A DNA stretch of 64,000 nucleotides from contig JAJDCA010000014.1 of assembly GCA_029261055.1 (NCBI GenBank), positions 5,295 to 69,294 on the forward strand. Reading direction: 5' to 3'. Both the position numbers and the translations under genes were made by a program. Below are positions 1-64,000 of the stretch, piece by piece. The notes below the pieces were generated by a model. It saw only the letters and a program-made list of their open reading frames with translations, was not told the DNA's origin and ran no database searches. This DNA comes from Candidatus Omnitrophota bacterium. GTDB taxonomy: Bacteria; Omnitrophota; Gorgyraeia; Zapsychrales; Zapsychraceae. Each line of letters starts with the position of its first letter. Within the stretch, counting starts at the first letter, position 1.

Positions 1-98
1 AGATGTGAGTCAATAGTGCACAAATTCACATAGAATTTTGTGTAAATTTATGAAAATATACTAACCAAAGCTTTGTTTAATCGAAGTTTTACCTGGAT

Positions 99-434
99 TT
101 GTGCACTAGCATGGAATTTTCTTACGGAAATGGGACCTATCGTGAAGGTTCAAAGCGTATGGACGGGGAGATTGTTCTTGGTGAACATAAATTGTATTTA
201 AGGACGTCTGAAGGGGATTTAGCGCAGACGTATGTGCCTTTGGAAAAAATAGAGAAGGTTACAAAAAGGGGAAGTAGTGCCGAGTTTCATGTCAGGCCTT
301 CCTTATCTTTTCGTTACATTGCCATGATTCAGGGCGAATCTAAGTACATCGTTGAACTTATTAAGGACATTGTCCAGAGGCGAGGCTTAAAAAAGAAATT
401 CTTAAGAAAAGAATGGATTGATGAGACGGTATGA
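99..434 (+). CDS. hypothetical small protein (111 aa; start may be the ATG at 111)
   Basis: Intact ORF with no recognisable motif. Its stop overlaps the start of a downstream 58-aa ORF (ATGA overlap). Confidence 0.35.
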   Translation: MCTSMEFSYGNGTYREGSKRMDGEIVLGEHKLYLRTSEGDLAQTYVPLEKIEKVTKRGSSAEFHVRPSLSFRYIAMIQGESKYIVELIKDIVQRRGLKKKFLRKEWIDETV

Positions 435-607
435 ATACTAAGAAATTTATTATTATTACATTTATCCTATGCGCTGTTTTTACACAAAGCGGCTGTGCTT
501 TGCTTAATGTCCCTTTGGCTTTGGCAGGTAAAACTTTTTCCCTATTGAAACAAGTTATCGGGGTTGTCGACAAACTTCCCAAACCACCACCGTGGGTGTT
601 TTTGTAA
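431..607 (+). CDS. small hydrophobic / lipoprotein-like peptide (58 aa; below the ORF-track cutoff)
   Basis: ATG at 431 overlaps the upstream stop (ATGA). N-terminus MNTKKFIIITFILCAVFTQSGC resembles a signal peptide plus a Cys lipobox-like site. Ends just before a strong palindrome. Confidence 0.3.
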   Translation: MNTKKFIIITFILCAVFTQSGCALLNVPLALAGKTFSLLKQVIGVVDKLPKPPPWVFL

Positions 608-712
608 CGGTTAATACTTTTCCTGGCCCTTCAAATCATTACTTAAAACTTTAGAAAAAAAATAAAAACAGTCTTTAGTCATCAAATATGAAATTTATGT
701 ATTTCTACGCCA

Positions 713-757
713 AAATCCAGGCTCACAGGCTCCGCGGAGCCTGTGAGCCTGGATTTT
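713..757. terminator. 45-nt perfect palindrome: 22-bp GC-rich stem flanked by A-run and T-run, a bidirectional rho-independent terminator
   Basis: AAAATCCAGGCTCACAGGCTCC GC GGAGCCTGTGAGCCTGGATTTT read directly from the sequence. Confidence 0.7.
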
Positions 758-824
758 AGTAGTAAATACGAAAAATCATGTTCAGCGGGATAAGAATTAA
801 GTTAGTTCAATCACTTCCCAAAAA

Positions 825-853
825 TTGACATCCCAATACATTTAGATTAGAAT
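825..853 (+). promoter_or_regulatory. sigma70-like promoter: TTGACA, 17-nt spacer, TAGAAT; -10 ends 9 nt before the ATG at 863 (near-leaderless transcript)
   Basis: Consensus -35 and a good -10 at optimal spacing. No Shine-Dalgarno sequence before the ATG. Confidence 0.5.
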
Positions 854-862
854 ACCCCCACT

Positions 863-1741
863 ATGTACGAAATCCTCAATAAACAAATTCTTGCCGAAGA
901 TGTGAAACGTTTGGATGTTTCGGCTCCTAATATTGCCAAGAAAATCCAGCCCGGTCAGTTTGTGAGTGTTTCTCCCGAGGAGGGAGATGAGCACATTCCT
1001 CTAAGTATTGTGGACACAGATCCTCAAAAAGGTGTTATTTCACTTATTTTTCAGGAAGTGGGTTTGACCACGGGCAAGTTGGGAACCCTTCCGATTAATG
1101 AATCCATTTTTTCGATTCTCGGACCTCTGGGAGTGCCGTCAAAAATTGACAAGAAAGGTGTTGTTGTATGTGTAGCGACGGGCGTGGGATCTGCTCAGAT
1201 TTTGCCGATATGCCGTGCGTACCGAAAAGCCGGCAATAAAGTGATCGGTATTATTGGGGCGAAGACGAAACGATCGCTGCTGCTGGAAGCCCAGATGCGG
1301 CTGTCATGTAATAAATTGTTAATTGCGACAAATGATGGTACGTATGAACGTCGTGGATTGGCTACAGATATTCTTAAAGAAATCGTGGCCCAACAAAAAA
1401 TAAATTTTGTGTATGCGATTGGATCGGTCGATATGATGCAGGCCGTGTGTGTATTTACGAAAGAAAAGAAAATTAAGACACGTGTGTATTTGAACCCGGT
1501 GATGGTGGATTGTATGGGGATGTGTGGATCTTGTCGGGTCAAGGTAGGTGGAAAGATTTTGTTGGCCTGTATTGAAGGTCCGGAATTTGACGGACATAAA
1601 GTAGATTTTCAGTATTTTAATATTCGGATGAAAGCTTTTGAGGAGTTAGATAGATGGGACAACCAGAAGGGGCTCTCCAGCCCAAAGAAAAGCGAGTCAG
1701 GAATTTTAACGAGGTTTCTCTCGGGTATTCTAAGAAAATAA
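863..1741 (+). CDS. nfnA: PyrK-like FAD/NAD(P)-binding, 2Fe-2S electron-transfer subunit (NfnA / sulfide dehydrogenase SudB-like)
   Basis: 292 aa. Ferredoxin-reductase-type FAD/NAD fold and a C-terminal Cys cluster (CMGMCGSC). Immediately followed by a GltD-like partner. Confidence 0.65.
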   Translation: MYEILNKQILAEDVKRLDVSAPNIAKKIQPGQFVSVSPEEGDEHIPLSIVDTDPQKGVISLIFQEVGLTTGKLGTLPINESIFSILGPLGVPSKIDKKGVVVCVATGVGSAQILPICRAYRKAGNKVIGIIGAKTKRSLLLEAQMRLSCNKLLIATNDGTYERRGLATDILKEIVAQQKINFVYAIGSVDMMQAVCVFTKEKKIKTRVYLNPVMVDCMGMCGSCRVKVGGKILLACIEGPEFDGHKVDFQYFNIRMKAFEELDRWDNQKGLSSPKKSESGILTRFLSGILRK

Positions 1742-3015
1742 GCACCGAAGAAGCTCGTCGTTGTCCGCAATGTGCCGATGCGGTATGTACAGCAGCGTGC
1801 CCTATTGGTGTGGATGTGCCTGGGTTTGTGCGTTTTCTTCGTGAGGGAAATTTGTCTGCCGCTTATGAACGCATAAAAGAACAAAATTGTCTGCCTGCAG
1901 TGTGCGGCCGGATTTGTTCCGCCCCGTGTGAAGCCGCCTGTGTATTGATGGAGGAAGAATCTCCGATTGGGGTGCGTGCCTTGGAGCGTTATGCCGCAGA
2001 TTTTGGAAAACCGCGTCTTTCCCGACGGGAACGTGTAGAGCGCAAAGGAAAAAAAGTGGCCGTGGTTGGTTCCGGTCCGGCAGGGTTAGCCGCTTCTGCA
2101 GATTTAGCCCGCAAGGGTTATCAGGTGACCATTTTTGAGGCTCTTGAAAAACCCGGCGGTGTTTTGCGTTATGGCATACCGGAATTTCGCATTCCACGGA
2201 AGGTGTTAGATGGGGAGATTAATGACATTAAAGCCCTGGGCGTTAATATTGAAACGAATTTTTTTATTGGGCAAACCGCTACCGTCGCTGATCTTAAAGA
2301 GCAAGGCTATGCCGCAATTCTTTTAACGACTGGCGCAGGAATTCCTCAATTTATGGATCTTCCCGGCACAAATTTTGGTGGAGTGTATTACGGCGAAGAA
2401 TTTTTGATGCGTGTGAATTTGATGAAGGTGAATATTTTTTCGCGCAATATTCCTAATTTTGTGATTGGTCCTAAAGTTGTCGTAATCGGGTCCGGCAATA
2501 CGGCTTTAGATTGTGCCAGGGCCAGCGTACGTTTTGGCCGGGAGGTAAAGCTGATTTTTCGTCGTACTGAAGAAGATATGCGTGTCCGACCGCAAGAACG
2601 TGAATATGGCAAAGAAGAAGGGATTCAGTTGGAGCCGCTCGTCCGTCCTGTCGAAATTCTAGCAGATCAGAATAATTTTGTAAGTGGTGTTAAATGTGTG
2701 CGTATGGATTATGCTGAAGCAGAAGAGAGTGATGCGTGGGAGCTCATGCCTGTTCCCGATTCTGAATTTATTATTGAGGCCGACACCGTGATTATCGCCA
2801 TCGGACATAAGCCCAATTCCATCATTAAGCGAACAACACCGCAGCTAAAATGTGACCCCGATGAAACCATTAAGGTTGATTCTGATACCCACATGACCGC
2901 CATCAAGGGCGTCTTTTCTGCAGGAAATGTCGTCACCAACGCCGGCCCTTTAGTTGAAGCCATTGCTTCAGGAAAAAGCGTCGCGGAAGACATTCATCAG
3001 TATTTGACAAAATAA
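1654..3015 (+). CDS. nfnB: GltD-like NADPH-dependent FAD oxidoreductase with two N-terminal [4Fe-4S] motifs (NfnB / SudA-like)
   Basis: CPQCADAVCTAACP and CGRICSAPCEAAC cluster motifs. GSGPAGLAAS dinucleotide-binding motif and a second Rossmann GxGxxA. The N-terminal region KRVRNFNEVSLGYS matches the family start, implying an 88-nt overlap with the upstream gene. Confidence 0.75.
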   Translation: MGQPEGALQPKEKRVRNFNEVSLGYSKKISTEEARRCPQCADAVCTAACPIGVDVPGFVRFLREGNLSAAYERIKEQNCLPAVCGRICSAPCEAACVLMEEESPIGVRALERYAADFGKPRLSRRERVERKGKKVAVVGSGPAGLAASADLARKGYQVTIFEALEKPGGVLRYGIPEFRIPRKVLDGEINDIKALGVNIETNFFIGQTATVADLKEQGYAAILLTTGAGIPQFMDLPGTNFGGVYYGEEFLMRVNLMKVNIFSRNIPNFVIGPKVVVIGSGNTALDCARASVRFGREVKLIFRRTEEDMRVRPQEREYGKEEGIQLEPLVRPVEILADQNNFVSGVKCVRMDYAEAEESDAWELMPVPDSEFIIEADTVIIAIGHKPNSIIKRTTPQLKCDPDETIKVDSDTHMTAIKGVFSAGNVVTNAGPLVEAIASGKSVAEDIHQYLTK

Positions 3016-3101
3016 CAGGCCTTCGGTAATTCTAAAACAGAAAGTGTGGACATTGTGTGTACTTTATGTTATCCTTTAATTAAGGAAAGGAGCTTAAAGT
3101 T

Positions 3102-3389
3102 ATGGAAAAAAATATTTACAAAGACAGTCGGATTGATCTTCGCATAGAGGTGGATCAAAAGAAATTTTTAGTTTACGCAGCATCTCTTCGTGATATGAAG
3201 CTTTCATCCTTTGTTGTGGCCAGCGCTTTAAAAGAGGCTGAAGAAATTGTGGCAGATAAAATTTCTTTTGCATTACCGGAAAAAAAATGGAAGGCCTTCT
3301 GTGCCGCGCTTGATCGTCCTGCGCGTACGATTCCAAAATTGAAAAAACTTTTTACTGATCCGAGTGTGTTTGATGCGGAAAAAGAATGA
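3102..3389 (+). CDS. DUF1778-type (TacA/AtaR-like) antitoxin
   Basis: 95 aa, preceded by a GGAAAGGAG ribosome-binding site. Overlaps the start of a GNAT toxin gene, the classic TacAT arrangement. Confidence 0.6.
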   Translation: MEKNIYKDSRIDLRIEVDQKKFLVYAASLRDMKLSSFVVASALKEAEEIVADKISFALPEKKWKAFCAALDRPARTIPKLKKLFTDPSVFDAEKE

Positions 3390-3885
3390 TCTTAGTCTTC
3401 CAGTTCTTTTGAAGAAATCGTATTCCGTGACAACATTTGATTGCGGCGTTGAAGTTCTTAACACGTACCTCAAACGATTTGCCTATGTGAATAATCAAAA
3501 CAGTTCATCGCGTACATATGTAGCCGTACGGGGGAAACACGTTGTGGGTTATTACACTGTAACCCCGGGGTCTGTAACAAAGGAAGAGACTCCTCTTCGC
3601 GTTGCCAAGGGGTTAGCCAATCATCCCGTGCCTGTGATTATTTTGGCCCGCCTGGCTGTTGATAAAACAGAACAAGGCGCCGGCTTAGGCAAAGGGCTTC
3701 TGCTGGACGCTTTAATACGTATTATTCGTGCTGCTGATAGTATTGGTGGCCGTGCAATTTTAGTACATGCCAAAGACTCTAAAGCTAAATTTTTCTATAA
3801 AAAATTTGGCTTTGAACCCTCCCCAATTGACCCTTTCCATCTGTATCTTCTTGTAAAAGATGTGAAACGTACTTTAAAATCATAA
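3373..3885 (+). CDS. GNAT-family acetyltransferase toxin (TacT/AtaT/KacT-like)
   Basis: FDCG near the N-terminus and the acetyl-CoA-binding region VHAKDSKAKFFYKKFGFE. ATG at 3373 (the track ORF begins with GTG at 3364) overlaps the antitoxin stop. Confidence 0.7.
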   Translation: MRKKNDLSLPVLLKKSYSVTTFDCGVEVLNTYLKRFAYVNNQNSSSRTYVAVRGKHVVGYYTVTPGSVTKEETPLRVAKGLANHPVPVIILARLAVDKTEQGAGLGKGLLLDALIRIIRAADSIGGRAILVHAKDSKAKFFYKKFGFEPSPIDPFHLYLLVKDVKRTLKS

Positions 3886-4024
3886 AAATTAATATTTTTA
3901 GAAGAATTCTATCATTATTTACTGCAATAGGTTGTGTAGATTTTGGGATTATTTACTTTTTGCTGTTCTTGTAAGTTATTATTCTTCAATGTATTATGAT
4001 TTTTTTAGCTGTGTTTTGGGCCCC

Positions 4025-4055
4025 TTGACACTTATCAAAAATATGTTATCTTTTC
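4025..4055 (+). promoter_or_regulatory. promoter of giant gene 1: TTGACA, 16-nt spacer, extended -10 TGTTATCTT. Contains a 16-mer, AATATGTTATCTTTTC, also found upstream of giant gene 2
   Basis: The motif at 4040-4055 is identical to 13629-13644. Confidence 0.5.
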
Positions 4056-4166
4056 ATTATCTGAACAAGAAAACGTTTTTTCTACAAAATTATGCCAATA
4101 ACCTGCCTTCCTATCGTCAGGCAGCCACGCCACGGATTGGTTGAATTTATCAATATTGGAGGAAAT

Positions 4167-7100
4167 ATGAGCATTTTTATAAAAAAACAACGCTTTTGTC
4201 TATTTTATAGGCTTTTATCTGCATTTATTGCCGTGGCATTCGTAACCACAACAATTATTCCGCGAGGATATGCAAATACAATGATTAATGGTCAGGGGTC
4301 AGTGCTCAGTCTTCCGATTCCCGGTACGATGGTCACGGCAAGTGAGGCGTTTGTGCCTACGCTGATTAAAGGGATTACGATTCATCCGGAGAATCCGTTA
4401 CAGTTCAATTTTATTGTAGATACGGGAAATACGGGCATGCAGCAAGGGAAGGTGCTTGAAGATGAAACGACCAAATTGGTGAAATATTTTTTGGCGGCAC
4501 TTACGGTACCGGAACAAGAGATGTGGGTCAACTTGAGTCCGTACGAAGAGAATCGTATTATTGCCGATGGCTTGGGCGATACTGAGTTAGGACGCGATAT
4601 GCTCGCGCAGGATTATTTGCTCAAACAATTGACTTCTTCTTTGATGTATCCGGAAGACGAATTAGGTGAAAGATTTTGGGATCGCGTGTATGCCCGTGCG
4701 CAAGAAGAATTCGGAACGACGGACATTCCGATGAATACGTTTAACAAGGTGTGGATTGTACCGGAGAAGGCTGTGGTGTTTGAGGACGAGAAGACATCGA
4801 GTACGTATGTGTTGGAGAGTCATTTGAAGGTGATGTTGGAGGAGGACTATGTTACGATGGAACATAATACGGATCGTAGGGGTCTGATTCATCAAACCCA
4901 GGACAAGGGCATGATAAATCATGCCCCTACGGATATCATCCGCGAAATCCTCATTCCCGAAATCGAACGCGAAGTCAACCACGGAAAAACCTTCGCCAAT
5001 CTCCGTCAAATTTACAATTCCATGATTTTAGCGACGTGGTACAAACAAAATCTCAAACAATCCCTTTTAGGGCAAGTTTACATCGACCAAAATAAAACCA
5101 AAGGCATCGACACCGAAGACAAAAAAATTACCCAAAAAATCTACAACCAATACGTCGAATCCTTCCAAAAAGGCGTCTACGACTACATCAAAGAAGATTA
5201 TGATCCCGTCACCCAGCAAATCGTTCCGAGAAAATATTTCTCGGGAGGATTATTAGGACCAGTTACATCAAATCCTGATTTTTCAATGGTTGTTTTAACA
5301 AATACGAAAGATATCGATAGAAGTTTGTTAGGTAAAAATCCGCAGTTTAGTGCTTTGTTTAATTTGGCAGATTTAGGGGGTGAGTCCAAAAGCATATTAG
5401 AAATCACACAAGCGGTCAATAATGCAACAATGATCGATAAGTATATGGTTAAGGAAAAAGTGTTGGATAAAGACGAAGCCATGACAGTGAAAGATGTATC
5501 GATGATGACGAAAAAAAAGGATGGAATAAAAAAAGTAATAAAAAGGGGAGAGATAAGAAACTTTCTTTTTTCCTTATTAGCAATTCCGTTGTTTTTTTCG
5601 ATTTTTATTCCTCCTGTAATTATTGTGCAGATGTTTGTTTCTGTAAATGATATGATGTCTCCTAATCCTTTTTTTCAAATAGAATCAGTGCAAACTAATA
5701 ATAGGCTAGAAGTACAAAATCCGTTTTCAGAAGATCTATTTAAGAAGACTATTAACGATTTGGAAAAATTTTTTCGGAGCGATAAGTCTGCAAATAAAGA
5801 ATTGAAATTCATGAAAATTAGTGAGTTTGTTGCACAATTGAAGTTTGCGCTACGAGATAATGTTAATCTTGATAATTTGAGTTGGGACATGGAGGATATT
5901 AACGAACCTCTTGTAACAGATAAAGATATATTTAACAATATTGCAAAGAGTACATCTAAATGGTTGGAAAATGCTAATGAGGAAACTCAAAAGAGGATAA
6001 TAAATCAACTTTTAGACGTTGAGGATCTTCATTATAGTAGTAAGTATAATTTTTTTAGGTCAATTGGGGGATACCTTAGAAAGCACGATCATGCCATGCT
6101 GGTCGCTCCCGAGATACGGTCAACGGTTAAGTTTCTTACGGAGACGATTGGTGAAGATGTGATGCTCGCGGATGTGCGTTTGCTTGATCAATTGAAAGCA
6201 ATAGAGAATGATGAAGAGTATCAGAATGAAGGCGGTCGTAAGAATTCCACAGGACGTGCGATTCATGACTTTATTGATGATTTAGAAAAAAAATTTGATA
6301 AGAATATGGATGTAATAAAAATGAACGAATTGGGTATTAATGTTGATGATGAAAAAAAGAAACTTGAGAATTGGCGCAATACGTTTCATAAGAAATATTA
6401 TGTTAATCAACGTATTGGATATGCAGGTATTTCGGAAGGAGAAAAGAAAAGTGCTATGAAGGTTATTAATGAAGTAAGTAGATCTTTAATAAAGAAATTC
6501 TTTAACCAATATATTGTTAAAAAGGGTAATAAGCTGATTAACACTAGGTTCTCAGCATCACAAGATCATACAATTCAACCTGAAAAATGGCATTCAGGTG
6601 GGTGGAGTGTAAAAGATAATTTCATTGGTGTTCCTCTCGCCATTGGTTCTTTGATTGCCTTGGAAAGAGAATACAAAAAGGGGGTGTATCGTGACATCAA
6701 TAACACTGGACAGGAGGTTGTCAACTTGGTGTTAGAAGAGTTTTATCAAATCAGACGATCAGAACGTGCTTCTGATTTGAGTAATGTGATTGGTCAAGTT
6801 TTGAATACGTACCGTAGGTATCAAAATTCGACAAATTCGATTGGTCAAGAAATTAAAGAAGATGCTGTTAATGATTTTCGGGATTTAGGAATAGATGAGA
6901 GTGAAATCAGGGAGTTGATCAAATCCAAAGATTCCTTCGGTGCCAAAATGTTGTACATAGCGAAACGTATCCTTTCGGATAATGTAAAAACAGACGAACA
7001 GGCTATTCAACATGCGATTAATGGGCTATCGATACCAGAGCTTGATATTCTTGATGAATTTATTGATGGTGTAGAAACGAAAGTTACAAAAGAAGATCCC

Positions 7101-8639
7101 GTATCTTTAGCAGATGTTTTAAATAAGGTTAGAGAAAAATTGGTTTATAAGTCAATCGTAAGGCCTAGGAAGCGTAATTATAGCATAATCATATCCGAAG
7201 ATTATGATTACGGATCTACTGACACGGATTCAGAGCTCAAAGAACGATTGATACGCCTCAATACAAAAAAAATGATCGCTGACAGGAAAAAAGAGTTAGG
7301 AGATAAGGCTATGGTGGCGGAAATGAAGGATATTGATAAGTTTCAGAAAGTCAGGGGTATTAATCTGGATGCTTCGATGATGGATGATGAAAGTTTGCGT
7401 AAAGAGATTAAGGTTGCTCTTGTGAATATGGATGAGCATATAAAAAAATGGGAAGGTGCGAAAAATGAGTTTCTTGAAACTTTAAATAAAATTTTGTATG
7501 AATATAGGGAGTATTCTGAAATAGAAAATAAGCTTGAGGGAGGTCTTTCAGAAAATGATGAGAAAAAGCAATATGATGTGAAGGATAGCGAAGAAAGTAT
7601 TTCTTTTTCACTAGGAATTAGTGACCAAATTAGGCTGGCGGTTGAAAGATTTTCCAACATAGTTTGGGATAAAGAAATAAAACAATATAATAGGGCAAAA
7701 CTTTGGGAAGGTGATGAGTCTCAAGGTGAGACTAATGAAGAAGAAATTGATAGAGTTCGTCAAGATGTGATAGAAATAACGCATATTGGTATTCAGGAAA
7801 TTATTAATAATATTTTAAAAGACCTGAGTAGTGAAGGTAAAGTTTTGAATTTAATAGAGCATTATTCTATTGTCGAGAAAGTATTAAATAATTTGATAAG
7901 TGAGGAGCCTACATTGAATGATGAGGTAGATTGGATAAATGTGGCATTAAGGGCTATTAATCGATTTAAAGAGATGACACAAAGATTAACGGTTGTTGAT
8001 CAAAATCTTAATATTTCAGGGGAGTCGGTTAACGATTCTGAAAAATATATTAATGAAAATGTGCTGGGACTTAAAAGGGATGCGAATACGTATATTTTGA
8101 AGATGTATTTAAAGTTTATGGGGATTGAAATAACAACCAATGCAGAATTATTTAATGAAGATGTAGATAGTTTTGGAAAGGGGCTTCTTGATTCATTGTT
8201 TAATGCTCTTAACGATAAAGATCATCCTATTAATAATGAAGGTTTTGGTCCATTTGATGATGGTATTGATTTAGAAGATGACGATTCTAATTTAGAAGAT
8301 GATCCTGATGTGGGTGATGATTCAATGATCACGCAAACTGTTAATCATATAAATAACCCTGGAGGTATCAACCTTGACGCGGCGATGTTGGATTTGCAGA
8401 TTAGGCGGGATGGGAATGGGGTGCCGTTGCCGGTTGCGGAGCAGGATTTTTCAACAATGCATATTGAAGGGTTTTTGCCGATTATGATAGATATGGCACC
8501 GGTGAGCATTCCTATGCTGCTCGGTTTCGCGGATGAAGATGGCGGCGTGCCGGTGACCGGTTGTCCTTCGGATGAAGAGGGAATCAATTGCAACCACGAT
8601 TTCATTTTAACCAAGCAGGAAGACGAGATATTTTTGTAA
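4167..8639 (+). CDS. giant secreted / membrane-anchored protein, paralog 1 (1490 aa from the ATG at 4167 with a GGAGG ribosome-binding site)
   Basis: Strong RBS plus an N-terminal hydrophobic signal or anchor. A ~330-aa N-terminal domain is shared with the protein at 13647-17357. An internal 28-aa hydrophobic segment, a long K/E/D-rich low-complexity core and an acidic D/E run follow. The C-terminal ~60-aa motif (GGINLD..LDLQ..HIEGFLP..PV) is shared with the paralog. Confidence 0.8.
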   Translation: MSIFIKKQRFCLFYRLLSAFIAVAFVTTTIIPRGYANTMINGQGSVLSLPIPGTMVTASEAFVPTLIKGITIHPENPLQFNFIVDTGNTGMQQGKVLEDETTKLVKYFLAALTVPEQEMWVNLSPYEENRIIADGLGDTELGRDMLAQDYLLKQLTSSLMYPEDELGERFWDRVYARAQEEFGTTDIPMNTFNKVWIVPEKAVVFEDEKTSSTYVLESHLKVMLEEDYVTMEHNTDRRGLIHQTQDKGMINHAPTDIIREILIPEIEREVNHGKTFANLRQIYNSMILATWYKQNLKQSLLGQVYIDQNKTKGIDTEDKKITQKIYNQYVESFQKGVYDYIKEDYDPVTQQIVPRKYFSGGLLGPVTSNPDFSMVVLTNTKDIDRSLLGKNPQFSALFNLADLGGESKSILEITQAVNNATMIDKYMVKEKVLDKDEAMTVKDVSMMTKKKDGIKKVIKRGEIRNFLFSLLAIPLFFSIFIPPVIIVQMFVSVNDMMSPNPFFQIESVQTNNRLEVQNPFSEDLFKKTINDLEKFFRSDKSANKELKFMKISEFVAQLKFALRDNVNLDNLSWDMEDINEPLVTDKDIFNNIAKSTSKWLENANEETQKRIINQLLDVEDLHYSSKYNFFRSIGGYLRKHDHAMLVAPEIRSTVKFLTETIGEDVMLADVRLLDQLKAIENDEEYQNEGGRKNSTGRAIHDFIDDLEKKFDKNMDVIKMNELGINVDDEKKKLENWRNTFHKKYYVNQRIGYAGISEGEKKSAMKVINEVSRSLIKKFFNQYIVKKGNKLINTRFSASQDHTIQPEKWHSGGWSVKDNFIGVPLAIGSLIALEREYKKGVYRDINNTGQEVVNLVLEEFYQIRRSERASDLSNVIGQVLNTYRRYQNSTNSIGQEIKEDAVNDFRDLGIDESEIRELIKSKDSFGAKMLYIAKRILSDNVKTDEQAIQHAINGLSIPELDILDEFIDGVETKVTKEDPVSLADVLNKVREKLVYKSIVRPRKRNYSIIISEDYDYGSTDTDSELKERLIRLNTKKMIADRKKELGDKAMVAEMKDIDKFQKVRGINLDASMMDDESLRKEIKVALVNMDEHIKKWEGAKNEFLETLNKILYEYREYSEIENKLEGGLSENDEKKQYDVKDSEESISFSLGISDQIRLAVERFSNIVWDKEIKQYNRAKLWEGDESQGETNEEEIDRVRQDVIEITHIGIQEIINNILKDLSSEGKVLNLIEHYSIVEKVLNNLISEEPTLNDEVDWINVALRAINRFKEMTQRLTVVDQNLNISGESVNDSEKYINENVLGLKRDANTYILKMYLKFMGIEITTNAELFNEDVDSFGKGLLDSLFNALNDKDHPINNEGFGPFDDGIDLEDDDSNLEDDPDVGDDSMITQTVNHINNPGGINLDAAMLDLQIRRDGNGVPLPVAEQDFSTMHIEGFLPIMIDMAPVSIPMLLGFADEDGGVPVTGCPSDEEGINCNHDFILTKQEDEIFL

Positions 8640-8692
8640 ATTGACATTTTGGTAATTTTTTGTAGAATGAGCTATACTTAAGTTGAGGTGAC

Positions 8693-8893
8693 ATGATGAA
8701 ATTTAAAAATATGACAGAAATATTTACGGTATATGAAAATCAGTGGGTTGCGCTAACTGATGACGACAAAATTATTGCTTCTGCAGATACTTTAGAATCT
8801 GTTTTAGAAAAGGCCTCTAAAAAAGGATATGATACTCCCCTCACTGCAAAAATCCCCGACTCTAAACACGAGTTTGTTTTATGTCATCTTTAA
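8693..8893 (+). CDS. small 66-aa protein of the kind found paired with retropepsin-like proteases (possibly DUF5678-like, family name from memory only)
   Basis: Its stop overlaps the start of the downstream protease gene. Ribosome-binding site GAGGTG. Confidence 0.45.
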   Translation: MMKFKNMTEIFTVYENQWVALTDDDKIIASADTLESVLEKASKKGYDTPLTAKIPDSKHEFVLCHL

Positions 8894-9357
8894 AAGTTCC
8901 CTATACGCGGGTTTCCACTAATTTCAATCTTTCAATGTTTAAATTTAAGAATCAACCTCTTTTAAAGGTTGGTCTTTTAGGTCAAAATAATCAATGCATT
9001 AGAGCCACGGCGTATATTGACACAGGGGCTCAAGTATGTCTTTTTAATAAAGATTATGCTACTTTTTTGGGTATAAAAAATTACAAAGATACAGAAGAAA
9101 GTATTCCCTTAACTGGTATTGGTGGGAAAAAACCTGAAAATGTGGCCTATTTTCATAGTCTAACGTTGGTTGTTTTTAAAAATCAAAAAAAATTAGAAAT
9201 AAAGAATGCATATAAAATTCAGACAAAAATAGGTTTTTTGGAAAAAGAAATAGGGTTTGCTGGGATATTAGGTGTTTATGGATTTTTGGATCAATTCTCA
9301 TTTTTAGCTAATATCCCGGAACACTATTTTGAATTAACACCGAAGTTTGTAGCTTAG
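8881..9357 (+). CDS. retropepsin-like (clan AA) aspartic protease
   Basis: YIDTGAQ active-site motif (hydrophobic-hydrophobic-D-T-G-A). ~160 aa, typical of single-domain bacterial retropepsins. Confidence 0.65.
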   Translation: MSSLKVPYTRVSTNFNLSMFKFKNQPLLKVGLLGQNNQCIRATAYIDTGAQVCLFNKDYATFLGIKNYKDTEESIPLTGIGGKKPENVAYFHSLTLVVFKNQKKLEIKNAYKIQTKIGFLEKEIGFAGILGVYGFLDQFSFLANIPEHYFELTPKFVA

Positions 9358-9398
9358 ATTAAGACATTTCCATTGTCAATTTATCGATATTTGCTAGA

Positions 9399-10253
9399 AT
9401 GGCACACATGCAGAAGATATCCGTAGCACACATCCAAAATAAAAAAGTTAAGCAAGAGAAAATCACGATGCTGACGGCGTATGATTATCCGATGGGGGTG
9501 TTGTTGGATAAAGCCGGGGTGGATATGGTGTTGGTGGGGGATTCTGTGGCCAATGTGGTTTTGGGGCTTGAATCGACCACAGAGGTGGGGATGTTTGAGA
9601 TGTTGCATCATGCCAAGGCGGTCCGTCGTGGAGTCAAAGAGGCTCTTTTGATAGGGGACATGCCGTATGAATCTTATCAAACAGCTACACAAGATGCCGT
9701 GGCCAATGCCAAACGTTTTGTGGATGAAGCGGGATGTGATGCGGTGAAATTAGAATGGTTTGACCGTTGTATTGAGGTGGCGGCTGATATTGTTCAGGCG
9801 GGCATTCCGGTGATGGGGCATGTGGGGTTAACACCTCAGACAGCTGAGCAATTAGGGGGGTTTAAAGTTCAGGGGAAGGATGCGGATTCTGCGAAGATTA
9901 TTATCGGGAATGCAAAGGCGTTGGAGGAAGCAGGGTGTTTTAGTATTGTTTTGGAGTGTGTTCCGGATAAAATTGCGCAATTAATTACAAAGCAATTATC
10001 CATTCCAACGATCGGGATTGGGGCTGGCCTTTATTGTGACGGACAGGTTCTGGTGACACACGATCTTTTAGGTTTGTTTGATCGTTTTCGTCCAAAATTT
10101 TCTAAACAGTATGTGGATTTAGGGGCCGCGGTTGTTGACGGTGTAAAGAATTTTTGTCAAGAGGTCCGTCAGGGTAAATTCCCCGATGAAGTGCATAGTT
10201 ATTCGATCAAACAAGAGGAATTATCTAAGATAAACGGAGGTGATCTTGTATGA
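9399..10253 (+). CDS. panB: 3-methyl-2-oxobutanoate hydroxymethyltransferase
   Basis: [18 protein letters not shown] and GHVGLTPQ motifs, all characteristic of PanB. Confidence 0.85.
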
Positions 10254-10588
10254 AAAAATGTCCTTTTTGTGCGGAAGAAATTCAAGATCAAGCTATTAAA
10301 TGTCGGTTTTGTGGTGAATTTTTGAATAAAGATAAAGAAGCACCTGTACATGAAAAACCAAAATGGTTTTTTAAGACATCCAGTTTGGTTGTTGGTTTTT
10401 TATTTGTGGGGCCTTTTATTTTACCCGTGATTTGGTTTAACCCGCGGTTTTCAACGATGAAAAAAATTATTTTTAGTCTCATTGTTTTTATTGTTTCTAT
10501 AATTCTTTTAAAAATACTGATGATGAGTTTCGAATCGATCAATGAATACTATGAAATTTTTCAGGATATGAATCAAGCAAGGAGTTAG
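10250..10588 (+). CDS. zinc-ribbon (CPFC..CRFC) membrane protein, hypothetical
   Basis: N-terminal CxxC-x9-CxxC motif followed by two hydrophobic helices. Confidence 0.45.
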
Positions 10589-10593
10589 TACCT

Positions 10594-11451
10594 ATGGAAA
10601 ATATTGTAGAAAATAAAACACAAGATGTGGGGATTGAATGGCAGAAAGTCGATGGGTTTACGGATATCACATATCATAAAGCCGACGGTATTGCAAAAAT
10701 TACAATTAATCGACCTGAGGTACGCAATGCCTTTCGTCCTTTGACGGTGCACGAAATGTCAGAAGCTTTGGCTGATGCGCGCGATGATGAAGATATTGGG
10801 GCGATTATTTTAACAGGTGAAGGTGAGAAAGCTTTTTGTTCTGGAGGGGATCAAAAAATTCGTGGCGAAGCCGGATACAAAGATCATAAATCTGGAAATA
10901 AAAATCGATTAAATGTGTTGGATTTTCAGCGACAGATGCGTACGTGTCCGAAACCAATTATTGCGATGGTGGCTGGGTATGCTGTGGGTGGCGGTCACGT
11001 TTTGCATTTATTGTGTGATATCACAATTGCTGCCGACAATGCGATCTTTGGACAAACTGGCCCGAAGGTGGGGTCATTTGACGGTGGTTACGGCGCGAGT
11101 TACATGGCACGGATTGTTGGACAAAAGAAGGCGCGAGAAATTTGGTTTTTGTGTCGTCAGTACAGTGCCCAAGAAGCGTTAGATATGGGATTGGTGAACA
11201 AAGTTGTTCCTTATGCCGATTTAGAAAAAGAAACGGTTCAATGGTGCCGTGAAATTTTAGTTAATTCTCCGATGGCCATACGCTGCCTTAAAGCTGCACT
11301 TAATGCTGACTGCGACGGCCAAGCCGGTCTGCAAGAACTCGCGGGTAATGCCACGATGTTATTTTACATGACCGAAGAAGGCCAGGAAGGCCGCAATGCC
11401 TTTGTCGAAAAACGTAAACCGGATTTTAAAAAATTTCCACGAAGACCTTAA
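10594..11451 (+). CDS. menB: 1,4-dihydroxy-2-naphthoyl-CoA synthase (crotonase fold)
   Basis: Enoyl-CoA hydratase fold with FCSGGDQ and [11 protein letters not shown] motifs. Lies in a men gene neighbourhood. Confidence 0.85.
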
Positions 11452-11533
11452 CAGTCATCAGCTATCAGTCCTCAGCCTTCAGTATACTTTATTATTTACT
11501 GATGTCTGAAGTCTGATAGCTGACGGCTAAATA
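11452..11533. terminator. imperfect ~30-bp inverted repeat (long hairpin) downstream of menB
   Basis: GTCATCAGCTATCAGTCCTCAGCCTTCAGTA ... TACTGATGTCTGAAGTCTGATAGCTGAC. Confidence 0.35.
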
Positions 11534-11535
11534 TT

Positions 11536-12417
11536 ATGATTTCATCACTCAAACTTTGGTTTATGGCCATTCGGCCAAAAACATTAACCGCCGCCGTGGC
11601 GCCGGTGTTGATCGGCACGGCGATGGCTTTCGGCGATGGCATTCATCATTTGCCAACCGCTTTTCTTTGTCTTTTCGGCGCTATTCTTATTCAAATCGGT
11701 ACGAATTTGGCCAATGATTATTTCGATTTCAAAAAAGGGACGGACGACGTAGATCGTATCGGGCCGACGCGGGTTACGCAGGCAGGGCTGATTTCACCCG
11801 AAGTGGTGAAATTTGCCTTTATTTTGACATTTGTTCTATCGGCATTGGTGTGTATTGCATTGGTTATCCGTGGTGGTTGGCCGATTGCGGTGATCGGTAT
11901 TCTTTCGATTATTTCCGGCATTCTTTACACGGCAGGGCCGAAACCTTTAGGGTATATGGGGCTGGGAGATGTTTTTGTTTTTGTTTTCTTTGGTCCTGTG
12001 GCAGTCGCTGGAACGTATTATGTGCAATCCTTTGAAATGAATATGGCCGTCATCCTTGCCGGTGTGGCGCCGGGTTTAATTTCCGCCGGAATTTTAACCG
12101 TCAATAATTTGCGAGATATTGTTGGAGATAAAAAATCTGGTAAAAAAACGCTGGCTGTTCGTTTTGGTCGTTCGTTTGCACAGAGTGAATATTTGTTTTC
12201 GATGATTGCCGCCTCGCTGGTGCCGGTATTGATTTATGCTCTCATTCAGGATCATTTACCCATTTTAATGGGTACAGTCGTGAGTCTTTTGGCTATTCCT
12301 ATTATGAAAAAGGTTTTGGTTTCTACGGATGGCCCTGCGCTTAACCTTGCCTTAGCGAAAACCGGAAAATTATTATTAATTTACAGTGTGCTTTTTTCGA
12401 TAGGTTGGATTTTATGA
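11536..12417 (+). CDS. menA: 1,4-dihydroxy-2-naphthoate polyprenyltransferase (UbiA family)
   Basis: Multi-pass membrane protein with the NDYFD Asp-rich prenyltransferase motif. Confidence 0.8.
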   Translation: MISSLKLWFMAIRPKTLTAAVAPVLIGTAMAFGDGIHHLPTAFLCLFGAILIQIGTNLANDYFDFKKGTDDVDRIGPTRVTQAGLISPEVVKFAFILTFVLSALVCIALVIRGGWPIAVIGILSIISGILYTAGPKPLGYMGLGDVFVFVFFGPVAVAGTYYVQSFEMNMAVILAGVAPGLISAGILTVNNLRDIVGDKKSGKKTLAVRFGRSFAQSEYLFSMIAASLVPVLIYALIQDHLPILMGTVVSLLAIPIMKKVLVSTDGPALNLALAKTGKLLLIYSVLFSIGWIL

Positions 12418-13490
12418 AAATCATTTCTTTTCAAACCTACAGATACGTTTTGCCTTTTGTGAATCCGATATCTGTGCGAGGTGTTAAGCTTTCGCAGAGG
12501 GAGGGGCTGATTATTCATTGCACGTCAGAACAAGGTATTGAAGGTTTTGGCGAGGCGGCCCCCTTACCGGGATTAAGTGAAGAAAGTTTAGAAGATGTTA
12601 TTGAAGAAGTCGAAATGTTTGAAAGTGTTTTGTTAGATCAGGATGTTCCAAAAAATATTGAAAAGTTTGAAGGCGCTTTGACAGAATGGCTTTCCGCATA
12701 TTCGCTTAGTCCATCGTTACAGTTTGCTATCGAAACGGCCATGTTAAATTTGATGGCGAATAGTCGTAAGATTCTTTTAAGTCAGCTATTCGAAGAATCC
12801 CCAGTAGAGAACATTAGTGTTAATGGTTTATTACAAGGGACAATGGATGAGGTTGTTTTACAAGCGAAGGCATGTTTGTTAAATGGATTTACCGCCATGA
12901 AATTAAAGGTTGGTCGAAAAGATATGGATGAAGATATTCGTAATGTTCAGGCGGTATCAGAAATTATTAGAGATAAAGCTTTGTTACATTTGGATGCGAA
13001 TCAGGCTTGGACATTAAAGGAAGCCGTTAAGTTTGGGCAAGCTATCGGTTGCGCGTGTGTGGATTATATTGAAGAGCCATTACAAGATGTGGCAGGGATA
13101 CCAGAATTTTTTCATCAGACATTAATCCCTGCGGCTTTGGATGAATCATTACAGAATTTAGATATTAAAGATGTTGGTTCGATCGAAGGGGCTGATGTTG
13201 TAGTTGTTAAACCTACTATTTTGGGCGGCATTGAAAAAACTTACCATCTTATCAAATATGCCAGAGAACGTGCTTTACGGTGTGTTGTCAGTTCCTCATT
13301 TGAATCTTCCATTGGAGTTACTACTTTAGCGCATTTGGCCGCAAGCCTCACACCTCGCACCGCAGCTGGATTAGATACCTTAAAATTCTTTCAAAAAGAT
13401 GTCTTGAAAAAAGGTGTTTTTATTCAAAAAGGTAAGATTCCTCTTTCTCAATGCCGGGTCCGGAAAGAAAATGTCCAAATCAATGTTTAA
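12405..13490 (+). CDS. menC: o-succinylbenzoate synthase (enolase superfamily)
   Basis: MKLKVG...LDANQAW...IEEP catalytic Lys/Asp/Glu pattern of the MR/MLE family. Sits in men context. Confidence 0.75.
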   Translation: MDFMKIISFQTYRYVLPFVNPISVRGVKLSQREGLIIHCTSEQGIEGFGEAAPLPGLSEESLEDVIEEVEMFESVLLDQDVPKNIEKFEGALTEWLSAYSLSPSLQFAIETAMLNLMANSRKILLSQLFEESPVENISVNGLLQGTMDEVVLQAKACLLNGFTAMKLKVGRKDMDEDIRNVQAVSEIIRDKALLHLDANQAWTLKEAVKFGQAIGCACVDYIEEPLQDVAGIPEFFHQTLIPAALDESLQNLDIKDVGSIEGADVVVVKPTILGGIEKTYHLIKYARERALRCVVSSSFESSIGVTTLAHLAASLTPRTAAGLDTLKFFQKDVLKKGVFIQKGKIPLSQCRVRKENVQINV

Positions 13491-13628
13491 ATATAAAATA
13501 TTTATTTATGAAGATATTCTTGCCGTTGTGCGCTGAATACGTTTTCTCTTACCATTTTTTCAGCGTCATGAATTAATCTTACCAAGTCTTATTCTAATAA
13601 AAATATATTTTTGGCAGGGTAGTAAGGA

Positions 13629-13644
13629 ATATGTTATCTTTTCC
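13629..13644 (+). promoter_or_regulatory. conserved 16-mer AATATGTTATCTTTTC (extended -10-like), identical to 4040-4055
   Basis: Exact repeat seen upstream of both giant paralogs. Here it abuts the annotated ATG (13647), so the true start is probably downstream (ATG 13659). Confidence 0.5.
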
Positions 13645-13646
13645 AT

Positions 13647-16600
13647 ATGAAGTCGATTATGCGGAGTATTTTTTATTTTATTATTTATGTAATACTGTTA
13701 ACTTTTGGGATGACGACATGTTTTCCTTCAGGGGTAAGCTGTGCTCAGGATGTTTCAAGTTATCCTGTTGAATTAGGCTTGCCGCCTATTGGGCAAAGTC
13801 TTTCTTTAAGTCCTCTCTATGTGCCGCCATTGTTCAAAGGGTTAATGGTTTATCCTCAAGAGCCTTTTCGTTTTGATTTTATTATGGACACTGGGCATGC
13901 AGGTTTATTGCCTGATGAAAAAGCTACAGAAGGGGAAAAGTTGATGCGTTATTTTCTTGCAGCTTTGACTATTCCTGAGGATGAACTGTGGGTCAACCTT
14001 TCGCCGTACGAGGCAGATCGGATTATTCCTGATGCATTGGGTGTGACAGAAATGGGGCGGGATATGCTGGCGCAGGATTATTTACTCAAACAGTTGACGG
14101 CATCATTGATGAATCCTGAAGAAGAGTTAGGGGGAGAATTTTGGGATAGGGTGCACACACAGGCTTATGCACAGTACGGGGTGACGAATATTGACATGAA
14201 CATGTTTCATAAAATTTGGATTGTGCCGGAGAAGGCATTAGTTTATGAAAATACAGGGCAGGTATTTATTTTGGAGTCAAAGTTGAATGTTATGTTGGAG
14301 GAGGATTACAAGGCATTGAACAACAATAATCCCAATGCCGAGTCCCGAGCAACCCTTGGTGAAAATCAGTTGCGAGGGATCTCTACTAAAATTATCCGTG
14401 AAATTCTCATTCCCGCAATCAAACAAGAAATCAACCACGGCCAAACCTTCGCCCCTTTACGCCAAATTTATCATTCCATGATTCTCGCCACGTGGTACAA
14501 GCAGGCATTACAAGAAAGCCTGATTAATCAATCCTATTCCAATCAAAAAAAGACATTGGGTGTGGATATTGAAGATAAAGACGTTAAAGATAAAATTTAT
14601 CAGCAATACATTGCAGCCTTCAAGCAAGGAGTGTCTGACATTATCAGAGAAGATTATGATCCAGTCACCCAGGAAATTATTCCGCGAAAATATTTCTCTG
14701 GTGGGTTGATCGGAAAAGTTAAATTTATCGCAACCAACGATGCCTCCCAACTCACTACTGCCCAAGCCGTAGGCGACTGGGCACTTTTAGCAGGAGATGT
14801 ACAGCTTCGTAATTATTTAGAAATAGATTTAGGTGTGTCGGTGAATAAAATTAATACAGATGAGTATGTAAAAATACTTAATGATAAAGTATTTCAGAAT
14901 GTAGCAGCATTACTTGAGCAGAATAAATTTAGTCAAGCAAAGAAATTACTGTCTGTAGTCAGGAAAGGTTATGAAGAAATTAAACAGGTTAATCAAAATG
15001 CTGCGGTGGGAAGTCTTAATTATAAACGAGCAAAGATTGTTGAGTTGAATAGTAAGCATGTTGAGAATTTGATTCATGATATTGTTAGAGATGAATCGAA
15101 TATTGGTTTTTTATCTATTGATTATGAAGTTCGTAATCTTTTAAAAGTTTTTTTTGAGGAATATAATATTACAGAAGATGGGTTTAGGTTTTTTTTAGAT
15201 CATGTTTTACATGGAATGAGTATAGGCGATCTTAAAGAACGAATAGAAAAATTCTTTTTATGGGGGAATGCGAAAGTAACGGATGAAAAATTATCAAAAG
15301 AACTTGCCCAAAAGATATGGAATTTAGATTTTGAAGGGGGCGTAGGCCTAGAAACGTTTCCTGAGCGATCACGATTTGGTGAGAAAATTATTTTAAATCT
15401 TATTCAAAAATTGATGGATATTAATAAGCAGGAGTTAAATGTTGGAATTATTGGGGGGGGATGGTTTCCTGATAATGGGATGCCTTTTTCTAATGGACCA
15501 ATTATTACAGGAAAAATGGCTTACCGAATTGGGGAAATATGTTCTGCTTGTAGAGTTAGCGGGTTAGATATTTTTTTTCCTGTTGAAAAAGTTGAAGATT
15601 CTATAGGAAATATTCTTTTGGTAGATAAGGACGGATATTATGTTTCTGTGCAGGGGTCGAATATTTTAATAGAACCGTTTCTTGATATGCAAAAACGGTT
15701 GTTAAAAAAGAGAAAAATACTTTTAGCGATGCGGCAAGCTTCAGGAGATAATCCAGAGGTTTATGTGGTTGAAAAAAATGAAGGTTTGATTGAAGCAGGA
15801 GATCGTATAGTAAGAAATCCTCTTGATCGATATGTAGAAAGATTTCATGATGTTAATCGAGGTGGTCAAGGGGTTAAATTGAAGAATTTACATTTTCAGA
15901 GAGCAGGAAAAAATTTTGAGTTGTACAGTGAAAAGAAATTTGATGGGATATATACAGCTAATACGGGTTGGAGAAATTTGCCTGAAACGTATTTGGATGG
16001 TATGCAAAAATGGGGAAAGAAAATTAAAAAGGGAGGTTTTTTAGTAAGTGAAATTAATTTTCCAAAGGGGTTCCCTCTTGTTGTAGGTGAATTCCAAAAA
16101 GGAGAAGATGAGTTGTCTTTAATGAAACTCCATTTTTCTATGTGGGATTATTATTCAATTATTTCATCTGGAAGAATTTTTGATAGTAAAGATGCTTTTG
16201 ATCATATCGTCGAGACGAAATATCGTAATATTCTTATGGAGGTTTGGAAAAAATTGATCAATATTAAAGGTGGGGATTTAACAATAATAGGAGCGGACCT
16301 TACTGAAGAGTTTATTGATAATGTAAAAGTTGAATTAAACGGCTTAGCCGCCGTCCACATTGCCGATGCGGAGGAGGGGCGGGAAGGGCATTTGGTGGTG
16401 ACGATTGATTTTGATAAGTCAATGATGGGGGGGGATAACTCTGGGCGTAAAAAAAATAAACGGACTGTTTTTGTGGAAACATTGGTTAAGAAGTGGATAA
16501 AGAAAAATAAGGGTAAGAGAATAAGAAAAATTCCTATAAGTGGTGCAGCATTAGGAGGGATTGTGATGCTCAGTAAAGAGACTGCGCTTAAAGCTGTTAA

Positions 16601-17357
16601 ATATTCTAGTGATGGAAAAGTTGAAACAACATATAAACCGGCATTGCTTGATGAATATGATTTTTTGGTATTTATGAAAAAAATTTTAAATGAGTCCCCA
16701 GGTGCGTATCAGAGTGTGGAATTCTTAAAGGTTAGGATAAATTTAAAAAATAAATTTGATAATATCATAGATAAAATTCGGAAAGTAGAAGAGGAAAATA
16801 GTAATAAAAAATTAAAAGGAAAGAAAAGAATTGGAGGGCAGCCCGGTTATAACAAAATGGCATTGGATGATTTTGTGGCATATACAAGAAAAAGGAAGAA
16901 ACATCTCGATACATTTCCAATTAAATCAATAGAATTGCAATTTTTATTTGGTTTTCCTAAAAGGGAGAATATTTCAACATATCGCTCTCGATATTTAGGT
17001 GGGCTTATTATAAAGGAGCCTCTGGACAAAAATGACAAGATAAATTTTTTAAAGTTAATTCGTAGATGGGCAAAAAAATATGAAGGGGAAAATGAAATTA
17101 TTAAAGAAATGCCTGGGAAAATTAACGTTATGCTAAAAGATTTTGCGGCTTTGGCTTTACCTCAGCAAGGTGGAGTTGATTTTAATCCGCAATATTTGGA
17201 TTTACAAAGGCAAGGGAATAGGATAGATTCAGCTGTACTGACAGAAGGCCTGACGCAAGGTCAGATTCATTTTGATGGTTTGGAGCCTGTGGTTTTACGC
17301 GTTTTGCCGGTGACGGATATTGTGGGGTTGTTTGAGGCTTCAGGAGTTATGTGGTAA
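13647..17357 (+). CDS. giant secreted protein, paralog 2 (1236 aa)
   Basis: N-terminal signal peptide. The ~330-aa N-terminal domain is ~55-60% identical to paralog 1, with ~80% nucleotide-identity tracts. The core is divergent, and the C-terminal motif (GGVDFN..LDLQ..HFDGLEP..PV) is shared. Confidence 0.8.
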   Translation: MKSIMRSIFYFIIYVILLTFGMTTCFPSGVSCAQDVSSYPVELGLPPIGQSLSLSPLYVPPLFKGLMVYPQEPFRFDFIMDTGHAGLLPDEKATEGEKLMRYFLAALTIPEDELWVNLSPYEADRIIPDALGVTEMGRDMLAQDYLLKQLTASLMNPEEELGGEFWDRVHTQAYAQYGVTNIDMNMFHKIWIVPEKALVYENTGQVFILESKLNVMLEEDYKALNNNNPNAESRATLGENQLRGISTKIIREILIPAIKQEINHGQTFAPLRQIYHSMILATWYKQALQESLINQSYSNQKKTLGVDIEDKDVKDKIYQQYIAAFKQGVSDIIREDYDPVTQEIIPRKYFSGGLIGKVKFIATNDASQLTTAQAVGDWALLAGDVQLRNYLEIDLGVSVNKINTDEYVKILNDKVFQNVAALLEQNKFSQAKKLLSVVRKGYEEIKQVNQNAAVGSLNYKRAKIVELNSKHVENLIHDIVRDESNIGFLSIDYEVRNLLKVFFEEYNITEDGFRFFLDHVLHGMSIGDLKERIEKFFLWGNAKVTDEKLSKELAQKIWNLDFEGGVGLETFPERSRFGEKIILNLIQKLMDINKQELNVGIIGGGWFPDNGMPFSNGPIITGKMAYRIGEICSACRVSGLDIFFPVEKVEDSIGNILLVDKDGYYVSVQGSNILIEPFLDMQKRLLKKRKILLAMRQASGDNPEVYVVEKNEGLIEAGDRIVRNPLDRYVERFHDVNRGGQGVKLKNLHFQRAGKNFELYSEKKFDGIYTANTGWRNLPETYLDGMQKWGKKIKKGGFLVSEINFPKGFPLVVGEFQKGEDELSLMKLHFSMWDYYSIISSGRIFDSKDAFDHIVETKYRNILMEVWKKLINIKGGDLTIIGADLTEEFIDNVKVELNGLAAVHIADAEEGREGHLVVTIDFDKSMMGGDNSGRKKNKRTVFVETLVKKWIKKNKGKRIRKIPISGAALGGIVMLSKETALKAVKYSSDGKVETTYKPALLDEYDFLVFMKKILNESPGAYQSVEFLKVRINLKNKFDNIIDKIRKVEEENSNKKLKGKKRIGGQPGYNKMALDDFVAYTRKRKKHLDTFPIKSIELQFLFGFPKRENISTYRSRYLGGLIIKEPLDKNDKINFLKLIRRWAKKYEGENEIIKEMPGKINVMLKDFAALALPQQGGVDFNPQYLDLQRQGNRIDSAVLTEGLTQGQIHFDGLEPVVLRVLPVTDIVGLFEASGVMW

Positions 17358-17440
17358 TAAAAATAGTTGCGATTTAAAAAATATCTGGATGTGACTAAAA
17401 GAGCATGGTATTCTTTGAATAGAGAAAGGGAGGTTATAAA

Positions 17441-17659
17441 ATGTATAAGTCCAGTATTGTGAATGATATTCTTCAAAGAGCTTCTTCATTATCTCTGGAG
17501 GAGCAAAATTTTATTGTGGAGACGCTTAATAAGCGTATTCATGAGTATCGGAGAAATAAAATTGTACGACGGGTGAAGGAGGCTGAAAAGAATTACGGTA
17601 AAGGGAATGTAAGCAAAGGTAAGGTTAGTGATTTAATGAGTGAGTTAGATGATGATTAG
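17441..17659 (+). CDS. putative antitoxin (72 aa)
   Basis: AGGGAGG ribosome-binding site. Overlaps by 11 nt with a RelE/YafQ-like toxin gene. Confidence 0.45.
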   Translation: MYKSSIVNDILQRASSLSLEEQNFIVETLNKRIHEYRRNKIVRRVKEAEKNYGKGNVSKGKVSDLMSELDDD

Positions 17660-17921
17660 TCTAATTTGGGATGCCGCGTTTATTCGGATTCTTAAAAAAT
17701 GGAAGAAAAAACATCCGCATTTAATTAAAACTTTCCAAGAAGTGCTCTCTGAATTTGTTAAAAATCCTTTTCAACCTTCCCTACGAACACACTGTTTGAG
17801 TGGTAAGTTAAAAGACTGTTGGGCTTGTAGTATTACTTACGAATATCGCGTAGTATTTAAATTTATTTCCAAGAATAAAGTGCTGCTTATCGATATTGGA
17901 ACGCATGACGAAGTATACTAA
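17649..17921 (+). CDS. RelE/YafQ-family type II toxin (mRNA interferase)
   Basis: C-terminal HCLSGKLKDCWACSITYEYRVVFKF..LLIDIGTHDEVY matches the YafQ/RelE signature. Confidence 0.65.
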   Translation: MMISLIWDAAFIRILKKWKKKHPHLIKTFQEVLSEFVKNPFQPSLRTHCLSGKLKDCWACSITYEYRVVFKFISKNKVLLIDIGTHDEVY

Positions 17922-19299
17922 TTATCCTCCGCAGGTTTGTTTTAAAATCCAATCAAATAAAATCTTTATTATTTGCGGGCAGCAAATTGTAACATATGCG
18001 CAGTTTTTTGATGCTGTTGGTGGTGTGATTGATTATTTTCAATCAAGCGGAATTAAGTCTAAAGATCGTGTTGGAATTTGCTGCGCTAATAGTGTTGAGT
18101 ACGTGGCAGCATTAATAGCCCTGTGGCGTATTGGCACTGTCGCTTGTCTTTTGAGTCCGCGCTTACCACAGGAGGCGTTGCAGCAGCAATGTAGCAATTT
18201 GAGTTGTCAGAATGTTTTAACGAGCTTTCCTGAAGTGCCCTATTCAGATAAATTAACAGAAACAAATCCAAAATGGTCTTTGCCGGTAGATCAAGAGGCT
18301 ACGATTATGTTTACCTCCGGCAGTAGTGCCTCGCCCAAAGCGGTTTTGCATACGATTGGTAATCATTATTTCAGTGCCAAGGGCGCGAATGTTCATATTC
18401 CGTTAGTCGCTGGGGATCGATGGTTATTAACGCTTCCATTGCATCACGTCGGGGGTTTAAGTATTTTATTTCGTGCACTTTTGGCCGGGGCAACACTGGT
18501 TATTCCCGAGAAAGATGAGCCTATTGAGGCGGCAATACGGCGCTACGGCATTACGCATGTATCGATGGTGCCGACGCAGATTTATCGTTTATTAGGGGAA
18601 AATGAAGAAGGTGATTTAAAAAGTTTGAAGGCGATTCTTGTCGGCGGAGGGCCGATACCGGAAGCCCTTTTACAAAAAGCAATGGAAAAAGGTTTCCCGG
18701 TTCATACGACGTACGGCTTAACAGAAATGGCTTCGCAAGTTGCCACGTCAAACGTGTTGACGTCGGAAACTATTTCAAATGGCGGTAGAGTGTTGGAGGA
18801 TAGAGAAGTAAATGTTTCTGAAGAAGGTGAAATTTTAGTGCGTGGCAAGACGCTTTTTCAAGGTTATGTAGAAGGCGGGCACATTGATTGTTCGTTTGAC
18901 GCAGGCGGTTGGTTCGCAACCGGTGATTTAGGTGAGCTCAACGACGAAGGTTATTTAAAAGTGACTGGACGTAAAGATAATATGTTTATCTCCGGTGGCG
19001 AAAATATTCAGCCGGAAGAAATTGAACGGCATTTGTGTCGGTTAGAAGGCGTTGAGGAGGCTATCGTCATTCCCGTAGAACATGCGGAATTTGGCTTTCG
19101 CCCGGTGGCGTTTATAAAGTACATGAATGGAAAATCAATAACCTCCGAAGAAATCAAAAGAACTCTGCAACAATATCTCCCTAAATTCAAAATTCCCGAT
19201 ACCTTTTACGATTGGCCGGAAGGCATTATTAGTGAGGGGATTAAGCCAAGTCGGCTAGTATTTAAGCATTATCTTGAGCGAACAATTCCACGATCTTAG
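17896..19299 (+). CDS. menE: o-succinylbenzoate-CoA ligase (adenylate-forming enzyme)
   Basis: AMP-binding motifs TSGSSASPK, YGLTE and GDLG, in men context. The start is uncertain (17896 or 17905). Confidence 0.75.
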   Translation: MERMTKYTNYPPQVCFKIQSNKIFIICGQQIVTYAQFFDAVGGVIDYFQSSGIKSKDRVGICCANSVEYVAALIALWRIGTVACLLSPRLPQEALQQQCSNLSCQNVLTSFPEVPYSDKLTETNPKWSLPVDQEATIMFTSGSSASPKAVLHTIGNHYFSAKGANVHIPLVAGDRWLLTLPLHHVGGLSILFRALLAGATLVIPEKDEPIEAAIRRYGITHVSMVPTQIYRLLGENEEGDLKSLKAILVGGGPIPEALLQKAMEKGFPVHTTYGLTEMASQVATSNVLTSETISNGGRVLEDREVNVSEEGEILVRGKTLFQGYVEGGHIDCSFDAGGWFATGDLGELNDEGYLKVTGRKDNMFISGGENIQPEEIERHLCRLEGVEEAIVIPVEHAEFGFRPVAFIKYMNGKSITSEEIKRTLQQYLPKFKIPDTFYDWPEGIISEGIKPSRLVFKHYLERTIPRS

Positions 19300-19678
19300 C
19301 GCGTAAATCTGAGGGGAGAGGAATTTTTGTATTTGTGGATTTGTCCATCGTGACATGCACGGTTTTGGCGGTACCGACGAGTTCTTGTTTGGCATTGAGG
19401 AGTTTGTAAGAGAATGTAAATGAGGTGTGGCCGACTTTTGCCGTTTTTACTTGAATTTCAACGACATCCCCGACAAATAAAGGTTTTTTGTAGCCGGATT
19501 CGGCGTGCACAATCGGTAGGAAAAAATCTTTTTCTCTCAAGAGTTTTGCAAATCCAAACCCGATATTTTCCAGTAATGATTCATACGCATCATGAACAAT
19601 ATCAAATTGTGTGCTGAAAAATAACAGCCCCGCGGCATCGGTTTGGTGAAGTTTAATTTTTGTTTGGTAAATGTACAT
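19262..19678 (-). CDS. hotdog-fold acyl-CoA thioesterase (4HBT/YbgC-like; plausible DHNA-CoA hydrolase)
   Basis: 138 aa hotdog fold with QTDAAG near the N-terminus. Convergent with and overlapping menE. Confidence 0.65.
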   Translation of the reverse strand: MYIYQTKIKLHQTDAAGLLFFSTQFDIVHDAYESLLENIGFGFAKLLREKDFFLPIVHAESGYKKPLFVGDVVEIQVKTAKVGHTSFTFSYKLLNAKQELVGTAKTVHVTMDKSTNTKIPLPSDLRAKIVELFAQDNA

Positions 19679-19751
19679 AAGAATTAAAGTATCACTACGT
19701 CAAGGTTTTGTCAATGTGCGTTCGTTGGCATTTTGGAGGTAATTTTTCCCA

Positions 19752-19779
19752 TTGACAAAAAAAGTAAAAGTTGTATTAT
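19752..19779 (+). promoter_or_regulatory. sigma70-like promoter: TTGACA, 16-nt spacer, TATTAT
   Basis: Read directly. The -35 overlaps the right arm of a TTGTCAATG / CATTGACAA inverted repeat. Confidence 0.5.
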
Positions 19780-19862
19780 TGGGGCCTGCCAACAACAGAT
19801 CATTAGATCTTTGAATGACAATAGATAAGCAACAATTTAAATTAAAAATTAGGAGGAAGTCA

Positions 19863-20447
19863 ATGGTATTAGTTAACAAGCAAGCCCCGGATTTTACGGC
19901 TAAGGCTGTAAAGAATGGTCAAGTCATCGACGAGTATAAGCTGTCAGATTCTAAAGGAAAATATGTGGTGTTGTTTTTTTATCCGCTTGATTTTACTTTT
20001 GTCTGTCCAACGGAATTGCATGCTTTCCAAGCTAAATTAGCTGAATTTGAAAAGCGTAATGTTGAAGTTATCGGCGTTTCTACCGATTCTTGGTTTTCTC
20101 ATTTAGCATGGTTACAAACACCAAAAAATAAGGGCGGGATTGAAGGGATTACTTATCCTCTCGTTTCTGATTTTAATAAAACAATTAGTAAAGATTACGG
20201 TATTTTATTTGAAGATTTAGGCGTGGCTTACCGCGGATTATTCCTGATTGATAAGGATGGAATTGTCCAGCATCAAGTGGTAAACAATCTAGCCTTAGGG
20301 CGCAGTGTGGATGAAGCTCTGCGTATGGTTGAAGCTTTGCAATTTACAGAAAAGCACGGCGAAGTTTGTCCTGCCAACTGGAAAGAAGGCGACAAAGCAA
20401 TGAAACCAGACGACGCTGGCCTAAAAGAATACTTTGCGGCAGCTTAA
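19863..20447 (+). CDS. typical 2-Cys peroxiredoxin (AhpC/Tsa family)
   Basis: FTFVCPTEL peroxidatic Cys motif and C-terminal EVCPANW resolving Cys. AGGAGG ribosome-binding site before the ATG at 19863. Confidence 0.9.
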
Positions 20448-20614
20448 GTATAAAAGTGTATAAAGAAGTAAGAGACAAGATGCAAGAAGTAGAGAGGTAA
20501 ATGAGTAAAAAATTCAGAGAAGCAAAAAAACAAAAAATGTATTTTTTACAGATTTAATTTTTTTTCTGCTTCTTGCCTCTTGTATCTCTGCTTCTTTTAA
20601 GAAAGGATCATACA

Positions 20615-21256
20615 ATGGCTCATTCTTTACCTGATTTACCTTACGCGTTTGACGCGTTAGAACCGCATATTGATGCTAAGACGATGGAAATTCATCACGA
20701 CAAACATCATGCGGCTTATGTTGCTAAATTGAATGCCGCTCTTGAGGGAAAGGCTGATTTAGAAGCAAAAAGCATTGAAGAATTGATGGCAAGTTTATCT
20801 TCAGTTCCTGAGGATATTCGAGGTGCTGTGCGTAATAATGGCGGTGGGCATTACAATCATTCGTTGTTTTGGAATGTGATGGGTGCTAATGCCGGTGGCG
20901 TACCTGAAGGCGAATTAGCTGAGGCGATTAATAGTGACCTTGGCAGTTTTGATGCCTTTAAGGAAAAGTTTGCCAATGCAGCGGCTACGCAGTTTGGTAG
21001 TGGTTGGGCTTGGTTATGTGTGAGCAAGGATGGTAAACTCTGTGTTTGTTCTACACCTAATCAGGATAATCCAGCGATGGATACGGCAACTTGTAAAGGT
21101 ACGCCGATTCTTGGGCTTGACGTCTGGGAACATGCGTATTATCTGAATTATCAAAATCGACGTCCGGATTACATTGCCGCTTTTTGGAGTGTGGTTAATT
21201 GGGATGCGGTTTCCAAGAATTATCAATCTGCAAAGAACGAACACGTTCCTGCCTAA
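20615..21256 (+). CDS. Fe/Mn superoxide dismutase
   Basis: [22 protein letters not shown] and DVWEHAYY motifs. Confidence 0.9.
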
Positions 21257-21261
21257 CATTT

Positions 21262-21296
21262 TTCTCCCCGGAAAGTCATTTCCGGGGAGAAAAAAT
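21262..21296. terminator. hairpin TTCTCCCCGGAAA...TTTCCGGGGAGAA flanked by T- and A-runs (bidirectional terminator)
   Basis: Read directly. Confidence 0.65.
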
Positions 21297-21338
21297 ACAA
21301 ATAATTAAGGTTTTTGTGAAAAATAATTAAGAAAAATC

Positions 21339-21402
21339 TTGACTCTGAAGTATTTTTAACTACTATATGTAGTGCTAATGAGCAAATCCTATCAACATGT
21401 TG
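21339..21402 (+). promoter_or_regulatory. nrdA promoter (TTGACT, 16 nt, TACTAT) with two candidate NrdR boxes (CTATATGTAG at 21363-21372; CAACATGTTG at 21393-21402) spaced 30 bp apart
   Basis: The first box matches the NrdR core CwAtATaTwG 9/10, the second 8/10. The first overlaps the -10, which is typical NrdR placement. Confidence 0.4.
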
Positions 21403-21498
21403 TGTTATTTACTTTCCTTAATTTTTTGATGTTTTTAGACCCATTTCAAATAAAATTTAATTCTCATCCCAACACTTTAACCCAGGAGGACCGCCCTT

Positions 21499-24400
21499 AT
21501 GCTGCATGACACCACTATCGCCCCAGAGATGAAAGTCACTAAACGTAATGGACAAGTTGTCGCTTTTAACACAATACGCGTTAAGCGAGCGATTGGTAAT
21601 GCTCTTAAAGAGCAGCAGGGGATGCCGCGTGAGGCAGAATTATCTATTGAAATGGTTAAGCAGGTTGAAAAGGTTTTGCATTGTGTGGAAGATGTTCTGA
21701 AAGAAAGGGCGACAGAGAACAATCATATTACGGTTGAAGAAATTCAGGATGAGGTCATTCGTCAACTATTTGAAAATGGGTTTAAAGAAACAGGCGAGCT
21801 TTATGCCAATTATCGAAAAAAACATGCGGCCAGGCGTTCTCTTTATGAATTGTATTCCACGATCAAGCGTGATGGTAAGGTCGTATCCTTTAAACCGGAA
21901 AAAGTAACTTTGGCGGTGGCCAAGGCTTTTCGGGCTAATAATAGTGAAATTTTGACGGAGACTCTATTAGAGAAGGCCCGTGAAGTGGCCAGTGATGTGG
22001 TGAAGGAAATTTGTTCGGTTTGGCCGGAAGGAAAAGCAATTAGTATTGAAGAAATTCAGGATTTGGTAGAAAAGAATTTGATGAAAGATGGTTATCACGA
22101 TGTGGCGAGAAGTTTTATTCTTTATCGAGAGCAAAGAGCCAAAGCCCGTCGGGCGAAACAAACACGAAAGACGGTTGAGCCGACTTACGATTGGGTTAAG
22201 AGCATTTTTTACAAGACCAAAGATGGTGAGGATAAGGCCTTGGATGTGGAAGACATTCGTTTTCAAATTGAAACGTGTTGTTTGGGATTAGAAAATGTTG
22301 CGTCGGAGGATATTTTAAAGGAATCCTTAAAAAATTATTTTAATGGGATTACGGAATCACAAATGACCGCGTCGAATATTATGGCGGCTAAAGCCTTTTT
22401 GGAAAAGGATCCTAATTATACCTTTGTGGCCAGCCGTTTATTGTTATTAAAGGAATATGAAGAGGCGATTGGGCATAGGGTCAGTTTTGAAGGCATTAAA
22501 ACGGAATATCCTACGTATTTTGCGAAATATATTCACAGGGCTGTTGAGCTTGAACTTTTGAGCCCGGATCTGCTTCAATTTGATTTAAGAAAGTTAGGTC
22601 AATACCTTAAGCCTAAACGAGATTTTCTTTTTAGATATATGGGCCTACAGACGCTGTATGATCGGTATTTTATTCACAGCGAAGGTCAGCGTCTTGAATT
22701 GCCACAGATTTTTTGGATGCGTGTGGCGATGGGACTTGCTAAAAAAGAAGGGGCTAAGAGGAATGAAAAGGCGATTGAGTTTTACAATGTTTTATCGACC
22801 TTCCGTTTTGTTTCTTCAACACCGACTTTGTTTAACTCCGGAACACGGCATTCACAATTATCATCCTGTTTTTTAACGACGATTAATGATGATTTGAATC
22901 ATATTTTTAAGTGTGTTCAGGATGATGCGATGCTCTCTAAATGGAGTGGAGGGCTTGGCAATGATTGGACCAATGTTCGCGCGATGGGTTCGCGTATTAA
23001 GGGTACCAACGGAAAGAGTCAGGGCGTGATTCCTTTTTTAAAGGTGGCCAATGACACCGCCTTAGCCGTAAATCAAGGTGGTAAACGGCAAGGGGCGATG
23101 TGTGCCTATTTGGAAGTTTGGCATATGGATATTGAGGAATTTCTGGAATTACGTAAGAACACCGGGGATGATCGACGACGTACGCATGATATGCACACCG
23201 CCAGTTGGATTCCTGATTTGTTTATGAAGAGGGTCAAAGAAAATAAAGAGTGGACATTATTTAGTCCAAATGAAGTGCCTGATTTGCATCACATTTATGG
23301 GACGGTCTTTGAAAAATCTTATGAACGGTATGAATCGATGGCTAAGGACGGACAAATTAAGCAGTTTAAAACGATGCCTGCCGTGCAGCTTTGGCGTAAG
23401 ATGTTGAGTATGCTTTTTGAAACAGGGCATCCGTGGATTACGTGGAAAGACCCTTCAAATATTCGTTCAGCCCAGGATCACGTCGGAGCTGTACATAGTT
23501 CGAATTTGTGCACGGAGATTATTCTCAACACATCCGAGGATGAAACGGCTGTGTGTAATTTGGGGTCTGTTAATTTAGCAGCCCACACCACGCCCAAAGG
23601 TGTTGATCATAAAAAGTTAAAGACGACCATTTTGACGGCTATCCGGATATTGGATAATGTGATTGAAAATAATTATTATCCCACGGTGGAAGCTAAAAAT
23701 GCTAATCAGAAACACCGTCCTGTTGGTCTGGGGCTTATGGGATTTCAGGATGCTTTATTTATTCAAAATTTGAGTTATGCCTCGCAGGAAGCCGTGAATT
23801 TTGCGGATGAAAGTATGGAGGCTATTTCGTATTATGCTATTTTAGGTTCGATTCATTTAGCCAAAGAGCGTAAGACGTATTCATCCTATCGTGGTTCCAA
23901 ATGGGACAGAGGTTTGTTGCCGATTGATACTCTGGCGCTTTTGAAAAAAGAGCGGGGGAGTTATTTAGACGTGGACACAACATCAAAGATGGACTGGGAT
24001 GTGTTGCGTACAGAATTAAAGAAATACGGTATGCGTAATAGTCAGGTGATGTCGATTGCCCCGACGGCGACAATTGGAAACATTATCGGTGTGACCGCTT
24101 CAATTGAACCGATTTATAAAAATATGTTTGTGAAAAGTAATTTGTCCGGAGAATTTACCGTGCTTAATGAATTCCTGGTGGCGGATTTAAAGAAATTAGG
24201 TTTTTGGGATCAGGATATGATTAATGATATCAAGTATTTTGACGGCAGTATTCAGGAAATTCCACGCATTCCCGAGGAGCTTAAACGTAAATATGCAACG
24301 GCTTTTGAAATTGAATATGAGTGGCTGATTGAAGCCGGCAGTCGTCGTCAGAAATGGATTGATATGGGCCAATCGCTTAATTTGTATCAAGCCAACCCTA

Positions 24401-24669
24401 ATGGCAAGAAGGTTAATGATATGTATATGTTGGCTTGGGAAAAAGGATTGAAGACAACATATTATTTGCGCTCAATGGGGGCAACACGGATTGAGAAAAG
24501 TACGTTGGATATTACAAAATACGAAAATGTTGTCGGAAAGCGGGAGCGCGATAAATTTGGCCGCGTTGTTGATAATGCAGAAGCGGCAACGACTACCAGC
24601 ACGACTACGAATACAAAAACCAGCACCTTGAGTGTTGAACCGGCAGAAGATTGTGAAGCGTGTCAATAA
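21499..24669 (+). CDS. nrdA: class Ia ribonucleotide reductase alpha subunit with N-terminal ATP cones
   Basis: 1056 aa. ATP-cone-like N-terminus (VTKRNGQVVAFN, KRDGKVVSFKPEK) and an NCTEI catalytic Cys region. Followed by nrdB. Confidence 0.9.
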   Translation: MLHDTTIAPEMKVTKRNGQVVAFNTIRVKRAIGNALKEQQGMPREAELSIEMVKQVEKVLHCVEDVLKERATENNHITVEEIQDEVIRQLFENGFKETGELYANYRKKHAARRSLYELYSTIKRDGKVVSFKPEKVTLAVAKAFRANNSEILTETLLEKAREVASDVVKEICSVWPEGKAISIEEIQDLVEKNLMKDGYHDVARSFILYREQRAKARRAKQTRKTVEPTYDWVKSIFYKTKDGEDKALDVEDIRFQIETCCLGLENVASEDILKESLKNYFNGITESQMTASNIMAAKAFLEKDPNYTFVASRLLLLKEYEEAIGHRVSFEGIKTEYPTYFAKYIHRAVELELLSPDLLQFDLRKLGQYLKPKRDFLFRYMGLQTLYDRYFIHSEGQRLELPQIFWMRVAMGLAKKEGAKRNEKAIEFYNVLSTFRFVSSTPTLFNSGTRHSQLSSCFLTTINDDLNHIFKCVQDDAMLSKWSGGLGNDWTNVRAMGSRIKGTNGKSQGVIPFLKVANDTALAVNQGGKRQGAMCAYLEVWHMDIEEFLELRKNTGDDRRRTHDMHTASWIPDLFMKRVKENKEWTLFSPNEVPDLHHIYGTVFEKSYERYESMAKDGQIKQFKTMPAVQLWRKMLSMLFETGHPWITWKDPSNIRSAQDHVGAVHSSNLCTEIILNTSEDETAVCNLGSVNLAAHTTPKGVDHKKLKTTILTAIRILDNVIENNYYPTVEAKNANQKHRPVGLGLMGFQDALFIQNLSYASQEAVNFADESMEAISYYAILGSIHLAKERKTYSSYRGSKWDRGLLPIDTLALLKKERGSYLDVDTTSKMDWDVLRTELKKYGMRNSQVMSIAPTATIGNIIGVTASIEPIYKNMFVKSNLSGEFTVLNEFLVADLKKLGFWDQDMINDIKYFDGSIQEIPRIPEELKRKYATAFEIEYEWLIEAGSRRQKWIDMGQSLNLYQANPNGKKVNDMYMLAWEKGLKTTYYLRSMGATRIEKSTLDITKYENVVGKRERDKFGRVVDNAEAATTTSTTTNTKTSTLSVEPAEDCEACQ

Positions 24670-24741
24670 TTTAAGTGGTAAGAAATTTACTGCTTATCAC
24701 TTAGCACTTACCTTTTACTACTTAAATATGAAAGGAAAAAT

Positions 24742-25791
24742 ATGTCCCACTCATCCCTACTAGGAATGTCCAAAGAAAGAATGACGGCTGATAATAAAAG
24801 GGTTATTAATAATGACCGTACTGTCGATGTCAATCAACTCGTGCCCATTAAATATCAATTTGCGTGGCATTTTTATTTAGACGGATGTGCAAATCACTGG
24901 ATGCCAACCGAAGTTTCGATGCAGCGGGATATTGAACAGTGGAAAGATCCCAAGGGTTTTACGGATGAAGAGCGGCATGTGGTTAAGCGGGTTTTAGGTT
25001 TTTTTGCGACGGCGGAATCGCTCGTAGGAAATAATTTGGTTTTAGCCGTTTACCGTTGTGTGGATAATCCAGAATGTCGTCAGTATTTGTTAAGGCAAGC
25101 TTTTGAAGAAGCGATTCACATTCACGCCTTTCAATATATCGTACAGTCGCTTTCGTTGGATGAGGGGGAGATATTTAATATGTACCGCGAGGTTGAGGCT
25201 ATTTACAAAAAAGATCAGCACGCGATGAGTTGTACGGACAGTGTTTTGGACCCTTGCCTGGATACCACGACTAAAGAAGGTCTGCAGACATTAGTTAAAA
25301 ATTTGATTGGTTTGTATGTCGTTACAGAAGGCATATTTTTCTACGGTGGTTTTGTGACGATGTTGTCTTTTGGTCGTCAAAATCGTTTACCGGGGACGTG
25401 TGAGCAAATTCAATATATTTTACGTGATGAGAGTATTCACATGAATTTTGGTATTGAATTGATCAATGCTATTATCGATGAAAATCCGGAAGTATGGGAT
25501 GAGTCTTTTCAAGAAGAGATGATTATTTTTATCAAAAGTGCCGTGACACTGGAAGGCGAATACATCAGTGATTGTCTCCCTAATGGTATTCTCGGTCTGA
25601 ATACCGACGTGCTTGACGAATATATCAAATATCTTGCCGATCGTCGTTTCGAAAAGCTTAAACTTCCTCAACAATACGGTGCCAGCAATCCTTTTCCGTG
25701 GATGAGCGAAGTCATTGATCTTAAGAAAGAAAAGAATTTTTTCGAAACACGCGTCACCGAATATCAAACTGGCGGAGCGTTGGAGTGGTAA
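24742..25791 (+). CDS. nrdB: class Ia ribonucleotide reductase beta subunit (diiron-tyrosyl radical)
   Basis: Ferritin-like fold with E..H iron ligands (EAIHIHAF, DESIHMNF). Confidence 0.85.
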   Translation: MSHSSLLGMSKERMTADNKRVINNDRTVDVNQLVPIKYQFAWHFYLDGCANHWMPTEVSMQRDIEQWKDPKGFTDEERHVVKRVLGFFATAESLVGNNLVLAVYRCVDNPECRQYLLRQAFEEAIHIHAFQYIVQSLSLDEGEIFNMYREVEAIYKKDQHAMSCTDSVLDPCLDTTTKEGLQTLVKNLIGLYVVTEGIFFYGGFVTMLSFGRQNRLPGTCEQIQYILRDESIHMNFGIELINAIIDENPEVWDESFQEEMIIFIKSAVTLEGEYISDCLPNGILGLNTDVLDEYIKYLADRRFEKLKLPQQYGASNPFPWMSEVIDLKKEKNFFETRVTEYQTGGALEW

Positions 25792-25833
25792 GAAAGACTG
25801 TTCAGATACATATTTAACATGTTTGACCCAAAA

Positions 25834-25856
25834 GGCTCCCCAACCGGGAGCCTTTT
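25834..25856 (+). terminator. GGCTCCC-CAAC-GGGAGCC hairpin followed by TTTT, the nrdB terminator
   Basis: Read directly. Confidence 0.7.
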
Positions 25857-25857
25857 C

Positions 25858-25948
25858 AATTCCGAACGGCCGTTCGGAATTGGCAGTTTGGATTAAGGGT
25901 TGAATTCCGACCGCAAGTTCCGAATTCCGACCGTGCGGTCGGAATTGG
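25858..25948. repeat. cluster of GC-rich palindromic units built on AATTCCGA(A/C)CG (REP-like)
   Basis: AATTCCGAACGGCCGTTCGGAATT, then GAATTCCGACCGCAAGTTCCGAATTCCGACCGTGCGGTCGGAATTGG. Confidence 0.6.
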
Positions 25949-25974
25949 AAACGTGGGATATTTAAGGTCAGGCT

Positions 25975-26166
25975 ATGTCTTTATTAAATACGGTTACAGT
26001 GCAATGCCCTTATTGTTGGCAGTCGATTGAGATTGTGGTGGATGGCTCGGTGACACATCAGGAATATGTGGAGGATTGCCAGGTGTGTTGTCGGCCAATT
26101 GTGGTTAAAGTGGCGGTAGATGAATGCACAGAGCCGACCGTTGAGGTTTATCGAGATGATGAATAG
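25975..26166 (+). CDS. CPXCG-motif cysteine-rich small protein (zinc-finger-like)
   Basis: CPYC ... CQVCC arrangement in 63 aa. Confidence 0.5.
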   Translation: MSLLNTVTVQCPYCWQSIEIVVDGSVTHQEYVEDCQVCCRPIVVKVAVDECTEPTVEVYRDDE

Positions 26167-26182
26167 AGGAGGCGAATAGTTA

Positions 26183-26797
26183 ATGGAACCTTTAAGCGCT
26201 TTAGGATCAATGGGGCTTTTGATGGGGAGTGGGTGGGCGGCCGGTATCAATTTATATTTAACAGCCGCAGGCCTTGGCATTGCGCATCGTTTGGGTTGGG
26301 TTTTACTTCCAGGCCAGATGGACGTATTAGCCCATCCTGTTGTCATCACGGTAGCCATTGTGCTCTATTTGATTGAATTTTTTGCCGATAAATTTCCCTA
26401 CGTGGATTCCGCCTGGGACACGGTGCACACCTTTATCCGCCCGATTGGAGGTCTTGCTTTGGGGTATATGGCGATGAGCGGTACTAACCCGGCATATCAA
26501 TATGCCACAGCGCTTTTTGTTGGCACGCTTGCACTGGATTCGCATTTGACCAAAGCAACAGCGCGTGCCGCTATTAATACCTCACCTGAACCCGTCACAA
26601 ATACCGTTGCCAGCGTTTCTGAAGATATCAGTGTCTTGGGGGCATTGTACCTAATTATTAAACATCCTGTCGTTATATCTATCTTAGTCATCATCTTTGT
26701 GGTGTTTTCTATTTGGTTTTTAAAGAAAATGTTTTATTTAGTGAAGAAAATTTTTAAATCTAAAAAGGGTAAGCAAGTTGTGAAAGTTGACACTTAG
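26183..26797 (+). CDS. polytopic inner-membrane protein (DUF4126-like)
   Basis: Multiple hydrophobic helices and a Gly-rich N-terminus. The family assignment is from memory. Confidence 0.4.
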   Translation: MEPLSALGSMGLLMGSGWAAGINLYLTAAGLGIAHRLGWVLLPGQMDVLAHPVVITVAIVLYLIEFFADKFPYVDSAWDTVHTFIRPIGGLALGYMAMSGTNPAYQYATALFVGTLALDSHLTKATARAAINTSPEPVTNTVASVSEDISVLGALYLIIKHPVVISILVIIFVVFSIWFLKKMFYLVKKIFKSKKGKQVVKVDT

Positions 26798-26995
26798 GCG
26801 CCCAGCAATTAGGAGCATTATTTTTGCTTGGTCTCTTGAATGAAGTTTGATATACTTGCCTCATTAATTTTTATCACCATAAATTTCATCCCCTCATAAT
26901 AATTTCCCCAGAAAGGAGTAAAGATAAACACGTATCGTGTATGTAGAAAATTGTCAGGAAAATTAAATAACGATATATTCAAGGGGGGATCCAAA

Positions 26996-27820
26996 ATGAC
27001 TCAAGAAATAACAAAAATAGCGCTATTTAAAGGGAAGAAAATTCGTCGAACTTTTCGAGATGGGCAGTGGTGGTTTGCTGTTGCTGATGTTGTAGAAATT
27101 TTAACAGACGCCGCGAATATTACGGATTATATTAAGAAGATAAGAAAGAGGGATGAAGAATTATCCAAAGGGTGGGGACAAATTGTCACCCCCCTTCCAA
27201 TTAAAACGTCAGGCGGTAAACAAAAAGTGAATTGTGCTAACACAGAAGGAATATTCCGCATTATTCAATCTATTCCATCCAAGAAAGCTGAGCCCTTTAA
27301 ACGTCGGCTAGCCAGAGTAGGGAAAGAACGCATTGATGAAATTGAAAACCCTGAGTTGGCAATGCAAAGGGCAAAGGCGCTTTATGAAAAGAAAGGATAT
27401 CCCAAAGATTGGATTGAAAAGCGGATGCGAGGCATTGCTGTCCGGCAGAAGCTTACGGATGAATGGGATGTTCGTGGTGTTGAGACAGAGCTTGAATATG
27501 CCATATTGACGAATGAGATTATGCAAGGGGCATTTGATTTTGATGTAGAAGATTACAAAAAATATAAAGGTCTTAAGCGGGAAAATTTGCGTGATCATAT
27601 GACGGATTTGGAACTTATCCTTACAATGCTTGGAGAGGCAACAACTACAACGATCACCCAAGATAGGGATTCACAAAGGTTTCCTGAGTTACAAAAGGAT
27701 GCCAAAGACGGTGGCGCCGTTGCTGGGAGGACGCGTAAGGACATCGAGTATCAAACGAAAAAGAAAATTGTATCAAGAAAGAATGTTCTTTTTAAACAGA
27801 AAACAGAAAAGATTCACTAA
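26996..27820 (+). CDS. Bro-N domain protein with a RhuM/DinD-like C-terminal region (phage-associated antirepressor-like)
   Basis: WWFAVADVVEIL, NTEGIFRII and KAEPFKRRLARVG match the Bro-N pattern. GGGG ribosome-binding site before the ATG at 26996 (the track ORF begins with TTG at 26951). Confidence 0.6.
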   Translation: MTQEITKIALFKGKKIRRTFRDGQWWFAVADVVEILTDAANITDYIKKIRKRDEELSKGWGQIVTPLPIKTSGGKQKVNCANTEGIFRIIQSIPSKKAEPFKRRLARVGKERIDEIENPELAMQRAKALYEKKGYPKDWIEKRMRGIAVRQKLTDEWDVRGVETELEYAILTNEIMQGAFDFDVEDYKKYKGLKRENLRDHMTDLELILTMLGEATTTTITQDRDSQRFPELQKDAKDGGAVAGRTRKDIEYQTKKKIVSRKNVLFKQKTEKIH

Positions 27821-27836
27821 ACGAAAGGATAAAACA

Positions 27837-28265
27837 ATGAGTTTAAACAGTGTTAATGTTATGGGAAATTTGACGCGGGATCCAGAGTTGAAGTATACGA
27901 CATCGGGTAAAAGTATTTGTAATATTTCGATTGCGAATAATCGTGTCTATTCAAAAGGTGGAGAGAAAGTTACGGAAACATCGTATTTTGATGTTGAAGT
28001 GTGGGGCGTGGTTGGTGAAAATTGCGCTAAATATTTAGCTAAAGGGAGTGGTGTTATTGTTGAAGGGCGTCTTAAACAAGATCGTTGGGAAAAAGATGGG
28101 AAGACTCAAAGTCGTGTAAGAATATCTGCCAATAATATTCATTTTTTACCTAAAAGAGATGGTGGAGCCGGACAATCGTCAGGCGCGCAACAACCAGCTG
28201 CAGCTGCTTATGCGGCAACCACCGCCGAAAAAAAACCACAAGACTCTGTTGCCTGGGATGAATAA
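27837..28265 (+). CDS. ssb: single-stranded DNA-binding protein with an atypical C-terminus
   Basis: OB-fold N-terminus (NSVNVMGNLTRDPELKYT..G) and a Gln/Ala-rich linker. Ends ...SVAWDE rather than the canonical DIPF tip. Confidence 0.75.
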   Translation: MSLNSVNVMGNLTRDPELKYTTSGKSICNISIANNRVYSKGGEKVTETSYFDVEVWGVVGENCAKYLAKGSGVIVEGRLKQDRWEKDGKTQSRVRISANNIHFLPKRDGGAGQSSGAQQPAAAAYAATTAEKKPQDSVAWDE

Positions 28266-29052
28266 ATTTATCAAAAATATGATTAGCCCCTATCTCAAAA
28301 CTTCAATTGTGTCGCGGGTCCTGTCGCATCCAAATAGAGGTTTTGGGATAGTGGTTAAGAAATTAACCTATCTATTCAGCTTAGTTTTTGTTCTTGCTGG
28401 AAGTCATCTGTCTTTGGCTGCCACAGGTAGTCATTTTGTCTATAACGAGCTTTCAACAAAAACCGGAAAGAGGCTTAAGACATATCATAAAACCCTTACA
28501 GAAGATTCTTCAGGTCAGATAAAAATACAACGTAGTCTGAAGGGTAAGAATTATACGCAGGATGAGACATATGTCTTAGATTCAGAGTATGCCACCCTTA
28601 GTTGGTCTGTTAAACGGGCAGACAAAGGGACGGATTATTCCGGAGGTAGAGAAGGAAATGTTCTTTACATCAAGGGTAAGTTGGCAGGCAAGTCTATTGA
28701 TAAAGAAATCACACTTGATGATCGCCCTTTGTATAACCATCCGAAAGTGAACCTCACAAAATTTGTCCTTTCCGATCAGGATAATATTGAATTCTGGGGG
28801 TTGCGCAAAGCAACTCTTATGAAATATGTTATGCAGGCGAAGAAGATGGGGGAAGAAATAATTACGGTTGATGGCCAAGCTATTGATACGATTAAAGTTT
28901 ATTTCAGTCCAACAGGACCTCTTAAAAAATATTACCGCCGCACTTATTATTTCCGCAAATCAGACGGTCTTTTTATAAAAAAGAAACCCTCCAAAGGCAA
29001 AACGACTGTGTTAGACATCAGTCATCAAGCATCAGACGCCAGTAAAAAATAA
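28258..29052 (+). CDS. hypothetical secreted protein (264 aa)
   Basis: Its start overlaps the ssb stop. A hydrophobic signal-like segment ends ...LSLAA. Confidence 0.4.
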   Translation: MNKFIKNMISPYLKTSIVSRVLSHPNRGFGIVVKKLTYLFSLVFVLAGSHLSLAATGSHFVYNELSTKTGKRLKTYHKTLTEDSSGQIKIQRSLKGKNYTQDETYVLDSEYATLSWSVKRADKGTDYSGGREGNVLYIKGKLAGKSIDKEITLDDRPLYNHPKVNLTKFVLSDQDNIEFWGLRKATLMKYVMQAKKMGEEIITVDGQAIDTIKVYFSPTGPLKKYYRRTYYFRKSDGLFIKKKPSKGKTTVLDISHQASDASKK

Positions 29053-29102
29053 ACTACTGATGACTACTGAAGGCTAACGTCTAAGAATTTTTGAACCTTA
29101 AA

Positions 29103-29873
29103 TTAGTCTTTAATCTTCTTACGACGAGCTTGAACAAAGGCGTGTTGTAAGGCGATGTAGGGGTCGATCGCGTCTTCGGTGAAGGTTTCGTAGGCATCAC
29201 GGACATGAAAGGAAAAGTTATTAACGCGTCGAACAGGTCGCATCACAGCAAAGGCTTTTTCCGATTCTACATCAAATATACCAAACCAGGTAAAAGGGCT
29301 GAAAGCAGCATCACCGATAAAACCAAGAACTTCGCGTGTGGTGGCTGGGCCGAATAGCGGAAGCATAAGAAAGCGCCCTTCACCCATTCCCCAAACAGCA
29401 AAAGTTTGGCCAAAATCTTCGTCTTGCACTTCAAGGTTAAAAACAGCATCTGCCGGATCAAAAAAACCTCCTAGACCAACTGAAGAGTTTATAAGTAATC
29501 GGCCGAATTCAGTGGAAGCCCCTTTGAGTTTTCCTTGGAAGAGGCAGCTAAAAAGACGGACAGGGGTTTTAATATTAACAAAAACATTGTTGATACTTTT
29601 TTGTACTTTTTTTGGTACTAAGAAGTCATATCCTTTGGAAATGGGAGTGAATAAATGAAATAATTTATCATTAAGTTTAAAGAATTTACGGTTCATGTTT
29701 TCCCAAGGGTCATAAATAGGATCTTTTGGTTCCCCGTTGTCCCAATCATTTTCAAGGTCGAGATCATCTTCAAGAAATAACTGTTCTTGTGCGTGAAGTG
29801 GTGTGGTTAAGAAAGAAAGGGGGGTGAGAAAAATACTGAATATTAGGAAAGCCTGCACGTAAAGTTTTTTCAT
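29103..29873 (-). CDS. mlaA: MlaA/VacJ-family outer-membrane lipoprotein
   Basis: Signal peptide, DPWENMNR and EDFGQT motifs. Last gene of the mla operon. Confidence 0.75.
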   Translation of the reverse strand: MKKLYVQAFLIFSIFLTPLSFLTTPLHAQEQLFLEDDLDLENDWDNGEPKDPIYDPWENMNRKFFKLNDKLFHLFTPISKGYDFLVPKKVQKSINNVFVNIKTPVRLFSCLFQGKLKGASTEFGRLLINSSVGLGGFFDPADAVFNLEVQDEDFGQTFAVWGMGEGRFLMLPLFGPATTREVLGFIGDAAFSPFTWFGIFDVESEKAFAVMRPVRRVNNFSFHVRDAYETFTEDAIDPYIALQHAFVQARRKKIKD

Positions 29874-29877
29874 AAGA

Positions 29878-30495
29878 TTATCCTTTTTTTCTTAAATCAG
29901 TCATGAGTTTTTCAAAACTCGATCGATTTAAGATACTATTAAATTGGCTACGATAGTTGCCGATAATACTTACACCCTCAATTGTCACGTCATATATTTT
30001 CCAAGTGTTGGTATTATTGATCAGGCTAAAATCAATGGAGAATTTATCACCATTCGCAGTATAAACATATGTTTGAACTTTGCTGCGGTTTCCTTTCATC
30101 ATCGTACGGATATAGTCTACACGCTCTCCACGATAAGTGTCTGTTTTTCCAAGATAAACTCTTTTAAGGGTAGATGTAAACGCAGTAATAAATTCTTTTC
30201 TTTCTTCAGGGGTGCGCTGTCGCCAGTGATGGCCCAGGGCGCGTTTGGACATTTCTTCTAAATTAAAATGCGGTTCTAAAAGTTGCCAGATGCGAGCTTG
30301 TCGCTCTATTAAATTTTTGGCACCGGCTAGTGTAGGATCTTGAAGTATTTCAATGCCATCTTCAACGACAGCGAGGATTATTTCATCAGGTTTTTTCTCT
30401 GTCTGACTGAAGGCAGGTATTCCCATCAGAAGGTTTATAATAAGGGCAAGGGATGTAATGTGTTTTATAGGTATCATAGTTTTTTTACTCATCAT
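29878..30495 (-). CDS. mlaC: MlaC/Ttg2D-like periplasmic phospholipid-binding protein
   Basis: Signal peptide, ~200 aa, sits between mlaD and mlaA. Confidence 0.6.
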   Translation of the reverse strand: MMSKKTMIPIKHITSLALIINLLMGIPAFSQTEKKPDEIILAVVEDGIEILQDPTLAGAKNLIERQARIWQLLEPHFNLEEMSKRALGHHWRQRTPEERKEFITAFTSTLKRVYLGKTDTYRGERVDYIRTMMKGNRSKVQTYVYTANGDKFSIDFSLINNTNTWKIYDVTIEGVSIIGNYRSQFNSILNRSSFEKLMTDLRKKG

Positions 30496-30928
30496 CGACT
30501 ACAAAATGTTTAATAACACCTTCTAAGTCGAAAGGGGGTTCTGTATCAAAAATAGTTCCGTTAGATCCAATCAAATCATCAGAAGCTCCGGGTGTAATGG
30601 CGATGTACTTTTCGCCTAATAAACCTTTGGTTCGAATTGAGGCGATGGCGTCTTCTTGAATTTCAATATTTTTACGGATCGACATGCTCACAGTCGCCTG
30701 ATAATTCTCTAATTCAATATTTTTAATGGTGCCAACTTTAACGCCGGCAATTTCAACATTTGTATCTTTTTTAAGCCCGGTGACTGAACTAAAAATAGCT
30801 TTTATAGGATAATAATTCTTTTGATTAAAAATGTCAACTTGTCCTAATTGGATAGAGGTATACACAATACACAATAAACCAACGGAAATAAATAAGCCGA
30901 CACTTAGTTCAATATCAAATTTTTTCAT
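30485..30928 (-). CDS. mlaD: MCE-domain protein MlaD
   Basis: N-terminal transmembrane helix plus an MCE domain (VTGLKKDTNVEIAGVKVGTI). Confidence 0.75.
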   Translation of the reverse strand: MKKFDIELSVGLFISVGLLCIVYTSIQLGQVDIFNQKNYYPIKAIFSSVTGLKKDTNVEIAGVKVGTIKNIELENYQATVSMSIRKNIEIQEDAIASIRTKGLLGEKYIAITPGASDDLIGSNGTIFDTEPPFDLEGVIKHFVVDDE

Positions 30929-30972
30929 TTTTGTAGACCCTTCTTAATTCGTAGGTTAGGAGTTGTAAGGTA

Positions 30973-31701
30973 TTATTCAATTTCCCCTTTGAGAAATCTT
31001 CGGATGGTCGGATTATCAGAAGCAATAAATTCTTCAGGAGTTCCGACCGAAAGGATTTCTCCTTCGTGAAGCATCGCCACTTTATCGACGATATTAAAGA
31101 TTGTTGGGATTTCATGCGAAACAATGAGTGCGGTTAAATTTCGTTTTTGTTGTAAGCGTTTAATTAATTGATGAATGGTGTTGGTAATAATGGGATCTAA
31201 ACCTGTTGTCGGTTCGTCAAAGAGTATCGCTTCCGGATCCATGACCAGGCATCGGGCCAGGGCAACACGTTTTTTCATGCCGCCACTTAATTGTGCAGGA
31301 TATTTTTCTTCGCATCCTTTTAAATCAACGTTGGCTAGTTCTTGGGCAACTTTTTCTTTTATTTGTGAAAAGCTTAACTTTGTTTTTTCTTTTAAAGGAA
31401 AGGCGATGTTTTCAAAAACTGTAAGAGAATCAAAAAGCGCGGCCGATTGAAAAACGATACCAAGCTGTTCTTTGATTTTTTTTAATTTCTTTCCACTAAG
31501 TCGGCTAATATCTTGCTGATGGATTAAGACTTGTCCGCTATCAGGTTTGAGTAATCCGATAACAGACTTGAGTAAAACAGATTTACCTTTACCACTTCCC
31601 CCTATAAGAGCGACGATTTGGCCTTTCTTAATTTCCAAATGCACGCCTTTGAGGACGGTATGTTCTCCAAAATTTTTGTGGACATCAATAATTTTAATCA
31701 T
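30973..31701 (-). CDS. mlaF: ABC transporter ATP-binding protein MlaF
   Basis: Walker A (GGSGKGKS), LSGGMKKR signature, Walker B (ILFDEPT), H-loop. Confidence 0.8.
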   Translation of the reverse strand: MIKIIDVHKNFGEHTVLKGVHLEIKKGQIVALIGGSGKGKSVLLKSVIGLLKPDSGQVLIHQQDISRLSGKKLKKIKEQLGIVFQSAALFDSLTVFENIAFPLKEKTKLSFSQIKEKVAQELANVDLKGCEEKYPAQLSGGMKKRVALARCLVMDPEAILFDEPTTGLDPIITNTIHQLIKRLQQKRNLTALIVSHEIPTIFNIVDKVAMLHEGEILSVGTPEEFIASDNPTIRRFLKGEIE

Positions 31702-31745
31702 AATTTAGAGATTGTAAATAAATATATATTGGTTATTTACAACTC

Positions 31746-32540
31746 CTAGGCAAAAAGTAATATAGACGTTAATATATAATCCCAAATTAATACCACCACA
31801 GAAGACAGCACTACAGCTTCAGTTGTGGCCCTACTGACACCTTCTGCGCCAAAATGTGATTTTAAGCCGGCAAAGAATCCTTTGTAGCAGCTTATCCAAG
31901 TGATTAATAAACCAAAACTTAATGATTTATAGAAGCACAGTGTCAAATCTTTAAATAATATTGAATCCGCAATGGCCCCGTAATATGTGCCTGTGGCGAG
32001 GCCTGTTAATTCGACACCTACGAGGTGTCCGCCCCAGATGCCTACGACAACAAAAATGGCCGTTAAAAGAGGTAGGCAAATGATGCCTGCGATTAAATTT
32101 GGGATAATTAAATATTTATGCGGGTTTAAGGCCATCGCATCAAGGGCGTCAATTTGATCAGAAATACGCATAATGCCAAGTTGAGCGGTCAGTGCCGAGC
32201 CTGCTCTTCCTGTTACCATTAGAGCTGTGATCACCGGCCCTAATTCTCGAATTAAAGATAAGGCTGTGACGGAGCCAACGCTTGATTCCGCTCCAACAGT
32301 TACTAAAACATAATATACCTGAAGGGTAAGTACCATCCCGGTAAATAGACCTGTCAGAATAACGATAGGAAGGCTTTTAACACCTATAAAATGAATTTGC
32401 TTAATTATTCGGCTGGGGAGATAGGGCGGAAAAATCATATAATACAGATTTAACGCAAGAAAGAGTCCCATCTGGCCTAATTCACGTAAAAAAGTTAAGG
32501 CATTTTTGCCTAAAGATTGAAAGGGAAGTATAATATTCAT
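31746..32540 (-). CDS. mlaE: ABC transporter permease MlaE
   Basis: ~260-aa polytopic permease of MlaE type, upstream of mlaF. Confidence 0.75.
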   Translation of the reverse strand: MNIILPFQSLGKNALTFLRELGQMGLFLALNLYYMIFPPYLPSRIIKQIHFIGVKSLPIVILTGLFTGMVLTLQVYYVLVTVGAESSVGSVTALSLIRELGPVITALMVTGRAGSALTAQLGIMRISDQIDALDAMALNPHKYLIIPNLIAGIICLPLLTAIFVVVGIWGGHLVGVELTGLATGTYYGAIADSILFKDLTLCFYKSLSFGLLITWISCYKGFFAGLKSHFGAEGVSRATTEAVVLSSVVVLIWDYILTSILLFA

Positions 32541-32601
32541 TAGAGGCGCATTTTATCAGTAATTTTTAAAATTGGAAATATTTTCTTAAAAATTATTATA
32601 C

Positions 32602-34122
32602 TTAAGATATAGGTATAGAGTAATTTAAAGTTTTGTTTTTCAATACACGTCGACAATAAAATATAAAAATAATAAAAGCAATAATGCCAACGGCAAATAA
32701 AGTCCATTCCACTATCATACGTTCAATGCTACGGTTTTGAATATTAATCATATTGCCTGTCAGGCAGCCGAGATAAACGTAGAGGATGGTGCTTGGGAGT
32801 CGTCCTATACTTGACGCATAGATAAAATCTTTTAACCGCATGCTGGATAACCCGCAAATGTAATTTAAAAACATGGAACTGACAATTGGGATGTTACGTA
32901 ATAAGAGAAGAATTTTCCATCCTTTTTCCTCAATCAATTGATCGATGGCTTGCCATTGGGGGTTGGTTTTAATTCTTTTTGCAACGGATTCGCGGCACCA
33001 ATGGCGAGCCAAAAGAAATTTGATGATGGATGAGATTGTAGAAGCGATGGTAACGAGAATAATGCCTTGAGTCATTCCAAATAGAAATCCAGCACTTATT
33101 TTTAATATGAGAGCAGGTAGAAATAAACCTGCGAGCAGCAGGTATAGGCCCAGAAAGAGGAAAGGTGCAAAAATATGAAAATCTTTAATCCAATCGAGAG
33201 ATTGAAGATACATTTGTTTTACGCCTAATTTTTGTCCTAAAATACCGAATGCCGCTATCATCAATAACCAGCAAGCGAGTTTAACAAAGCCTAAATAGCT
33301 TTTATGTGTAGTTTTTTTTACAAGGGCCGGATTTTCATCGGCTTTCTTAGGCATTGGAATGTTTGGCGCCAGTAATTGGTTTATAAGTTCATAATCTTGA
33401 GGTTTATCTACATCAATGCCCATTTCCGGGTGGGGAGATGTAAAAATACGGACTTTGGCTTTTAAAAGGGAAGAAAGGATGATTTCAATTTCTGGAAAGG
33501 TTTTTCCTGTACATCCCAATAGTTCTAAAATTTTGTTAGGCTCTTTGCGTACTTTTCGGATGCGACCAATATAAGGAAGACATTTTAATAAAAGGCTGGA
33601 TTTACGAATGTAGTAAATATTTGTTCCGGTGTATTCTTTTCCCCCAATTGTCATATACGATCTGTCTTTAGACGGTAATCCAGCCTTGATTAATGTGGAT
33701 TTTTCAACATAATGCATCACGATATCCGCCTCTGATTGATCAATATTATGTAACGTGTTTTTAATAATTCTTGGCGTCAGAAGAGGGGCATCACAAAATG
33801 AAATGACATATCCTTGATGGGATTTTGCCATTTTATAAATAAAGAATTTAATATAAAGGACGGCATGAACAAGGTTTTGCAGAAGACTTGAGCCCTGAGC
33901 AAGACGTTTTTTGATATATTGCATTGAATTTAAATTGTCTAATTGCTTAGTGCCGACTACAATGATATTTTTAAAAATGTTGCTTTTGTGAAAAGCCTCG
34001 ATAACCCAGTCCAGCATAGGTTTGCCGGCAATCGGTAAGTGGGCCTTCATAGTGCAGGTATATTGTTGAGGCCAGTCTTTACGTTTGCCTCCAGCTAATA
34101 TTATAAGATTAAAATTCTTCAT
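32602..34122 (-). CDS. fusion protein: N-terminal nucleotidyltransferase (LicC/MobA-like NTP-transferase fold) plus C-terminal DedA/TVP38 membrane domain
   Basis: N-terminus LIILAGGKRKD...IAGKPMLDW resembles the sugar-/choline-phosphate cytidylyltransferase signature. The C-terminal ~230 aa are polytopic with a DedA-like pattern. First gene of the mla operon. Confidence 0.55.
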   Translation of the reverse strand: MKNFNLIILAGGKRKDWPQQYTCTMKAHLPIAGKPMLDWVIEAFHKSNIFKNIIVVGTKQLDNLNSMQYIKKRLAQGSSLLQNLVHAVLYIKFFIYKMAKSHQGYVISFCDAPLLTPRIIKNTLHNIDQSEADIVMHYVEKSTLIKAGLPSKDRSYMTIGGKEYTGTNIYYIRKSSLLLKCLPYIGRIRKVRKEPNKILELLGCTGKTFPEIEIILSSLLKAKVRIFTSPHPEMGIDVDKPQDYELINQLLAPNIPMPKKADENPALVKKTTHKSYLGFVKLACWLLMIAAFGILGQKLGVKQMYLQSLDWIKDFHIFAPFLFLGLYLLLAGLFLPALILKISAGFLFGMTQGIILVTIASTISSIIKFLLARHWCRESVAKRIKTNPQWQAIDQLIEEKGWKILLLLRNIPIVSSMFLNYICGLSSMRLKDFIYASSIGRLPSTILYVYLGCLTGNMINIQNRSIERMIVEWTLFAVGIIAFIIFIFYCRRVLKNKTLNYSIPIS

Positions 34123-34182
34123 AGGTATAAATTATAACAAAGTATTAGACAAATTTATTTAATAAAAGTTGATATTTAATTC

Positions 34183-34211
34183 TTGTAGATAAATGCAGAG
34201 ATTAGTATAAT
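34183..34211 (+). promoter_or_regulatory. promoter: TTGTAG, 17-nt spacer, TATAAT
   Basis: Perfect -10. Lies in the divergent intergenic region. Confidence 0.5.
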
Positions 34212-34254
34212 CAAATTAATAAATATTTCAACATGTAGCTTAGCGGAGGAAATT

Positions 34255-34977
34255 ATGAATAATAAATTACAAGAGATTTTGAAGAAGAATGCAGAATTTG
34301 AAAAAGAATCTCCGTATAACTTTTGTGATCGATGGTGTGAGCGTTGTGATTTTAAAATTCAACGACGATGTAAGTTGTATCTGGATGAATTAGACAGGCG
34401 TGCAACGAATATTGCCCACGGTAAACCTGAAAATGATTTAGAGATTCTTAAACAAGATTTTGAAGATCAGATGGAAGAGATGGAGGATTCGATTGACGAA
34501 TGGGCGGAAGAAGAAGGGGTTGATCCTTTCGAATTAGAACCCGATGAAGGTTTTGTTGAGGAGATACGAAAAAAAGAAGAAGAGCTGCACAAGCATCCTT
34601 TACAAAAAGTGACCTACCAATATATGAAAATATCACATGATTTTCTTAAAGAAGAATATTACAGTAAGCAAATTCTTACACAAGATATGAGGCTTAATTA
34701 TGAAATAGTGGCATGGTATCATAGTCTTCTTCCTGCGAAGATGCATCGTGCTCTGTGTGGTCTTTATGTACCGGATGTTCATGATGAAGAGGATTATGCC
34801 TTGTGTGATGCCGTTGCACAATTTGCTGTTTGTCGAAAATCTATTAGTTTGTCGGTTGCTTCCTTGCGTGAAATCGGACAGCAAAATAGCCAGTTAAAGA
34901 AGCGGATAACTCTACCTCTTACACTGCTCCACAATATGGCCAGTCAGATTGATATTATTTTAAAAGAGATTGGATAG
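34255..34977 (+). CDS. hypothetical protein with an N-terminal CxxxCxxC-x7-C motif and an acidic region
   Basis: CDRWCERCDFKIQRRC. Otherwise unrecognised. Confidence 0.4.
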   Translation: MNNKLQEILKKNAEFEKESPYNFCDRWCERCDFKIQRRCKLYLDELDRRATNIAHGKPENDLEILKQDFEDQMEEMEDSIDEWAEEEGVDPFELEPDEGFVEEIRKKEEELHKHPLQKVTYQYMKISHDFLKEEYYSKQILTQDMRLNYEIVAWYHSLLPAKMHRALCGLYVPDVHDEEDYALCDAVAQFAVCRKSISLSVASLREIGQQNSQLKKRITLPLTLLHNMASQIDIILKEIG

Positions 34978-35039
34978 TTCGACAGGTTTGTTTTACTTGT
35001 TTGAGAACCACAAGTAGAGAAGGTGTTTTAAAAATTTAT

Positions 35040-35113
35040 CGGGGCGTAGCGCAGTTTCCGCCACACAGCGTGGCGGATCCGCCAAAGTTTTGATGGCGGA
35101 GGCTAGCGCGCAG
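35040..35113 (+). pseudogene. partial duplicate of the tRNA-Pro 5' end (nt 1-29) interrupted by a 44-nt GC-rich double hairpin
   Basis: 35040-35056 equals tRNA nt 1-17, and 35101-35112 equals tRNA nt 18-29. The 35057-35100 insert folds as CCGCCAC-ACAGC-GTGGCGG and TCCGCCA-AAGTTTTGA-TGGCGGA. Confidence 0.5.
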
Positions 35114-35128
35114 AAAAAAAGAAATTAT

Positions 35129-35205
35129 CGGGGCGTAGCGCAGTTGGCTAGCGCGCAACGTTCGGGACGTTGAGGTCGACGGTTCAAATCCGTCCGCCCC
35201 GACCA
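35129..35205 (+). tRNA. tRNA-Pro (anticodon CGG), CCA encoded
   Basis: Manual cloverleaf: acceptor CGGGGCG/CGCCCCG, D-stem GCGC, anticodon stem CAACG/CGTTG, loop TTCGGGA, T-arm GACGG-TTCAAAT-CCGTC, discriminator A, CCA. Confidence 0.85.
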
Positions 35206-35236
35206 GTTTACCGTCGCTCATCGCGATATCAAAAAT

Positions 35237-35509
35237 ATGCTTCAATCCCATATCTTTTTTCACGGCATAGTTCAAGGGGTAGGATTTCGTTATACGGTTC
35301 AACGATATGCTGTGCGTTTGGATCTTAACGGTTGGGTAAGGAATGTGCCTGACGGGAGTGTTGAGGTTCTTGTAGAAGGGGCAAAAAAAGATATTGAAAA
35401 ACTTTGCCGGGATGTTGAAGAACATTTTTCAGGATATATCCGGAATAAGGAAATTCATTTTCTTGAGGACGCCGTACATAAATTTACAAATTTTAAAATA
35501 ATCGCCTAA
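35237..35509 (+). CDS. acyP: acylphosphatase
   Basis: VQGVGFR and GWVRN motifs in 90 aa. Confidence 0.85.
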   Translation: MLQSHIFFHGIVQGVGFRYTVQRYAVRLDLNGWVRNVPDGSVEVLVEGAKKDIEKLCRDVEEHFSGYIRNKEIHFLEDAVHKFTNFKIIA

Positions 35510-35600
35510 GAAATTGTCCATAAATAATTTGGACAATTGCTTGATAATCTTGGTATGAAATGCTGTTAAACTTGACCAGCTTATTTATGGACAACTCCTA

Positions 35601-38885
<3,285 letters not shown>

Positions 38886-38909
38886 AAATTTACCCTAATT
38901 TGGATAATT

Positions 38910-39797
38910 ATGAAACAGTATATTGATGAATTTATTAATTATCTTGCGGTTGAAAGAGGGTTAGCTAACAATACGCTCTTGGCTTACGGACGGGATTTAG
39001 CGAAATATGAGCGGTATTTTGAAGAAAAAAATATTCAAGAACCAAGTCATGTTAAGCGTGATGATATTACAGATTACATGTATTATGAAAAAAATGAGGG
39101 GTTGTCTGCTAATTCTATCTGCCGGAGTTTAGCGGCTATAAAGATGTTTCATCGATTTTTAGTGCGGGAAAGATTAGTGCAAGAAGATCCTACCCATCTA
39201 GTTGAGACGCCAAAGTTGTGGAAGCGAATCCCAGGGGTTTTGACTAGCGCGGAAGTTGAGGCTATGATTAATGCTCCTAAAGGATGGAAGTGGCAAGCGG
39301 TTAGAGATAGGGCGATTTTGGAGTTATTTTATGCCAGCGGGATGCGTGTTTCCGAACTGTCCAATTTATCTTTGGAGAATATTAATTTAGATGTCGGGTA
39401 TGTTCGTTGTACCGGTAAAGGACGTAAGGAACGCATTGTGCCGATAGGGAACAAAGCCAAGGAAGCCGTAAGAAAGTATTGTGAAACAGCGCGAACGAAA
39501 TTAGTTAAGTATCCTATGACGATGGAATTATTTTTAAGCCGGTTAGGTAAAAGAATCAGTCGGCAGAGTCTTTGGAGCATTATCAAGCTTTATGCCAGGG
39601 TAGCCGGCATTAAAAAGGAAATAAAACCACACACACTTCGACATTCTTTTGCAACACATCTTTTACAACACGGTGCGGATTTACGTTCGGTTCAGGAAAT
39701 GTTGGGACATTCGGATATTTCTACAACGCAGATTTATACGCATGTCGATAAGGAACGGTTAAAATCTATTCATAAAGAATTTCATCCTCGGGGTTAG
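38910..39797 (+). CDS. xerD: site-specific tyrosine recombinase XerD
   Basis: C-terminus HTLRHSFATHLLQHGADLRSVQEMLGHSDISTTQIYTHV closely matches XerD R-H-R-H-Y catalytic region. Confidence 0.75.
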   Translation: MKQYIDEFINYLAVERGLANNTLLAYGRDLAKYERYFEEKNIQEPSHVKRDDITDYMYYEKNEGLSANSICRSLAAIKMFHRFLVRERLVQEDPTHLVETPKLWKRIPGVLTSAEVEAMINAPKGWKWQAVRDRAILELFYASGMRVSELSNLSLENINLDVGYVRCTGKGRKERIVPIGNKAKEAVRKYCETARTKLVKYPMTMELFLSRLGKRISRQSLWSIIKLYARVAGIKKEIKPHTLRHSFATHLLQHGADLRSVQEMLGHSDISTTQIYTHVDKERLKSIHKEFHPRG

Positions 39798-39800
39798 GCA

Positions 39801-41066
39801 TTGTCCAGTGACATGAAAAATTATTTAGTAAATATTGATAAACGTTTTTTGGATGTTATTAAAAAGATCGGCCAAGAAAGTGACCGTCAAAAAATGTCAG
39901 CGTACATTGTTGGCGGTATTGTGAGGGATATTCTTCTGAAGAAGAAAAATTATGATTTGGATATTGTTATTGAAGGCAATGTGAAAAAATTGGCACAGAG
40001 TTTGGCTAAGAAATTAAAGGCGAAAGCGATATTTTATGAACAATTCGGTACAGCTACGTTGAATTTGGAGAATAAGCTGCGTATTGATTTGGTCACCGTA
40101 CGAAAAGAATCTTATGCGCGCTCAGGTGCGTTGCCTAATGTTAAGCTGGGGACGTTAAGGGACGATCTTTTTCGTCGGGATTTTACCATTAATGCAATGG
40201 CGATGGGCATTAATCATTCAAATTTTGGGCATCTCATTGATTTATTTAACGGCAAGGAAGATATTCGGCACGGTAAAATTAGGGTCTTACACGATAAGAG
40301 TTTCATTGATGATCCAACGCGGATTTTGAGGGCTGTACGTTTTGAACAACGGTTTCAATTTCATATTGAACGGCACACGTTAAGCTTATTAAAGAAGGCT
40401 ATAAAAAATAAATTAACGGATAATGTCACCCCGACGCGTTATTTTGTCGAATTTAAAAAAATGTTATGTGAGAAAAGTCCTGTGCCAAATTTAAGGCGTT
40501 TAAAGGGGCTGGGAGGTTTTTATTTTTTACATCCACAGTTTAAAATTAATCTTCGGCATGTTAACGCTGTTCATCAAAATATTCAAAAGATGAGACGGAA
40601 GTCTATGTATAAGGATCAGAACCAATGGTGGATGGTTTATTTGTTGGCTATTGTCACTCATCTTTCAGGGGATCAACGTAAAGGTTTTGGAAAAAAGGTG
40701 CATTTACGCCGAGAAGAGGCCAAGAGTTTGGCGCAACTCGAGGATTGCTCAGAAATTATGAAGCAATTTTTACGCAAATCATTAAAACGAAGTGAAATTT
40801 TAAAAATGTTGCATTCTTTGGAAGAATCTGTAATTTTTTATTTGCGGGCCAAGACAAACCAGCAGCAAAGTCATCAGTACATTGATCGATATTGGTCGGT
40901 CGATAAAAATGTGCAATTGAGTATAAGTGGCGAGGATCTCAAACAAATAGGATTGCATGAAGGTAAGAAAATGGGTAGAATGTTAAACGAAATTTATTAT
41001 CACAAGATCGATAAGCACATACAAACAAAACAAGAAGAGTTGAAATTAGCAAAACAATTATACTAA
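39801..41066 (+). CDS. CCA-adding enzyme / poly(A) polymerase family nucleotidyltransferase with a C-terminal HD-like domain
   Basis: GGIVRD..DLD..RDFTINAMA head-domain motifs. Confidence 0.75.
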   Translation: MSSDMKNYLVNIDKRFLDVIKKIGQESDRQKMSAYIVGGIVRDILLKKKNYDLDIVIEGNVKKLAQSLAKKLKAKAIFYEQFGTATLNLENKLRIDLVTVRKESYARSGALPNVKLGTLRDDLFRRDFTINAMAMGINHSNFGHLIDLFNGKEDIRHGKIRVLHDKSFIDDPTRILRAVRFEQRFQFHIERHTLSLLKKAIKNKLTDNVTPTRYFVEFKKMLCEKSPVPNLRRLKGLGGFYFLHPQFKINLRHVNAVHQNIQKMRRKSMYKDQNQWWMVYLLAIVTHLSGDQRKGFGKKVHLRREEAKSLAQLEDCSEIMKQFLRKSLKRSEILKMLHSLEESVIFYLRAKTNQQQSHQYIDRYWSVDKNVQLSISGEDLKQIGLHEGKKMGRMLNEIYYHKIDKHIQTKQEELKLAKQLY

Positions 41067-41208
41067 TTCTATTATTTAATAGATTTAGTATTATAGCAAA
41101 TCCATTAAATAATTACTCTTTTGGTAGTGGCTATTCTCGTAGAAGCGTTCGAGAAAAGCCAAATGGATTATGGTCATTATTTAATGGAATTGGTATTACT
41201 AGGAGCAA

Positions 41209-41580
41209 ATGATTATGGATCGAATGGACAGAATTAATCAGCAAATGAAACGTGAATTGGGGACTATTCTCCAGCAAGATTTAAGTGATCCACGTTTACA
41301 ATTTGTCTCAATCACGGCCGTCAATGTGAGCCGGGATTTAAGAAGTGCGAAGGTGTATTTTAGTGTATTAGGTGAGCCGCATCAAGAAAGTATTATTCAT
41401 GAAATATTGGATAAAGCGGGCGGGTTCATCCGGAAATTAATTAGTCAGCGTCTTAATTTAAGAAACACGCCGGCATTTTCATTTTATTATGATAAATCAA
41501 TTGCCTTTAGCGATCAGCTAGAGGAAACTTTAAAGGAAATCCATGATGAAGAAGATACTTCAAACGATCAAGAAGAATGA
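41209..41580 (+). CDS. rbfA: ribosome-binding factor A
   Basis: RINQQMKRELGTIL..DPRL..VSITAVNVSRDLRSAKVYFSV. Confidence 0.85.
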   Translation: MIMDRMDRINQQMKRELGTILQQDLSDPRLQFVSITAVNVSRDLRSAKVYFSVLGEPHQESIIHEILDKAGGFIRKLISQRLNLRNTPAFSFYYDKSIAFSDQLEETLKEIHDEEDTSNDQEE

Positions 41581-42499
41581 AACTTTTCTTCTCAGTACAC
41601 ATGTTAATCCTGACCCGGATGCTTTGTCTTCCGAGTTAGTATTGGATATTTATTTGCGGTCACTGGGAAAGAAAGTTTTTATTGTTAATGAAGAAAAGGT
41701 TCAGGACAGGTTAGATTTTTTACCTGGAGGAAAGCGGATAAGAGGTTTTAAGAAAAACTTAACGATAGATTATGATGTGGCTATTGTTGTCGATTGTGGT
41801 GATTTAAATCGCATCGGAAAAGTGCAAAATCTTATTCAAAGCGATAAAGTGCTCATTAATATTGATCATCATATTACTAATGATAAATTTGGTAGCTTAA
41901 ATTTAGTTGTACCGGATGCTTCTTCAACAGCTGAGGTTTTGTATGATTTCTTAAAAACAGCACATTTTCAGATGACAAAGAACGCCGCCCTTTTATTGTA
42001 CGCGGGTATTTTAACAGATACAGGGTCATTTCGTTATGCCAATACAACACATAAGACCCATTTGATTGCCGGGGAATTACGAAAATTTCCCTTTTCAGCG
42101 GATGATCTGTATCGCCAGCTTTACGAGACAATGCCTTTAAATGACGTCAAAGAATTTACAAAATTGATAAGTCGTTTTGATGCAATTTATTTGGGAAAAG
42201 TCGTATGTCTTGAATTGCGTAAACGTGTCCTTGCACGTTTTTCCGGGAATATTGATTTGCGCGATATGATTTTTAAATTCTTGCGTGCTATAAAAGGTGT
42301 TGAGGTTTGTGTTATTTTTACAGAGGTGAATTCTAAGGAAACAAGAATTAATTTTCGGTCAATGGGAGATTTTAATGTAGCTAAATTGGCATCAAATTTT
42401 AATGGCGGTGGTCATCGTCGGGCTAGTGGAGGTCGAATGGATGCAGGTATCAGCGAAACGCGTAAGGCTGTATTAAAGAAAATTGGAAAGGCTTTATGA
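41543..42499 (+). CDS. nrnA: DHH/DHHA1 phosphoesterase (NrnA-like nanoRNase / pAp phosphatase)
   Basis: HVNPDPDA, DHH and GGGH motifs. Confidence 0.75.
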   Translation: MMKKILQTIKKNETFLLSTHVNPDPDALSSELVLDIYLRSLGKKVFIVNEEKVQDRLDFLPGGKRIRGFKKNLTIDYDVAIVVDCGDLNRIGKVQNLIQSDKVLINIDHHITNDKFGSLNLVVPDASSTAEVLYDFLKTAHFQMTKNAALLLYAGILTDTGSFRYANTTHKTHLIAGELRKFPFSADDLYRQLYETMPLNDVKEFTKLISRFDAIYLGKVVCLELRKRVLARFSGNIDLRDMIFKFLRAIKGVEVCVIFTEVNSKETRINFRSMGDFNVAKLASNFNGGGHRRASGGRMDAGISETRKAVLKKIGKAL

Positions 42500-43161
42500 T
42501 GGAAGGCATACTTATTCTGGATAAGCCGAGTGGAATGACATCACATGATGTTGTTCAGAAGGTGCGGAAGAAGTTTCATATGAAACGTGTCGGTCATGCT
42601 GGCACACTTGATCCTTTGGCGACGGGTGTTTTGGTGATTTTGATTGGAAAAGCCACTAAACTTATGGAGAAGTTTGTTGCCTTTGATAAAGCCTACCGGT
42701 CGACCCTGATTTTAGGACGAACAACCCGTTCAGCTGATATTCAAGGCGAGACACTTGAAGAGGCTCCGTATGACCATATTACAGAACAAGAAATTATTGA
42801 ATCGTTTAAATGTTTTGAAGGAGATATTGAACAAGTGCCTCCAATGGTTTCGGCCGTCAAAGTGAAGGGGAAAAAGTTGTATGAACTTGCGAGAAAGAAA
42901 ATAGTCATTGAGCGCAAACCTCGTCAAATACGCATTGATTGCCTAAAGGTATCTGAAATGGACATCCCTCATGTTAAATTTTATATGGAATGTTCTAAGG
43001 GGACCTATGTGCGTCAATTGGCGGACGATATTGGAAAGAAATTAGGATGCGGGGCATGTATTTCACAGATTGAGCGGACAAAAGTCGGTCCTTTTACGCT
43101 TGAAGAATCTGTTAATTTAGAGGATATCAATGAAAGTCATATACGGCATTGGACAGGTTAA
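42496..43161 (+). CDS. truB: tRNA pseudouridine(55) synthase
   Basis: GHAGTLDPLATGVL catalytic Asp motif. Shorter than E. coli TruB (no PUA domain). Confidence 0.85.
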   Translation: MMEGILILDKPSGMTSHDVVQKVRKKFHMKRVGHAGTLDPLATGVLVILIGKATKLMEKFVAFDKAYRSTLILGRTTRSADIQGETLEEAPYDHITEQEIIESFKCFEGDIEQVPPMVSAVKVKGKKLYELARKKIVIERKPRQIRIDCLKVSEMDIPHVKFYMECSKGTYVRQLADDIGKKLGCGACISQIERTKVGPFTLEESVNLEDINESHIRHWTG

Positions 43162-44074
43162 AAAGAAATTTAAGAATGCCGTTTTAGCGATCGGCGTTTT
43201 TGACGGTCTGCATATTGGGCATCAGGCTTTGATTAAAAAAGCTGTTGCCAGAGCCAAAGCGATTAAGGGACAAGCCCTTGTGATGACGTTTGCGCCTCAT
43301 CCGGTGCATGTTTTGCGCCCGGAAATTTTCCAGCCACTTATTACGCCAATGGACTATCGACTTAAACTTATTGAAGAGTTTGGTGCTGCCGCCTGTATTG
43401 TTGTACGTTTTACAAAACGATTTGCGCAACTCACGCCGCAGAAATTTATTCAACGGTATTTTATTGACCGCATTCAGCCTAAAGAAATTTTTGTCGGTAA
43501 TGATTTTCGTTTTGGTCACGGCCGGAGTGGTACGTTGGATTATTTTAGTAAGACGGCGAAGGATAACGGATTAAAAGTTAACCCTGTCGAGACAGTTCCT
43601 CTTAATGGGGAAAAAGGAAAAAAAATAGGCAGTACGCATATCCGGCATTTAATTCACGATGGAAAATTAGAAAATGTACACAAACTTTTGGGCCGTCCTT
43701 TTTCATTGATGGGCCATATCGTCCGGGGAGATAAGCGAGGTCAAACCTTGGGATATCCCACGGCTAATCTTCACCCGGATGTGTCCAAACAAATTTTACC
43801 TCCTTTAGGCGTTTATGCCGTTATTATCAGAATTGGCCAAAAGACTTACCACGGTATGGCTAATGTCGGCCGCAGACCATCGTTTAAAACACCCAAATCG
43901 GCCATCACCGTTGAAACGCATATTTTTGATTTTTCAAAAGACATTTACGGGCAGGAAATCATAGTGTTATTCTACAAAAAAATCCGCAACGAAAAGAAAT
44001 TCCCCTCAAAAGAATGTCTTATCCGGCAATTAAAAAAGGATGAGGTTGTAGCTCAAGAAATTTTCCTGATTTAG
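43130..44074 (+). CDS. ribF: bifunctional riboflavin kinase / FAD synthetase
   Basis: GVFDGLHIGH adenylyltransferase motif and GYPTAN, GRRP kinase motifs. Confidence 0.85.
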   Translation: MKVIYGIGQVKKKFKNAVLAIGVFDGLHIGHQALIKKAVARAKAIKGQALVMTFAPHPVHVLRPEIFQPLITPMDYRLKLIEEFGAAACIVVRFTKRFAQLTPQKFIQRYFIDRIQPKEIFVGNDFRFGHGRSGTLDYFSKTAKDNGLKVNPVETVPLNGEKGKKIGSTHIRHLIHDGKLENVHKLLGRPFSLMGHIVRGDKRGQTLGYPTANLHPDVSKQILPPLGVYAVIIRIGQKTYHGMANVGRRPSFKTPKSAITVETHIFDFSKDIYGQEIIVLFYKKIRNEKKFPSKECLIRQLKKDEVVAQEIFLI

Positions 44075-44190
44075 CAGTATTTTTACCCCACCATTTTTCA
44101 AATAAAGAATTCCATATGTAGTATTCTAAATAAAACTCACCACAATTTTTTGTATCTTGTTGAAATATAATATGTTTTCTTAAAAAATGA

Positions 44191-44219
44191 TTGACACTGT
44201 CCCATAGTATAGATATACT
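44191..44219 (+). promoter_or_regulatory. dcw-cluster promoter: TTGACA, 17-nt spacer, TATACT
   Basis: Read directly. Lies ~130 nt upstream of mraZ. Confidence 0.55.
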
Positions 44220-44227
44220 GTAGTTCG

Positions 44228-44253
44228 AAGTGGGGGGAAGTGGAGTGAAGTGG
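44228..44253 (+). promoter_or_regulatory. MraZ operator: three direct AAGTGG repeats at exact 10-bp periodicity
   Basis: AAGTGGGGGG AAGTGGAGTG AAGTGG immediately downstream of the -10. MraZ boxes are GTGG(G) direct repeats at 10-bp spacing. Confidence 0.7.
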
Positions 44254-44348
44254 TTTTAGTGTTATTCATCTTCTTTTCATCCTCAGAAGTACTCCTCTTT
44301 TGACCTCAAAGGGCACGATTAAAATTTTGGCTTACCAAAGGTATTGAT

Positions 44349-44786
44349 ATGTTTTACGGAGAATATAAACATAACCTCGATCGAAAAGGCCGATTGATTT
44401 TGCCGTCGAAATTCCGTGAAGTATGCCGGGAAAACATGGTAGAACGTTTTTTTCTGACACGTGGTTTGGATAAATGTATCTTTATGTTCAGCGAAGCCGA
44501 GTGGCGTATCCAGGAGCAAAAATTTAAAAATATGCCGTTTACAAAACAGGAAACACGAAATTTTAATCGTATGTTTTTTGCAGGAGCGGTGGACGTTAAT
44601 CCGGATAAACAAGGACGTTTTGTGATGCCTCCGTATCTGAAAGAATATGCGGATATTCAACGGGAGACAGTCGTGATTGGTGTTTCAAATAGAATAGAGA
44701 TTTGGAGTCAAAAAAAGTGGGAAGATTTTTATACAAATTCCAGCGATTCGTTTGAGCAGATTGCAGAGAATATGTTGACTTTGTAA
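44349..44786 (+). CDS. mraZ: transcriptional regulator MraZ
   Basis: Two DXXXR-containing halves: N-terminus YKHNLDRKGRLILP and second half PDKQGRFVMPP. Confidence 0.9.
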   Translation: MFYGEYKHNLDRKGRLILPSKFREVCRENMVERFFLTRGLDKCIFMFSEAEWRIQEQKFKNMPFTKQETRNFNRMFFAGAVDVNPDKQGRFVMPPYLKEYADIQRETVVIGVSNRIEIWSQKKWEDFYTNSSDSFEQIAENMLTL

Positions 44787-44807
44787 ACATTTTATGGCGT
44801 GTAATTA

Positions 44808-45770
44808 ATGGCTAAAGGTAAAAAAAAGATGACCCCAGCGATAGAAGAACACATCGAAAATAAGATTGAAAAAACGCAGACGAATCACATTTCTGTGATG
44901 TCGAATGAAGTGGTTGAATATTTACGGCCGCAGGAGGGTGAGGTTTTTGTCGATGGAACGCTTGGTATGGGTGGGCATGCTGAGGAAATTCTTAAGCATC
45001 TTGGGTCAAAGGGGCGATTGATCGGCATTGACCGTGATGCAGCGTCATTGGCTGTGGCCAAAGAGCATTTGCAAGCCTATCATGATCAATGCCTATTTAT
45101 TCATGAAGATTATAGAAATATCAATAAAGTTTTAGAAGGATTGAGCACTCCATCTGTGGATGGCATACTTTTGGATTTGGGGCTTTCCAGTTTTCAGTTA
45201 GATAATCCTGAACGTGGTTTTAGTGTGCGGGCCGAAGGGCCTTTAGATATGCGTATGGATCAAAACAGTCATATTTCAGCGTATGATTTAATTAATTCGC
45301 TTTCTGAAAGAGAAATTAGTTCAATTCTCAAGGATTTTGGAGAGGAGCGTTGGCATAAGGCTATTGCGCGTCGTATTGTTTGGCAACGTGCTAAGGAACC
45401 GATTGAAACAACAAAGGATTTAAGTCGGGCTGTGTTGCAGGCCATTCCTATGCAAAGAAAACGAAAATCTGAACGCATTCACCCTGCGACACGGACATTT
45501 CAGGCTTTCCGTATTGCCGTCAATAGAGAATTAGAATCATTAGAAATTGCTTTAGAAACATGTAAGAGTTTCTTGAAAGTGGGAGGGCGATTGGGCGTGA
45601 TAGCTTTTCATTCTCTTGAAGATAGAATTGTGAAACATAAGTTTCGGGCTTGGGCCAAAGAAAAGAATTTTCGTTTAAGCATGCAAAAACCATTACGTCC
45701 AACCGAAGAAGAAATTAAACAAAATTCGCGTGCCAGAAGTGCACGGTTAAGAGTTATAGAGCGTATTTAG
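44808..45770 (+). CDS. rsmH: 16S rRNA (cytosine1402-N4)-methyltransferase
   Basis: HISVM, DGTLGMGGH and DLGLSS motifs. Confidence 0.9.
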   Translation: MAKGKKKMTPAIEEHIENKIEKTQTNHISVMSNEVVEYLRPQEGEVFVDGTLGMGGHAEEILKHLGSKGRLIGIDRDAASLAVAKEHLQAYHDQCLFIHEDYRNINKVLEGLSTPSVDGILLDLGLSSFQLDNPERGFSVRAEGPLDMRMDQNSHISAYDLINSLSEREISSILKDFGEERWHKAIARRIVWQRAKEPIETTKDLSRAVLQAIPMQRKRKSERIHPATRTFQAFRIAVNRELESLEIALETCKSFLKVGGRLGVIAFHSLEDRIVKHKFRAWAKEKNFRLSMQKPLRPTEEEIKQNSRARSARLRVIERI

Positions 45771-45781
45771 GAGCAGTTAAA

Positions 45782-46165
45782 ATGTCATTAGGAAAGTTTT
45801 TTAAATTTGTCGGTTTAGCCACACTTTTAAGTCTGGTGTATATCCATATGCAGATGCAGATTATCGATATGGCCTATAAAGGGCGTGCTAAAGAACATGA
45901 TATTCGAAAGCTTATTGAAGAAAATGGCAATACGACCTATACGATTTTATCGCTGAAATCTGCGAATAATTTAGGTATTCAAATTCTTTCTGAAGATTCC
46001 GACATGCAGTTTGCTGATCCTGATGATATTGTGAGACTCAATGCGCCTGATAAAATTTTTGGTATTGATCAGCTTTCAAAAAAATCTCAACCTGAAACAA
46101 AATCTAATCCTTTGTTATCATTCTTATCTTTTGAGACCCTCGCAGAGGCAAGAGATAAAGAATAA
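45782..46165 (+). CDS. ftsL: cell-division protein FtsL-like (bitopic)
   Basis: Single N-terminal transmembrane helix. Position between rsmH and ftsI. Confidence 0.55.
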   Translation: MSLGKFFKFVGLATLLSLVYIHMQMQIIDMAYKGRAKEHDIRKLIEENGNTTYTILSLKSANNLGIQILSEDSDMQFADPDDIVRLNAPDKIFGIDQLSKKSQPETKSNPLLSFLSFETLAEARDKE

Positions 46166-46176
46166 GAGCAAGACGT

Positions 46177-47856
46177 GTGCAAATTCGTAAATATCCCCTT
46201 CGATCTAGTGTTATCATTATCGGTTTTATTGCCTGCCTGATTTTCTTTTCTGTTAAATTGGTTCTTATCCAGATTTTTCGTTCTTCTTATTTAGCTGATC
46301 TTGCGGAAAAACAGCATAGTTATTTTGTCGAATTAGAGTCTGTCCGCGGCAGTATTTATGATCGGAATTTACGCCCATTGGCTTTTAACGTGGCCGTGTA
46401 TTCTTTATTTGCTAATCCCAGAATAATGTCGGATGCAGATAAGGAAAAGGCCCTTCAATATCTTCCCGGCTTACTTAATTTGGAAACGGCTCTTATTCAG
46501 AAGCGTCTGAGTAGGAAAAAATATTTTGTTTGGATTAAGCGAAAATTGACATCTGAATTAGTCGAAACCATCAAACAATTAAAAATTAATGGTCTTGATT
46601 TTCGTAAAGAGAGTAAACGATTTTATCCAAACGGATATTTAGCGGCCCATATTATAGGATTTGCCGGGACGGATAATCAAGGTTTGGAAGGGTTGGAGTT
46701 GTCGTATAACAGAGAATTAAAGGGGCAGTCGGGACGTATGCAGGTTTACCGTGATGCACGGCAGAAAGGGCTGATGTTGGGCAATCATTACATTCCCCCT
46801 CAGGATGGTCACCATCTTATTTTAACGATCGATGAAACGGTCCAGTATGTGGCTGAACGGGCCCTTGAAAAAGGAATGAAAAAACATAACGCCAAGTCCG
46901 CTAGTATTATCGTTATGGATATTAAAACGGGAGAAATTCTGGCGCTTGCCAATAGGCCGACTTACAATTTGGGGGAAGTGGCCAAAAGCGATATCGGGAG
47001 TCGGACAAACAGGGCGATTAGTTTTGTTTATGAGCCGGGATCGGTTTTCAAGATTGTGGCAGCAGCCGCGGCTCTCGAAGAAGAAAAGTTTATTGAAACA
47101 GATACGATTTTCTGTGAAAATGGAGAATATAAAGTAGGCAATCATATTTTGCATGATCATCATCCGCAGGGTAAATTGACATTTCGGGAGGTTTTTGAGA
47201 AATCAAGTAATATCGGTGTTACAAAAATTTCTCAGAAGTTAGGTCCAAATAAAATATATAAATATGGAAAGAGATTTAATTTTGGCAATAAAACGGGGAT
47301 TGATCTTAAGGGGGAAGTTTCTGGCCATTTAAAACATCCATCCCGATGGTCAAAGACATCCATAGGGGCTATTCCGATAGGTCAAGAAGTCATTGTTACG
47401 CCTCTTCAGTTAGCATCGGCTATTTCAGCCGTGGCGAATAACGGGCTTTACATGAAGCCATTTGTGGTAAAATATATTAAAGATCAGCATGATCAGGTGA
47501 TTAAGTCTTTTTCCCCGAAGATTATTGACCGTGTGATTAGTCCGGACACAGCCAGGAGGGTTAAAGAAATTCTAGCTGGCGTCGTTGAAAGCGGAACGGG
47601 AAAAAGGGCTCAGATTAAAGGAATACGCGTGGCTGGTAAAACAGGCACAGCTCAAAAAGTTGAAAATAAACGGTATTCACACACCAAATTTTATGCCAGT
47701 TTTATAGGTTTTGCACCTGTAGATAATCCGCGTATTGCCGCTGTTGTGGTGTATGATGAGCCTCATCCTAGTCATTACGGTGGTACCGTTGCTGCTCCGG
47801 TATTTCAGGAAGTGGTGGAAAGTGCATTGAAATATTTGGGAAGTTTGGAGAGATAG
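46177..47856 (+). CDS. ftsI: penicillin-binding transpeptidase (FtsI/PBP3-like)
   Basis: SVFK (SxxK), SSN and KTGTA motifs. N-terminal membrane anchor. Confidence 0.85.
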   Translation: MQIRKYPLRSSVIIIGFIACLIFFSVKLVLIQIFRSSYLADLAEKQHSYFVELESVRGSIYDRNLRPLAFNVAVYSLFANPRIMSDADKEKALQYLPGLLNLETALIQKRLSRKKYFVWIKRKLTSELVETIKQLKINGLDFRKESKRFYPNGYLAAHIIGFAGTDNQGLEGLELSYNRELKGQSGRMQVYRDARQKGLMLGNHYIPPQDGHHLILTIDETVQYVAERALEKGMKKHNAKSASIIVMDIKTGEILALANRPTYNLGEVAKSDIGSRTNRAISFVYEPGSVFKIVAAAAALEEEKFIETDTIFCENGEYKVGNHILHDHHPQGKLTFREVFEKSSNIGVTKISQKLGPNKIYKYGKRFNFGNKTGIDLKGEVSGHLKHPSRWSKTSIGAIPIGQEVIVTPLQLASAISAVANNGLYMKPFVVKYIKDQHDQVIKSFSPKIIDRVISPDTARRVKEILAGVVESGTGKRAQIKGIRVAGKTGTAQKVENKRYSHTKFYASFIGFAPVDNPRIAAVVVYDEPHPSHYGGTVAAPVFQEVVESALKYLGSLER

Positions 47857-47926
47857 ATTTTTATTAGAGAAGCAAGAAGTAAAGAATCAAGATGCAGAGA
47901 GATAATAGATATAATTTGAGGAGAAA

Positions 47927-48286
47927 ATGCTAATGCAAAGAAATGTTATTTTTCATAATCCACGCTGTAGTAAAAGCCGGCAAACACTTCATTTTTTGGA
48001 AGAAAGAAATGTTGATATCGAGGTTGTTGAATATTTGAAGACACCACCATCTAAAGAAGAGTTGCAATTTATTTGTTCTAGATTAGATAAGAGACCTATT
48101 GAATTGATGAGAGTTAAAGAAAATCTTTTTAAGGAGTTAGGTTTGTCTATTGAAGATCCACGTTCTGATGAAGAGTGGATTGATATTTTATGTAAAAATC
48201 CGGCTCTTATTGAGCGTCCGATTGTTGTTTATAATCAAAAAGTTGCTCTAGGCCGCCCGCCCGAGGATGTGTTGGAGATAATTTAG
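47927..48286 (+). CDS. ArsC/Spx/YffB-family thioredoxin-fold protein
   Basis: 119 aa with an N-terminal CSKS (CxxS) motif of the ArsC family. Atypically located between ftsI and murE. Confidence 0.6.
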   Translation: MLMQRNVIFHNPRCSKSRQTLHFLEERNVDIEVVEYLKTPPSKEELQFICSRLDKRPIELMRVKENLFKELGLSIEDPRSDEEWIDILCKNPALIERPIVVYNQKVALGRPPEDVLEII

Positions 48287-48289
48287 AGT

Positions 48290-49744
48290 ATGTATTTGGA
48301 GGCATTATTAAAGGGTATTTATCCGCATGAATTAAATGAGGCTTATCGACAGACGGATATTGCAGGCATTTATTGTGATTCACGGCGCGTTAAGACAAAT
48401 AGTCTTTTTGTGGCGACGAAAGGATCATCGTCTGATGGGGCCAATTTTATTAATCAAGCGATTGATAATGGAGCTTCTGTAGTCGTTTCGCATAAGCCAA
48501 GAGATAAATATTGTATTGAAAAAAAAGTTTGTTATCTCACCGTTGAAGATGCGTCTCAGTTTTTACGTGATGTCGCTAAACGGTTTTATGGGCAACCTTC
48601 TGAAAAAGTCTGCACAATCGGTATTACCGGAACTAATGGTAAGACCACCGTCGCTTATCTTATTGAATCTATTTTACATCAGGCCAAAAAAATATGTGGT
48701 GTTATTGGAACGGTGAATCACCGTATTGGGTCAAGAATCTTTCCATCCAAAAATACAACGCCGGGATTTCTTGATAATCAGGAGTTTTTAGCTTCTTTAG
48801 TTGAGCAAAATATCGATTATTGCGTTATGGAGGTGTCTTCGCATGCATTAGATCAGGGGCGTGTGGATGGTATTGATTTTAAACAAGCCGTATTTACAAA
48901 TTTGTCGCATGAACATTTGGATTACCATGAAAATCATGAAAATTATTTTGAAGCCAAATCTAAACTGTTTACCGGGTTGTCTTCCACGTCTGTAGCGGCT
49001 GTTAATAATGATGATCCTTACGGGCAGAGGCTTATTCCACAAATTTCTTCCGGTATTAAGACGTATGGCATTGGCCGTCCAGCTGATATTATGGCCAAAG
49101 ATATTCAATTACATATTAACGGATCCCAGTTTCAATTATGCACCCCTGACGGGAATGTGCCTGTCCATACAGCGTTGATGGGGATGTATAATATTTATAA
49201 TATTCTCGCGGCTGTAAGTGTTTGTTTGAACGAAGGGATCCCTTTAAACGAAATTAAAGAAGGGATAGAGAAATTGTCTTGTGTGCCTGGCCGTTTGGAG
49301 AGAGTGGATTGCGGGCAGGATTTCGCTATTTTTATCGATTATGCCCACACAGAAGATGCTCTTGTAAATGTTTTGCAGGCGATTAAAGATATTTCTAAAG
49401 GCAGGCTCATTTTAGTTTTTGGATGTGGTGGTGATCGAGATAAAACAAAACGACCTTTGATGGGTCGTGTGGCCGGTCAGTTAGCAGATATATCCATTGT
49501 CACCAGCGATAATCCCCGTAATGAGGATCCACAGAGTATTATTGATCAAGTAGTAGAGGGGTTTGAAGGGGATAATTACGTTTCTATTCTAGATCGCAAA
49601 GAAGCGATACGTAAAGCTCTAGGGATGGCTCTGCAAGATGATGTTGTTCTTCTGGCTGGTAAAGGACATGAGGATTATCAAATCATTCGGGGAAAGAAAG
49701 GGGCCTTTAATGAACGGCTGGTTATTGAAGAAATATTAAAGTAA
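48290..49744 (+). CDS. murE: UDP-N-acetylmuramoyl-L-alanyl-D-glutamate--2,6-diaminopimelate ligase
   Basis: GITGTNGKTT P-loop and the DNPR motif of meso-DAP-adding MurE. Confidence 0.85.
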   Translation: MYLEALLKGIYPHELNEAYRQTDIAGIYCDSRRVKTNSLFVATKGSSSDGANFINQAIDNGASVVVSHKPRDKYCIEKKVCYLTVEDASQFLRDVAKRFYGQPSEKVCTIGITGTNGKTTVAYLIESILHQAKKICGVIGTVNHRIGSRIFPSKNTTPGFLDNQEFLASLVEQNIDYCVMEVSSHALDQGRVDGIDFKQAVFTNLSHEHLDYHENHENYFEAKSKLFTGLSSTSVAAVNNDDPYGQRLIPQISSGIKTYGIGRPADIMAKDIQLHINGSQFQLCTPDGNVPVHTALMGMYNIYNILAAVSVCLNEGIPLNEIKEGIEKLSCVPGRLERVDCGQDFAIFIDYAHTEDALVNVLQAIKDISKGRLILVFGCGGDRDKTKRPLMGRVAGQLADISIVTSDNPRNEDPQSIIDQVVEGFEGDNYVSILDRKEAIRKALGMALQDDVVLLAGKGHEDYQIIRGKKGAFNERLVIEEILK

Positions 49745-49853
49745 GTTAACCCAACTTTACAAGAATTGATGGTTTTTTGGACTAATCAATAAATGGCAAA
49801 AATTTAAAGACGTACGGAAGAGCCTGAGGCTTGGAAATGAGAAAGAGGAATAT

Positions 49854-51863
49854 ATGACGATTAATTTTAAAGAACGAGCCAATTTTATCTGGAGTATTGC
49901 TGATCTCCTGCGCGGTGATTATAAGCAGTCAGAATATGGCCGGGTGATTTTGCCTTTAACAGTTTTACGGCGGCTTGATTGCGTGCTTGATCCAACCAAA
50001 GCGAAAGTTTTAGATGCCCTTCCTAAAGTTAAGAAGTTTTCTCCAACAGCCGCAGAGGAAGTGCTGAAACGTAAAGCAAAATTGTCCTTTTATAATAAAA
50101 GTAAATTTGATTTCCAAAGGCTAGCGGCGGATCCCAATGATATTGCCGCTAATTTACGTAATTACCTGAACGGGTTTTCCAGGAATGCACGTACCATTCT
50201 GGAGCATTTTAATTTTATTGAGCATATTGAACGTTTGGATAAATCTAATCTCCTTTACAAAATTGTCAAACGCTTTGCGGAAATCGATCTTCACCCGGAT
50301 AAAGTTAAGAATATTGAAATGGGTTATATTTTTGAGGAGCTTATCAGAAAATTTGCTGAAATATCCAATGAGACAGCCGGGGAGCATTTTACACCACGGG
50401 AAGTTATTCGTCTGATGGTCAACGTTTTATTTTTAAATGACAAAGACGTTTTGACTAAAAAAGGGATTGTTAAAACCATTTATGATCCGGCCTGCGGAAC
50501 AGGCGGGATGCTTTCGACGGCAGAGGAATATTTACTTGAGTTAAACCCTGACGCAGATTTACGTGTGTTTGGTCAGGAAATTAATCCTGAAACTTATGCT
50601 GTTTGCAATTCTGATATTCTTATTAAAGGGCAGAATGCCGATCAAATTAAATTTGGCAATTCATTTACTCAAGACGGGTTAAAAGATGAAAAGTTTGACT
50701 ACATGCTAAGCAATCCTCCGTTTGGTGTCGAGTGGAAAAAGGTTGAGGCCGAAATTAGGAAAGAACATGACAAACTTGGGTTTACCGGCCGGTTCGGTGC
50801 AGGTTTGCCGCGTATTAGTGATGGTTCATTTTTGTTTTTACAGCATATGATTTCTAAAATGCGCTCTGCAAATGGCGGAGCGCGTTTAGGCATTGTTTTT
50901 AACGGTTCACCGCTTTTTTCAGGTGGTGCCGGCAGCGGCGAGAGTGAAATTCGAAGATGGATTATTGAAAACGATATGCTCGAAGCGATTATTGCTCTGC
51001 CTAATCAACTTTTTTATAACACAGGCATTGCGACGTATATTTGGATTGTGACAAATCGTAAAGAAAAAAAGCGTAAAGGAAAGATTCAATTGATCAACGC
51101 CGCGTCTTTTTTTCAGAAGATGTCGAGAAGCCTTGGCAATAAACGTAATGAAATCGGAGACAAACACATTGCAGAGATTACGCGGATTTATGGGAATTTT
51201 AAAAAAGGAGAGTTCTGCAAAATATTCGATAATAACTATTTCGGTTACACACGGGTGACCGTTGAGCGTCCGCTTAAGTTGAATTTTATGGCAATCCCAG
51301 AAAGAATCGCACGACTGGAGAATGAATCGGTATTTAAGAATTTAGCGAAATCAAAGAAAAAGGGTAATAAGGCATTAACAGAAAATGAAACAGGAGAAAA
51401 ATATCAAAAATTGATTAAAGATGCACTTGGATCCTTGAATGCCAAAAAAATATATAAAAACCGTGAGAAATTTATTGATGATTTGAAATCAGCGTTTGAG
51501 AAAAATGGGGATAATGTCAAGTCTCCGATTATCAAAATGATCATTAAAGCCCTCAGCGAGCGGGATGAAACAGCGGACGTATGTCTTGATGCCAAAGGCA
51601 ATTCCGAACCCGATTCAGAACAACGCGATTATGAAAACGTGCCTTTGCAGGATGATATTGAAAAATATTTTAAGCGGGAAGTTCTACCGCATGTTCCGGA
51701 CGCGTGGATGGATCGAAGCAAAGATAAAGTCGGATACGAAATCAATTTTACTAAGGAATTTTATAAATACAAACCTCTGCGAAGTCTTGAAGAAATTCGT
51801 AAGGATATTCTGGCTCTTGAGAAAGAGACAGAAGGGCTTTTGGAGGAAGTATTACATGGATAA
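49854..51863 (+). CDS. hsdM: Type I restriction-modification system methyltransferase subunit
   Basis: 669 aa with NPPFG (motif IV) and DPACGTGGML (motif I). Confidence 0.9.
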   Translation: MTINFKERANFIWSIADLLRGDYKQSEYGRVILPLTVLRRLDCVLDPTKAKVLDALPKVKKFSPTAAEEVLKRKAKLSFYNKSKFDFQRLAADPNDIAANLRNYLNGFSRNARTILEHFNFIEHIERLDKSNLLYKIVKRFAEIDLHPDKVKNIEMGYIFEELIRKFAEISNETAGEHFTPREVIRLMVNVLFLNDKDVLTKKGIVKTIYDPACGTGGMLSTAEEYLLELNPDADLRVFGQEINPETYAVCNSDILIKGQNADQIKFGNSFTQDGLKDEKFDYMLSNPPFGVEWKKVEAEIRKEHDKLGFTGRFGAGLPRISDGSFLFLQHMISKMRSANGGARLGIVFNGSPLFSGGAGSGESEIRRWIIENDMLEAIIALPNQLFYNTGIATYIWIVTNRKEKKRKGKIQLINAASFFQKMSRSLGNKRNEIGDKHIAEITRIYGNFKKGEFCKIFDNNYFGYTRVTVERPLKLNFMAIPERIARLENESVFKNLAKSKKKGNKALTENETGEKYQKLIKDALGSLNAKKIYKNREKFIDDLKSAFEKNGDNVKSPIIKMIIKALSERDETADVCLDAKGNSEPDSEQRDYENVPLQDDIEKYFKREVLPHVPDAWMDRSKDKVGYEINFTKEFYKYKPLRSLEEIRKDILALEKETEGLLEEVLHG

Positions 51864-52494
51864 CGGGAGCGGTAAACAACAAAATAAAAATTGGTTTGGT
51901 CAAAATTGGATAGCTTTAATTGCGCTTTTAATCTCAATTTTCTCGGTTTTTTATACCCATTTGAATTATGGCCTTCAGACTAAGTTATCTCATTTGCAGA
52001 TAAAACCAATGATAAAAACGTATTTTGATTTGCCTGTTGATAAAAATCCTATTTTTGTTGTGGCTAATGAAGGTAGTGTCCCAGCAGTATCTCTTAGCTG
52101 TGGTTATTATGTTTTCACATTTAATAAGAATCAGAAAAAAGTTGTGGTGGCAGGTAAGGCAGGACGAGTTTTTAGCCCAGGAGTGATATATAAAGAACTT
52201 TTTAACCCAACAGACTACGAATCAATGGAGTTGGTCGGAGTATCATCTGCCGAGAATACTCTTGTAATTTATCAATTTGATTTAATTTATTTTCGTAAAC
52301 AAGATATGGATGAATATTCAAGAAGGGAATATTATTTTGTAGATAATGGGCGTTTATTATCGCATTCGGAATATCGTTTGGATCCATTGTATCGTGATGT
52401 AATGTATCAGATTTCTCAGACAATTATTCCTGATTCTCAGTGGGATTCGGGTGCTTTGAGACAATATTTAGAAAATCAATCTGAATTTAAATGA
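51856..52494 (+). CDS. membrane-anchored hypothetical protein embedded between hsdM and hsdS (212 aa)
   Basis: ATG at 51856 overlaps the hsdM stop. One N-terminal transmembrane helix. No recognisable motif. Confidence 0.5.
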   Translation: MDNGSGKQQNKNWFGQNWIALIALLISIFSVFYTHLNYGLQTKLSHLQIKPMIKTYFDLPVDKNPIFVVANEGSVPAVSLSCGYYVFTFNKNQKKVVVAGKAGRVFSPGVIYKELFNPTDYESMELVGVSSAENTLVIYQFDLIYFRKQDMDEYSRREYYFVDNGRLLSHSEYRLDPLYRDVMYQISQTIIPDSQWDSGALRQYLENQSEFK

Positions 52495-52498
52495 AAGT

Positions 52499-53818
52499 AT
52501 GAATAGATATTTAGAATATAAAGATTCAGGGATAGAATGGGTTGGTAAAATTCCAAAGGATTGGGCATTGAAACGTCTCAAGTTTGTTTCTAAGATTAAT
52601 CCTTCGAGATCATTAAATATTTCAGAAAATACTCAGTGTGCCTTTATCCCAATGGCGGCGATGAATACTGATGGAAATTTTGATCAATCTGAGCGCCATC
52701 CGCTATCAAAACTCAAAAGTGGTTTTACGTATTTTGTTAAAGATGATGTTATCTTTGCAAAAATAACCCCGTGTTTTGAAAATGGTAAAGGGGCTTTGCT
52801 AGCTAATTTGGAAAGTGAAATTGGGTTTGGTTCGACAGAATTTCATGTATTACGACCTGGAAAAGGATGGACATTATCAGCATTTCTTTATTATATTACA
52901 ATATCAGGGCAATTTCGGCGAATCGGTGAAGCTTTCATGCAGGGAGTAGCTGGACAAAAGCGAGTAACAAATGATTTTGTTGAAAATTATGTTGTGGCAG
53001 TTCCTTCGGTTGATGAACAAAAAATTATTACCGATTACTTGGATTGTAAGACGGCGCAGATTGATGACTTGATCGCCAAAAAAAAACGGATGATTGAGCT
53101 GCTTAAAGAGGAGCGGATGGCTGTAATCAATCAGGCGGTGACAAAGGGGCTTGATCCAAACGTCGAGATGAAGGATTCCGGAATTGAATGGCTTGGCAAA
53201 ATTCCGAAGCATTGGAAATTAAAGAAACTTAAATATGTGGTTAGGATAAACAAAGACTCATTATCAGAAACAGTTAGAGAAAATTATGCGTTTAATTACA
53301 TTGACATTGGTAGTGTTGACTTAGAGGAAGGGTTTAATCTGGGGGAGAAAATTAATTTTGTCGATGCACCCTCAAGAGCCAGGCGGATTGTTAGCAAGGG
53401 GGATACAATCATATCCACTGTTAGGACATATTTAAAAGCAATTGCATATATCGAGAATGATGTTAGAGATATGATAGTTTCAACAGGTTTTGCAGTAGTG
53501 TGTCCTGGTAGTGAAATAGAATCGGAATTTCTTTATTATGTTTTAAGAAGTGAGAAAATTATTGATCGCATTTGTGCCATTTCTGTGGGGGTAAGTTATC
53601 CTGCGATTAATGCATCAGATTTATCAAATACAGTTATTTGGTATCCAAAAGAGAAGGAAGAGCAAAAACGAATTACTCAACAACTTGATAGGGAACTTTT
53701 AAAGTCGAAAAGGATAATTCAAAAACTGTATAGTGAAATAGAATTATTCCAAGAATACCGCACCTCACTTATTTCTGAAGTGGTGACGGGGAAGATTGAT
53801 GTTCGGGGAGGAAGTTAA
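52499..53818 (+). CDS. hsdS: Type I restriction-modification specificity subunit (two target-recognition domains)
   Basis: Duplicated architecture: GIEWVGKIPKDWALKRLKFV and GIEWLGKIPKHWKLKKLKYV start the two target-recognition domains, with the central conserved coiled region in between. Confidence 0.85.
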   Translation: MNRYLEYKDSGIEWVGKIPKDWALKRLKFVSKINPSRSLNISENTQCAFIPMAAMNTDGNFDQSERHPLSKLKSGFTYFVKDDVIFAKITPCFENGKGALLANLESEIGFGSTEFHVLRPGKGWTLSAFLYYITISGQFRRIGEAFMQGVAGQKRVTNDFVENYVVAVPSVDEQKIITDYLDCKTAQIDDLIAKKKRMIELLKEERMAVINQAVTKGLDPNVEMKDSGIEWLGKIPKHWKLKKLKYVVRINKDSLSETVRENYAFNYIDIGSVDLEEGFNLGEKINFVDAPSRARRIVSKGDTIISTVRTYLKAIAYIENDVRDMIVSTGFAVVCPGSEIESEFLYYVLRSEKIIDRICAISVGVSYPAINASDLSNTVIWYPKEKEEQKRITQQLDRELLKSKRIIQKLYSEIELFQEYRTSLISEVVTGKIDVRGGS

Positions 53819-54550
53819 ATGTTTAGCGAAAATAGATTTTATAATATTTATTGTGATGAAAGCTGTCATTTAGAGAATGATCATCAGAAAGTAATGACCC
53901 TTGGCGCACTTTGGTGTCTTAATGATGTTAAAAGGGATATGTTTTCTAAGATAAGAGAGATAAAGCGAGAACATGGCTTACCAAATCATTTTGAGATCAA
54001 ATGGACGAAGGTATCTCCTGCAAAGATAGATTTTTATATTGATATTTTAAAGACTTTTTTTGACGAATCAGATTTGCATTTTAGGGCGGTGATTATCAAA
54101 AACAAAGAGCATCTAGATCATACAAAGTTTGCAGGGCAGGATCATGACGTTTGGTACTACAAAATGTTTTTTTGTTTATTGAATGTTATTTTAGAGCCGC
54201 ATGCTTGTTATAAAATTTATCTTGATAAAAAAGACACTAGGGGTGCTGATAAAATTATCAAATTACATGATGTTTTGTGTAACCATCGATATGATTTTTC
54301 AAAAGAAATAATTCAGAATGTGCAGTCAGTTCATTCTCATGAGATAGAACTTCTTCAAGTGGCCGATCTTTTAATAGGAGCAGTTGGATATGTCAATAGA
54401 GGGATTAATACTAGCGAGGCAAAGTCTAAATTAATTTCGTACATCCGGGAACGTTCAGGGTATAGTTTATTAGCAACGACTCTTTTAAAAGAGGAAAAAA
54501 TGAATTTATTTTTTTGGGAGCCTAAGAAAGGTTTAGATAATGGCGAGTGA
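53819..54550 (+). CDS. DUF3800-family protein
   Basis: IYCDESCH near the N-terminus and LLQVADLLIGAVGY near the C-terminus match the DUF3800 pattern. Confidence 0.6.
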   Translation: MFSENRFYNIYCDESCHLENDHQKVMTLGALWCLNDVKRDMFSKIREIKREHGLPNHFEIKWTKVSPAKIDFYIDILKTFFDESDLHFRAVIIKNKEHLDHTKFAGQDHDVWYYKMFFCLLNVILEPHACYKIYLDKKDTRGADKIIKLHDVLCNHRYDFSKEIIQNVQSVHSHEIELLQVADLLIGAVGYVNRGINTSEAKSKLISYIRERSGYSLLATTLLKEEKMNLFFWEPKKGLDNGE

Positions 54551-55094
54551 AATTGATTGGCTGCCAGAGCTAGTAATTTTTGAAAGCTATGATAACAATT
54601 GGAATAAATACTTAGAAGCTTTGTATGGATTTTACAAAATTGATTTTTTGGACAATAAGCCTAAATATAAAAATAAGGATGTTGGTGTTAAAAGACTCCC
54701 TATGTATGAGGGAAAAGAATCTAATTTTTGGCATTTGATTCAAGAGAGTTACCAGACTAAGGAGGAAGAAGATCGTATTCCTGATTTGCGAAGATGTGAA
54801 AGAATACGATGGCCGAAACCAATTATCGAAAATGTAAAAAATTCAAGGGTGTTAGTTTGGGAAAATACAAGGCACAATAAGGCTGGAATTGAGAATAATG
54901 TATGTTTTTGGTTTAAAAATAAAGAATATTTAGTTGTTTTACGAAAGAGAAAAAAGTATTTCTTGCTTTGGACTGCTTATCCGGTGATAAAAGAACATAC
55001 GAAAAGAAAATTGTGGAAGGAATATGAGGCGTATAAAAAAGCTGGGGACGCCATTTCTGACGACCCCGTTACTCCTTCTACACATGGTAGATGA
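54540..55094 (+). CDS. hypothetical protein whose start overlaps the DUF3800 gene (184 aa)
   Basis: 11-nt overlap implies translational coupling. Basic and aromatic-rich, unrecognised. Confidence 0.45.
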   Translation: MASEIDWLPELVIFESYDNNWNKYLEALYGFYKIDFLDNKPKYKNKDVGVKRLPMYEGKESNFWHLIQESYQTKEEEDRIPDLRRCERIRWPKPIIENVKNSRVLVWENTRHNKAGIENNVCFWFKNKEYLVVLRKRKKYFLLWTAYPVIKEHTKRKLWKEYEAYKKAGDAISDDPVTPSTHGR

Positions 55095-55155
55095 GCTATT
55101 TAAAATATAACATACAAAATTATGAAAAACAAAGGAAAATTAGTTCAAAAAATAA

Positions 55156-55338
55156 ATGATAGAATCTAACCACAATCAAAGCGTTAAGATTGAAATAAAA
55201 ACACCTGCGGAGGAAAAGTCCTTGCAGGCTGTGGATTGTGTAAGCTGGGCCATATTCAGGAAACTGGAGTATAGGGATGATACGTATTACAATACCATCA
55301 GGGAAAAGATCATTGAAGAAAACCCTTTGTTTCCCTAA
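55156..55338 (+). pseudogene. possible C-terminal remnant of a second DUF3800-like gene
   Basis: The 60-aa ORF contains SLQAVDCVSWAIFRKLE, resembling the DUF3800 C-terminal LQ.AD....A motif. No N-terminal part is present. Confidence 0.3.
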
Positions 55339-55520
55339 GAATGATAAAGCCTCATTCGCTATTTACGAGGAACCCTGCGGAACCCCACGGATGAGGACTT
55401 ACTTATCTAGATCGACCGGGAATCCCCAGTCCTTTTTATATCTAATGTAAGTATATGCTATAGGTTGACATTTATCAACTAGAAAGCTATACCTTTTGTG
55501 TGGGTAAAAATCGAGCTAAA

Positions 55521-58500
55521 ATGAGATCAATAACCAATGAAAAAGCCTTTGAAGAATTAATTGAGCAGTGCCTTTTGAAGAGTGGCGGTTATGTAAAAGG
55601 AGATCCTGCGAAGTTCAATCGTGGATTGGCTATGGATACGGTTGTGCTTCTTCAGTTTATTCAGGCCACACAGAAAAATGTTTGGGATGAGCTTGTAAAA
55701 ATTCACGGAATAGATGCTGAACCAAAGTTTCTTTATCGACTTAATCAGGAACTTGAAACGAGAGGTATGTTAGATTGTTTGCGCAACGGAATCATTGATT
55801 ACGGTAAGAAATTTAAATTGGCCTTTTTTAAGCCAGTCAGCGGGCTTAACCCTGAAACGCAGGAATTATATGGCAAGAATGTTCTTACGGTGACAAGGCA
55901 AGTGCGTTATTCCACAAAGGATGAAAGTTCAATTGATATGCTTCTTAGCCTTAACGGTCTTCCTATGGCCACTATTGAACTTAAGAATGCTTTTACCGGA
56001 CAAAATGTTAATAATGCCAAGCAGCAATATAAATATGACAGGAATGCGCAAGAGCTTTTATTCCAATTCAAGAAGCGTGCGCTTGTCCATTTTGCGGTGG
56101 ATACGGATGAGGTTTATATGACCACCCGGCTGCAGGGAAGCAAAACACGGTATTTGCCTTTTAACCGTGGTGTCAATAAAGGGGCTGGTAATCCTATTAT
56201 TGAGGGGAAGCATAAGACCCATTATTTATGGGAGGAAGTTTTTGTTAAAGATAGTTGGATGGATATTTTGGCGAGATTTGTTCATCTTCAGATTGAAGAT
56301 TTCTTGATTGAGGGTAAAAAAGTTAAAAAGGAAAAGATGATATTCCCGCGGTACCATCAGCTGGATGTTGTAAGAAAGATTGCGAGTCATTCTTTAGCGA
56401 ATGGAGCTGGAGAAAATTATCTCATTCAGCATAGTGCCGGAAGCGGTAAAAGTAACTCTATTGCTTGGCTTTCCTATCATTTAGCCAGTCTTCATGGTAA
56501 GACGGACGAAAGAGTATTTGATTCAGTGATTGTTGTGACAGACCGGCTTGTGCTTGATCAGCAGCTTCAGGATACGATTTATCAATTTGAACATAAACGG
56601 GGCGTAGTTGAAAGAATTGATAAGGATTCTCAACAATTGGCAGATGCATTATCCGGCGGAACAAATATTATTATCACGACACTTCAGAAATTTCCGTTTG
56701 TCCTCGATAAAGTTAAAGAACTCCCTAAGCGGAATTATGCTGTTATTGTGGATGAGGCGCATAGCTCTCAGGGAGGAGAAATGGCTAGTGACCTTAAAAA
56801 AATTTTGATGCTTAGAGATGAAGAAGATGTTGAAGATGGTCTTAGGGAAATGATGCATGCTCGTGGTCCTCAATCGAATGTAAGTTATTTTGCGTTTACG
56901 GCCACACCTAAAGCAAAAACGATTGAGATGTTTGGACAAAAAGACGATGATGGTAAGCCACAACCTTTTCATCTTTATTCGATGCGGCAGGCAATTGAGG
57001 AAGGATTTATTTTAGATGTCTTGCAGAATTATATGTCCTATAAAATATTCTTTCAGTTATCCAAGAAAATTGAGGAAGACCCTGCCGTCAATAAGAAAAA
57101 AGCCGCCCAGGCGATTGCGCGATTTTTAACGCTTCATCCGCATAATCTTGCACAAAAAACAGAGATCATTATTGAACATTTTAGGCAAGTGACCATGAGA
57201 AAAATTGGAGGTAAAGCCAAGGCAATGGTGGTTACTGCTTCGCGGGAGCATGTTGTGCGTTATAAACAGGGATTTGATAGATATCTTAAGGAAAAGGGAT
57301 ATTCAGGCATTAAAGCATTAGTTGCGTTTTCTGGGAAAGTGCTATTAGATGGGATCCCACCAGAATATACAGAGGTAAAGATGAATAATTGTGGGGAAAA
57401 GGAGCTCCCTGAGAAGTTTAGCACATCTGAATATCAGTTATTGCTGGTGGCGGAAAAGTATCAAACCGGGTTTGACCAACCTTTACTGCATACAATGTAT
57501 GTCGACAAACGGCTTGATGGTGTTAAAGCTGTTCAGGCCTTGAGCCGTTTAAATAGAATGCATCCGGGAAAAGACGATACTTTTGTGCTTGATTTTGTGA
57601 ACCAGCGAGAAGATATTCTTAACGCGTTTCAACCCTATTATGAACGAACAACATTGGTCGATACAACCGACCCTAATAAATTGTACGACCTTAAAAATAA
57701 AATTGATACGTTTAAAGTCATCGACTACGGGGACGTTGATGTGTTTTCTTCTGTGTTTTTTAAAGATAAAAAATTGCACAACAAGACCGAGCACGCCCAG
57801 TTAAATGCCTTGGTCGATAAAGCTGTTGAACGCTACGAAGCGATTGAGAAAGAAGAAGACAGAGAGGATCTGGCTAATACTTGCCGAGTCTTTACTCGTT
57901 TGTATGCCTTTTTAGCACAGATTATGCCGTTTAGTGATGTTGAACTTGAGAAGTTTTACGCATACATACGATTATTTCTTAAGAAACTTCCTAAAAGAAC
58001 GAATGATGGTCGCTTTACACTCGATGATGAGGTTGCTTTGGAATATTATCGATTACAAAAAATTGCAGAGGGAAAGATTGAATTACAAAAAGGCGTAGAT
58101 GCCGGGCTTAAGCCTGTTAATGAAGCGGGGACAAAAAAAGATAAAGAAGAATATAAGCGCTTATCAGAAATTATTAAAATTATTAATGATCACTTTGGAA
58201 CCGATTTTACGGAGGCCGATAAATTATTTTTTGACCAAATTGAGGAGGAGCTTGTTTTAGATGAAAAGTTGGGACTGCAGGCTAAAAACAATACGATTGA
58301 GAATTTTAAGTATGGATTTGAGGATATTTTTGTTAGCAAGCTTGTCGATCGGATGGATCAGAACGAGGATCTTTTTAATAAGATCATGGAGGACAAAGCC
58401 TTCGCTGCTGTTGTGAAAGATTATTTGCTAAAGAAGGTGTATCAAAGATTAAATGTGCGTAGTGGGGTCGTTGAAGAAGCTGAGTCATTTTTGCGGGACT

Positions 58501-58982
58501 TGGTTTCAGATGAGGCAATAACACCTGCACAGCGTAAAACGCATGTTCGTGTTTGTTCTCTTGAAGCGATGGCGACATCGTTTCAGGAACAGCGAAGACC
58601 TGAGGTTATTGGTTGGAAAGAAATGAAGGGTGTTTTTAAGTTAAATAAAGATATGTTTATTGCTCAAGTTGTCGGCAAATCTATGGAACCGACACTTAAA
58701 GATGGCAGTTGGTGTTTATTTCGTCCGGATCAGGGGGGATCCCGAAATAATAAAATCGTTTTGGTTGAGTCGGAGTATATTACTGATTCTGAAACAATGA
58801 AGAATTATACGATTAAGCGATATTTTAGTAAAAAGACGGACGGCGAGGATGAAGACAGCTTCCGGCATACAAAAATTATATTAAAGCCGGATAATAAAGA
58901 ATTTCCGGATATTATATTACCCGAAGAAACTAGGGAAGATGAATTTCACGTTGTTGCGGAGTTTGTGAAGGTGGTGGGTTAG
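55521..58982 (+). CDS. hsdR: Type I restriction endonuclease subunit HsdR fused to a C-terminal S24 (LexA/UmuD/CI-like) peptidase domain
   Basis: SF2 helicase motifs (SAGSGKS Walker A, DEAH, FTATP). The last ~125 aa carry VVGKSMEPTLKDGSWCLF (catalytic Ser motif), YTIKRYF (catalytic Lys) and LKPDNKEFPDIIL. Confidence 0.8.
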   Translation: MRSITNEKAFEELIEQCLLKSGGYVKGDPAKFNRGLAMDTVVLLQFIQATQKNVWDELVKIHGIDAEPKFLYRLNQELETRGMLDCLRNGIIDYGKKFKLAFFKPVSGLNPETQELYGKNVLTVTRQVRYSTKDESSIDMLLSLNGLPMATIELKNAFTGQNVNNAKQQYKYDRNAQELLFQFKKRALVHFAVDTDEVYMTTRLQGSKTRYLPFNRGVNKGAGNPIIEGKHKTHYLWEEVFVKDSWMDILARFVHLQIEDFLIEGKKVKKEKMIFPRYHQLDVVRKIASHSLANGAGENYLIQHSAGSGKSNSIAWLSYHLASLHGKTDERVFDSVIVVTDRLVLDQQLQDTIYQFEHKRGVVERIDKDSQQLADALSGGTNIIITTLQKFPFVLDKVKELPKRNYAVIVDEAHSSQGGEMASDLKKILMLRDEEDVEDGLREMMHARGPQSNVSYFAFTATPKAKTIEMFGQKDDDGKPQPFHLYSMRQAIEEGFILDVLQNYMSYKIFFQLSKKIEEDPAVNKKKAAQAIARFLTLHPHNLAQKTEIIIEHFRQVTMRKIGGKAKAMVVTASREHVVRYKQGFDRYLKEKGYSGIKALVAFSGKVLLDGIPPEYTEVKMNNCGEKELPEKFSTSEYQLLLVAEKYQTGFDQPLLHTMYVDKRLDGVKAVQALSRLNRMHPGKDDTFVLDFVNQREDILNAFQPYYERTTLVDTTDPNKLYDLKNKIDTFKVIDYGDVDVFSSVFFKDKKLHNKTEHAQLNALVDKAVERYEAIEKEEDREDLANTCRVFTRLYAFLAQIMPFSDVELEKFYAYIRLFLKKLPKRTNDGRFTLDDEVALEYYRLQKIAEGKIELQKGVDAGLKPVNEAGTKKDKEEYKRLSEIIKIINDHFGTDFTEADKLFFDQIEEELVLDEKLGLQAKNNTIENFKYGFEDIFVSKLVDRMDQNEDLFNKIMEDKAFAAVVKDYLLKKVYQRLNVRSGVVEEAESFLRDLVSDEAITPAQRKTHVRVCSLEAMATSFQEQRRPEVIGWKEMKGVFKLNKDMFIAQVVGKSMEPTLKDGSWCLFRPDQGGSRNNKIVLVESEYITDSETMKNYTIKRYFSKKTDGEDEDSFRHTKIILKPDNKEFPDIILPEETREDEFHVVAEFVKVVG

Positions 58983-59159
58983 AAATGATATATGACTCGA
59001 ATTGATAACCAAACAAGTTCGGCATTTTTCTAGATAGGGACAAATTGTCCCCAGATAGAAATGCCAGAAAAGAAACCAAAAAAGAGTTGGCAGAAGCGTT
59101 GTTTCGAAACAGAATTTTGTAGATAAAGATGATCAATTAGAACTGGAAAATCAAAAATA

Positions 59160-60527
59160 ATGATACACGCACACATTAATGACATTGTAAAATGCACTAA
59201 AGGGAAGCTTGTTAAGGGGAATGAGGAGGTCCAGGTTAGAGGTGTATCCATTGATTCGCGGACTGTAAAGAAGGGGAACCTTTTTATTGCGATCAAAGGA
59301 GTGAACTTTGACGGTCATCGGTTTGTTGCGCAAGCGATTAAAAAAGGGGCGGCGGCGATTATTGTTTCAAAGCGAAAGGTCGTGCCTTGTGACGTTCCCA
59401 CTATTTTGGTCAATGATACAACGCAAGCTTTGGGTGAAGTGGCGCGATTTCATCGGTGTCGGTTTTCGATTCCGCTTATTGCTATTACCGGGAGTACTGG
59501 TAAAACCACCACAAAGGATATGATTGCGGCGGTCCTTAAAGTTAAGTTTAAAGTATTAAAGAATATCAAAACAGAAAATAATCAGTTCGGGGTTCCGTTA
59601 ACGCTTCTGAAGCTGAATGCCTCTTATGATGTGGTTGTGTTGGAATTAGGGACGAACCAGCCGGGCGATATTCCGTGGCTTGCCTATGTTGCCCAGCCCA
59701 CCGTGGCTGTTTTTACAAATATCGGGGAATCACATCTTCAAGGGCTCAAGACGCCGCAGGGGGTGTTTCGTGAGAAATATCAGTTAATTAAGCATACGGC
59801 TGAAGATGGTACGGTAATTTTTAATGGCGATGACATTTATTTAAAAACTATTACAAATAAAAAATTATCGCAGACAAAAATAACGTTTAGTATTCAAGAA
59901 AAATCTGATTACCAGGCTATGAAAATCAAAAAGAGCGGTAATTATAAGTTATGTTTTCAAACGTACCGGAATATTTTTTCTATAGTCAGTCCGGCTGAGC
60001 ATAATATTTATAATGCATTAGCCGCAATGTGTTGTGGCCGGTTCTTTAAAATTAGTTTTGATGATATTAAGGGTAGGATTTCTAGATTTAAGGGGGCTGA
60101 TGGGCGTCAAATTGTTAAAAAGTGTAAGAATTTTTGGTTGATTGATGATACGTACAATTCTAATCCTGTATCTTTTAAAAGTGCTTTAAAGACCTTGAGT
60201 TCTTTTGAAACAAAAGGAAGGAAAATTTTAGTGTTTGGAGATATGATGGAATTAGGTTCGCAAGCGCAGGATTTACATCAGCGGATGGGAAAATTGATTA
60301 GACAGTCAAGCATTGATGCTATTTTTACATTTGGTCAATATTCTGATCAGATAACTAAAGAAATTACAAAAAATTCAAAGGCTATGCAAGCAAGGCATTG
60401 TAAGACTCAAAACAAATTGCAGCAGCATTTACAGCATTTTTGTCAAAAGGGTGATGTTATCCTTATTAAAGGTTCCCGCAGCATGAAAATGGAAAGGGTT
60501 GTTGATTTTTTATGTTCTATTACTTAG
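59160..60527 (+). CDS. murF: UDP-N-acetylmuramoyl-tripeptide--D-alanyl-D-alanine ligase
   Basis: ITGSTGKTTTK P-loop and Mur ligase domain order. Confidence 0.85.
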   Translation: MIHAHINDIVKCTKGKLVKGNEEVQVRGVSIDSRTVKKGNLFIAIKGVNFDGHRFVAQAIKKGAAAIIVSKRKVVPCDVPTILVNDTTQALGEVARFHRCRFSIPLIAITGSTGKTTTKDMIAAVLKVKFKVLKNIKTENNQFGVPLTLLKLNASYDVVVLELGTNQPGDIPWLAYVAQPTVAVFTNIGESHLQGLKTPQGVFREKYQLIKHTAEDGTVIFNGDDIYLKTITNKKLSQTKITFSIQEKSDYQAMKIKKSGNYKLCFQTYRNIFSIVSPAEHNIYNALAAMCCGRFFKISFDDIKGRISRFKGADGRQIVKKCKNFWLIDDTYNSNPVSFKSALKTLSSFETKGRKILVFGDMMELGSQAQDLHQRMGKLIRQSSIDAIFTFGQYSDQITKEITKNSKAMQARHCKTQNKLQQHLQHFCQKGDVILIKGSRSMKMERVVDFLCSIT

Positions 60528-61597
60528 CTGAATTTCGTGACATTTTTTCCAGTTTAAATATTTTTCGATACATTACTTTTCGTGCCGGTATGGCTGGTGT
60601 GACAACATTTTTATTGTGTGTTGTGTTTGGTCCATATTTTATTAATAAACTTAAGAAAATGAAAATTCGGGAAATTGCCAAACGCGAAGATTGTCCGGAC
60701 TTGGATCAATTTCAGAATGCCAAAGAAGGTACGCCGACAATGGGGGGGGTGTTTATTGTAGGCAGTATTCTTTTGTCGGTTCTTTTATGGGCAGATTTAA
60801 GTAATCGTTATGTGTTGCTTACAATGGGAACATGTTTTTGGTTAGCTATTTTGGGTTGGGTCGATGACTATGTAAAATTAACACGAACAGCCCGCCGGGG
60901 GTTAAGCATGAAAACCAAATTGATTTGGCAAATCCTTTTGGGATGTTTTATTGGGACGTATGTTTTCTTTAATCCGGATACCTCAACGCAGTTAACTTTT
61001 CCATTCGTTAAGAGTTTTATTTTGAATTTAGGAATTTTATATATTCCTTTTGTGGCCCTCATTGTGATCGGAACGTCTAATGCCGTGAATTTAACTGACG
61101 GTTTAGATGGATTGGCCATAGGGTGTGTCTTGATTGTCAGTTTGACGCTAGCGATTGTGAGTTACATTACGGGGCATTTTCTTTTTAGTCAGTATCTTTT
61201 TATCCCTTTTGTTTCCGGTGCCGGGGAATTAGCCGTTTTTTGTACGGCGATGGTTGGCGCCAGTTTGGGGTTTTTATGGTTTAATTGTCATCCAGCCTCT
61301 GTGTTTATGGGGGATGTCGGCTCCTTGTCGTTGGGCGGGACATTGGGCGTGATTGCCGTTTTGATCAAACAAGAGCTGATGCTTGTGATCTTAGGCGGTG
61401 TTTTTGTGATCGAGGCATTATCCGTGATTTTGCAAGTGGCTTCTGTTAAATTTCGCGGAAAACGGATTTTTAAAGTTTCTCCACTGCATCATCATCTGCA
61501 GCTATCCGGTTGGAAGGAATCGAAAATCATCATACGTTTTTGGATTTTGGCCATTATTTTGGCGATGATTACTTTGACGATGTTGAAGATAAGGTAA
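60512..61597 (+). CDS. mraY: phospho-N-acetylmuramoyl-pentapeptide transferase
   Basis: NAVNLTDGLDGLA and FMGDVGS motifs, 10 transmembrane segments. Confidence 0.9.
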   Translation: MFYYLAEFRDIFSSLNIFRYITFRAGMAGVTTFLLCVVFGPYFINKLKKMKIREIAKREDCPDLDQFQNAKEGTPTMGGVFIVGSILLSVLLWADLSNRYVLLTMGTCFWLAILGWVDDYVKLTRTARRGLSMKTKLIWQILLGCFIGTYVFFNPDTSTQLTFPFVKSFILNLGILYIPFVALIVIGTSNAVNLTDGLDGLAIGCVLIVSLTLAIVSYITGHFLFSQYLFIPFVSGAGELAVFCTAMVGASLGFLWFNCHPASVFMGDVGSLSLGGTLGVIAVLIKQELMLVILGGVFVIEALSVILQVASVKFRGKRIFKVSPLHHHLQLSGWKESKIIIRFWILAIILAMITLTMLKIR

Positions 61598-62874
61598 TGA
61601 ATTTAACCAATAAAAAAATAACAATTATCGGCTGTAAACGCAGCGGGATGGCTTTGGCTAAGTTGGCTGTTCGTCTTGAAGCTCGGGTAAGAATTTCAGA
61701 ATACGGCTCTGAGGATTCGGTAACACCTGAGGATAGGAAGTGGTTCGAACAAAACCATATTTCTGTTGAGTTTGATGGGCATACACAAGAGTTTATCGAA
61801 GAAAGTGATTTTGTTATTGTCAGTCCCGGCGTTCCCTTTGATGCGCAACCGGTGCAGTGGGCCAGAGCGAAAGGAATTCCTGTTTTGGGGGAGGTTGAAT
61901 TTGCATTTCAATTTTGCTCTAAGCCTGTTATTGCTGTTACGGGCAGTTGCGGCAAGACAACGGTTGTCACGCTGATCAGTGATGTTCTTCAGGCCGCAGG
62001 ACATAAGGTAAGCTTGTGCGGGAATATCGGGATGCCATTTTCAGAGCAAGTATTGGCAACCGCGGACAAAGATTATGTTGTTTTAGAAGTAAGCTCTTTT
62101 CAATTGGAAACGTTGTTGTCCTCGGAAGATTGTCAGAAATATGATGTAAAAGGCTTTCAGCCGCAGATTTCTGTTTTATTAAACCTGAGTCCTAATCATC
62201 TGGATCGGCATAAAGATTTTGAAGAATATAAGGCCGCGAAAACCAGCATTTTTTTGAATCAAACATCCACAAATTTTGCGGTAGTGAATCAAAATGATGC
62301 TTTAACAAAAGATTTAGTTGAGCAAGTTAAGGCTAAGGTTTGTTCTTTTAATAATAGTGATGAGAATCCTAATTATGCGGCGGTTAGAGAGGTGGCTAAG
62401 ATTCTTGATGTAGATTCCGATATTTGTGATCAAACATTTCAGGCATTTAAAGGTATTGAGCATCGTCTGGAATGGGTGCGTAATATCAACGGTATTGATT
62501 TTATTAATGATTCAAAGGCTACCACAACGCAATCTACTATTTGGGCGTTCAATCGAGTTCAGCAGCCTATTTTGATGCTGTGTGGAGGCAAGGATAAAAA
62601 TCTTGATTTTACACCGCTAACAAAAATGGTCACGGATAAAGTCAAAAGGATGTTTGTGTTTGGTGAGGCGATCGATAAAATTCAGAACACTTTTGAAAAT
62701 TATGTGGATATTGAAACATGTGCCAGTATGAAAGAAGCTGTCGTGCGGGCACAGGCGACAGCTATTGAAGGGGACTGCGTTCTCTTAAGCCCTATGTGTG
62801 CGAGTTTTGATATGTTTAAGAATTATGAGGAAAGAGGAAAGGTTTTTAAGGAGATTGTTAATAATTTAAAATGA
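61597..62874 (+). CDS. murD: UDP-N-acetylmuramoylalanine--D-glutamate ligase
   Basis: ATG at 61597 overlaps the mraY stop (TAATG). VTGSCGKTT P-loop. Confidence 0.85.
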   Translation: MNLTNKKITIIGCKRSGMALAKLAVRLEARVRISEYGSEDSVTPEDRKWFEQNHISVEFDGHTQEFIEESDFVIVSPGVPFDAQPVQWARAKGIPVLGEVEFAFQFCSKPVIAVTGSCGKTTVVTLISDVLQAAGHKVSLCGNIGMPFSEQVLATADKDYVVLEVSSFQLETLLSSEDCQKYDVKGFQPQISVLLNLSPNHLDRHKDFEEYKAAKTSIFLNQTSTNFAVVNQNDALTKDLVEQVKAKVCSFNNSDENPNYAAVREVAKILDVDSDICDQTFQAFKGIEHRLEWVRNINGIDFINDSKATTTQSTIWAFNRVQQPILMLCGGKDKNLDFTPLTKMVTDKVKRMFVFGEAIDKIQNTFENYVDIETCASMKEAVVRAQATAIEGDCVLLSPMCASFDMFKNYEERGKVFKEIVNNLK

Positions 62875-63959
62875 AATCCCTTCGTATATCCATAGTCGCG
62901 ATAGTAACAATTTTAATCAGCATAGGCATAGTTTTTATTTACAGCTCCAGTGGTGTGTATGCCATGCAGGAATTGGGGGACCGGGCGTATTTTCTTAAAC
63001 GGCATGTGTTATTTTTGTTTATGAGTATATTAGCGGCCTGTGGGATGATGTTTGTGGATTATCGCCGTTTACGACCCGCGGCTAAGCCGATGATGATAGG
63101 GACCATTGTTTTACTTGTTTTAGTTTTGATTCCTATGATAGGACAGTCCAGTTTTGGAGCCAGACGTTGGTTTAAAGTCGGCGTTTTTCATTTTCAGCCT
63201 TCGGAGTTGGCGAAGTTTGTCATGTTGATATATGCTGCAGACTTTTTAGCTAGAAAACGGGATGCGATTAAGGATTTTGTGGAAGGGTTTTTGCCTCTTA
63301 TTTGTGTGGTGGGGATTAATTGTCTTTTGGTTGTTAGACAGCCGGATTTAGGGAATTCAATTCTTATCGCGAGCATTGTCTTGATTATGATGTTTGTTGC
63401 AGGGGCACGGCTTTTACATATGGGGCTTTTGATATTGGCGTCGGCACCTGTAGTATTTCTTTTGGTTGTTAAAGTTTCTTATCGTCTTAAAAGAATTATG
63501 TCGTTTTTAAATCCCGGACAGGATGTGCATGGGGTAGGATTTCAATTATTTCAATCACAAATTGCTTTAGGATCCGGAGGGATTTTTGGTGTAGGACTTG
63601 GAAAAAGCATGCAAAAGCTTTTTTATTTGCCTGCTGCACACACAGACTTTATTTTTGCGATTATTGGGGCTGAGCTAGGCTTGCTGGGGACACTGGCCGT
63701 TATTATTTTATTTGGAGCTTTTATTTGCCAGGGCGCCCGCATAGCCAAACGTACGCAGGATCCGTTTGGGTATTACTTAAGTATCGGGATTGTGGCCATG
63801 CTAGGCTTGCAAGCTGTTGTTAATATTGGCGTTAGCATAGGTGCTTTACCAACCAAAGGCCTTCCATTACCCTTTATCAGCTATGGCGGCTCTGCGCTCA
63901 TCTTTAATATGATGGCGGTAGGGTTACTGCTTAACATTTCACGTACAGAGGATTTGTGA
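62871..63959 (+). CDS. ftsW: peptidoglycan glycosyltransferase FtsW (SEDS family)
   Basis: SEDS polytopic architecture. Position after murD. Confidence 0.8.
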   Translation: MKSLRISIVAIVTILISIGIVFIYSSSGVYAMQELGDRAYFLKRHVLFLFMSILAACGMMFVDYRRLRPAAKPMMIGTIVLLVLVLIPMIGQSSFGARRWFKVGVFHFQPSELAKFVMLIYAADFLARKRDAIKDFVEGFLPLICVVGINCLLVVRQPDLGNSILIASIVLIMMFVAGARLLHMGLLILASAPVVFLLVVKVSYRLKRIMSFLNPGQDVHGVGFQLFQSQIALGSGGIFGVGLGKSMQKLFYLPAAHTDFIFAIIGAELGLLGTLAVIILFGAFICQGARIAKRTQDPFGYYLSIGIVAMLGLQAVVNIGVSIGALPTKGLPLPFISYGGSALIFNMMAVGLLLNISRTEDL

Positions 63960-64000
63960 TCCTTTCCTATCTTTAGTTGACGGGTTTAATTCCTCGGGGC

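Follow-up and report, generated by a model that had tools for sequence, protein, structure and literature searches.

The published view of DUF3800 proteins is that of nucleases with an RNase H fold. Weinberg et al. 2017 (PMC5737381) described structured RNAs, named DUF3800-I to -XI, that lie beside DUF3800 genes in either orientation and often carry a terminator; Rfam holds DUF3800-I and DUF3800-IX. Type VII retrons have DUF3800 fused or linked to their reverse transcriptase, and Cas12a2/Cas12a3 loci contain accessory genes of the TPR-DUF3800 kind. PDC-M04 is one of 145 'guilt-by-embedding' candidates (Payne et al. 2024, bioRxiv 10.1101/2024.01.29.577857), entered in the supplement of that work as the cassette FAM_00014>>FAM_00043 with a count of 679, apparently RefSeq instances; in the literature searched, the name 'PDC-M04' occurs in the supplement only and in none of the main texts. 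In phage P1, rlfA is annotated as encoding a DUF3800 protein, and rlfA and rlfB together as 'possibly associated with lytic replication'. The names themselves, rlf for 'replication-linked function' in P1 and rap for 'replication associated protein' in P7, carry a replication label ('possibly', 'putative') that was given from position only. Both P1 genes proved non-essential for lytic growth in a CRISPRi screen, and the part of P1-like plasmids that contains rlfAB is a hypervariable cargo region of low GC, where the pair is often replaced.

Other systems invite comparison by their architecture. In EcoprrI, PrrC is a latent RNase-type abortive-infection gene that sits between the hsd genes and is masked by the restriction-modification (RM) proteins. 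In type I toxin-antitoxin pairs such as TxpA/RatA and BsrG/SR4, a convergent antisense RNA overlaps the 3' end of the toxin mRNA, and the toxins are usually small peptides. ToxIN, of type III, has a tandem-repeat RNA antitoxin upstream of an endoribonuclease toxin, which processes the repeat RNA; phages escape from ToxIN by means of pseudo-ToxI copies.

The locus studied here lies in a 64,000-nucleotide stretch of DNA from Candidatus Omnitrophota bacterium (the window). The original prediction saw in it an uncharacterised two-gene defence system, made of a DUF3800 gene and an overlapping partner between hsdS and hsdR. The coupled and conserved pair stood up to analysis; its novelty did not, since PADLOC already lists it as PDC-M04A/B, and the count of two genes has to be given up, since a conserved antisense small-RNA gene is an obligatory third part.

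The restriction-modification operon and its cargo

Between 49.8 and 59.0 kb the window is a single plus-strand block that runs from hsdM through hsdR (Table 1). Pfam and NCBIfam recognise hsdM, hsdS and hsdR on this one strand and hence a type I RM system. Computation shows translational coupling all along the series of hsdM, the 212-aa ORF, hsdS and the DUF3800 and partner genes: the DUF3800 ATG follows directly on the hsdS TAA, and the 11-nt overlap that had been noted between the DUF3800 and partner genes is present (ATG 54540, TGA 54548-54550). The three ORFs of the original prediction were all found where it had placed them, with the motifs YCDESCH, LQVADLLIGA and LQAVDCVSWAIF in their translations, and their position between hsdS and hsdR is borne out by Methylase_S on one flank and HSDR_N, SWI2_SNF2 and ResIII on the other.

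Table 1. Features of the operon and of the small-RNA gene, in window coordinates
Feature	Position	Strand	Basis or remark
hsdM, type I RM methylase, first gene of the operon	49854..51863	+	Pfam N6_Mtase 2.3e-63, HsdM_N 7.2e-29
212-aa ORF with hydrophobic N-terminal segment	51856..52494	+	ATG 51856 behind GGAGG; 8-nt overlap with the end of hsdM
hsdS, specificity subunit	52499..53818	+	Pfam Methylase_S 4.7e-22, two stretches
DUF3800 gene (PDC-M04A, RlfA-like), 243 aa	53819..54550	+	Predicted nuclease, RNase HII-like fold
Partner gene (PDC-M04B, RlfB-like), 184 aa	54540..55094	+	PADLOC model match
Predicted small RNA, ~60-65 nt	55035..55097	-	Covariance model, core pattern, fold, covariation
Small-RNA promoter (predicted)	55104..55132	-	-10 TATATT 55104-55109, preceded by TGT (extended -10); -35 TTGTTT 55127-55132, weak
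60-aa ORF, C-terminal remnant of a different DUF3800 subfamily (~200-215 aa)	55156..55338	+	phmmer
Candidate hsdR promoter, TTGACA, 17 nt, TATACC	55466..55494	+	Likely; read from the sequence
hsdR with C-terminal Peptidase_S24 domain	55500..58982	+	HSDR_N, SWI2_SNF2, ResIII, T1R_D3-like

The product of hsdR stays under the TIGR00348 cutoff (195.7 versus 284.55 bits) and carries an extra S24 domain (Pfam Peptidase_S24, 2.8e-8, residues 1043-1155); the same HsdR-S24 fusion is found in a sister RM locus, L212. An alternative hsdR start is ATG 55521, and the gene call in L001 gives 1153 aa. The 212-aa ORF between hsdM and hsdS matches no family in Pfam, PADLOC, NCBIfam or PHROG and is rare, with only 3 relatives among 5.8e9 proteins. 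It holds the same place in L212, and it is a separate cargo gene that stands outside PDC-M04.

The gap in front of hsdR contains the 60-aa ORF that had been read as a DUF3800 C-terminus, and this reading proved correct. A phmmer search against 1.84e9 representatives gave 175 matches at E ≤ 1e-3 (best E 2.7e-19), in which the ORF aligns to the C-terminal ~57 residues of proteins of ~200-215 aa; 7 of the 8 matches that were scanned are PF12686 members, and these are all of those 200-225 aa long. BLASTP found no similarity between the 60-aa ORF and the resident DUF3800 protein, which rules out a duplicate of the resident gene. The ORF is therefore the remnant of another DUF3800 subfamily. The sister locus L212 shares the whole design of the window operon (hsdM, the rare ORF, hsdS, DUF3800 gene, partner, RNA, hsdR-S24); it lies beside an integrase, has an extra 200-aa gene after hsdS, lacks the remnant and leaves a gap of only 68 nt between partner and hsdR. 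Because of these differences we take cargo turnover in this RM lineage, suggested earlier from the remnant, to be real. The rest of the window gap (55339-55465) shows no similarity to other loci and no sign of a second RNA, its fold being no better than those of shuffled sequences (z -1.0).

Both proteins of the cassette match PADLOC models of PDC-M04: gene A matches the PDC-M04A model PDLC04353 (E 2e-91, residues 7-237 of 243) and gene B the PDC-M04B model PDLC04357 (E 9.1e-60), and 11 further PDC-M04B models match gene B as well. The two genes are neighbours on one strand, the adjacency expected of PDC-M04, and their embedding in type I RM is the very context that yielded PDC-M04. Judged by these matches, the pair is a member of a known family that has been catalogued as a defence candidate. 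The partner is also homologous to P1 RlfB and P7 RapB (33-36% identity, E about 1e-19), and P1 RlfA and RlfB in turn match the PDC-M04 models at 1e-95 and 1.3e-51.

The assignment of the 243-aa protein to DUF3800 was upheld by Pfam (PF12686, E=1.5e-16, 61.9 bits versus a cutoff of 21). D13-E14, D136, D139, E175, Q180 and D183 are invariant in 47 homologues, in keeping with the published picture of an RNase H-fold nuclease, and the protein keeps both the N-terminal DE and the C-terminal QxxD motifs; retron DUF3800 proteins are without the Q of QxxD, whereas the window subfamily retains Q180 and D183. A sequence search against Pfam and PDB produced no RNase HII match. A fold test for the RNase HII class of the RNase H-like superfamily did find structural similarity to RNase HII/H2A, and the fold resembles those of PIWI/Argonaute and RNase H. 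Computation thus shows, at the level of a predicted model, a fold of the RNase HII/PIWI class in which the adjacent Asp-Glu pair is intact and two more Asp residues are invariant; D13, E14, D136/D139 and D183 are plausible equivalents of the four catalytic carboxylates of RNase HII.

The partner protein is rich in Arg, His and Glu, strongly conserved, and of the alpha+beta type. Its predicted structure (pLDDT 86.3, pTM 0.80) consists of an N-terminal helical part and a C-terminal unit of a helix and four strands. Foldseek found nothing significant for the partner in the PDB. It belongs to no Pfam family, and 52 partner homologues searched against Pfam at E ≤ 10 returned noise only. By sequence search neither protein has a relative of solved structure. 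As modelled, both proteins (243 and 184 aa) are soluble and enzyme-like.

The pairing itself is widely conserved, to a degree well above chance. The DUF3800 subfamily of gene A has >6,000 relatives, and the partner has >400 in many phyla. A genome scan yielded 80 protein-selected loci, the closest 80 of 272 relatives found, and in all 77 testable ones, spread over many phyla, the partner is immediately preceded by the DUF3800 gene in the same orientation, and the two usually overlap by 4 nt; the co-occurrence that the original prediction asked about extends well beyond this genome. Embedding in type I RM is also common elsewhere: Methylase_S is the commonest upstream neighbour (17/75 loci), HsdR-type domains are the commonest downstream, and a type I RM gene lies within 6 kb in at least 26 of 79 loci. 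GmrSD, TIR, PLD and SNF2 genes also occur among the neighbours, and some copies have tmRNA or int-alpA sites close by, of the sort that is typical for mobile elements.

A small-RNA gene antisense to the partner

An all-against-all DNA comparison of the region after the partner gene revealed that even distant taxa are 85-100% identical in its first 60-100 nt. By inspection, this region consists of a variable-sequence hairpin followed by GTTACTCCTTCTACACATGGYAGATGAGCT. Read on the minus strand, the alignment has the order TTGAC, 17 nt, TAtAaT, 6 nt, AGCUCAUCUACCAUGUGUAGAAGGAGUAACG, a 10-bp GC-rich stem and AGCUUUUUU. Computation shows here a convergent gene, with its own predicted sigma-70 promoter and intrinsic terminator, that encodes a predicted RNA of ~60-65 nt. 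From 5' to 3' this RNA would comprise the domain AGCUCAUCUACCAUGUGUAGAAGGAGUAACG (core 55068-55097), the terminator stem (55044-55067) and a U-tract, which is modest and lies 3 nt away from the stem. The original prediction had missed this gene, which covers ~19 codons at the end of the partner together with ~40 nt at the start of what appeared to be a gap.

A generic promoter and terminator scan of the locus was uninformative by itself; it returned a second promoter candidate for the small RNA, TTGAAC/CATAAT at 55148-55119. The promoter listed in Table 1 aligns with the family consensus TTGAC, 17 nt, TAtAaT, 6 nt, RNA 5' end; the best-conserved positions of this consensus are A2 and T6 of the -10 element, kept in 69 and 66 of 73 sequences, respectively. 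Of 81 sequences, 76 have a single copy of the 30-nt core per locus, and the window copy is without mismatch (1 match of the core pattern in the window versus 0 expected). A covariance model gave a sole match in the window, at 55022-55097 on the minus strand (86 bits, E 3e-25). It found one antisense copy in 78 of the 80 protein-selected loci, the two misses being contig ends, and it also matches P1 (49.5 bits) and P7 (50.5 bits).

The fold of the RNA is supported by covariation. The structure predicted by RNAalifold consists of a 5' stem-loop and the terminator stem, with compensatory double changes in 12 of 19 pairs. Paired cells make up 98.4% of the total, versus 37-57% when the partners are slid, and 106 cells are doubly changed, versus 20 in shuffles. 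G.U combinations occur in 231 cells and A.C in 9, so the folded strand is the minus strand; together with the orientation of the promoter, this rules out a plus-strand RNA or 3' UTR. The minimum free energy fold of the window RNA is the consensus fold (-24.8 kcal/mol, z -3.8). Mean identity of the core across phyla is 92%, versus 65% for the partner coding DNA, and the 5' domain is 31 nt long. The near-invariance of this domain across phyla argues for recognition by a protein over antisense pairing alone.

The 3' end of the partner ORF and its mRNA shows full complementarity to the predicted RNA. Conversely, partner residues ~166-184, present in the window and a few relatives, are a read-through of the opposite-strand RNA gene, which accounts for the low-confidence '...VTPSTHGR' tail of the partner. 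Other identities were considered for the block. A known RNA family was ruled out, as Rfam 15 at E ≤ 1 gave no match in window positions 49000-60000 nor in 11 canonical loci; by inspection, the core does not fit GTTRRRY of an integron attC-like site, and its loop is without the U33 and the 7-nt anticodon loop of a tRNA mimic.

The arrangement in P1 mirrors that in the window: rlfA and rlfB abut (ATGA overlap), and the small-RNA gene lies downstream on the opposite strand, where a minus-strand RNA of ~75-85 nt is predicted at about NC_005856 52,893-52,976, starting 6-7 nt past a TAGATT -10 box. The settings differ, the P1/P7 pair following kilA-repL under a C1 operator and the window pair lying inside an RM operon, and the linker of the P1 RNA has diverged (CGAUCG versus UAACG). 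With the DUF3800-I to -XI motifs the RNA shares the UAA trinucleotide, here within GUAACG; it differs from them in matching no Rfam family and in the second protein partner that is always present. PDC-M04, for its part, is defined by two proteins, and the antisense small-RNA gene falls outside that definition. The RNA sequence is in no paper of the literature searched (the Weinberg 2017 supplement and the P1 genome paper were outside its scope). Within the searched literature and databases, the obligatory RNA partner and the orphan copies in phages described below are apparently undescribed.

Copies of the RNA apart from the proteins

Scans with the core pattern alone retrieved 125 loci, 5 viral (IMG/VR) and 120 metagenomic, which were sorted with profile HMMs for both proteins. 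Both genes were present in 61 of these and a full partner on a short contig in 14, so that 75 have an essentially full-length partner; 19 contain gene fragments only, 28 are orphan RNAs and 3 offer no room to judge. All 5 IMG/VR viral contigs carry orphan copies. The proteins, on the other hand, are never found without the RNA (78/78 testable protein-selected loci). The RNA is therefore independent of the proteins, yet the proteins are dependent on the RNA, the kind of asymmetry expected of an antidote.

In the orphans the RNA architecture is preserved in full. Some are preceded by a promoter of their own, and others begin 0-4 nt past an apparent tRNA 3' end; a 132-kb viral contig has one within its array of 31 tRNA genes, and further copies immediately precede tRNA genes. 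Among cultured phages, the RNA is carried by 16 SPbeta/phi3T-like Bacillus phages as well as by Geobacillus, Mammaliicoccus, Vibrio and Streptococcus phages. A second copy in tandem, of weak score, is seen in the Geobacillus phage alone.

Possible roles of the RNA

A defence function is something that, for this locus as for the whole PDC-M04 family, we only infer. Our leading reading, tentative and held at somewhat below an even chance, is that the type I RM operon houses an abortive-infection module of three parts, akin to toxin-antitoxin systems, in which the RNA would be the antidote or regulator of the nuclease pair. Base pairing with the 3' end of the mRNA, protein binding, or both would be the means by which the RNA keeps the pair silent. 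Infection that stops host transcription or disables the RM complex would leave the short RNA no longer replenished, and the proteins might then cut nucleic acid, either RNA or the RNA of hybrids, and so abort the infection. The module would act as a second line behind restriction, like PrrC in EcoprrI, and phages with an orphan RNA would escape by supplying the antidote themselves. A broader version holds that the RNA, with its near-unchanged 31-nt 5' domain, is the obligatory antidote of RlfAB/PDC-M04 in general, P1 included, and that the orphans of SPbeta/phi3T-like, Vibrio, Geobacillus and tRNA-array jumbo phages are counter-defence; this we regard as possible but doubtful. Toxicity, trigger, substrate and the counter-defence role of the phage orphans are parts of the proposal that we likewise infer, and the phage orphan copies could have another role.

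PrrC, cited as almost exclusively RM-embedded, shares that embedding with PDC-M04; the two have no relation in sequence or fold, and PrrC is a single protein. The antisense overlap of a candidate toxin mRNA by the predicted RNA fits type I toxin-antitoxin systems, but proteins of 243 and 184 aa do not fit the small hydrophobic peptide. Unlike the RNA of ToxIN, the RNA here is single-copy, convergent and downstream rather than a tandem repeat upstream of the toxin, while the phage-borne orphans recall the pseudo-ToxI escape. With type VII retrons and Cas12a2/Cas12a3 loci the module shares an RNase H-like domain accompanied, in a setting of defence, by a dedicated non-coding nucleic acid; it has no reverse transcriptase, CRISPR array or TPR.

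The dependency of the proteins on the RNA would also be expected if the RNA were a required cofactor, joining the DUF3800 protein, and perhaps the partner too, in a ribonucleoprotein for the sensing or targeting of nucleic acid. We consider this unlikely. DUF3800 genes are tied to at least 11 unrelated structured RNA motifs and are fused or linked to retron reverse transcriptases and Cas12a2/Cas12a3 loci; the PIWI/Argonaute and RNase H proteins that the fold resembles act on guide-target or RNA-DNA duplexes; and the invariant 5' domain is of a kind that, as far as sequence goes, fits specific protein binding. An invariant RNA cannot, however, serve as a programmable guide, and phage orphans and decayed RNA-only cassettes are explained more easily by an antidote. 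The same anatomy as in the abortive-infection reading would equally suit a selfish addiction cassette that stabilises mobile elements, among them the RM island and the P1 plasmid, and has no direct anti-phage role. Such a cassette would account for carriage by the P1 plasmid-prophage and by an integrase-linked RM island, and for the copies near tmRNA or int-alpA sites, but it seems rather improbable to us: RM embedding and the GmrSD, TIR, PLD and SNF2 neighbours fit defence, and the phage-borne orphan RNAs suggest conflict with phages. One module could serve both addiction and abortive infection.

Two further explanations receive very little credence. The conserved block might be no RNA gene but an operon terminator, a 3'-UTR element, or a cassette end or attachment site, in agreement with its location exactly at the 3' boundary of the two-gene cassette, its GC-rich hairpin and the orphans that abut tRNA genes, which are classic integration sites. 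Against this very improbable explanation, a sigma-70 promoter points in from the other side at fixed spacing, the excess of G.U over A.C cells speaks of selection on the minus-strand fold, and the minus strand has a U-rich tract behind the hairpin. Orphans either retain the promoter or stand directly behind a tRNA 3' end in the same orientation, and most copies are without direct repeats or an integrase. A role in replication, as the P1/P7 names imply, appears to us the least probable of all. It could take the form of an RNase H-like enzyme that processes a small-RNA primer or R-loop, much as RNase H processes the RNA primer of ColE1-type replicons, and the P1/P7 pair does follow kilA-repL behind a C1-controlled operator. 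The annotation is positional, however, rlfA and rlfB are dispensable and often replaced, and most copies of the pair are chromosomal, in RM or defence surroundings and without replicon genes.

The function of P1 rlfA/rlfB has been unexplained since the P1 genome was annotated, and DUF3800, a widespread RNase H-like domain, occurs in retrons, in Cas12a2/Cas12a3 neighbourhoods and beside at least 11 RNA motifs. If the pair always comes with one specific antisense RNA of extreme conservation, PDC-M04 would be a three-part RNA-protein system, accessible in E. coli with P1, and protein-only defence catalogues can then be seen to overlook an essential non-coding component. The logic so suggested would be a simple one, that of an RNA antidote with the phage copies as the means of escape, and the broader antidote reading would, if true, provide the first functional handle on the frequent pairing of DUF3800 nucleases with dedicated structured RNAs.

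Cargo and restriction subunit of the type I locus

Besides the DUF3800 gene and its partner (the PADLOC candidate pair PDC-M04), the type I restriction-modification (RM) locus carries a 212-amino-acid open reading frame that is translationally coupled to hsdM. Its N-terminal segment is hydrophobic, and it matched no family in Pfam, PADLOC, NCBIfam or PHROG. Only three relatives were found among 5.8 billion proteins searched, one of them at the equivalent position in the sister RM locus, L212. This ORF is a second, far rarer, embedded cargo gene of the RM locus.

HsdR has a C-terminal Peptidase_S24 (LexA/UmuD-like) domain (residues 1043-1155, E 2.8e-8), and the same fusion is present in L212. 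Such a fusion is unusual in a type I restriction subunit and could link restriction to self-cleavage or DNA-damage sensing. Transcription of hsdR may be separate from that of the hsdM-hsdS-cargo operon, starting at a predicted promoter downstream of the convergent RNA gene.

Features of the RM locus and its flanks (window coordinates)
Feature	Position	Strand	Remarks
murE	48290-49744		Flank of RM-plus-cargo block
212-aa ORF	51856-52494	+	Between hsdM and hsdS
Candidate hsdR promoter	55466-55494	+	TTGACA - 17 nt - TATACC; directly upstream of hsdR
hsdR	55500-58982	+	
murF	59160-60527		Flank of RM-plus-cargo block

Orphan copies of the small RNA in phages

Copies of the predicted antisense RNA that lack the DUF3800 and partner genes occur in phages. 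In a 132-kb viral contig (L083, IMGVR_UViG_3300043432_000484) with 31 tRNA genes and a tmRNA, all on one strand (1298-12081), the RNA lies at 9844-9921, flanked by tRNA-Lys and tRNA-Asn. Geobacillus phage vB_GthS_PT9.1 (L210) carries two tandem copies (2372-2446 and 2501-2575; 44.8 bits and, for the second, a weak 19.5 bits) with the gene of an ArpU regulator on one side and that of a DNA methyltransferase on the other; this arrangement is reminiscent of type III systems, in which the RNA antitoxin is repeated. In Vibrio phage 1.084.O (L209), the RNA (3001-3074) sits in roughly 1 kb of non-coding DNA (2470-3535) that also contains a tRNA-like 3' end (about 2633-2668), where ARAGORN calls no tRNA; this stretch may hold more structured RNAs.

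Mobility of the block and insertions in the dcw cluster

Elsewhere, one PDC-M04 locus (L063) is about 2 kb away from a tmRNA gene (2681-3057) and another (L049) is close to an int-alpA RNA (10199-10264); these neighbours are marks of integrated mobile elements. The RM-plus-cargo block of the window (within 48290-60527) interrupts the dcw (cell-division/cell-wall) gene cluster between murE and murF. In L212 the same block has a tyrosine integrase as its neighbour and follows the genes for enolase and DivIC on their downstream side. Given these different settings, the block behaves like a mobile island. After ftsW, just past the 3' end of the window (20320-20555 of the source contig record, L001), lie an AbiEii-family gene and an uncharacterised 264-amino-acid ORF, which makes this a second defence-type insertion in the organism's dcw cluster.

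Follow-up and report, generated by a model that had tools for sequence, protein, structure and literature searches.

Sparing unmodified host DNA from a cell's own restriction after damage is a process whose mechanism is understood for few model systems. Restriction alleviation of EcoKI occurs through ClpXP proteolysis of HsdR, and ClpXP alleviation of EcoKI and EcoAI (Type IA/IB) has the same outcome as is proposed below for an HsdR carrying an S24 peptidase module, namely proteolytic removal of HsdR that spares unmodified host DNA (PMC11109961). Control of EcoKI is exerted wholly in trans, as ClpXP recognises a translocating HsdR that is without a peptidase domain, while HsdR-S24 would itself carry out the first proteolytic step. 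In the EcoR124I HsdR (Type IC; PDB 2W00, 7BTO) a nuclease, two RecA-like motor domains and a helical C-region follow one another as in the HsdR-S24 body, but the protein ends past the helical domain without an S24 module, and the alleviation-like behaviour of this system has been ascribed to complex stability and not to proteolysis (PMC11109961). Autocleavage of LexA and CI bares latent ClpX signals on the N-terminal fragment (PMC10584840, citing Neher et al. 2003).

LexA, lambda CI and UmuD (MEROPS S24, clan SF) have in common with the module a beta-fold, a Ser-Lys dyad located in G-x-S-M and T-[IV]-K-R motifs, and a cleavage-site strand that precedes the Ser by approximately 35 residues. The module differs from them in its N-terminal partner, which is a nuclease/motor enzyme of approximately 1000 aa and not an HTH domain, in the spacing from the conserved Pro to the scissile bond, which is one residue longer, in the Thr at P1' of the subclade studied here, in a GW motif particular to the module clade, and in an 'LFFSDVI' helix further upstream. 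In systems of the ImmA/ImmR type a DNA-damage signal is tied through proteolysis to the control of a mobile element or of defence, and one ImmR-like regulator that has been studied reportedly belongs to an integrative conjugative element. These systems employ a separate metalloprotease that acts on a transcription factor, while HsdR-S24 has a predicted serine autopeptidase fused to the effector enzyme, which would be regulated in cis at the post-translational level.

The hsd genes and the fused HsdR

The hsdR-S24 gene lies in a 64-kb stretch of DNA (the window) and forms a single open frame of 1160 codons counted from a GTG at 55500. Translation probably begins instead at the ATG at 55521, which gives a protein of 1153 aa as in the database protein P0001, and the 1150 aa first stated for this ORF was close enough to either length. 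Residue numbers refer to the 1160-aa frame. The methyltransferase and specificity subunits are encoded together with HsdR, just upstream on the same strand (Table 1).

Table 1. Coordinates of the hsd genes and of the features of the HsdR-S24 fusion in the window
Feature	Position	Strand	Remarks
hsdM, methyltransferase subunit, 669 aa	49854..51863	+	Pfam HsdM_N 7e-29, N6_Mtase 2e-63
hsdS, specificity subunit, 439 aa	52499..53818	+	Pfam Methylase_S, two stretches
hsdR-S24 fusion gene	55500..58982	+	stop codon 58980-58982
HsdR body, aa 1-985	55500..58454	+	nuclease, SF2 motor, helical C-region
Portable S24 module (most likely a cassette), aa 986-1160	58455..58979	+	helix/linker, cleavage-site strand, catalytic core
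Cleavage-site strand VRVCSLEAMATSF, aa 1016-1028	58545..58583	+	homologous to LexA LPLVGRVAAGEP, lambda CI YPVFSHVQAGMF
Predicted scissile pair Ala1025-Thr1026 (GCG ACA)	58572..58577	+	within-clade alignment
Pfam Peptidase_S24 (PF00717) match, aa 1043-1155	58626..58964	+	profile positions 26-115 of 116
Ser1061 codon TCT, predicted nucleophile in GKSMEP	58680..58682	+	aligns with LexA S119
Lys1106 codon AAG, predicted general base in TIKRY	58815..58817	+	aligns with LexA K156

Upstream of the module the protein has the components of an HsdR including an N-terminal PD-(D/E)xK nuclease, an SF2 motor with Walker A and DEAH motifs, and T1R domain 3. The corresponding Pfam matches were HSDR_N (125-214), SWI2_SNF2/ResIII/DEAD (283-510) and a T1R_D3-like region (635-693), and the PD..ELK nuclease motif, the GSGKS Walker A and the DEAH box are readable in the translation. 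PADLOC matched the protein to REase_I (1.9e-39), the TIGR00348 hsdR model scored 195.7 bits, which is below its cutoff of 284.55, and the closest solved structure to the HsdR body was the EcoR124I HsdR 2W00 (E 2e-15). The nearest relatives are found in Omnitrophota MAGs, and relatives are annotated at source as type I restriction enzyme R subunits. By its sequence this protein belongs to a divergent HsdR lineage. Unfused relatives stop about 175 aa sooner, at the equivalent of aa ~985 (...KKVYKRLNE), and the module starts at ~aa 986.

Neither a second copy of the module nor recA or clpX motifs turned up in a search of the 64-kb window, and no lexA was seen in it. In a stretch of this size such absences are uninformative.

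The S24 module, its catalytic dyad and its cleavage-site strand

The whole protein matched Pfam Peptidase_S24 with 33.9 bits (E 2.8e-8; gathering cutoff 23.3), rising to 39.3 bits (E 6e-10) for the C-terminal 177 aa on their own. A profile-profile alignment (hhalign) with E. coli LexA covered LexA 74-199 with a probability of 89% (E 2.3e-6) and spans the cleavage-site region as well as the core. The module scored far under the cutoffs of both the lexA and the umuD NCBIfam equivalog models, and is therefore the orthologue of neither. The nearest classical relative found is P0210, an HTH_3-S24 repressor with AAAG at the scissile position, which is 38% identical to the module in alignment A1 and 43% identical in the best BLASTP segment. 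An AlphaFold2 model of aa 984-1160 (mean pLDDT 89.9, pTM 0.85) has the beta-fold of the LexA C-domain, and the top 39 Foldseek matches of this model in the PDB were all C-domains of LexA, lambda CI or UmuD (best match E 7e-6, probability 1.0).

These results bear out the original prediction of an in-frame fusion between a complete-looking HsdR and an S24 domain, including its placement of the Ser in GKSMEP and the Lys in TIKRY and its comparison of the LKPDNKEFPDII block with LexA LLPENSEFKPIVV, which pair in HMMER alignments. The Pfam match and the conservation of both residues in homologues, on which that prediction was to be judged, came out in its favour. The position given for the domain, 58600-58982, was right as far as it went, but the module is larger, starting at ~58455, and its cleavage-site strand was missed upstream.

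The Ser and Lys of the dyad (Ser 1054 and Lys 1099 in P0001) were invariant, without exception, in the 46 fused HsdRs and in alignments A1 (61 sequences), A2 (76) and A3 (40), for which the mean column identity was only 30%, 8% and 18%, respectively. Mean identity to the protein studied here was 56% for the module and 76% for the HsdR body, indicating that the module evolves faster than the body. The retention of the dyad in such fast-evolving, low-identity sequences argues that catalysis by the module is under selection. The last ~175 residues of this HsdR are predicted, as the most likely interpretation, to be a catalytically competent self-cleaving module of the LexA type (S24).

Few parts of the module were as well conserved as the cleavage-site strand. 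Its consensus LPVYSLQAVATSF was kept in the 46 fused HsdRs and pairs with the ..AAAG.F or ..AACG.F of the wider clade (A2), in which the P, A, G and F of P-x6-A-x-G-x-F are each at least 90% conserved. Ala-Gly and Cys-Gly are the dipeptides cut in LexA/CI and UmuD, and one or the other occupied the scissile column in 61 of the 76 wider-clade members (Ala-Gly 45, Cys-Gly 16), with Ala-Thr in four and Ala-Ser in one. This sequence pattern supports a genuine cleavage site in the module. In the AlphaFold2 model pLDDT falls to 72 directly after the scissile position, as is expected of a mobile cleavage loop. The hhalign placement put the scissile bond one residue earlier, counting of residues being ambiguous by one, and was rejected; the position was settled by within-clade homology to members with the canonical AAAG or AACG, and P0045 and P0210 have Gly in the column of Thr1026.

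An Ala-Gly or Cys-Gly site had been anticipated in the linker of a domain described as intact. Both catalytic residues and the strand are indeed present, but the canonical pair, which the wider clade has, is replaced by Ala1025-Thr1026. This protein is part of an Ala-Thr subclade, with Thr at P1' in 45 of the 46 fused HsdRs. The module in this subclade might accordingly have a role other than cleavage in cis, as a domain for dimerisation or for binding the RecA filament, for example pairing two R subunits or keeping the nuclease off repair intermediates, or as a protease acting in trans on another protein. Such a role would agree with the dimerisation of S24 C-domains where these have been characterised. 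It would also agree with the Ala-Thr or Ala-Ser that the subclade has in place of Ala-Gly. Substitutions of LexA Gly85 such as G85D block cleavage, PDB 1JHF being the non-cleavable G85D mutant, and with Thr replacing Gly at P1' the module studied here could be slow-cleaving, or non-cleaving in cis. However, the Ser and Lys are invariant across the Thr/Ser subclade at a module identity of ~56%, which is unexpected if catalysis had been lost, and the strand is highly conserved with a Thr so nearly fixed as to suggest a selected substrate variant rather than decay. The site reads Ala-Met-Ala followed by Thr, and the S26 signal peptidases, which are related to S24, accept many different residues at P1' where they cut after Ala-x-Ala. 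A non-cleaving role in this subclade is considered unlikely.

Proposed self-cleavage and restriction alleviation

Signal-triggered self-cleavage that shuts off the HsdR nuclease, with RecA* as the probable trigger, is proposed by analogy with the S24 proteins as having close to an even chance of being correct, though somewhat short of it. The signal would force the strand with the cleavage site into the active site of Ser1061 and Lys1106, and the likeliest signal would be a RecA-ssDNA filament arising after DNA damage or in recombination, given the analogy with every characterised S24 autopeptidase. The chain would be cut between Ala1025 and Thr1026, freeing the S24 core and leaving HsdR with a tail of ~40 residues that ends ...LEAMA-COOH (family consensus ...L-x-A-[AV]-A). 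The nuclease could then be turned off through exposure of an Ala-rich C-terminal degradation signal resembling those of LexA or ssrA, with ClpXP hypothesised to act after self-cleavage, or, as with LexA and CI, because dimerisation through S24 is lost. Either course would result in restriction alleviation at a time when unmodified host sites appear during repair. A LexA-type module fused to a nuclease would constitute a cis-acting, post-translational answer to self-restriction after damage.

The new C-termini predicted across the clade were LKAAA, LQAVA, LEAAA and LEAMA, and the likeness of these Ala-rich tails is what suggests that they may act as a degron. Small residues at P1 and P3 are demanded by the substrate pockets of S24 and S26 peptidases anyway, which makes the tails a weaker sign of a degron. 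The pocket of LexA for RecA F203 is formed by F111, L113, V146 and V153 (bioRxiv 10.1101/2023.10.30.564768), to which the module residues F, A, L and Y/F were aligned by hhalign. These residues are compatible with RecA binding but not diagnostic of it, and the RecA dependence of module cleavage is inferred from the analogy with other S24 proteins.

Distribution of the module among restriction and defence enzymes

Among HsdRs the module was present in ~49 independent clusters at 90% identity, and it was encoded in at least 551 species-representative genomes. Partners of the module included HsdRs of two families, Type ISP, Type III Res and Type IIG enzymes, Eco57I/MmeI-type, AlwI and LlaJI enzymes, DpnI-like proteins and DUF2075/SLFN helicases, and some modules were joined to nSTAND3, PLD (PLDc_2), HNH (HNH_4) or HIT domains. 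The module was almost always at the extreme C-terminus of its host protein, and in the 80 loci that were fetched it formed the C-terminus of long ORFs, ending 0-12 aa before the stop codon. A search for other HsdR-S24 fusions had been suggested, and these proved numerous. The feature is shared with other genes and extends beyond Type I enzymes.

The spread of the architecture bears on whether the fusion is an artefact of frameshift, stop-codon loss or mis-assembly that makes one gene out of hsdR and a distinct S24 or repressor gene. In favour of an artefact, the databases contain some short S24 ORFs that stand alone, but the frame is unbroken over its 1160 codons with neither a frameshift nor a stop setting the domain apart as its own gene, the ~49 HsdR clusters come from different assemblies, and the at least 551 genomes and the 80 fetched loci speak against an error of this kind. 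The chance that the fusion is artefactual is regarded as negligible.

Partner classes interleave on the module tree, indicating that the module behaves as a shuffled cassette, and on the body tree HsdRs with and without the module are intermingled. The module is most likely a portable cassette that restriction and defence enzymes have repeatedly acquired at their C-termini. Its C-terminal position, its range of partners and the interleaving on both trees support a generic role that is independent of the partner.

The partner range also admits the opposite sense of regulation, in which the uncleaved S24 module holds the nuclease/motor inactive or blocks assembly with the M2S methylase core until self-cleavage frees the active enzyme. 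The trigger could be RecA filaments, another signal from phage replication or a one-off maturation step, and the cassette would serve as a sensor of infection or DNA damage for immune effectors. The sensor-effector defence types among the partners (nSTAND3, PLDc_2, HNH_4, HIT and the SLFN/DUF2075 helicases) fit such a switch, and those with nSTAND3, PLD, HNH and HIT tell against switching off as effectors of this kind might need switching on. The module also adjoins the C-terminal region of HsdR, which contacts the methylase in EcoR124I-type enzymes, and cleavage activates UmuD, itself an S24 protein. Against activation, classical R-M enzymes already tell self from non-self by methylation, and close unfused HsdRs with body identities of up to 77% function without the module. 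The C-termini of the hosts are also very diverse, including the target-recognition domains of Type ISP/IIG enzymes, the helical ends of HsdRs and DpnI_C, so that a common autoinhibitory contact is hard to picture. Activation by cleavage is accordingly thought improbable.

Extended beyond HsdR, a single LexA-type cassette might provide a general cis-acting input from DNA damage or RecA* that switches many restriction and defence enzymes off or on, in this case Type I, ISP, III, IIG and IIM enzymes and DUF2075 helicases. This extension is offered tentatively, the odds being judged to lie against it. It is broader than the original prediction in that sequence data place the cassette on many restriction and defence enzymes, and were it correct, immunity nucleases of many phyla would share an unrecognised self-protection circuit. 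With the cassette present in at least 551 species-representative genomes and on many classes of enzyme, this would be a general design principle and not a curiosity. Ala-Thr and Ala-Ser scissile bonds would have evolved in the subclade, widening the known specificity of S24 autocleavage, and the cassette could supply a portable tag for DNA-damage-responsive degradation or inactivation in engineering. No description of nuclease-S24 fusions was found in the literature that was searched, which took in few subscription journals, in keeping with the suggestion of a new regulatory architecture.

Stand-alone S24 genes were rejected as an ancestral or normal state of the module since neither of the two ORFs examined (P0157 and P0125) was an independent gene. 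The P0157 ORF is the final piece of a fragmented HsdR, and a 3.3-kb stretch without a called gene ahead of the P0125 ORF is probably a degraded HsdR.

The HsdR subunit and its C-terminal domain

The hsdR gene occupied a single open frame (table), while the identical database protein (P0001) starts from an ATG at 55521 and has 1,153 aa; residue numbers here follow the 1,160-codon frame and those of P0001 are lower by 7. Pfam returned the full Type I R-subunit layout (HSDR_N 125-214, SWI2_SNF2/ResIII/DEAD 283-510, T1R_D3-like 635-693), the translation includes a nuclease D..ELK motif, a GSGKS Walker A and a DEAH box, and hsdM and hsdS are encoded together with it. The closest solved structure to the HsdR body was EcoR124I HsdR (E 2e-15) and the TIGR00348 score was under the model cutoff; judged by its sequence the body is a divergent lineage. 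Relatives with the same fusion are publicly annotated as 'DEAD/DEAH box helicase family protein' or 'type I restriction enzyme R subunit'.

The original prediction of an S24 autopeptidase domain at the C-terminus of this subunit was borne out by Pfam, profile and fold matches within the same open frame. The anticipated Peptidase_S24 match was found at aa 1043-1155 (33.9 bits against a cutoff of 23.3), and the C-terminal 177 aa alone scored 39.3 bits (E 6e-10). The predicted Ser motif GKSMEP and Lys motif TIKRY were located, as was a third block, LKPDNKEFPDII, which HMMER aligned with LLPENSEFKPIVV of LexA. A profile of the module, meaning this C-terminal segment and its homologues on other proteins, aligned with residues 74-199 of E. 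coli LexA (hhalign probability 89%, E 2.3e-6). The AlphaFold2 model of aa 984-1160 had a pLDDT of 89.9 and a pTM of 0.85, and its 39 best PDB matches were all C-domains of LexA, lambda CI or UmuD. In sequence, catalytic residues and fold the domain conforms to family S24, and it is almost certainly a bona fide member. Scores against the NCBIfam LexA and UmuD models were far under their cutoffs and the protein is therefore not an orthologue of either. The reading of the fusion as an artefact, which has next to no probability, was refuted by the continuity of the frame over 1,160 codons and by the same fusion in many genomes.

Features of the hsdR-S24 gene and its surroundings (window positions; empty cells, no value reported)
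Feature	Position	Strand	Details
ArsC-family (PF03960) gene	47927-48286		between the PBP (ftsI-like) gene and murE
murE	48290-49744		island flank
R-M/PDC-M04 island	49854-58982		~9 kb
212-aa ORF	51856-52494		between hsdM and hsdS, overlapping the hsdM end
DUF3800 protein	53819-54550		PADLOC PDC-M04A, 2e-91
184-aa partner of DUF3800 protein	54540-55094		PADLOC PDC-M04B, 9e-60
60-aa ORF	55156-55338		directly upstream of hsdR
hsdR-S24 ORF	55500..58982	+	single open frame, 1160 codons from GTG
Added C-terminal piece	58455-58979		aa 986-1160
Upstream helix/motif	58455-58544		aa 986-1015, ESFLRDLVSD
Cleavage-site strand VRVCSLEAMATSF	58545-58583	+	aa 1016-1028, query version of LPVYSLQAVATSF
Predicted scissile bond	58572-58577		Ala1025/Thr1026
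Dyad serine	58680-58682		Ser1061, codon TCT
Dyad lysine	58815-58817		Lys1106, codon AAG
murF	59160-60527		island flank

Module borders, catalytic dyad and cleavage-site strand

Unfused HsdR relatives of ~1000 aa, which lack S24, shared 64-77% body identity with the query and ended in ...KKVYKRLNE at aa ~985, so the added piece comprises aa 986-1160. The domain had thus been correctly located at 58600-58982, but its extent was underestimated since the module begins at 58455 and includes a cleavage-site strand upstream of that span. The segment before this strand has a near-clade consensus of D/S-LFFSDVI-xD. This helix was modelled with a pLDDT >90 and is common to different fusion partners, but its conservation does not extend to the wider Ala-Gly clade; docking on the S24 core or binding of an adaptor would be possible roles.

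The stretch LPVYSLQAVATSF was strongly conserved in 46 fused HsdR relatives, and its query version is the counterpart of LexA LPLVGRVAA/GEP and lambda CI YPVFSHVQA/GMF. Ala-Gly is the bond cut in LexA and CI, and Cys-Gly that cut in UmuD. The scissile position was ambiguous by one residue between hhalign and simple residue counting. Two members of the clade, a fused HsdR (P0045) and a classical HTH_3-S24 repressor (P0210), carry AAAG-x-F in exactly the query strand columns, and the corresponding pair in 76 diverse wider-clade members was Ala-Gly in 45, Cys-Gly in 16, Ala-Thr in four and Ala-Ser in one. Within this set P, A, G and F of P-x6-A-x-G-x-F were each at least 90% conserved. From this within-clade homology and the Ala-Gly/Cys-Gly column, the scissile bond is predicted at Ala1025/Thr1026. 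A fall in pLDDT to 72 immediately after this pair is consistent with a mobile loop in the model.

A linker cleavage site had been anticipated as Ala-Gly or Cys-Gly; a conserved strand was found there, but the query pair is Ala-Thr, as in 45 of the 46 fused relatives, and its subclade departs from the canonical scissile dipeptide of family S24. Among 40 ORFs sampled from genomes, 20 had Ala-Thr and another six Ala-Ser. It is conceivable that the Thr-subclade module does not cleave and acts as a dimeriser, RecA-binder or trans-protease, as Gly85 of LexA is known to be intolerant of change and the non-cleavable G85D form is that of crystal 1JHF. This appears improbable because the Ser-Lys dyad is invariant, Thr is fixed rather than decayed and the site reads Ala-x-Ala/Thr, of the Ala-x-Ala kind cut by the related S26 signal peptidases.

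Ser1061 and Lys1106 were invariant in the 46 fused HsdRs and in alignments of 61, 76 and 40 module sequences, where mean column identity was only 30%, 8% and 18%, respectively, and the doubt originally raised over their conservation in homologues fell away. Mean identity to the query was 56% for the module and 76% for the HsdR body, so the module diverges faster, yet dyad and strand were kept, also across the Thr/Ser subclade, which argues for catalysis. The query module probably cleaves itself.

Distribution and predicted role of the module

A search of 1.84 billion representative proteins with the module profile gave 2355 matches at E<=1e-3 and 513 at E<=1e-30, and in the best 150 of the 2355 (121-1878 aa) the module was nearly always at the extreme C-terminus. 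The partner census covered 116 proteins, far fewer than the 2355 matches. Many other HsdR-S24 fusions were found, and also non-HsdR partners. Pfam families in 76 matches of at least 300 aa included ResIII (16), SLFN-g3/DUF2075 helicase (13), Type_ISP_C (11) and Eco57I methylase (5), together with MZB, AlwI, LlaJI, MmeI_Mtase, RE_endonuc (read here as the Type III Res endonuclease domain), HNH_4, nSTAND3, PLDc_2, HIT and Methylase_S. Short, fragmentary database entries added DpnI_C, T1RH-like_C (DUF3387, a second HsdR family) and a TnsA-like match under the Pfam cutoff.

When each species was represented by a single genome, the module was found at no fewer than 551 loci. Omnitrophota predominated among the loci listed, which also included Planctomycetota, Bacillota, Nitrospirota, Acidobacteriota, Elusimicrobia, Chloroflexi and one archaeal MAG. 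In long ORFs of 80 fetched loci the match stopped 0-12 codons short of the stop codon, and Pfam on 40 of these 80 identified HsdR of two families, DUF2075 helicases, Type ISP enzymes, Type III Res and a DUF559/helicase protein. Several single MAGs encoded two different S24-tagged enzymes (L013/L015, L017/L020, L005/L024, L054/L060), a hint that several nucleases could be under the joint control of a single cellular signal. An apparently stand-alone S24 ORF (P0157) was ruled out as an independent gene, being the final part of an HsdR broken into fragments, and another (P0125) was preceded by 3.3 kb in which no gene was called.

In a crude module tree the P1' type (Gly, Ser, Thr) tracked module lineage while partner classes were interleaved, and in an equally crude HsdR-body tree fused and unfused proteins were intermixed with at least nine parsimony changes. 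Both were simple neighbour-joining trees on p-distances; taken jointly, they indicate an autonomous cassette that has been gained, lost or exchanged repeatedly.

The domain appended generically to nucleases has the LexA fold, an intact dyad and a conserved substrate strand. An on-switch or sensor for the fused enzyme would suit partners such as nSTAND3, PLD and HNH, but is unlikely given closely related HsdRs without the module and its highly varied attachment points. The module is attached alike after target-recognition domains, helical HsdR ends and DpnI_C, and a partner-independent consequence of cleavage therefore seems likelier than a specific allosteric contact.

For self-cleavage, a signal would bring the strand to lie in the active site, where the chain would be cut at the predicted bond; judging from all characterised S24 autopeptidases, the likeliest trigger is a RecA-ssDNA filament. 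The RecA-F203 pocket of LexA comprises six residues, including F111, L113, V146 and V153 (bioRxiv 10.1101/2023.10.30.564768). The module positions that hhalign matched to these four were hydrophobic (F111 to F, L113 to A, V146 to L, V153 to Y/F), a pattern compatible with RecA binding but not diagnostic of it. Cleavage may expose a degradation signal on the nuclease. According to PMC10584840, citing Neher 2003, the N-terminal fragment becomes recognisable to ClpX once LexA or CI has been cleaved, and restriction alleviation of EcoKI works through destruction of HsdR by ClpXP (PMC11109961). The predicted post-cleavage C-termini are Ala-rich (LKAAA, LQAVA, LEAAA; LEAMA in the query). Alternatively, S24-mediated dimerisation would be lost, as in LexA and CI. 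Either outcome would turn the nuclease off when repair or recombination makes unmodified host sites. This would amount to restriction alleviation in cis and essentially matches the idea listed first in the original prediction. The full chain, from a signal-triggered and probably RecA-driven cut to an inactive nuclease, is put forward tentatively, at slightly under an even chance.

S24 autoproteolytic switches and restriction alleviation are already known, and the query is a variant combining S24 with a restriction enzyme. Full-text searches covering part of the literature retrieved no account of an S24 domain joined to restriction or defence enzymes, and an earlier mention is possible. The module is of importance as it is widespread, unexpected and directly testable.

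Genomic neighbourhood

Two genes between hsdS and hsdR (53819-55094), encoding the DUF3800 protein and its 184-aa partner, are a candidate defence pair nested in the R-M system. The 212-aa and 60-aa ORFs had no family match. The island sits in an otherwise standard division/cell-wall (dcw) cluster (mraZ-rsmH-ftsL-PBP-...-murE, the island, then murF-mraY-murD-ftsW), an unusual site for a defence island, and the ArsC-family gene lies in the same cluster. A second dcw insertion, just beyond the window end on the same contig (scan locus L001, 18555-20229), places a 264-aa ORF and an AbiEii (PF08843) toxin-type gene between ftsW and murG; murG and the next Mur ligase are separated by a Peptidase_MA_2 gene.
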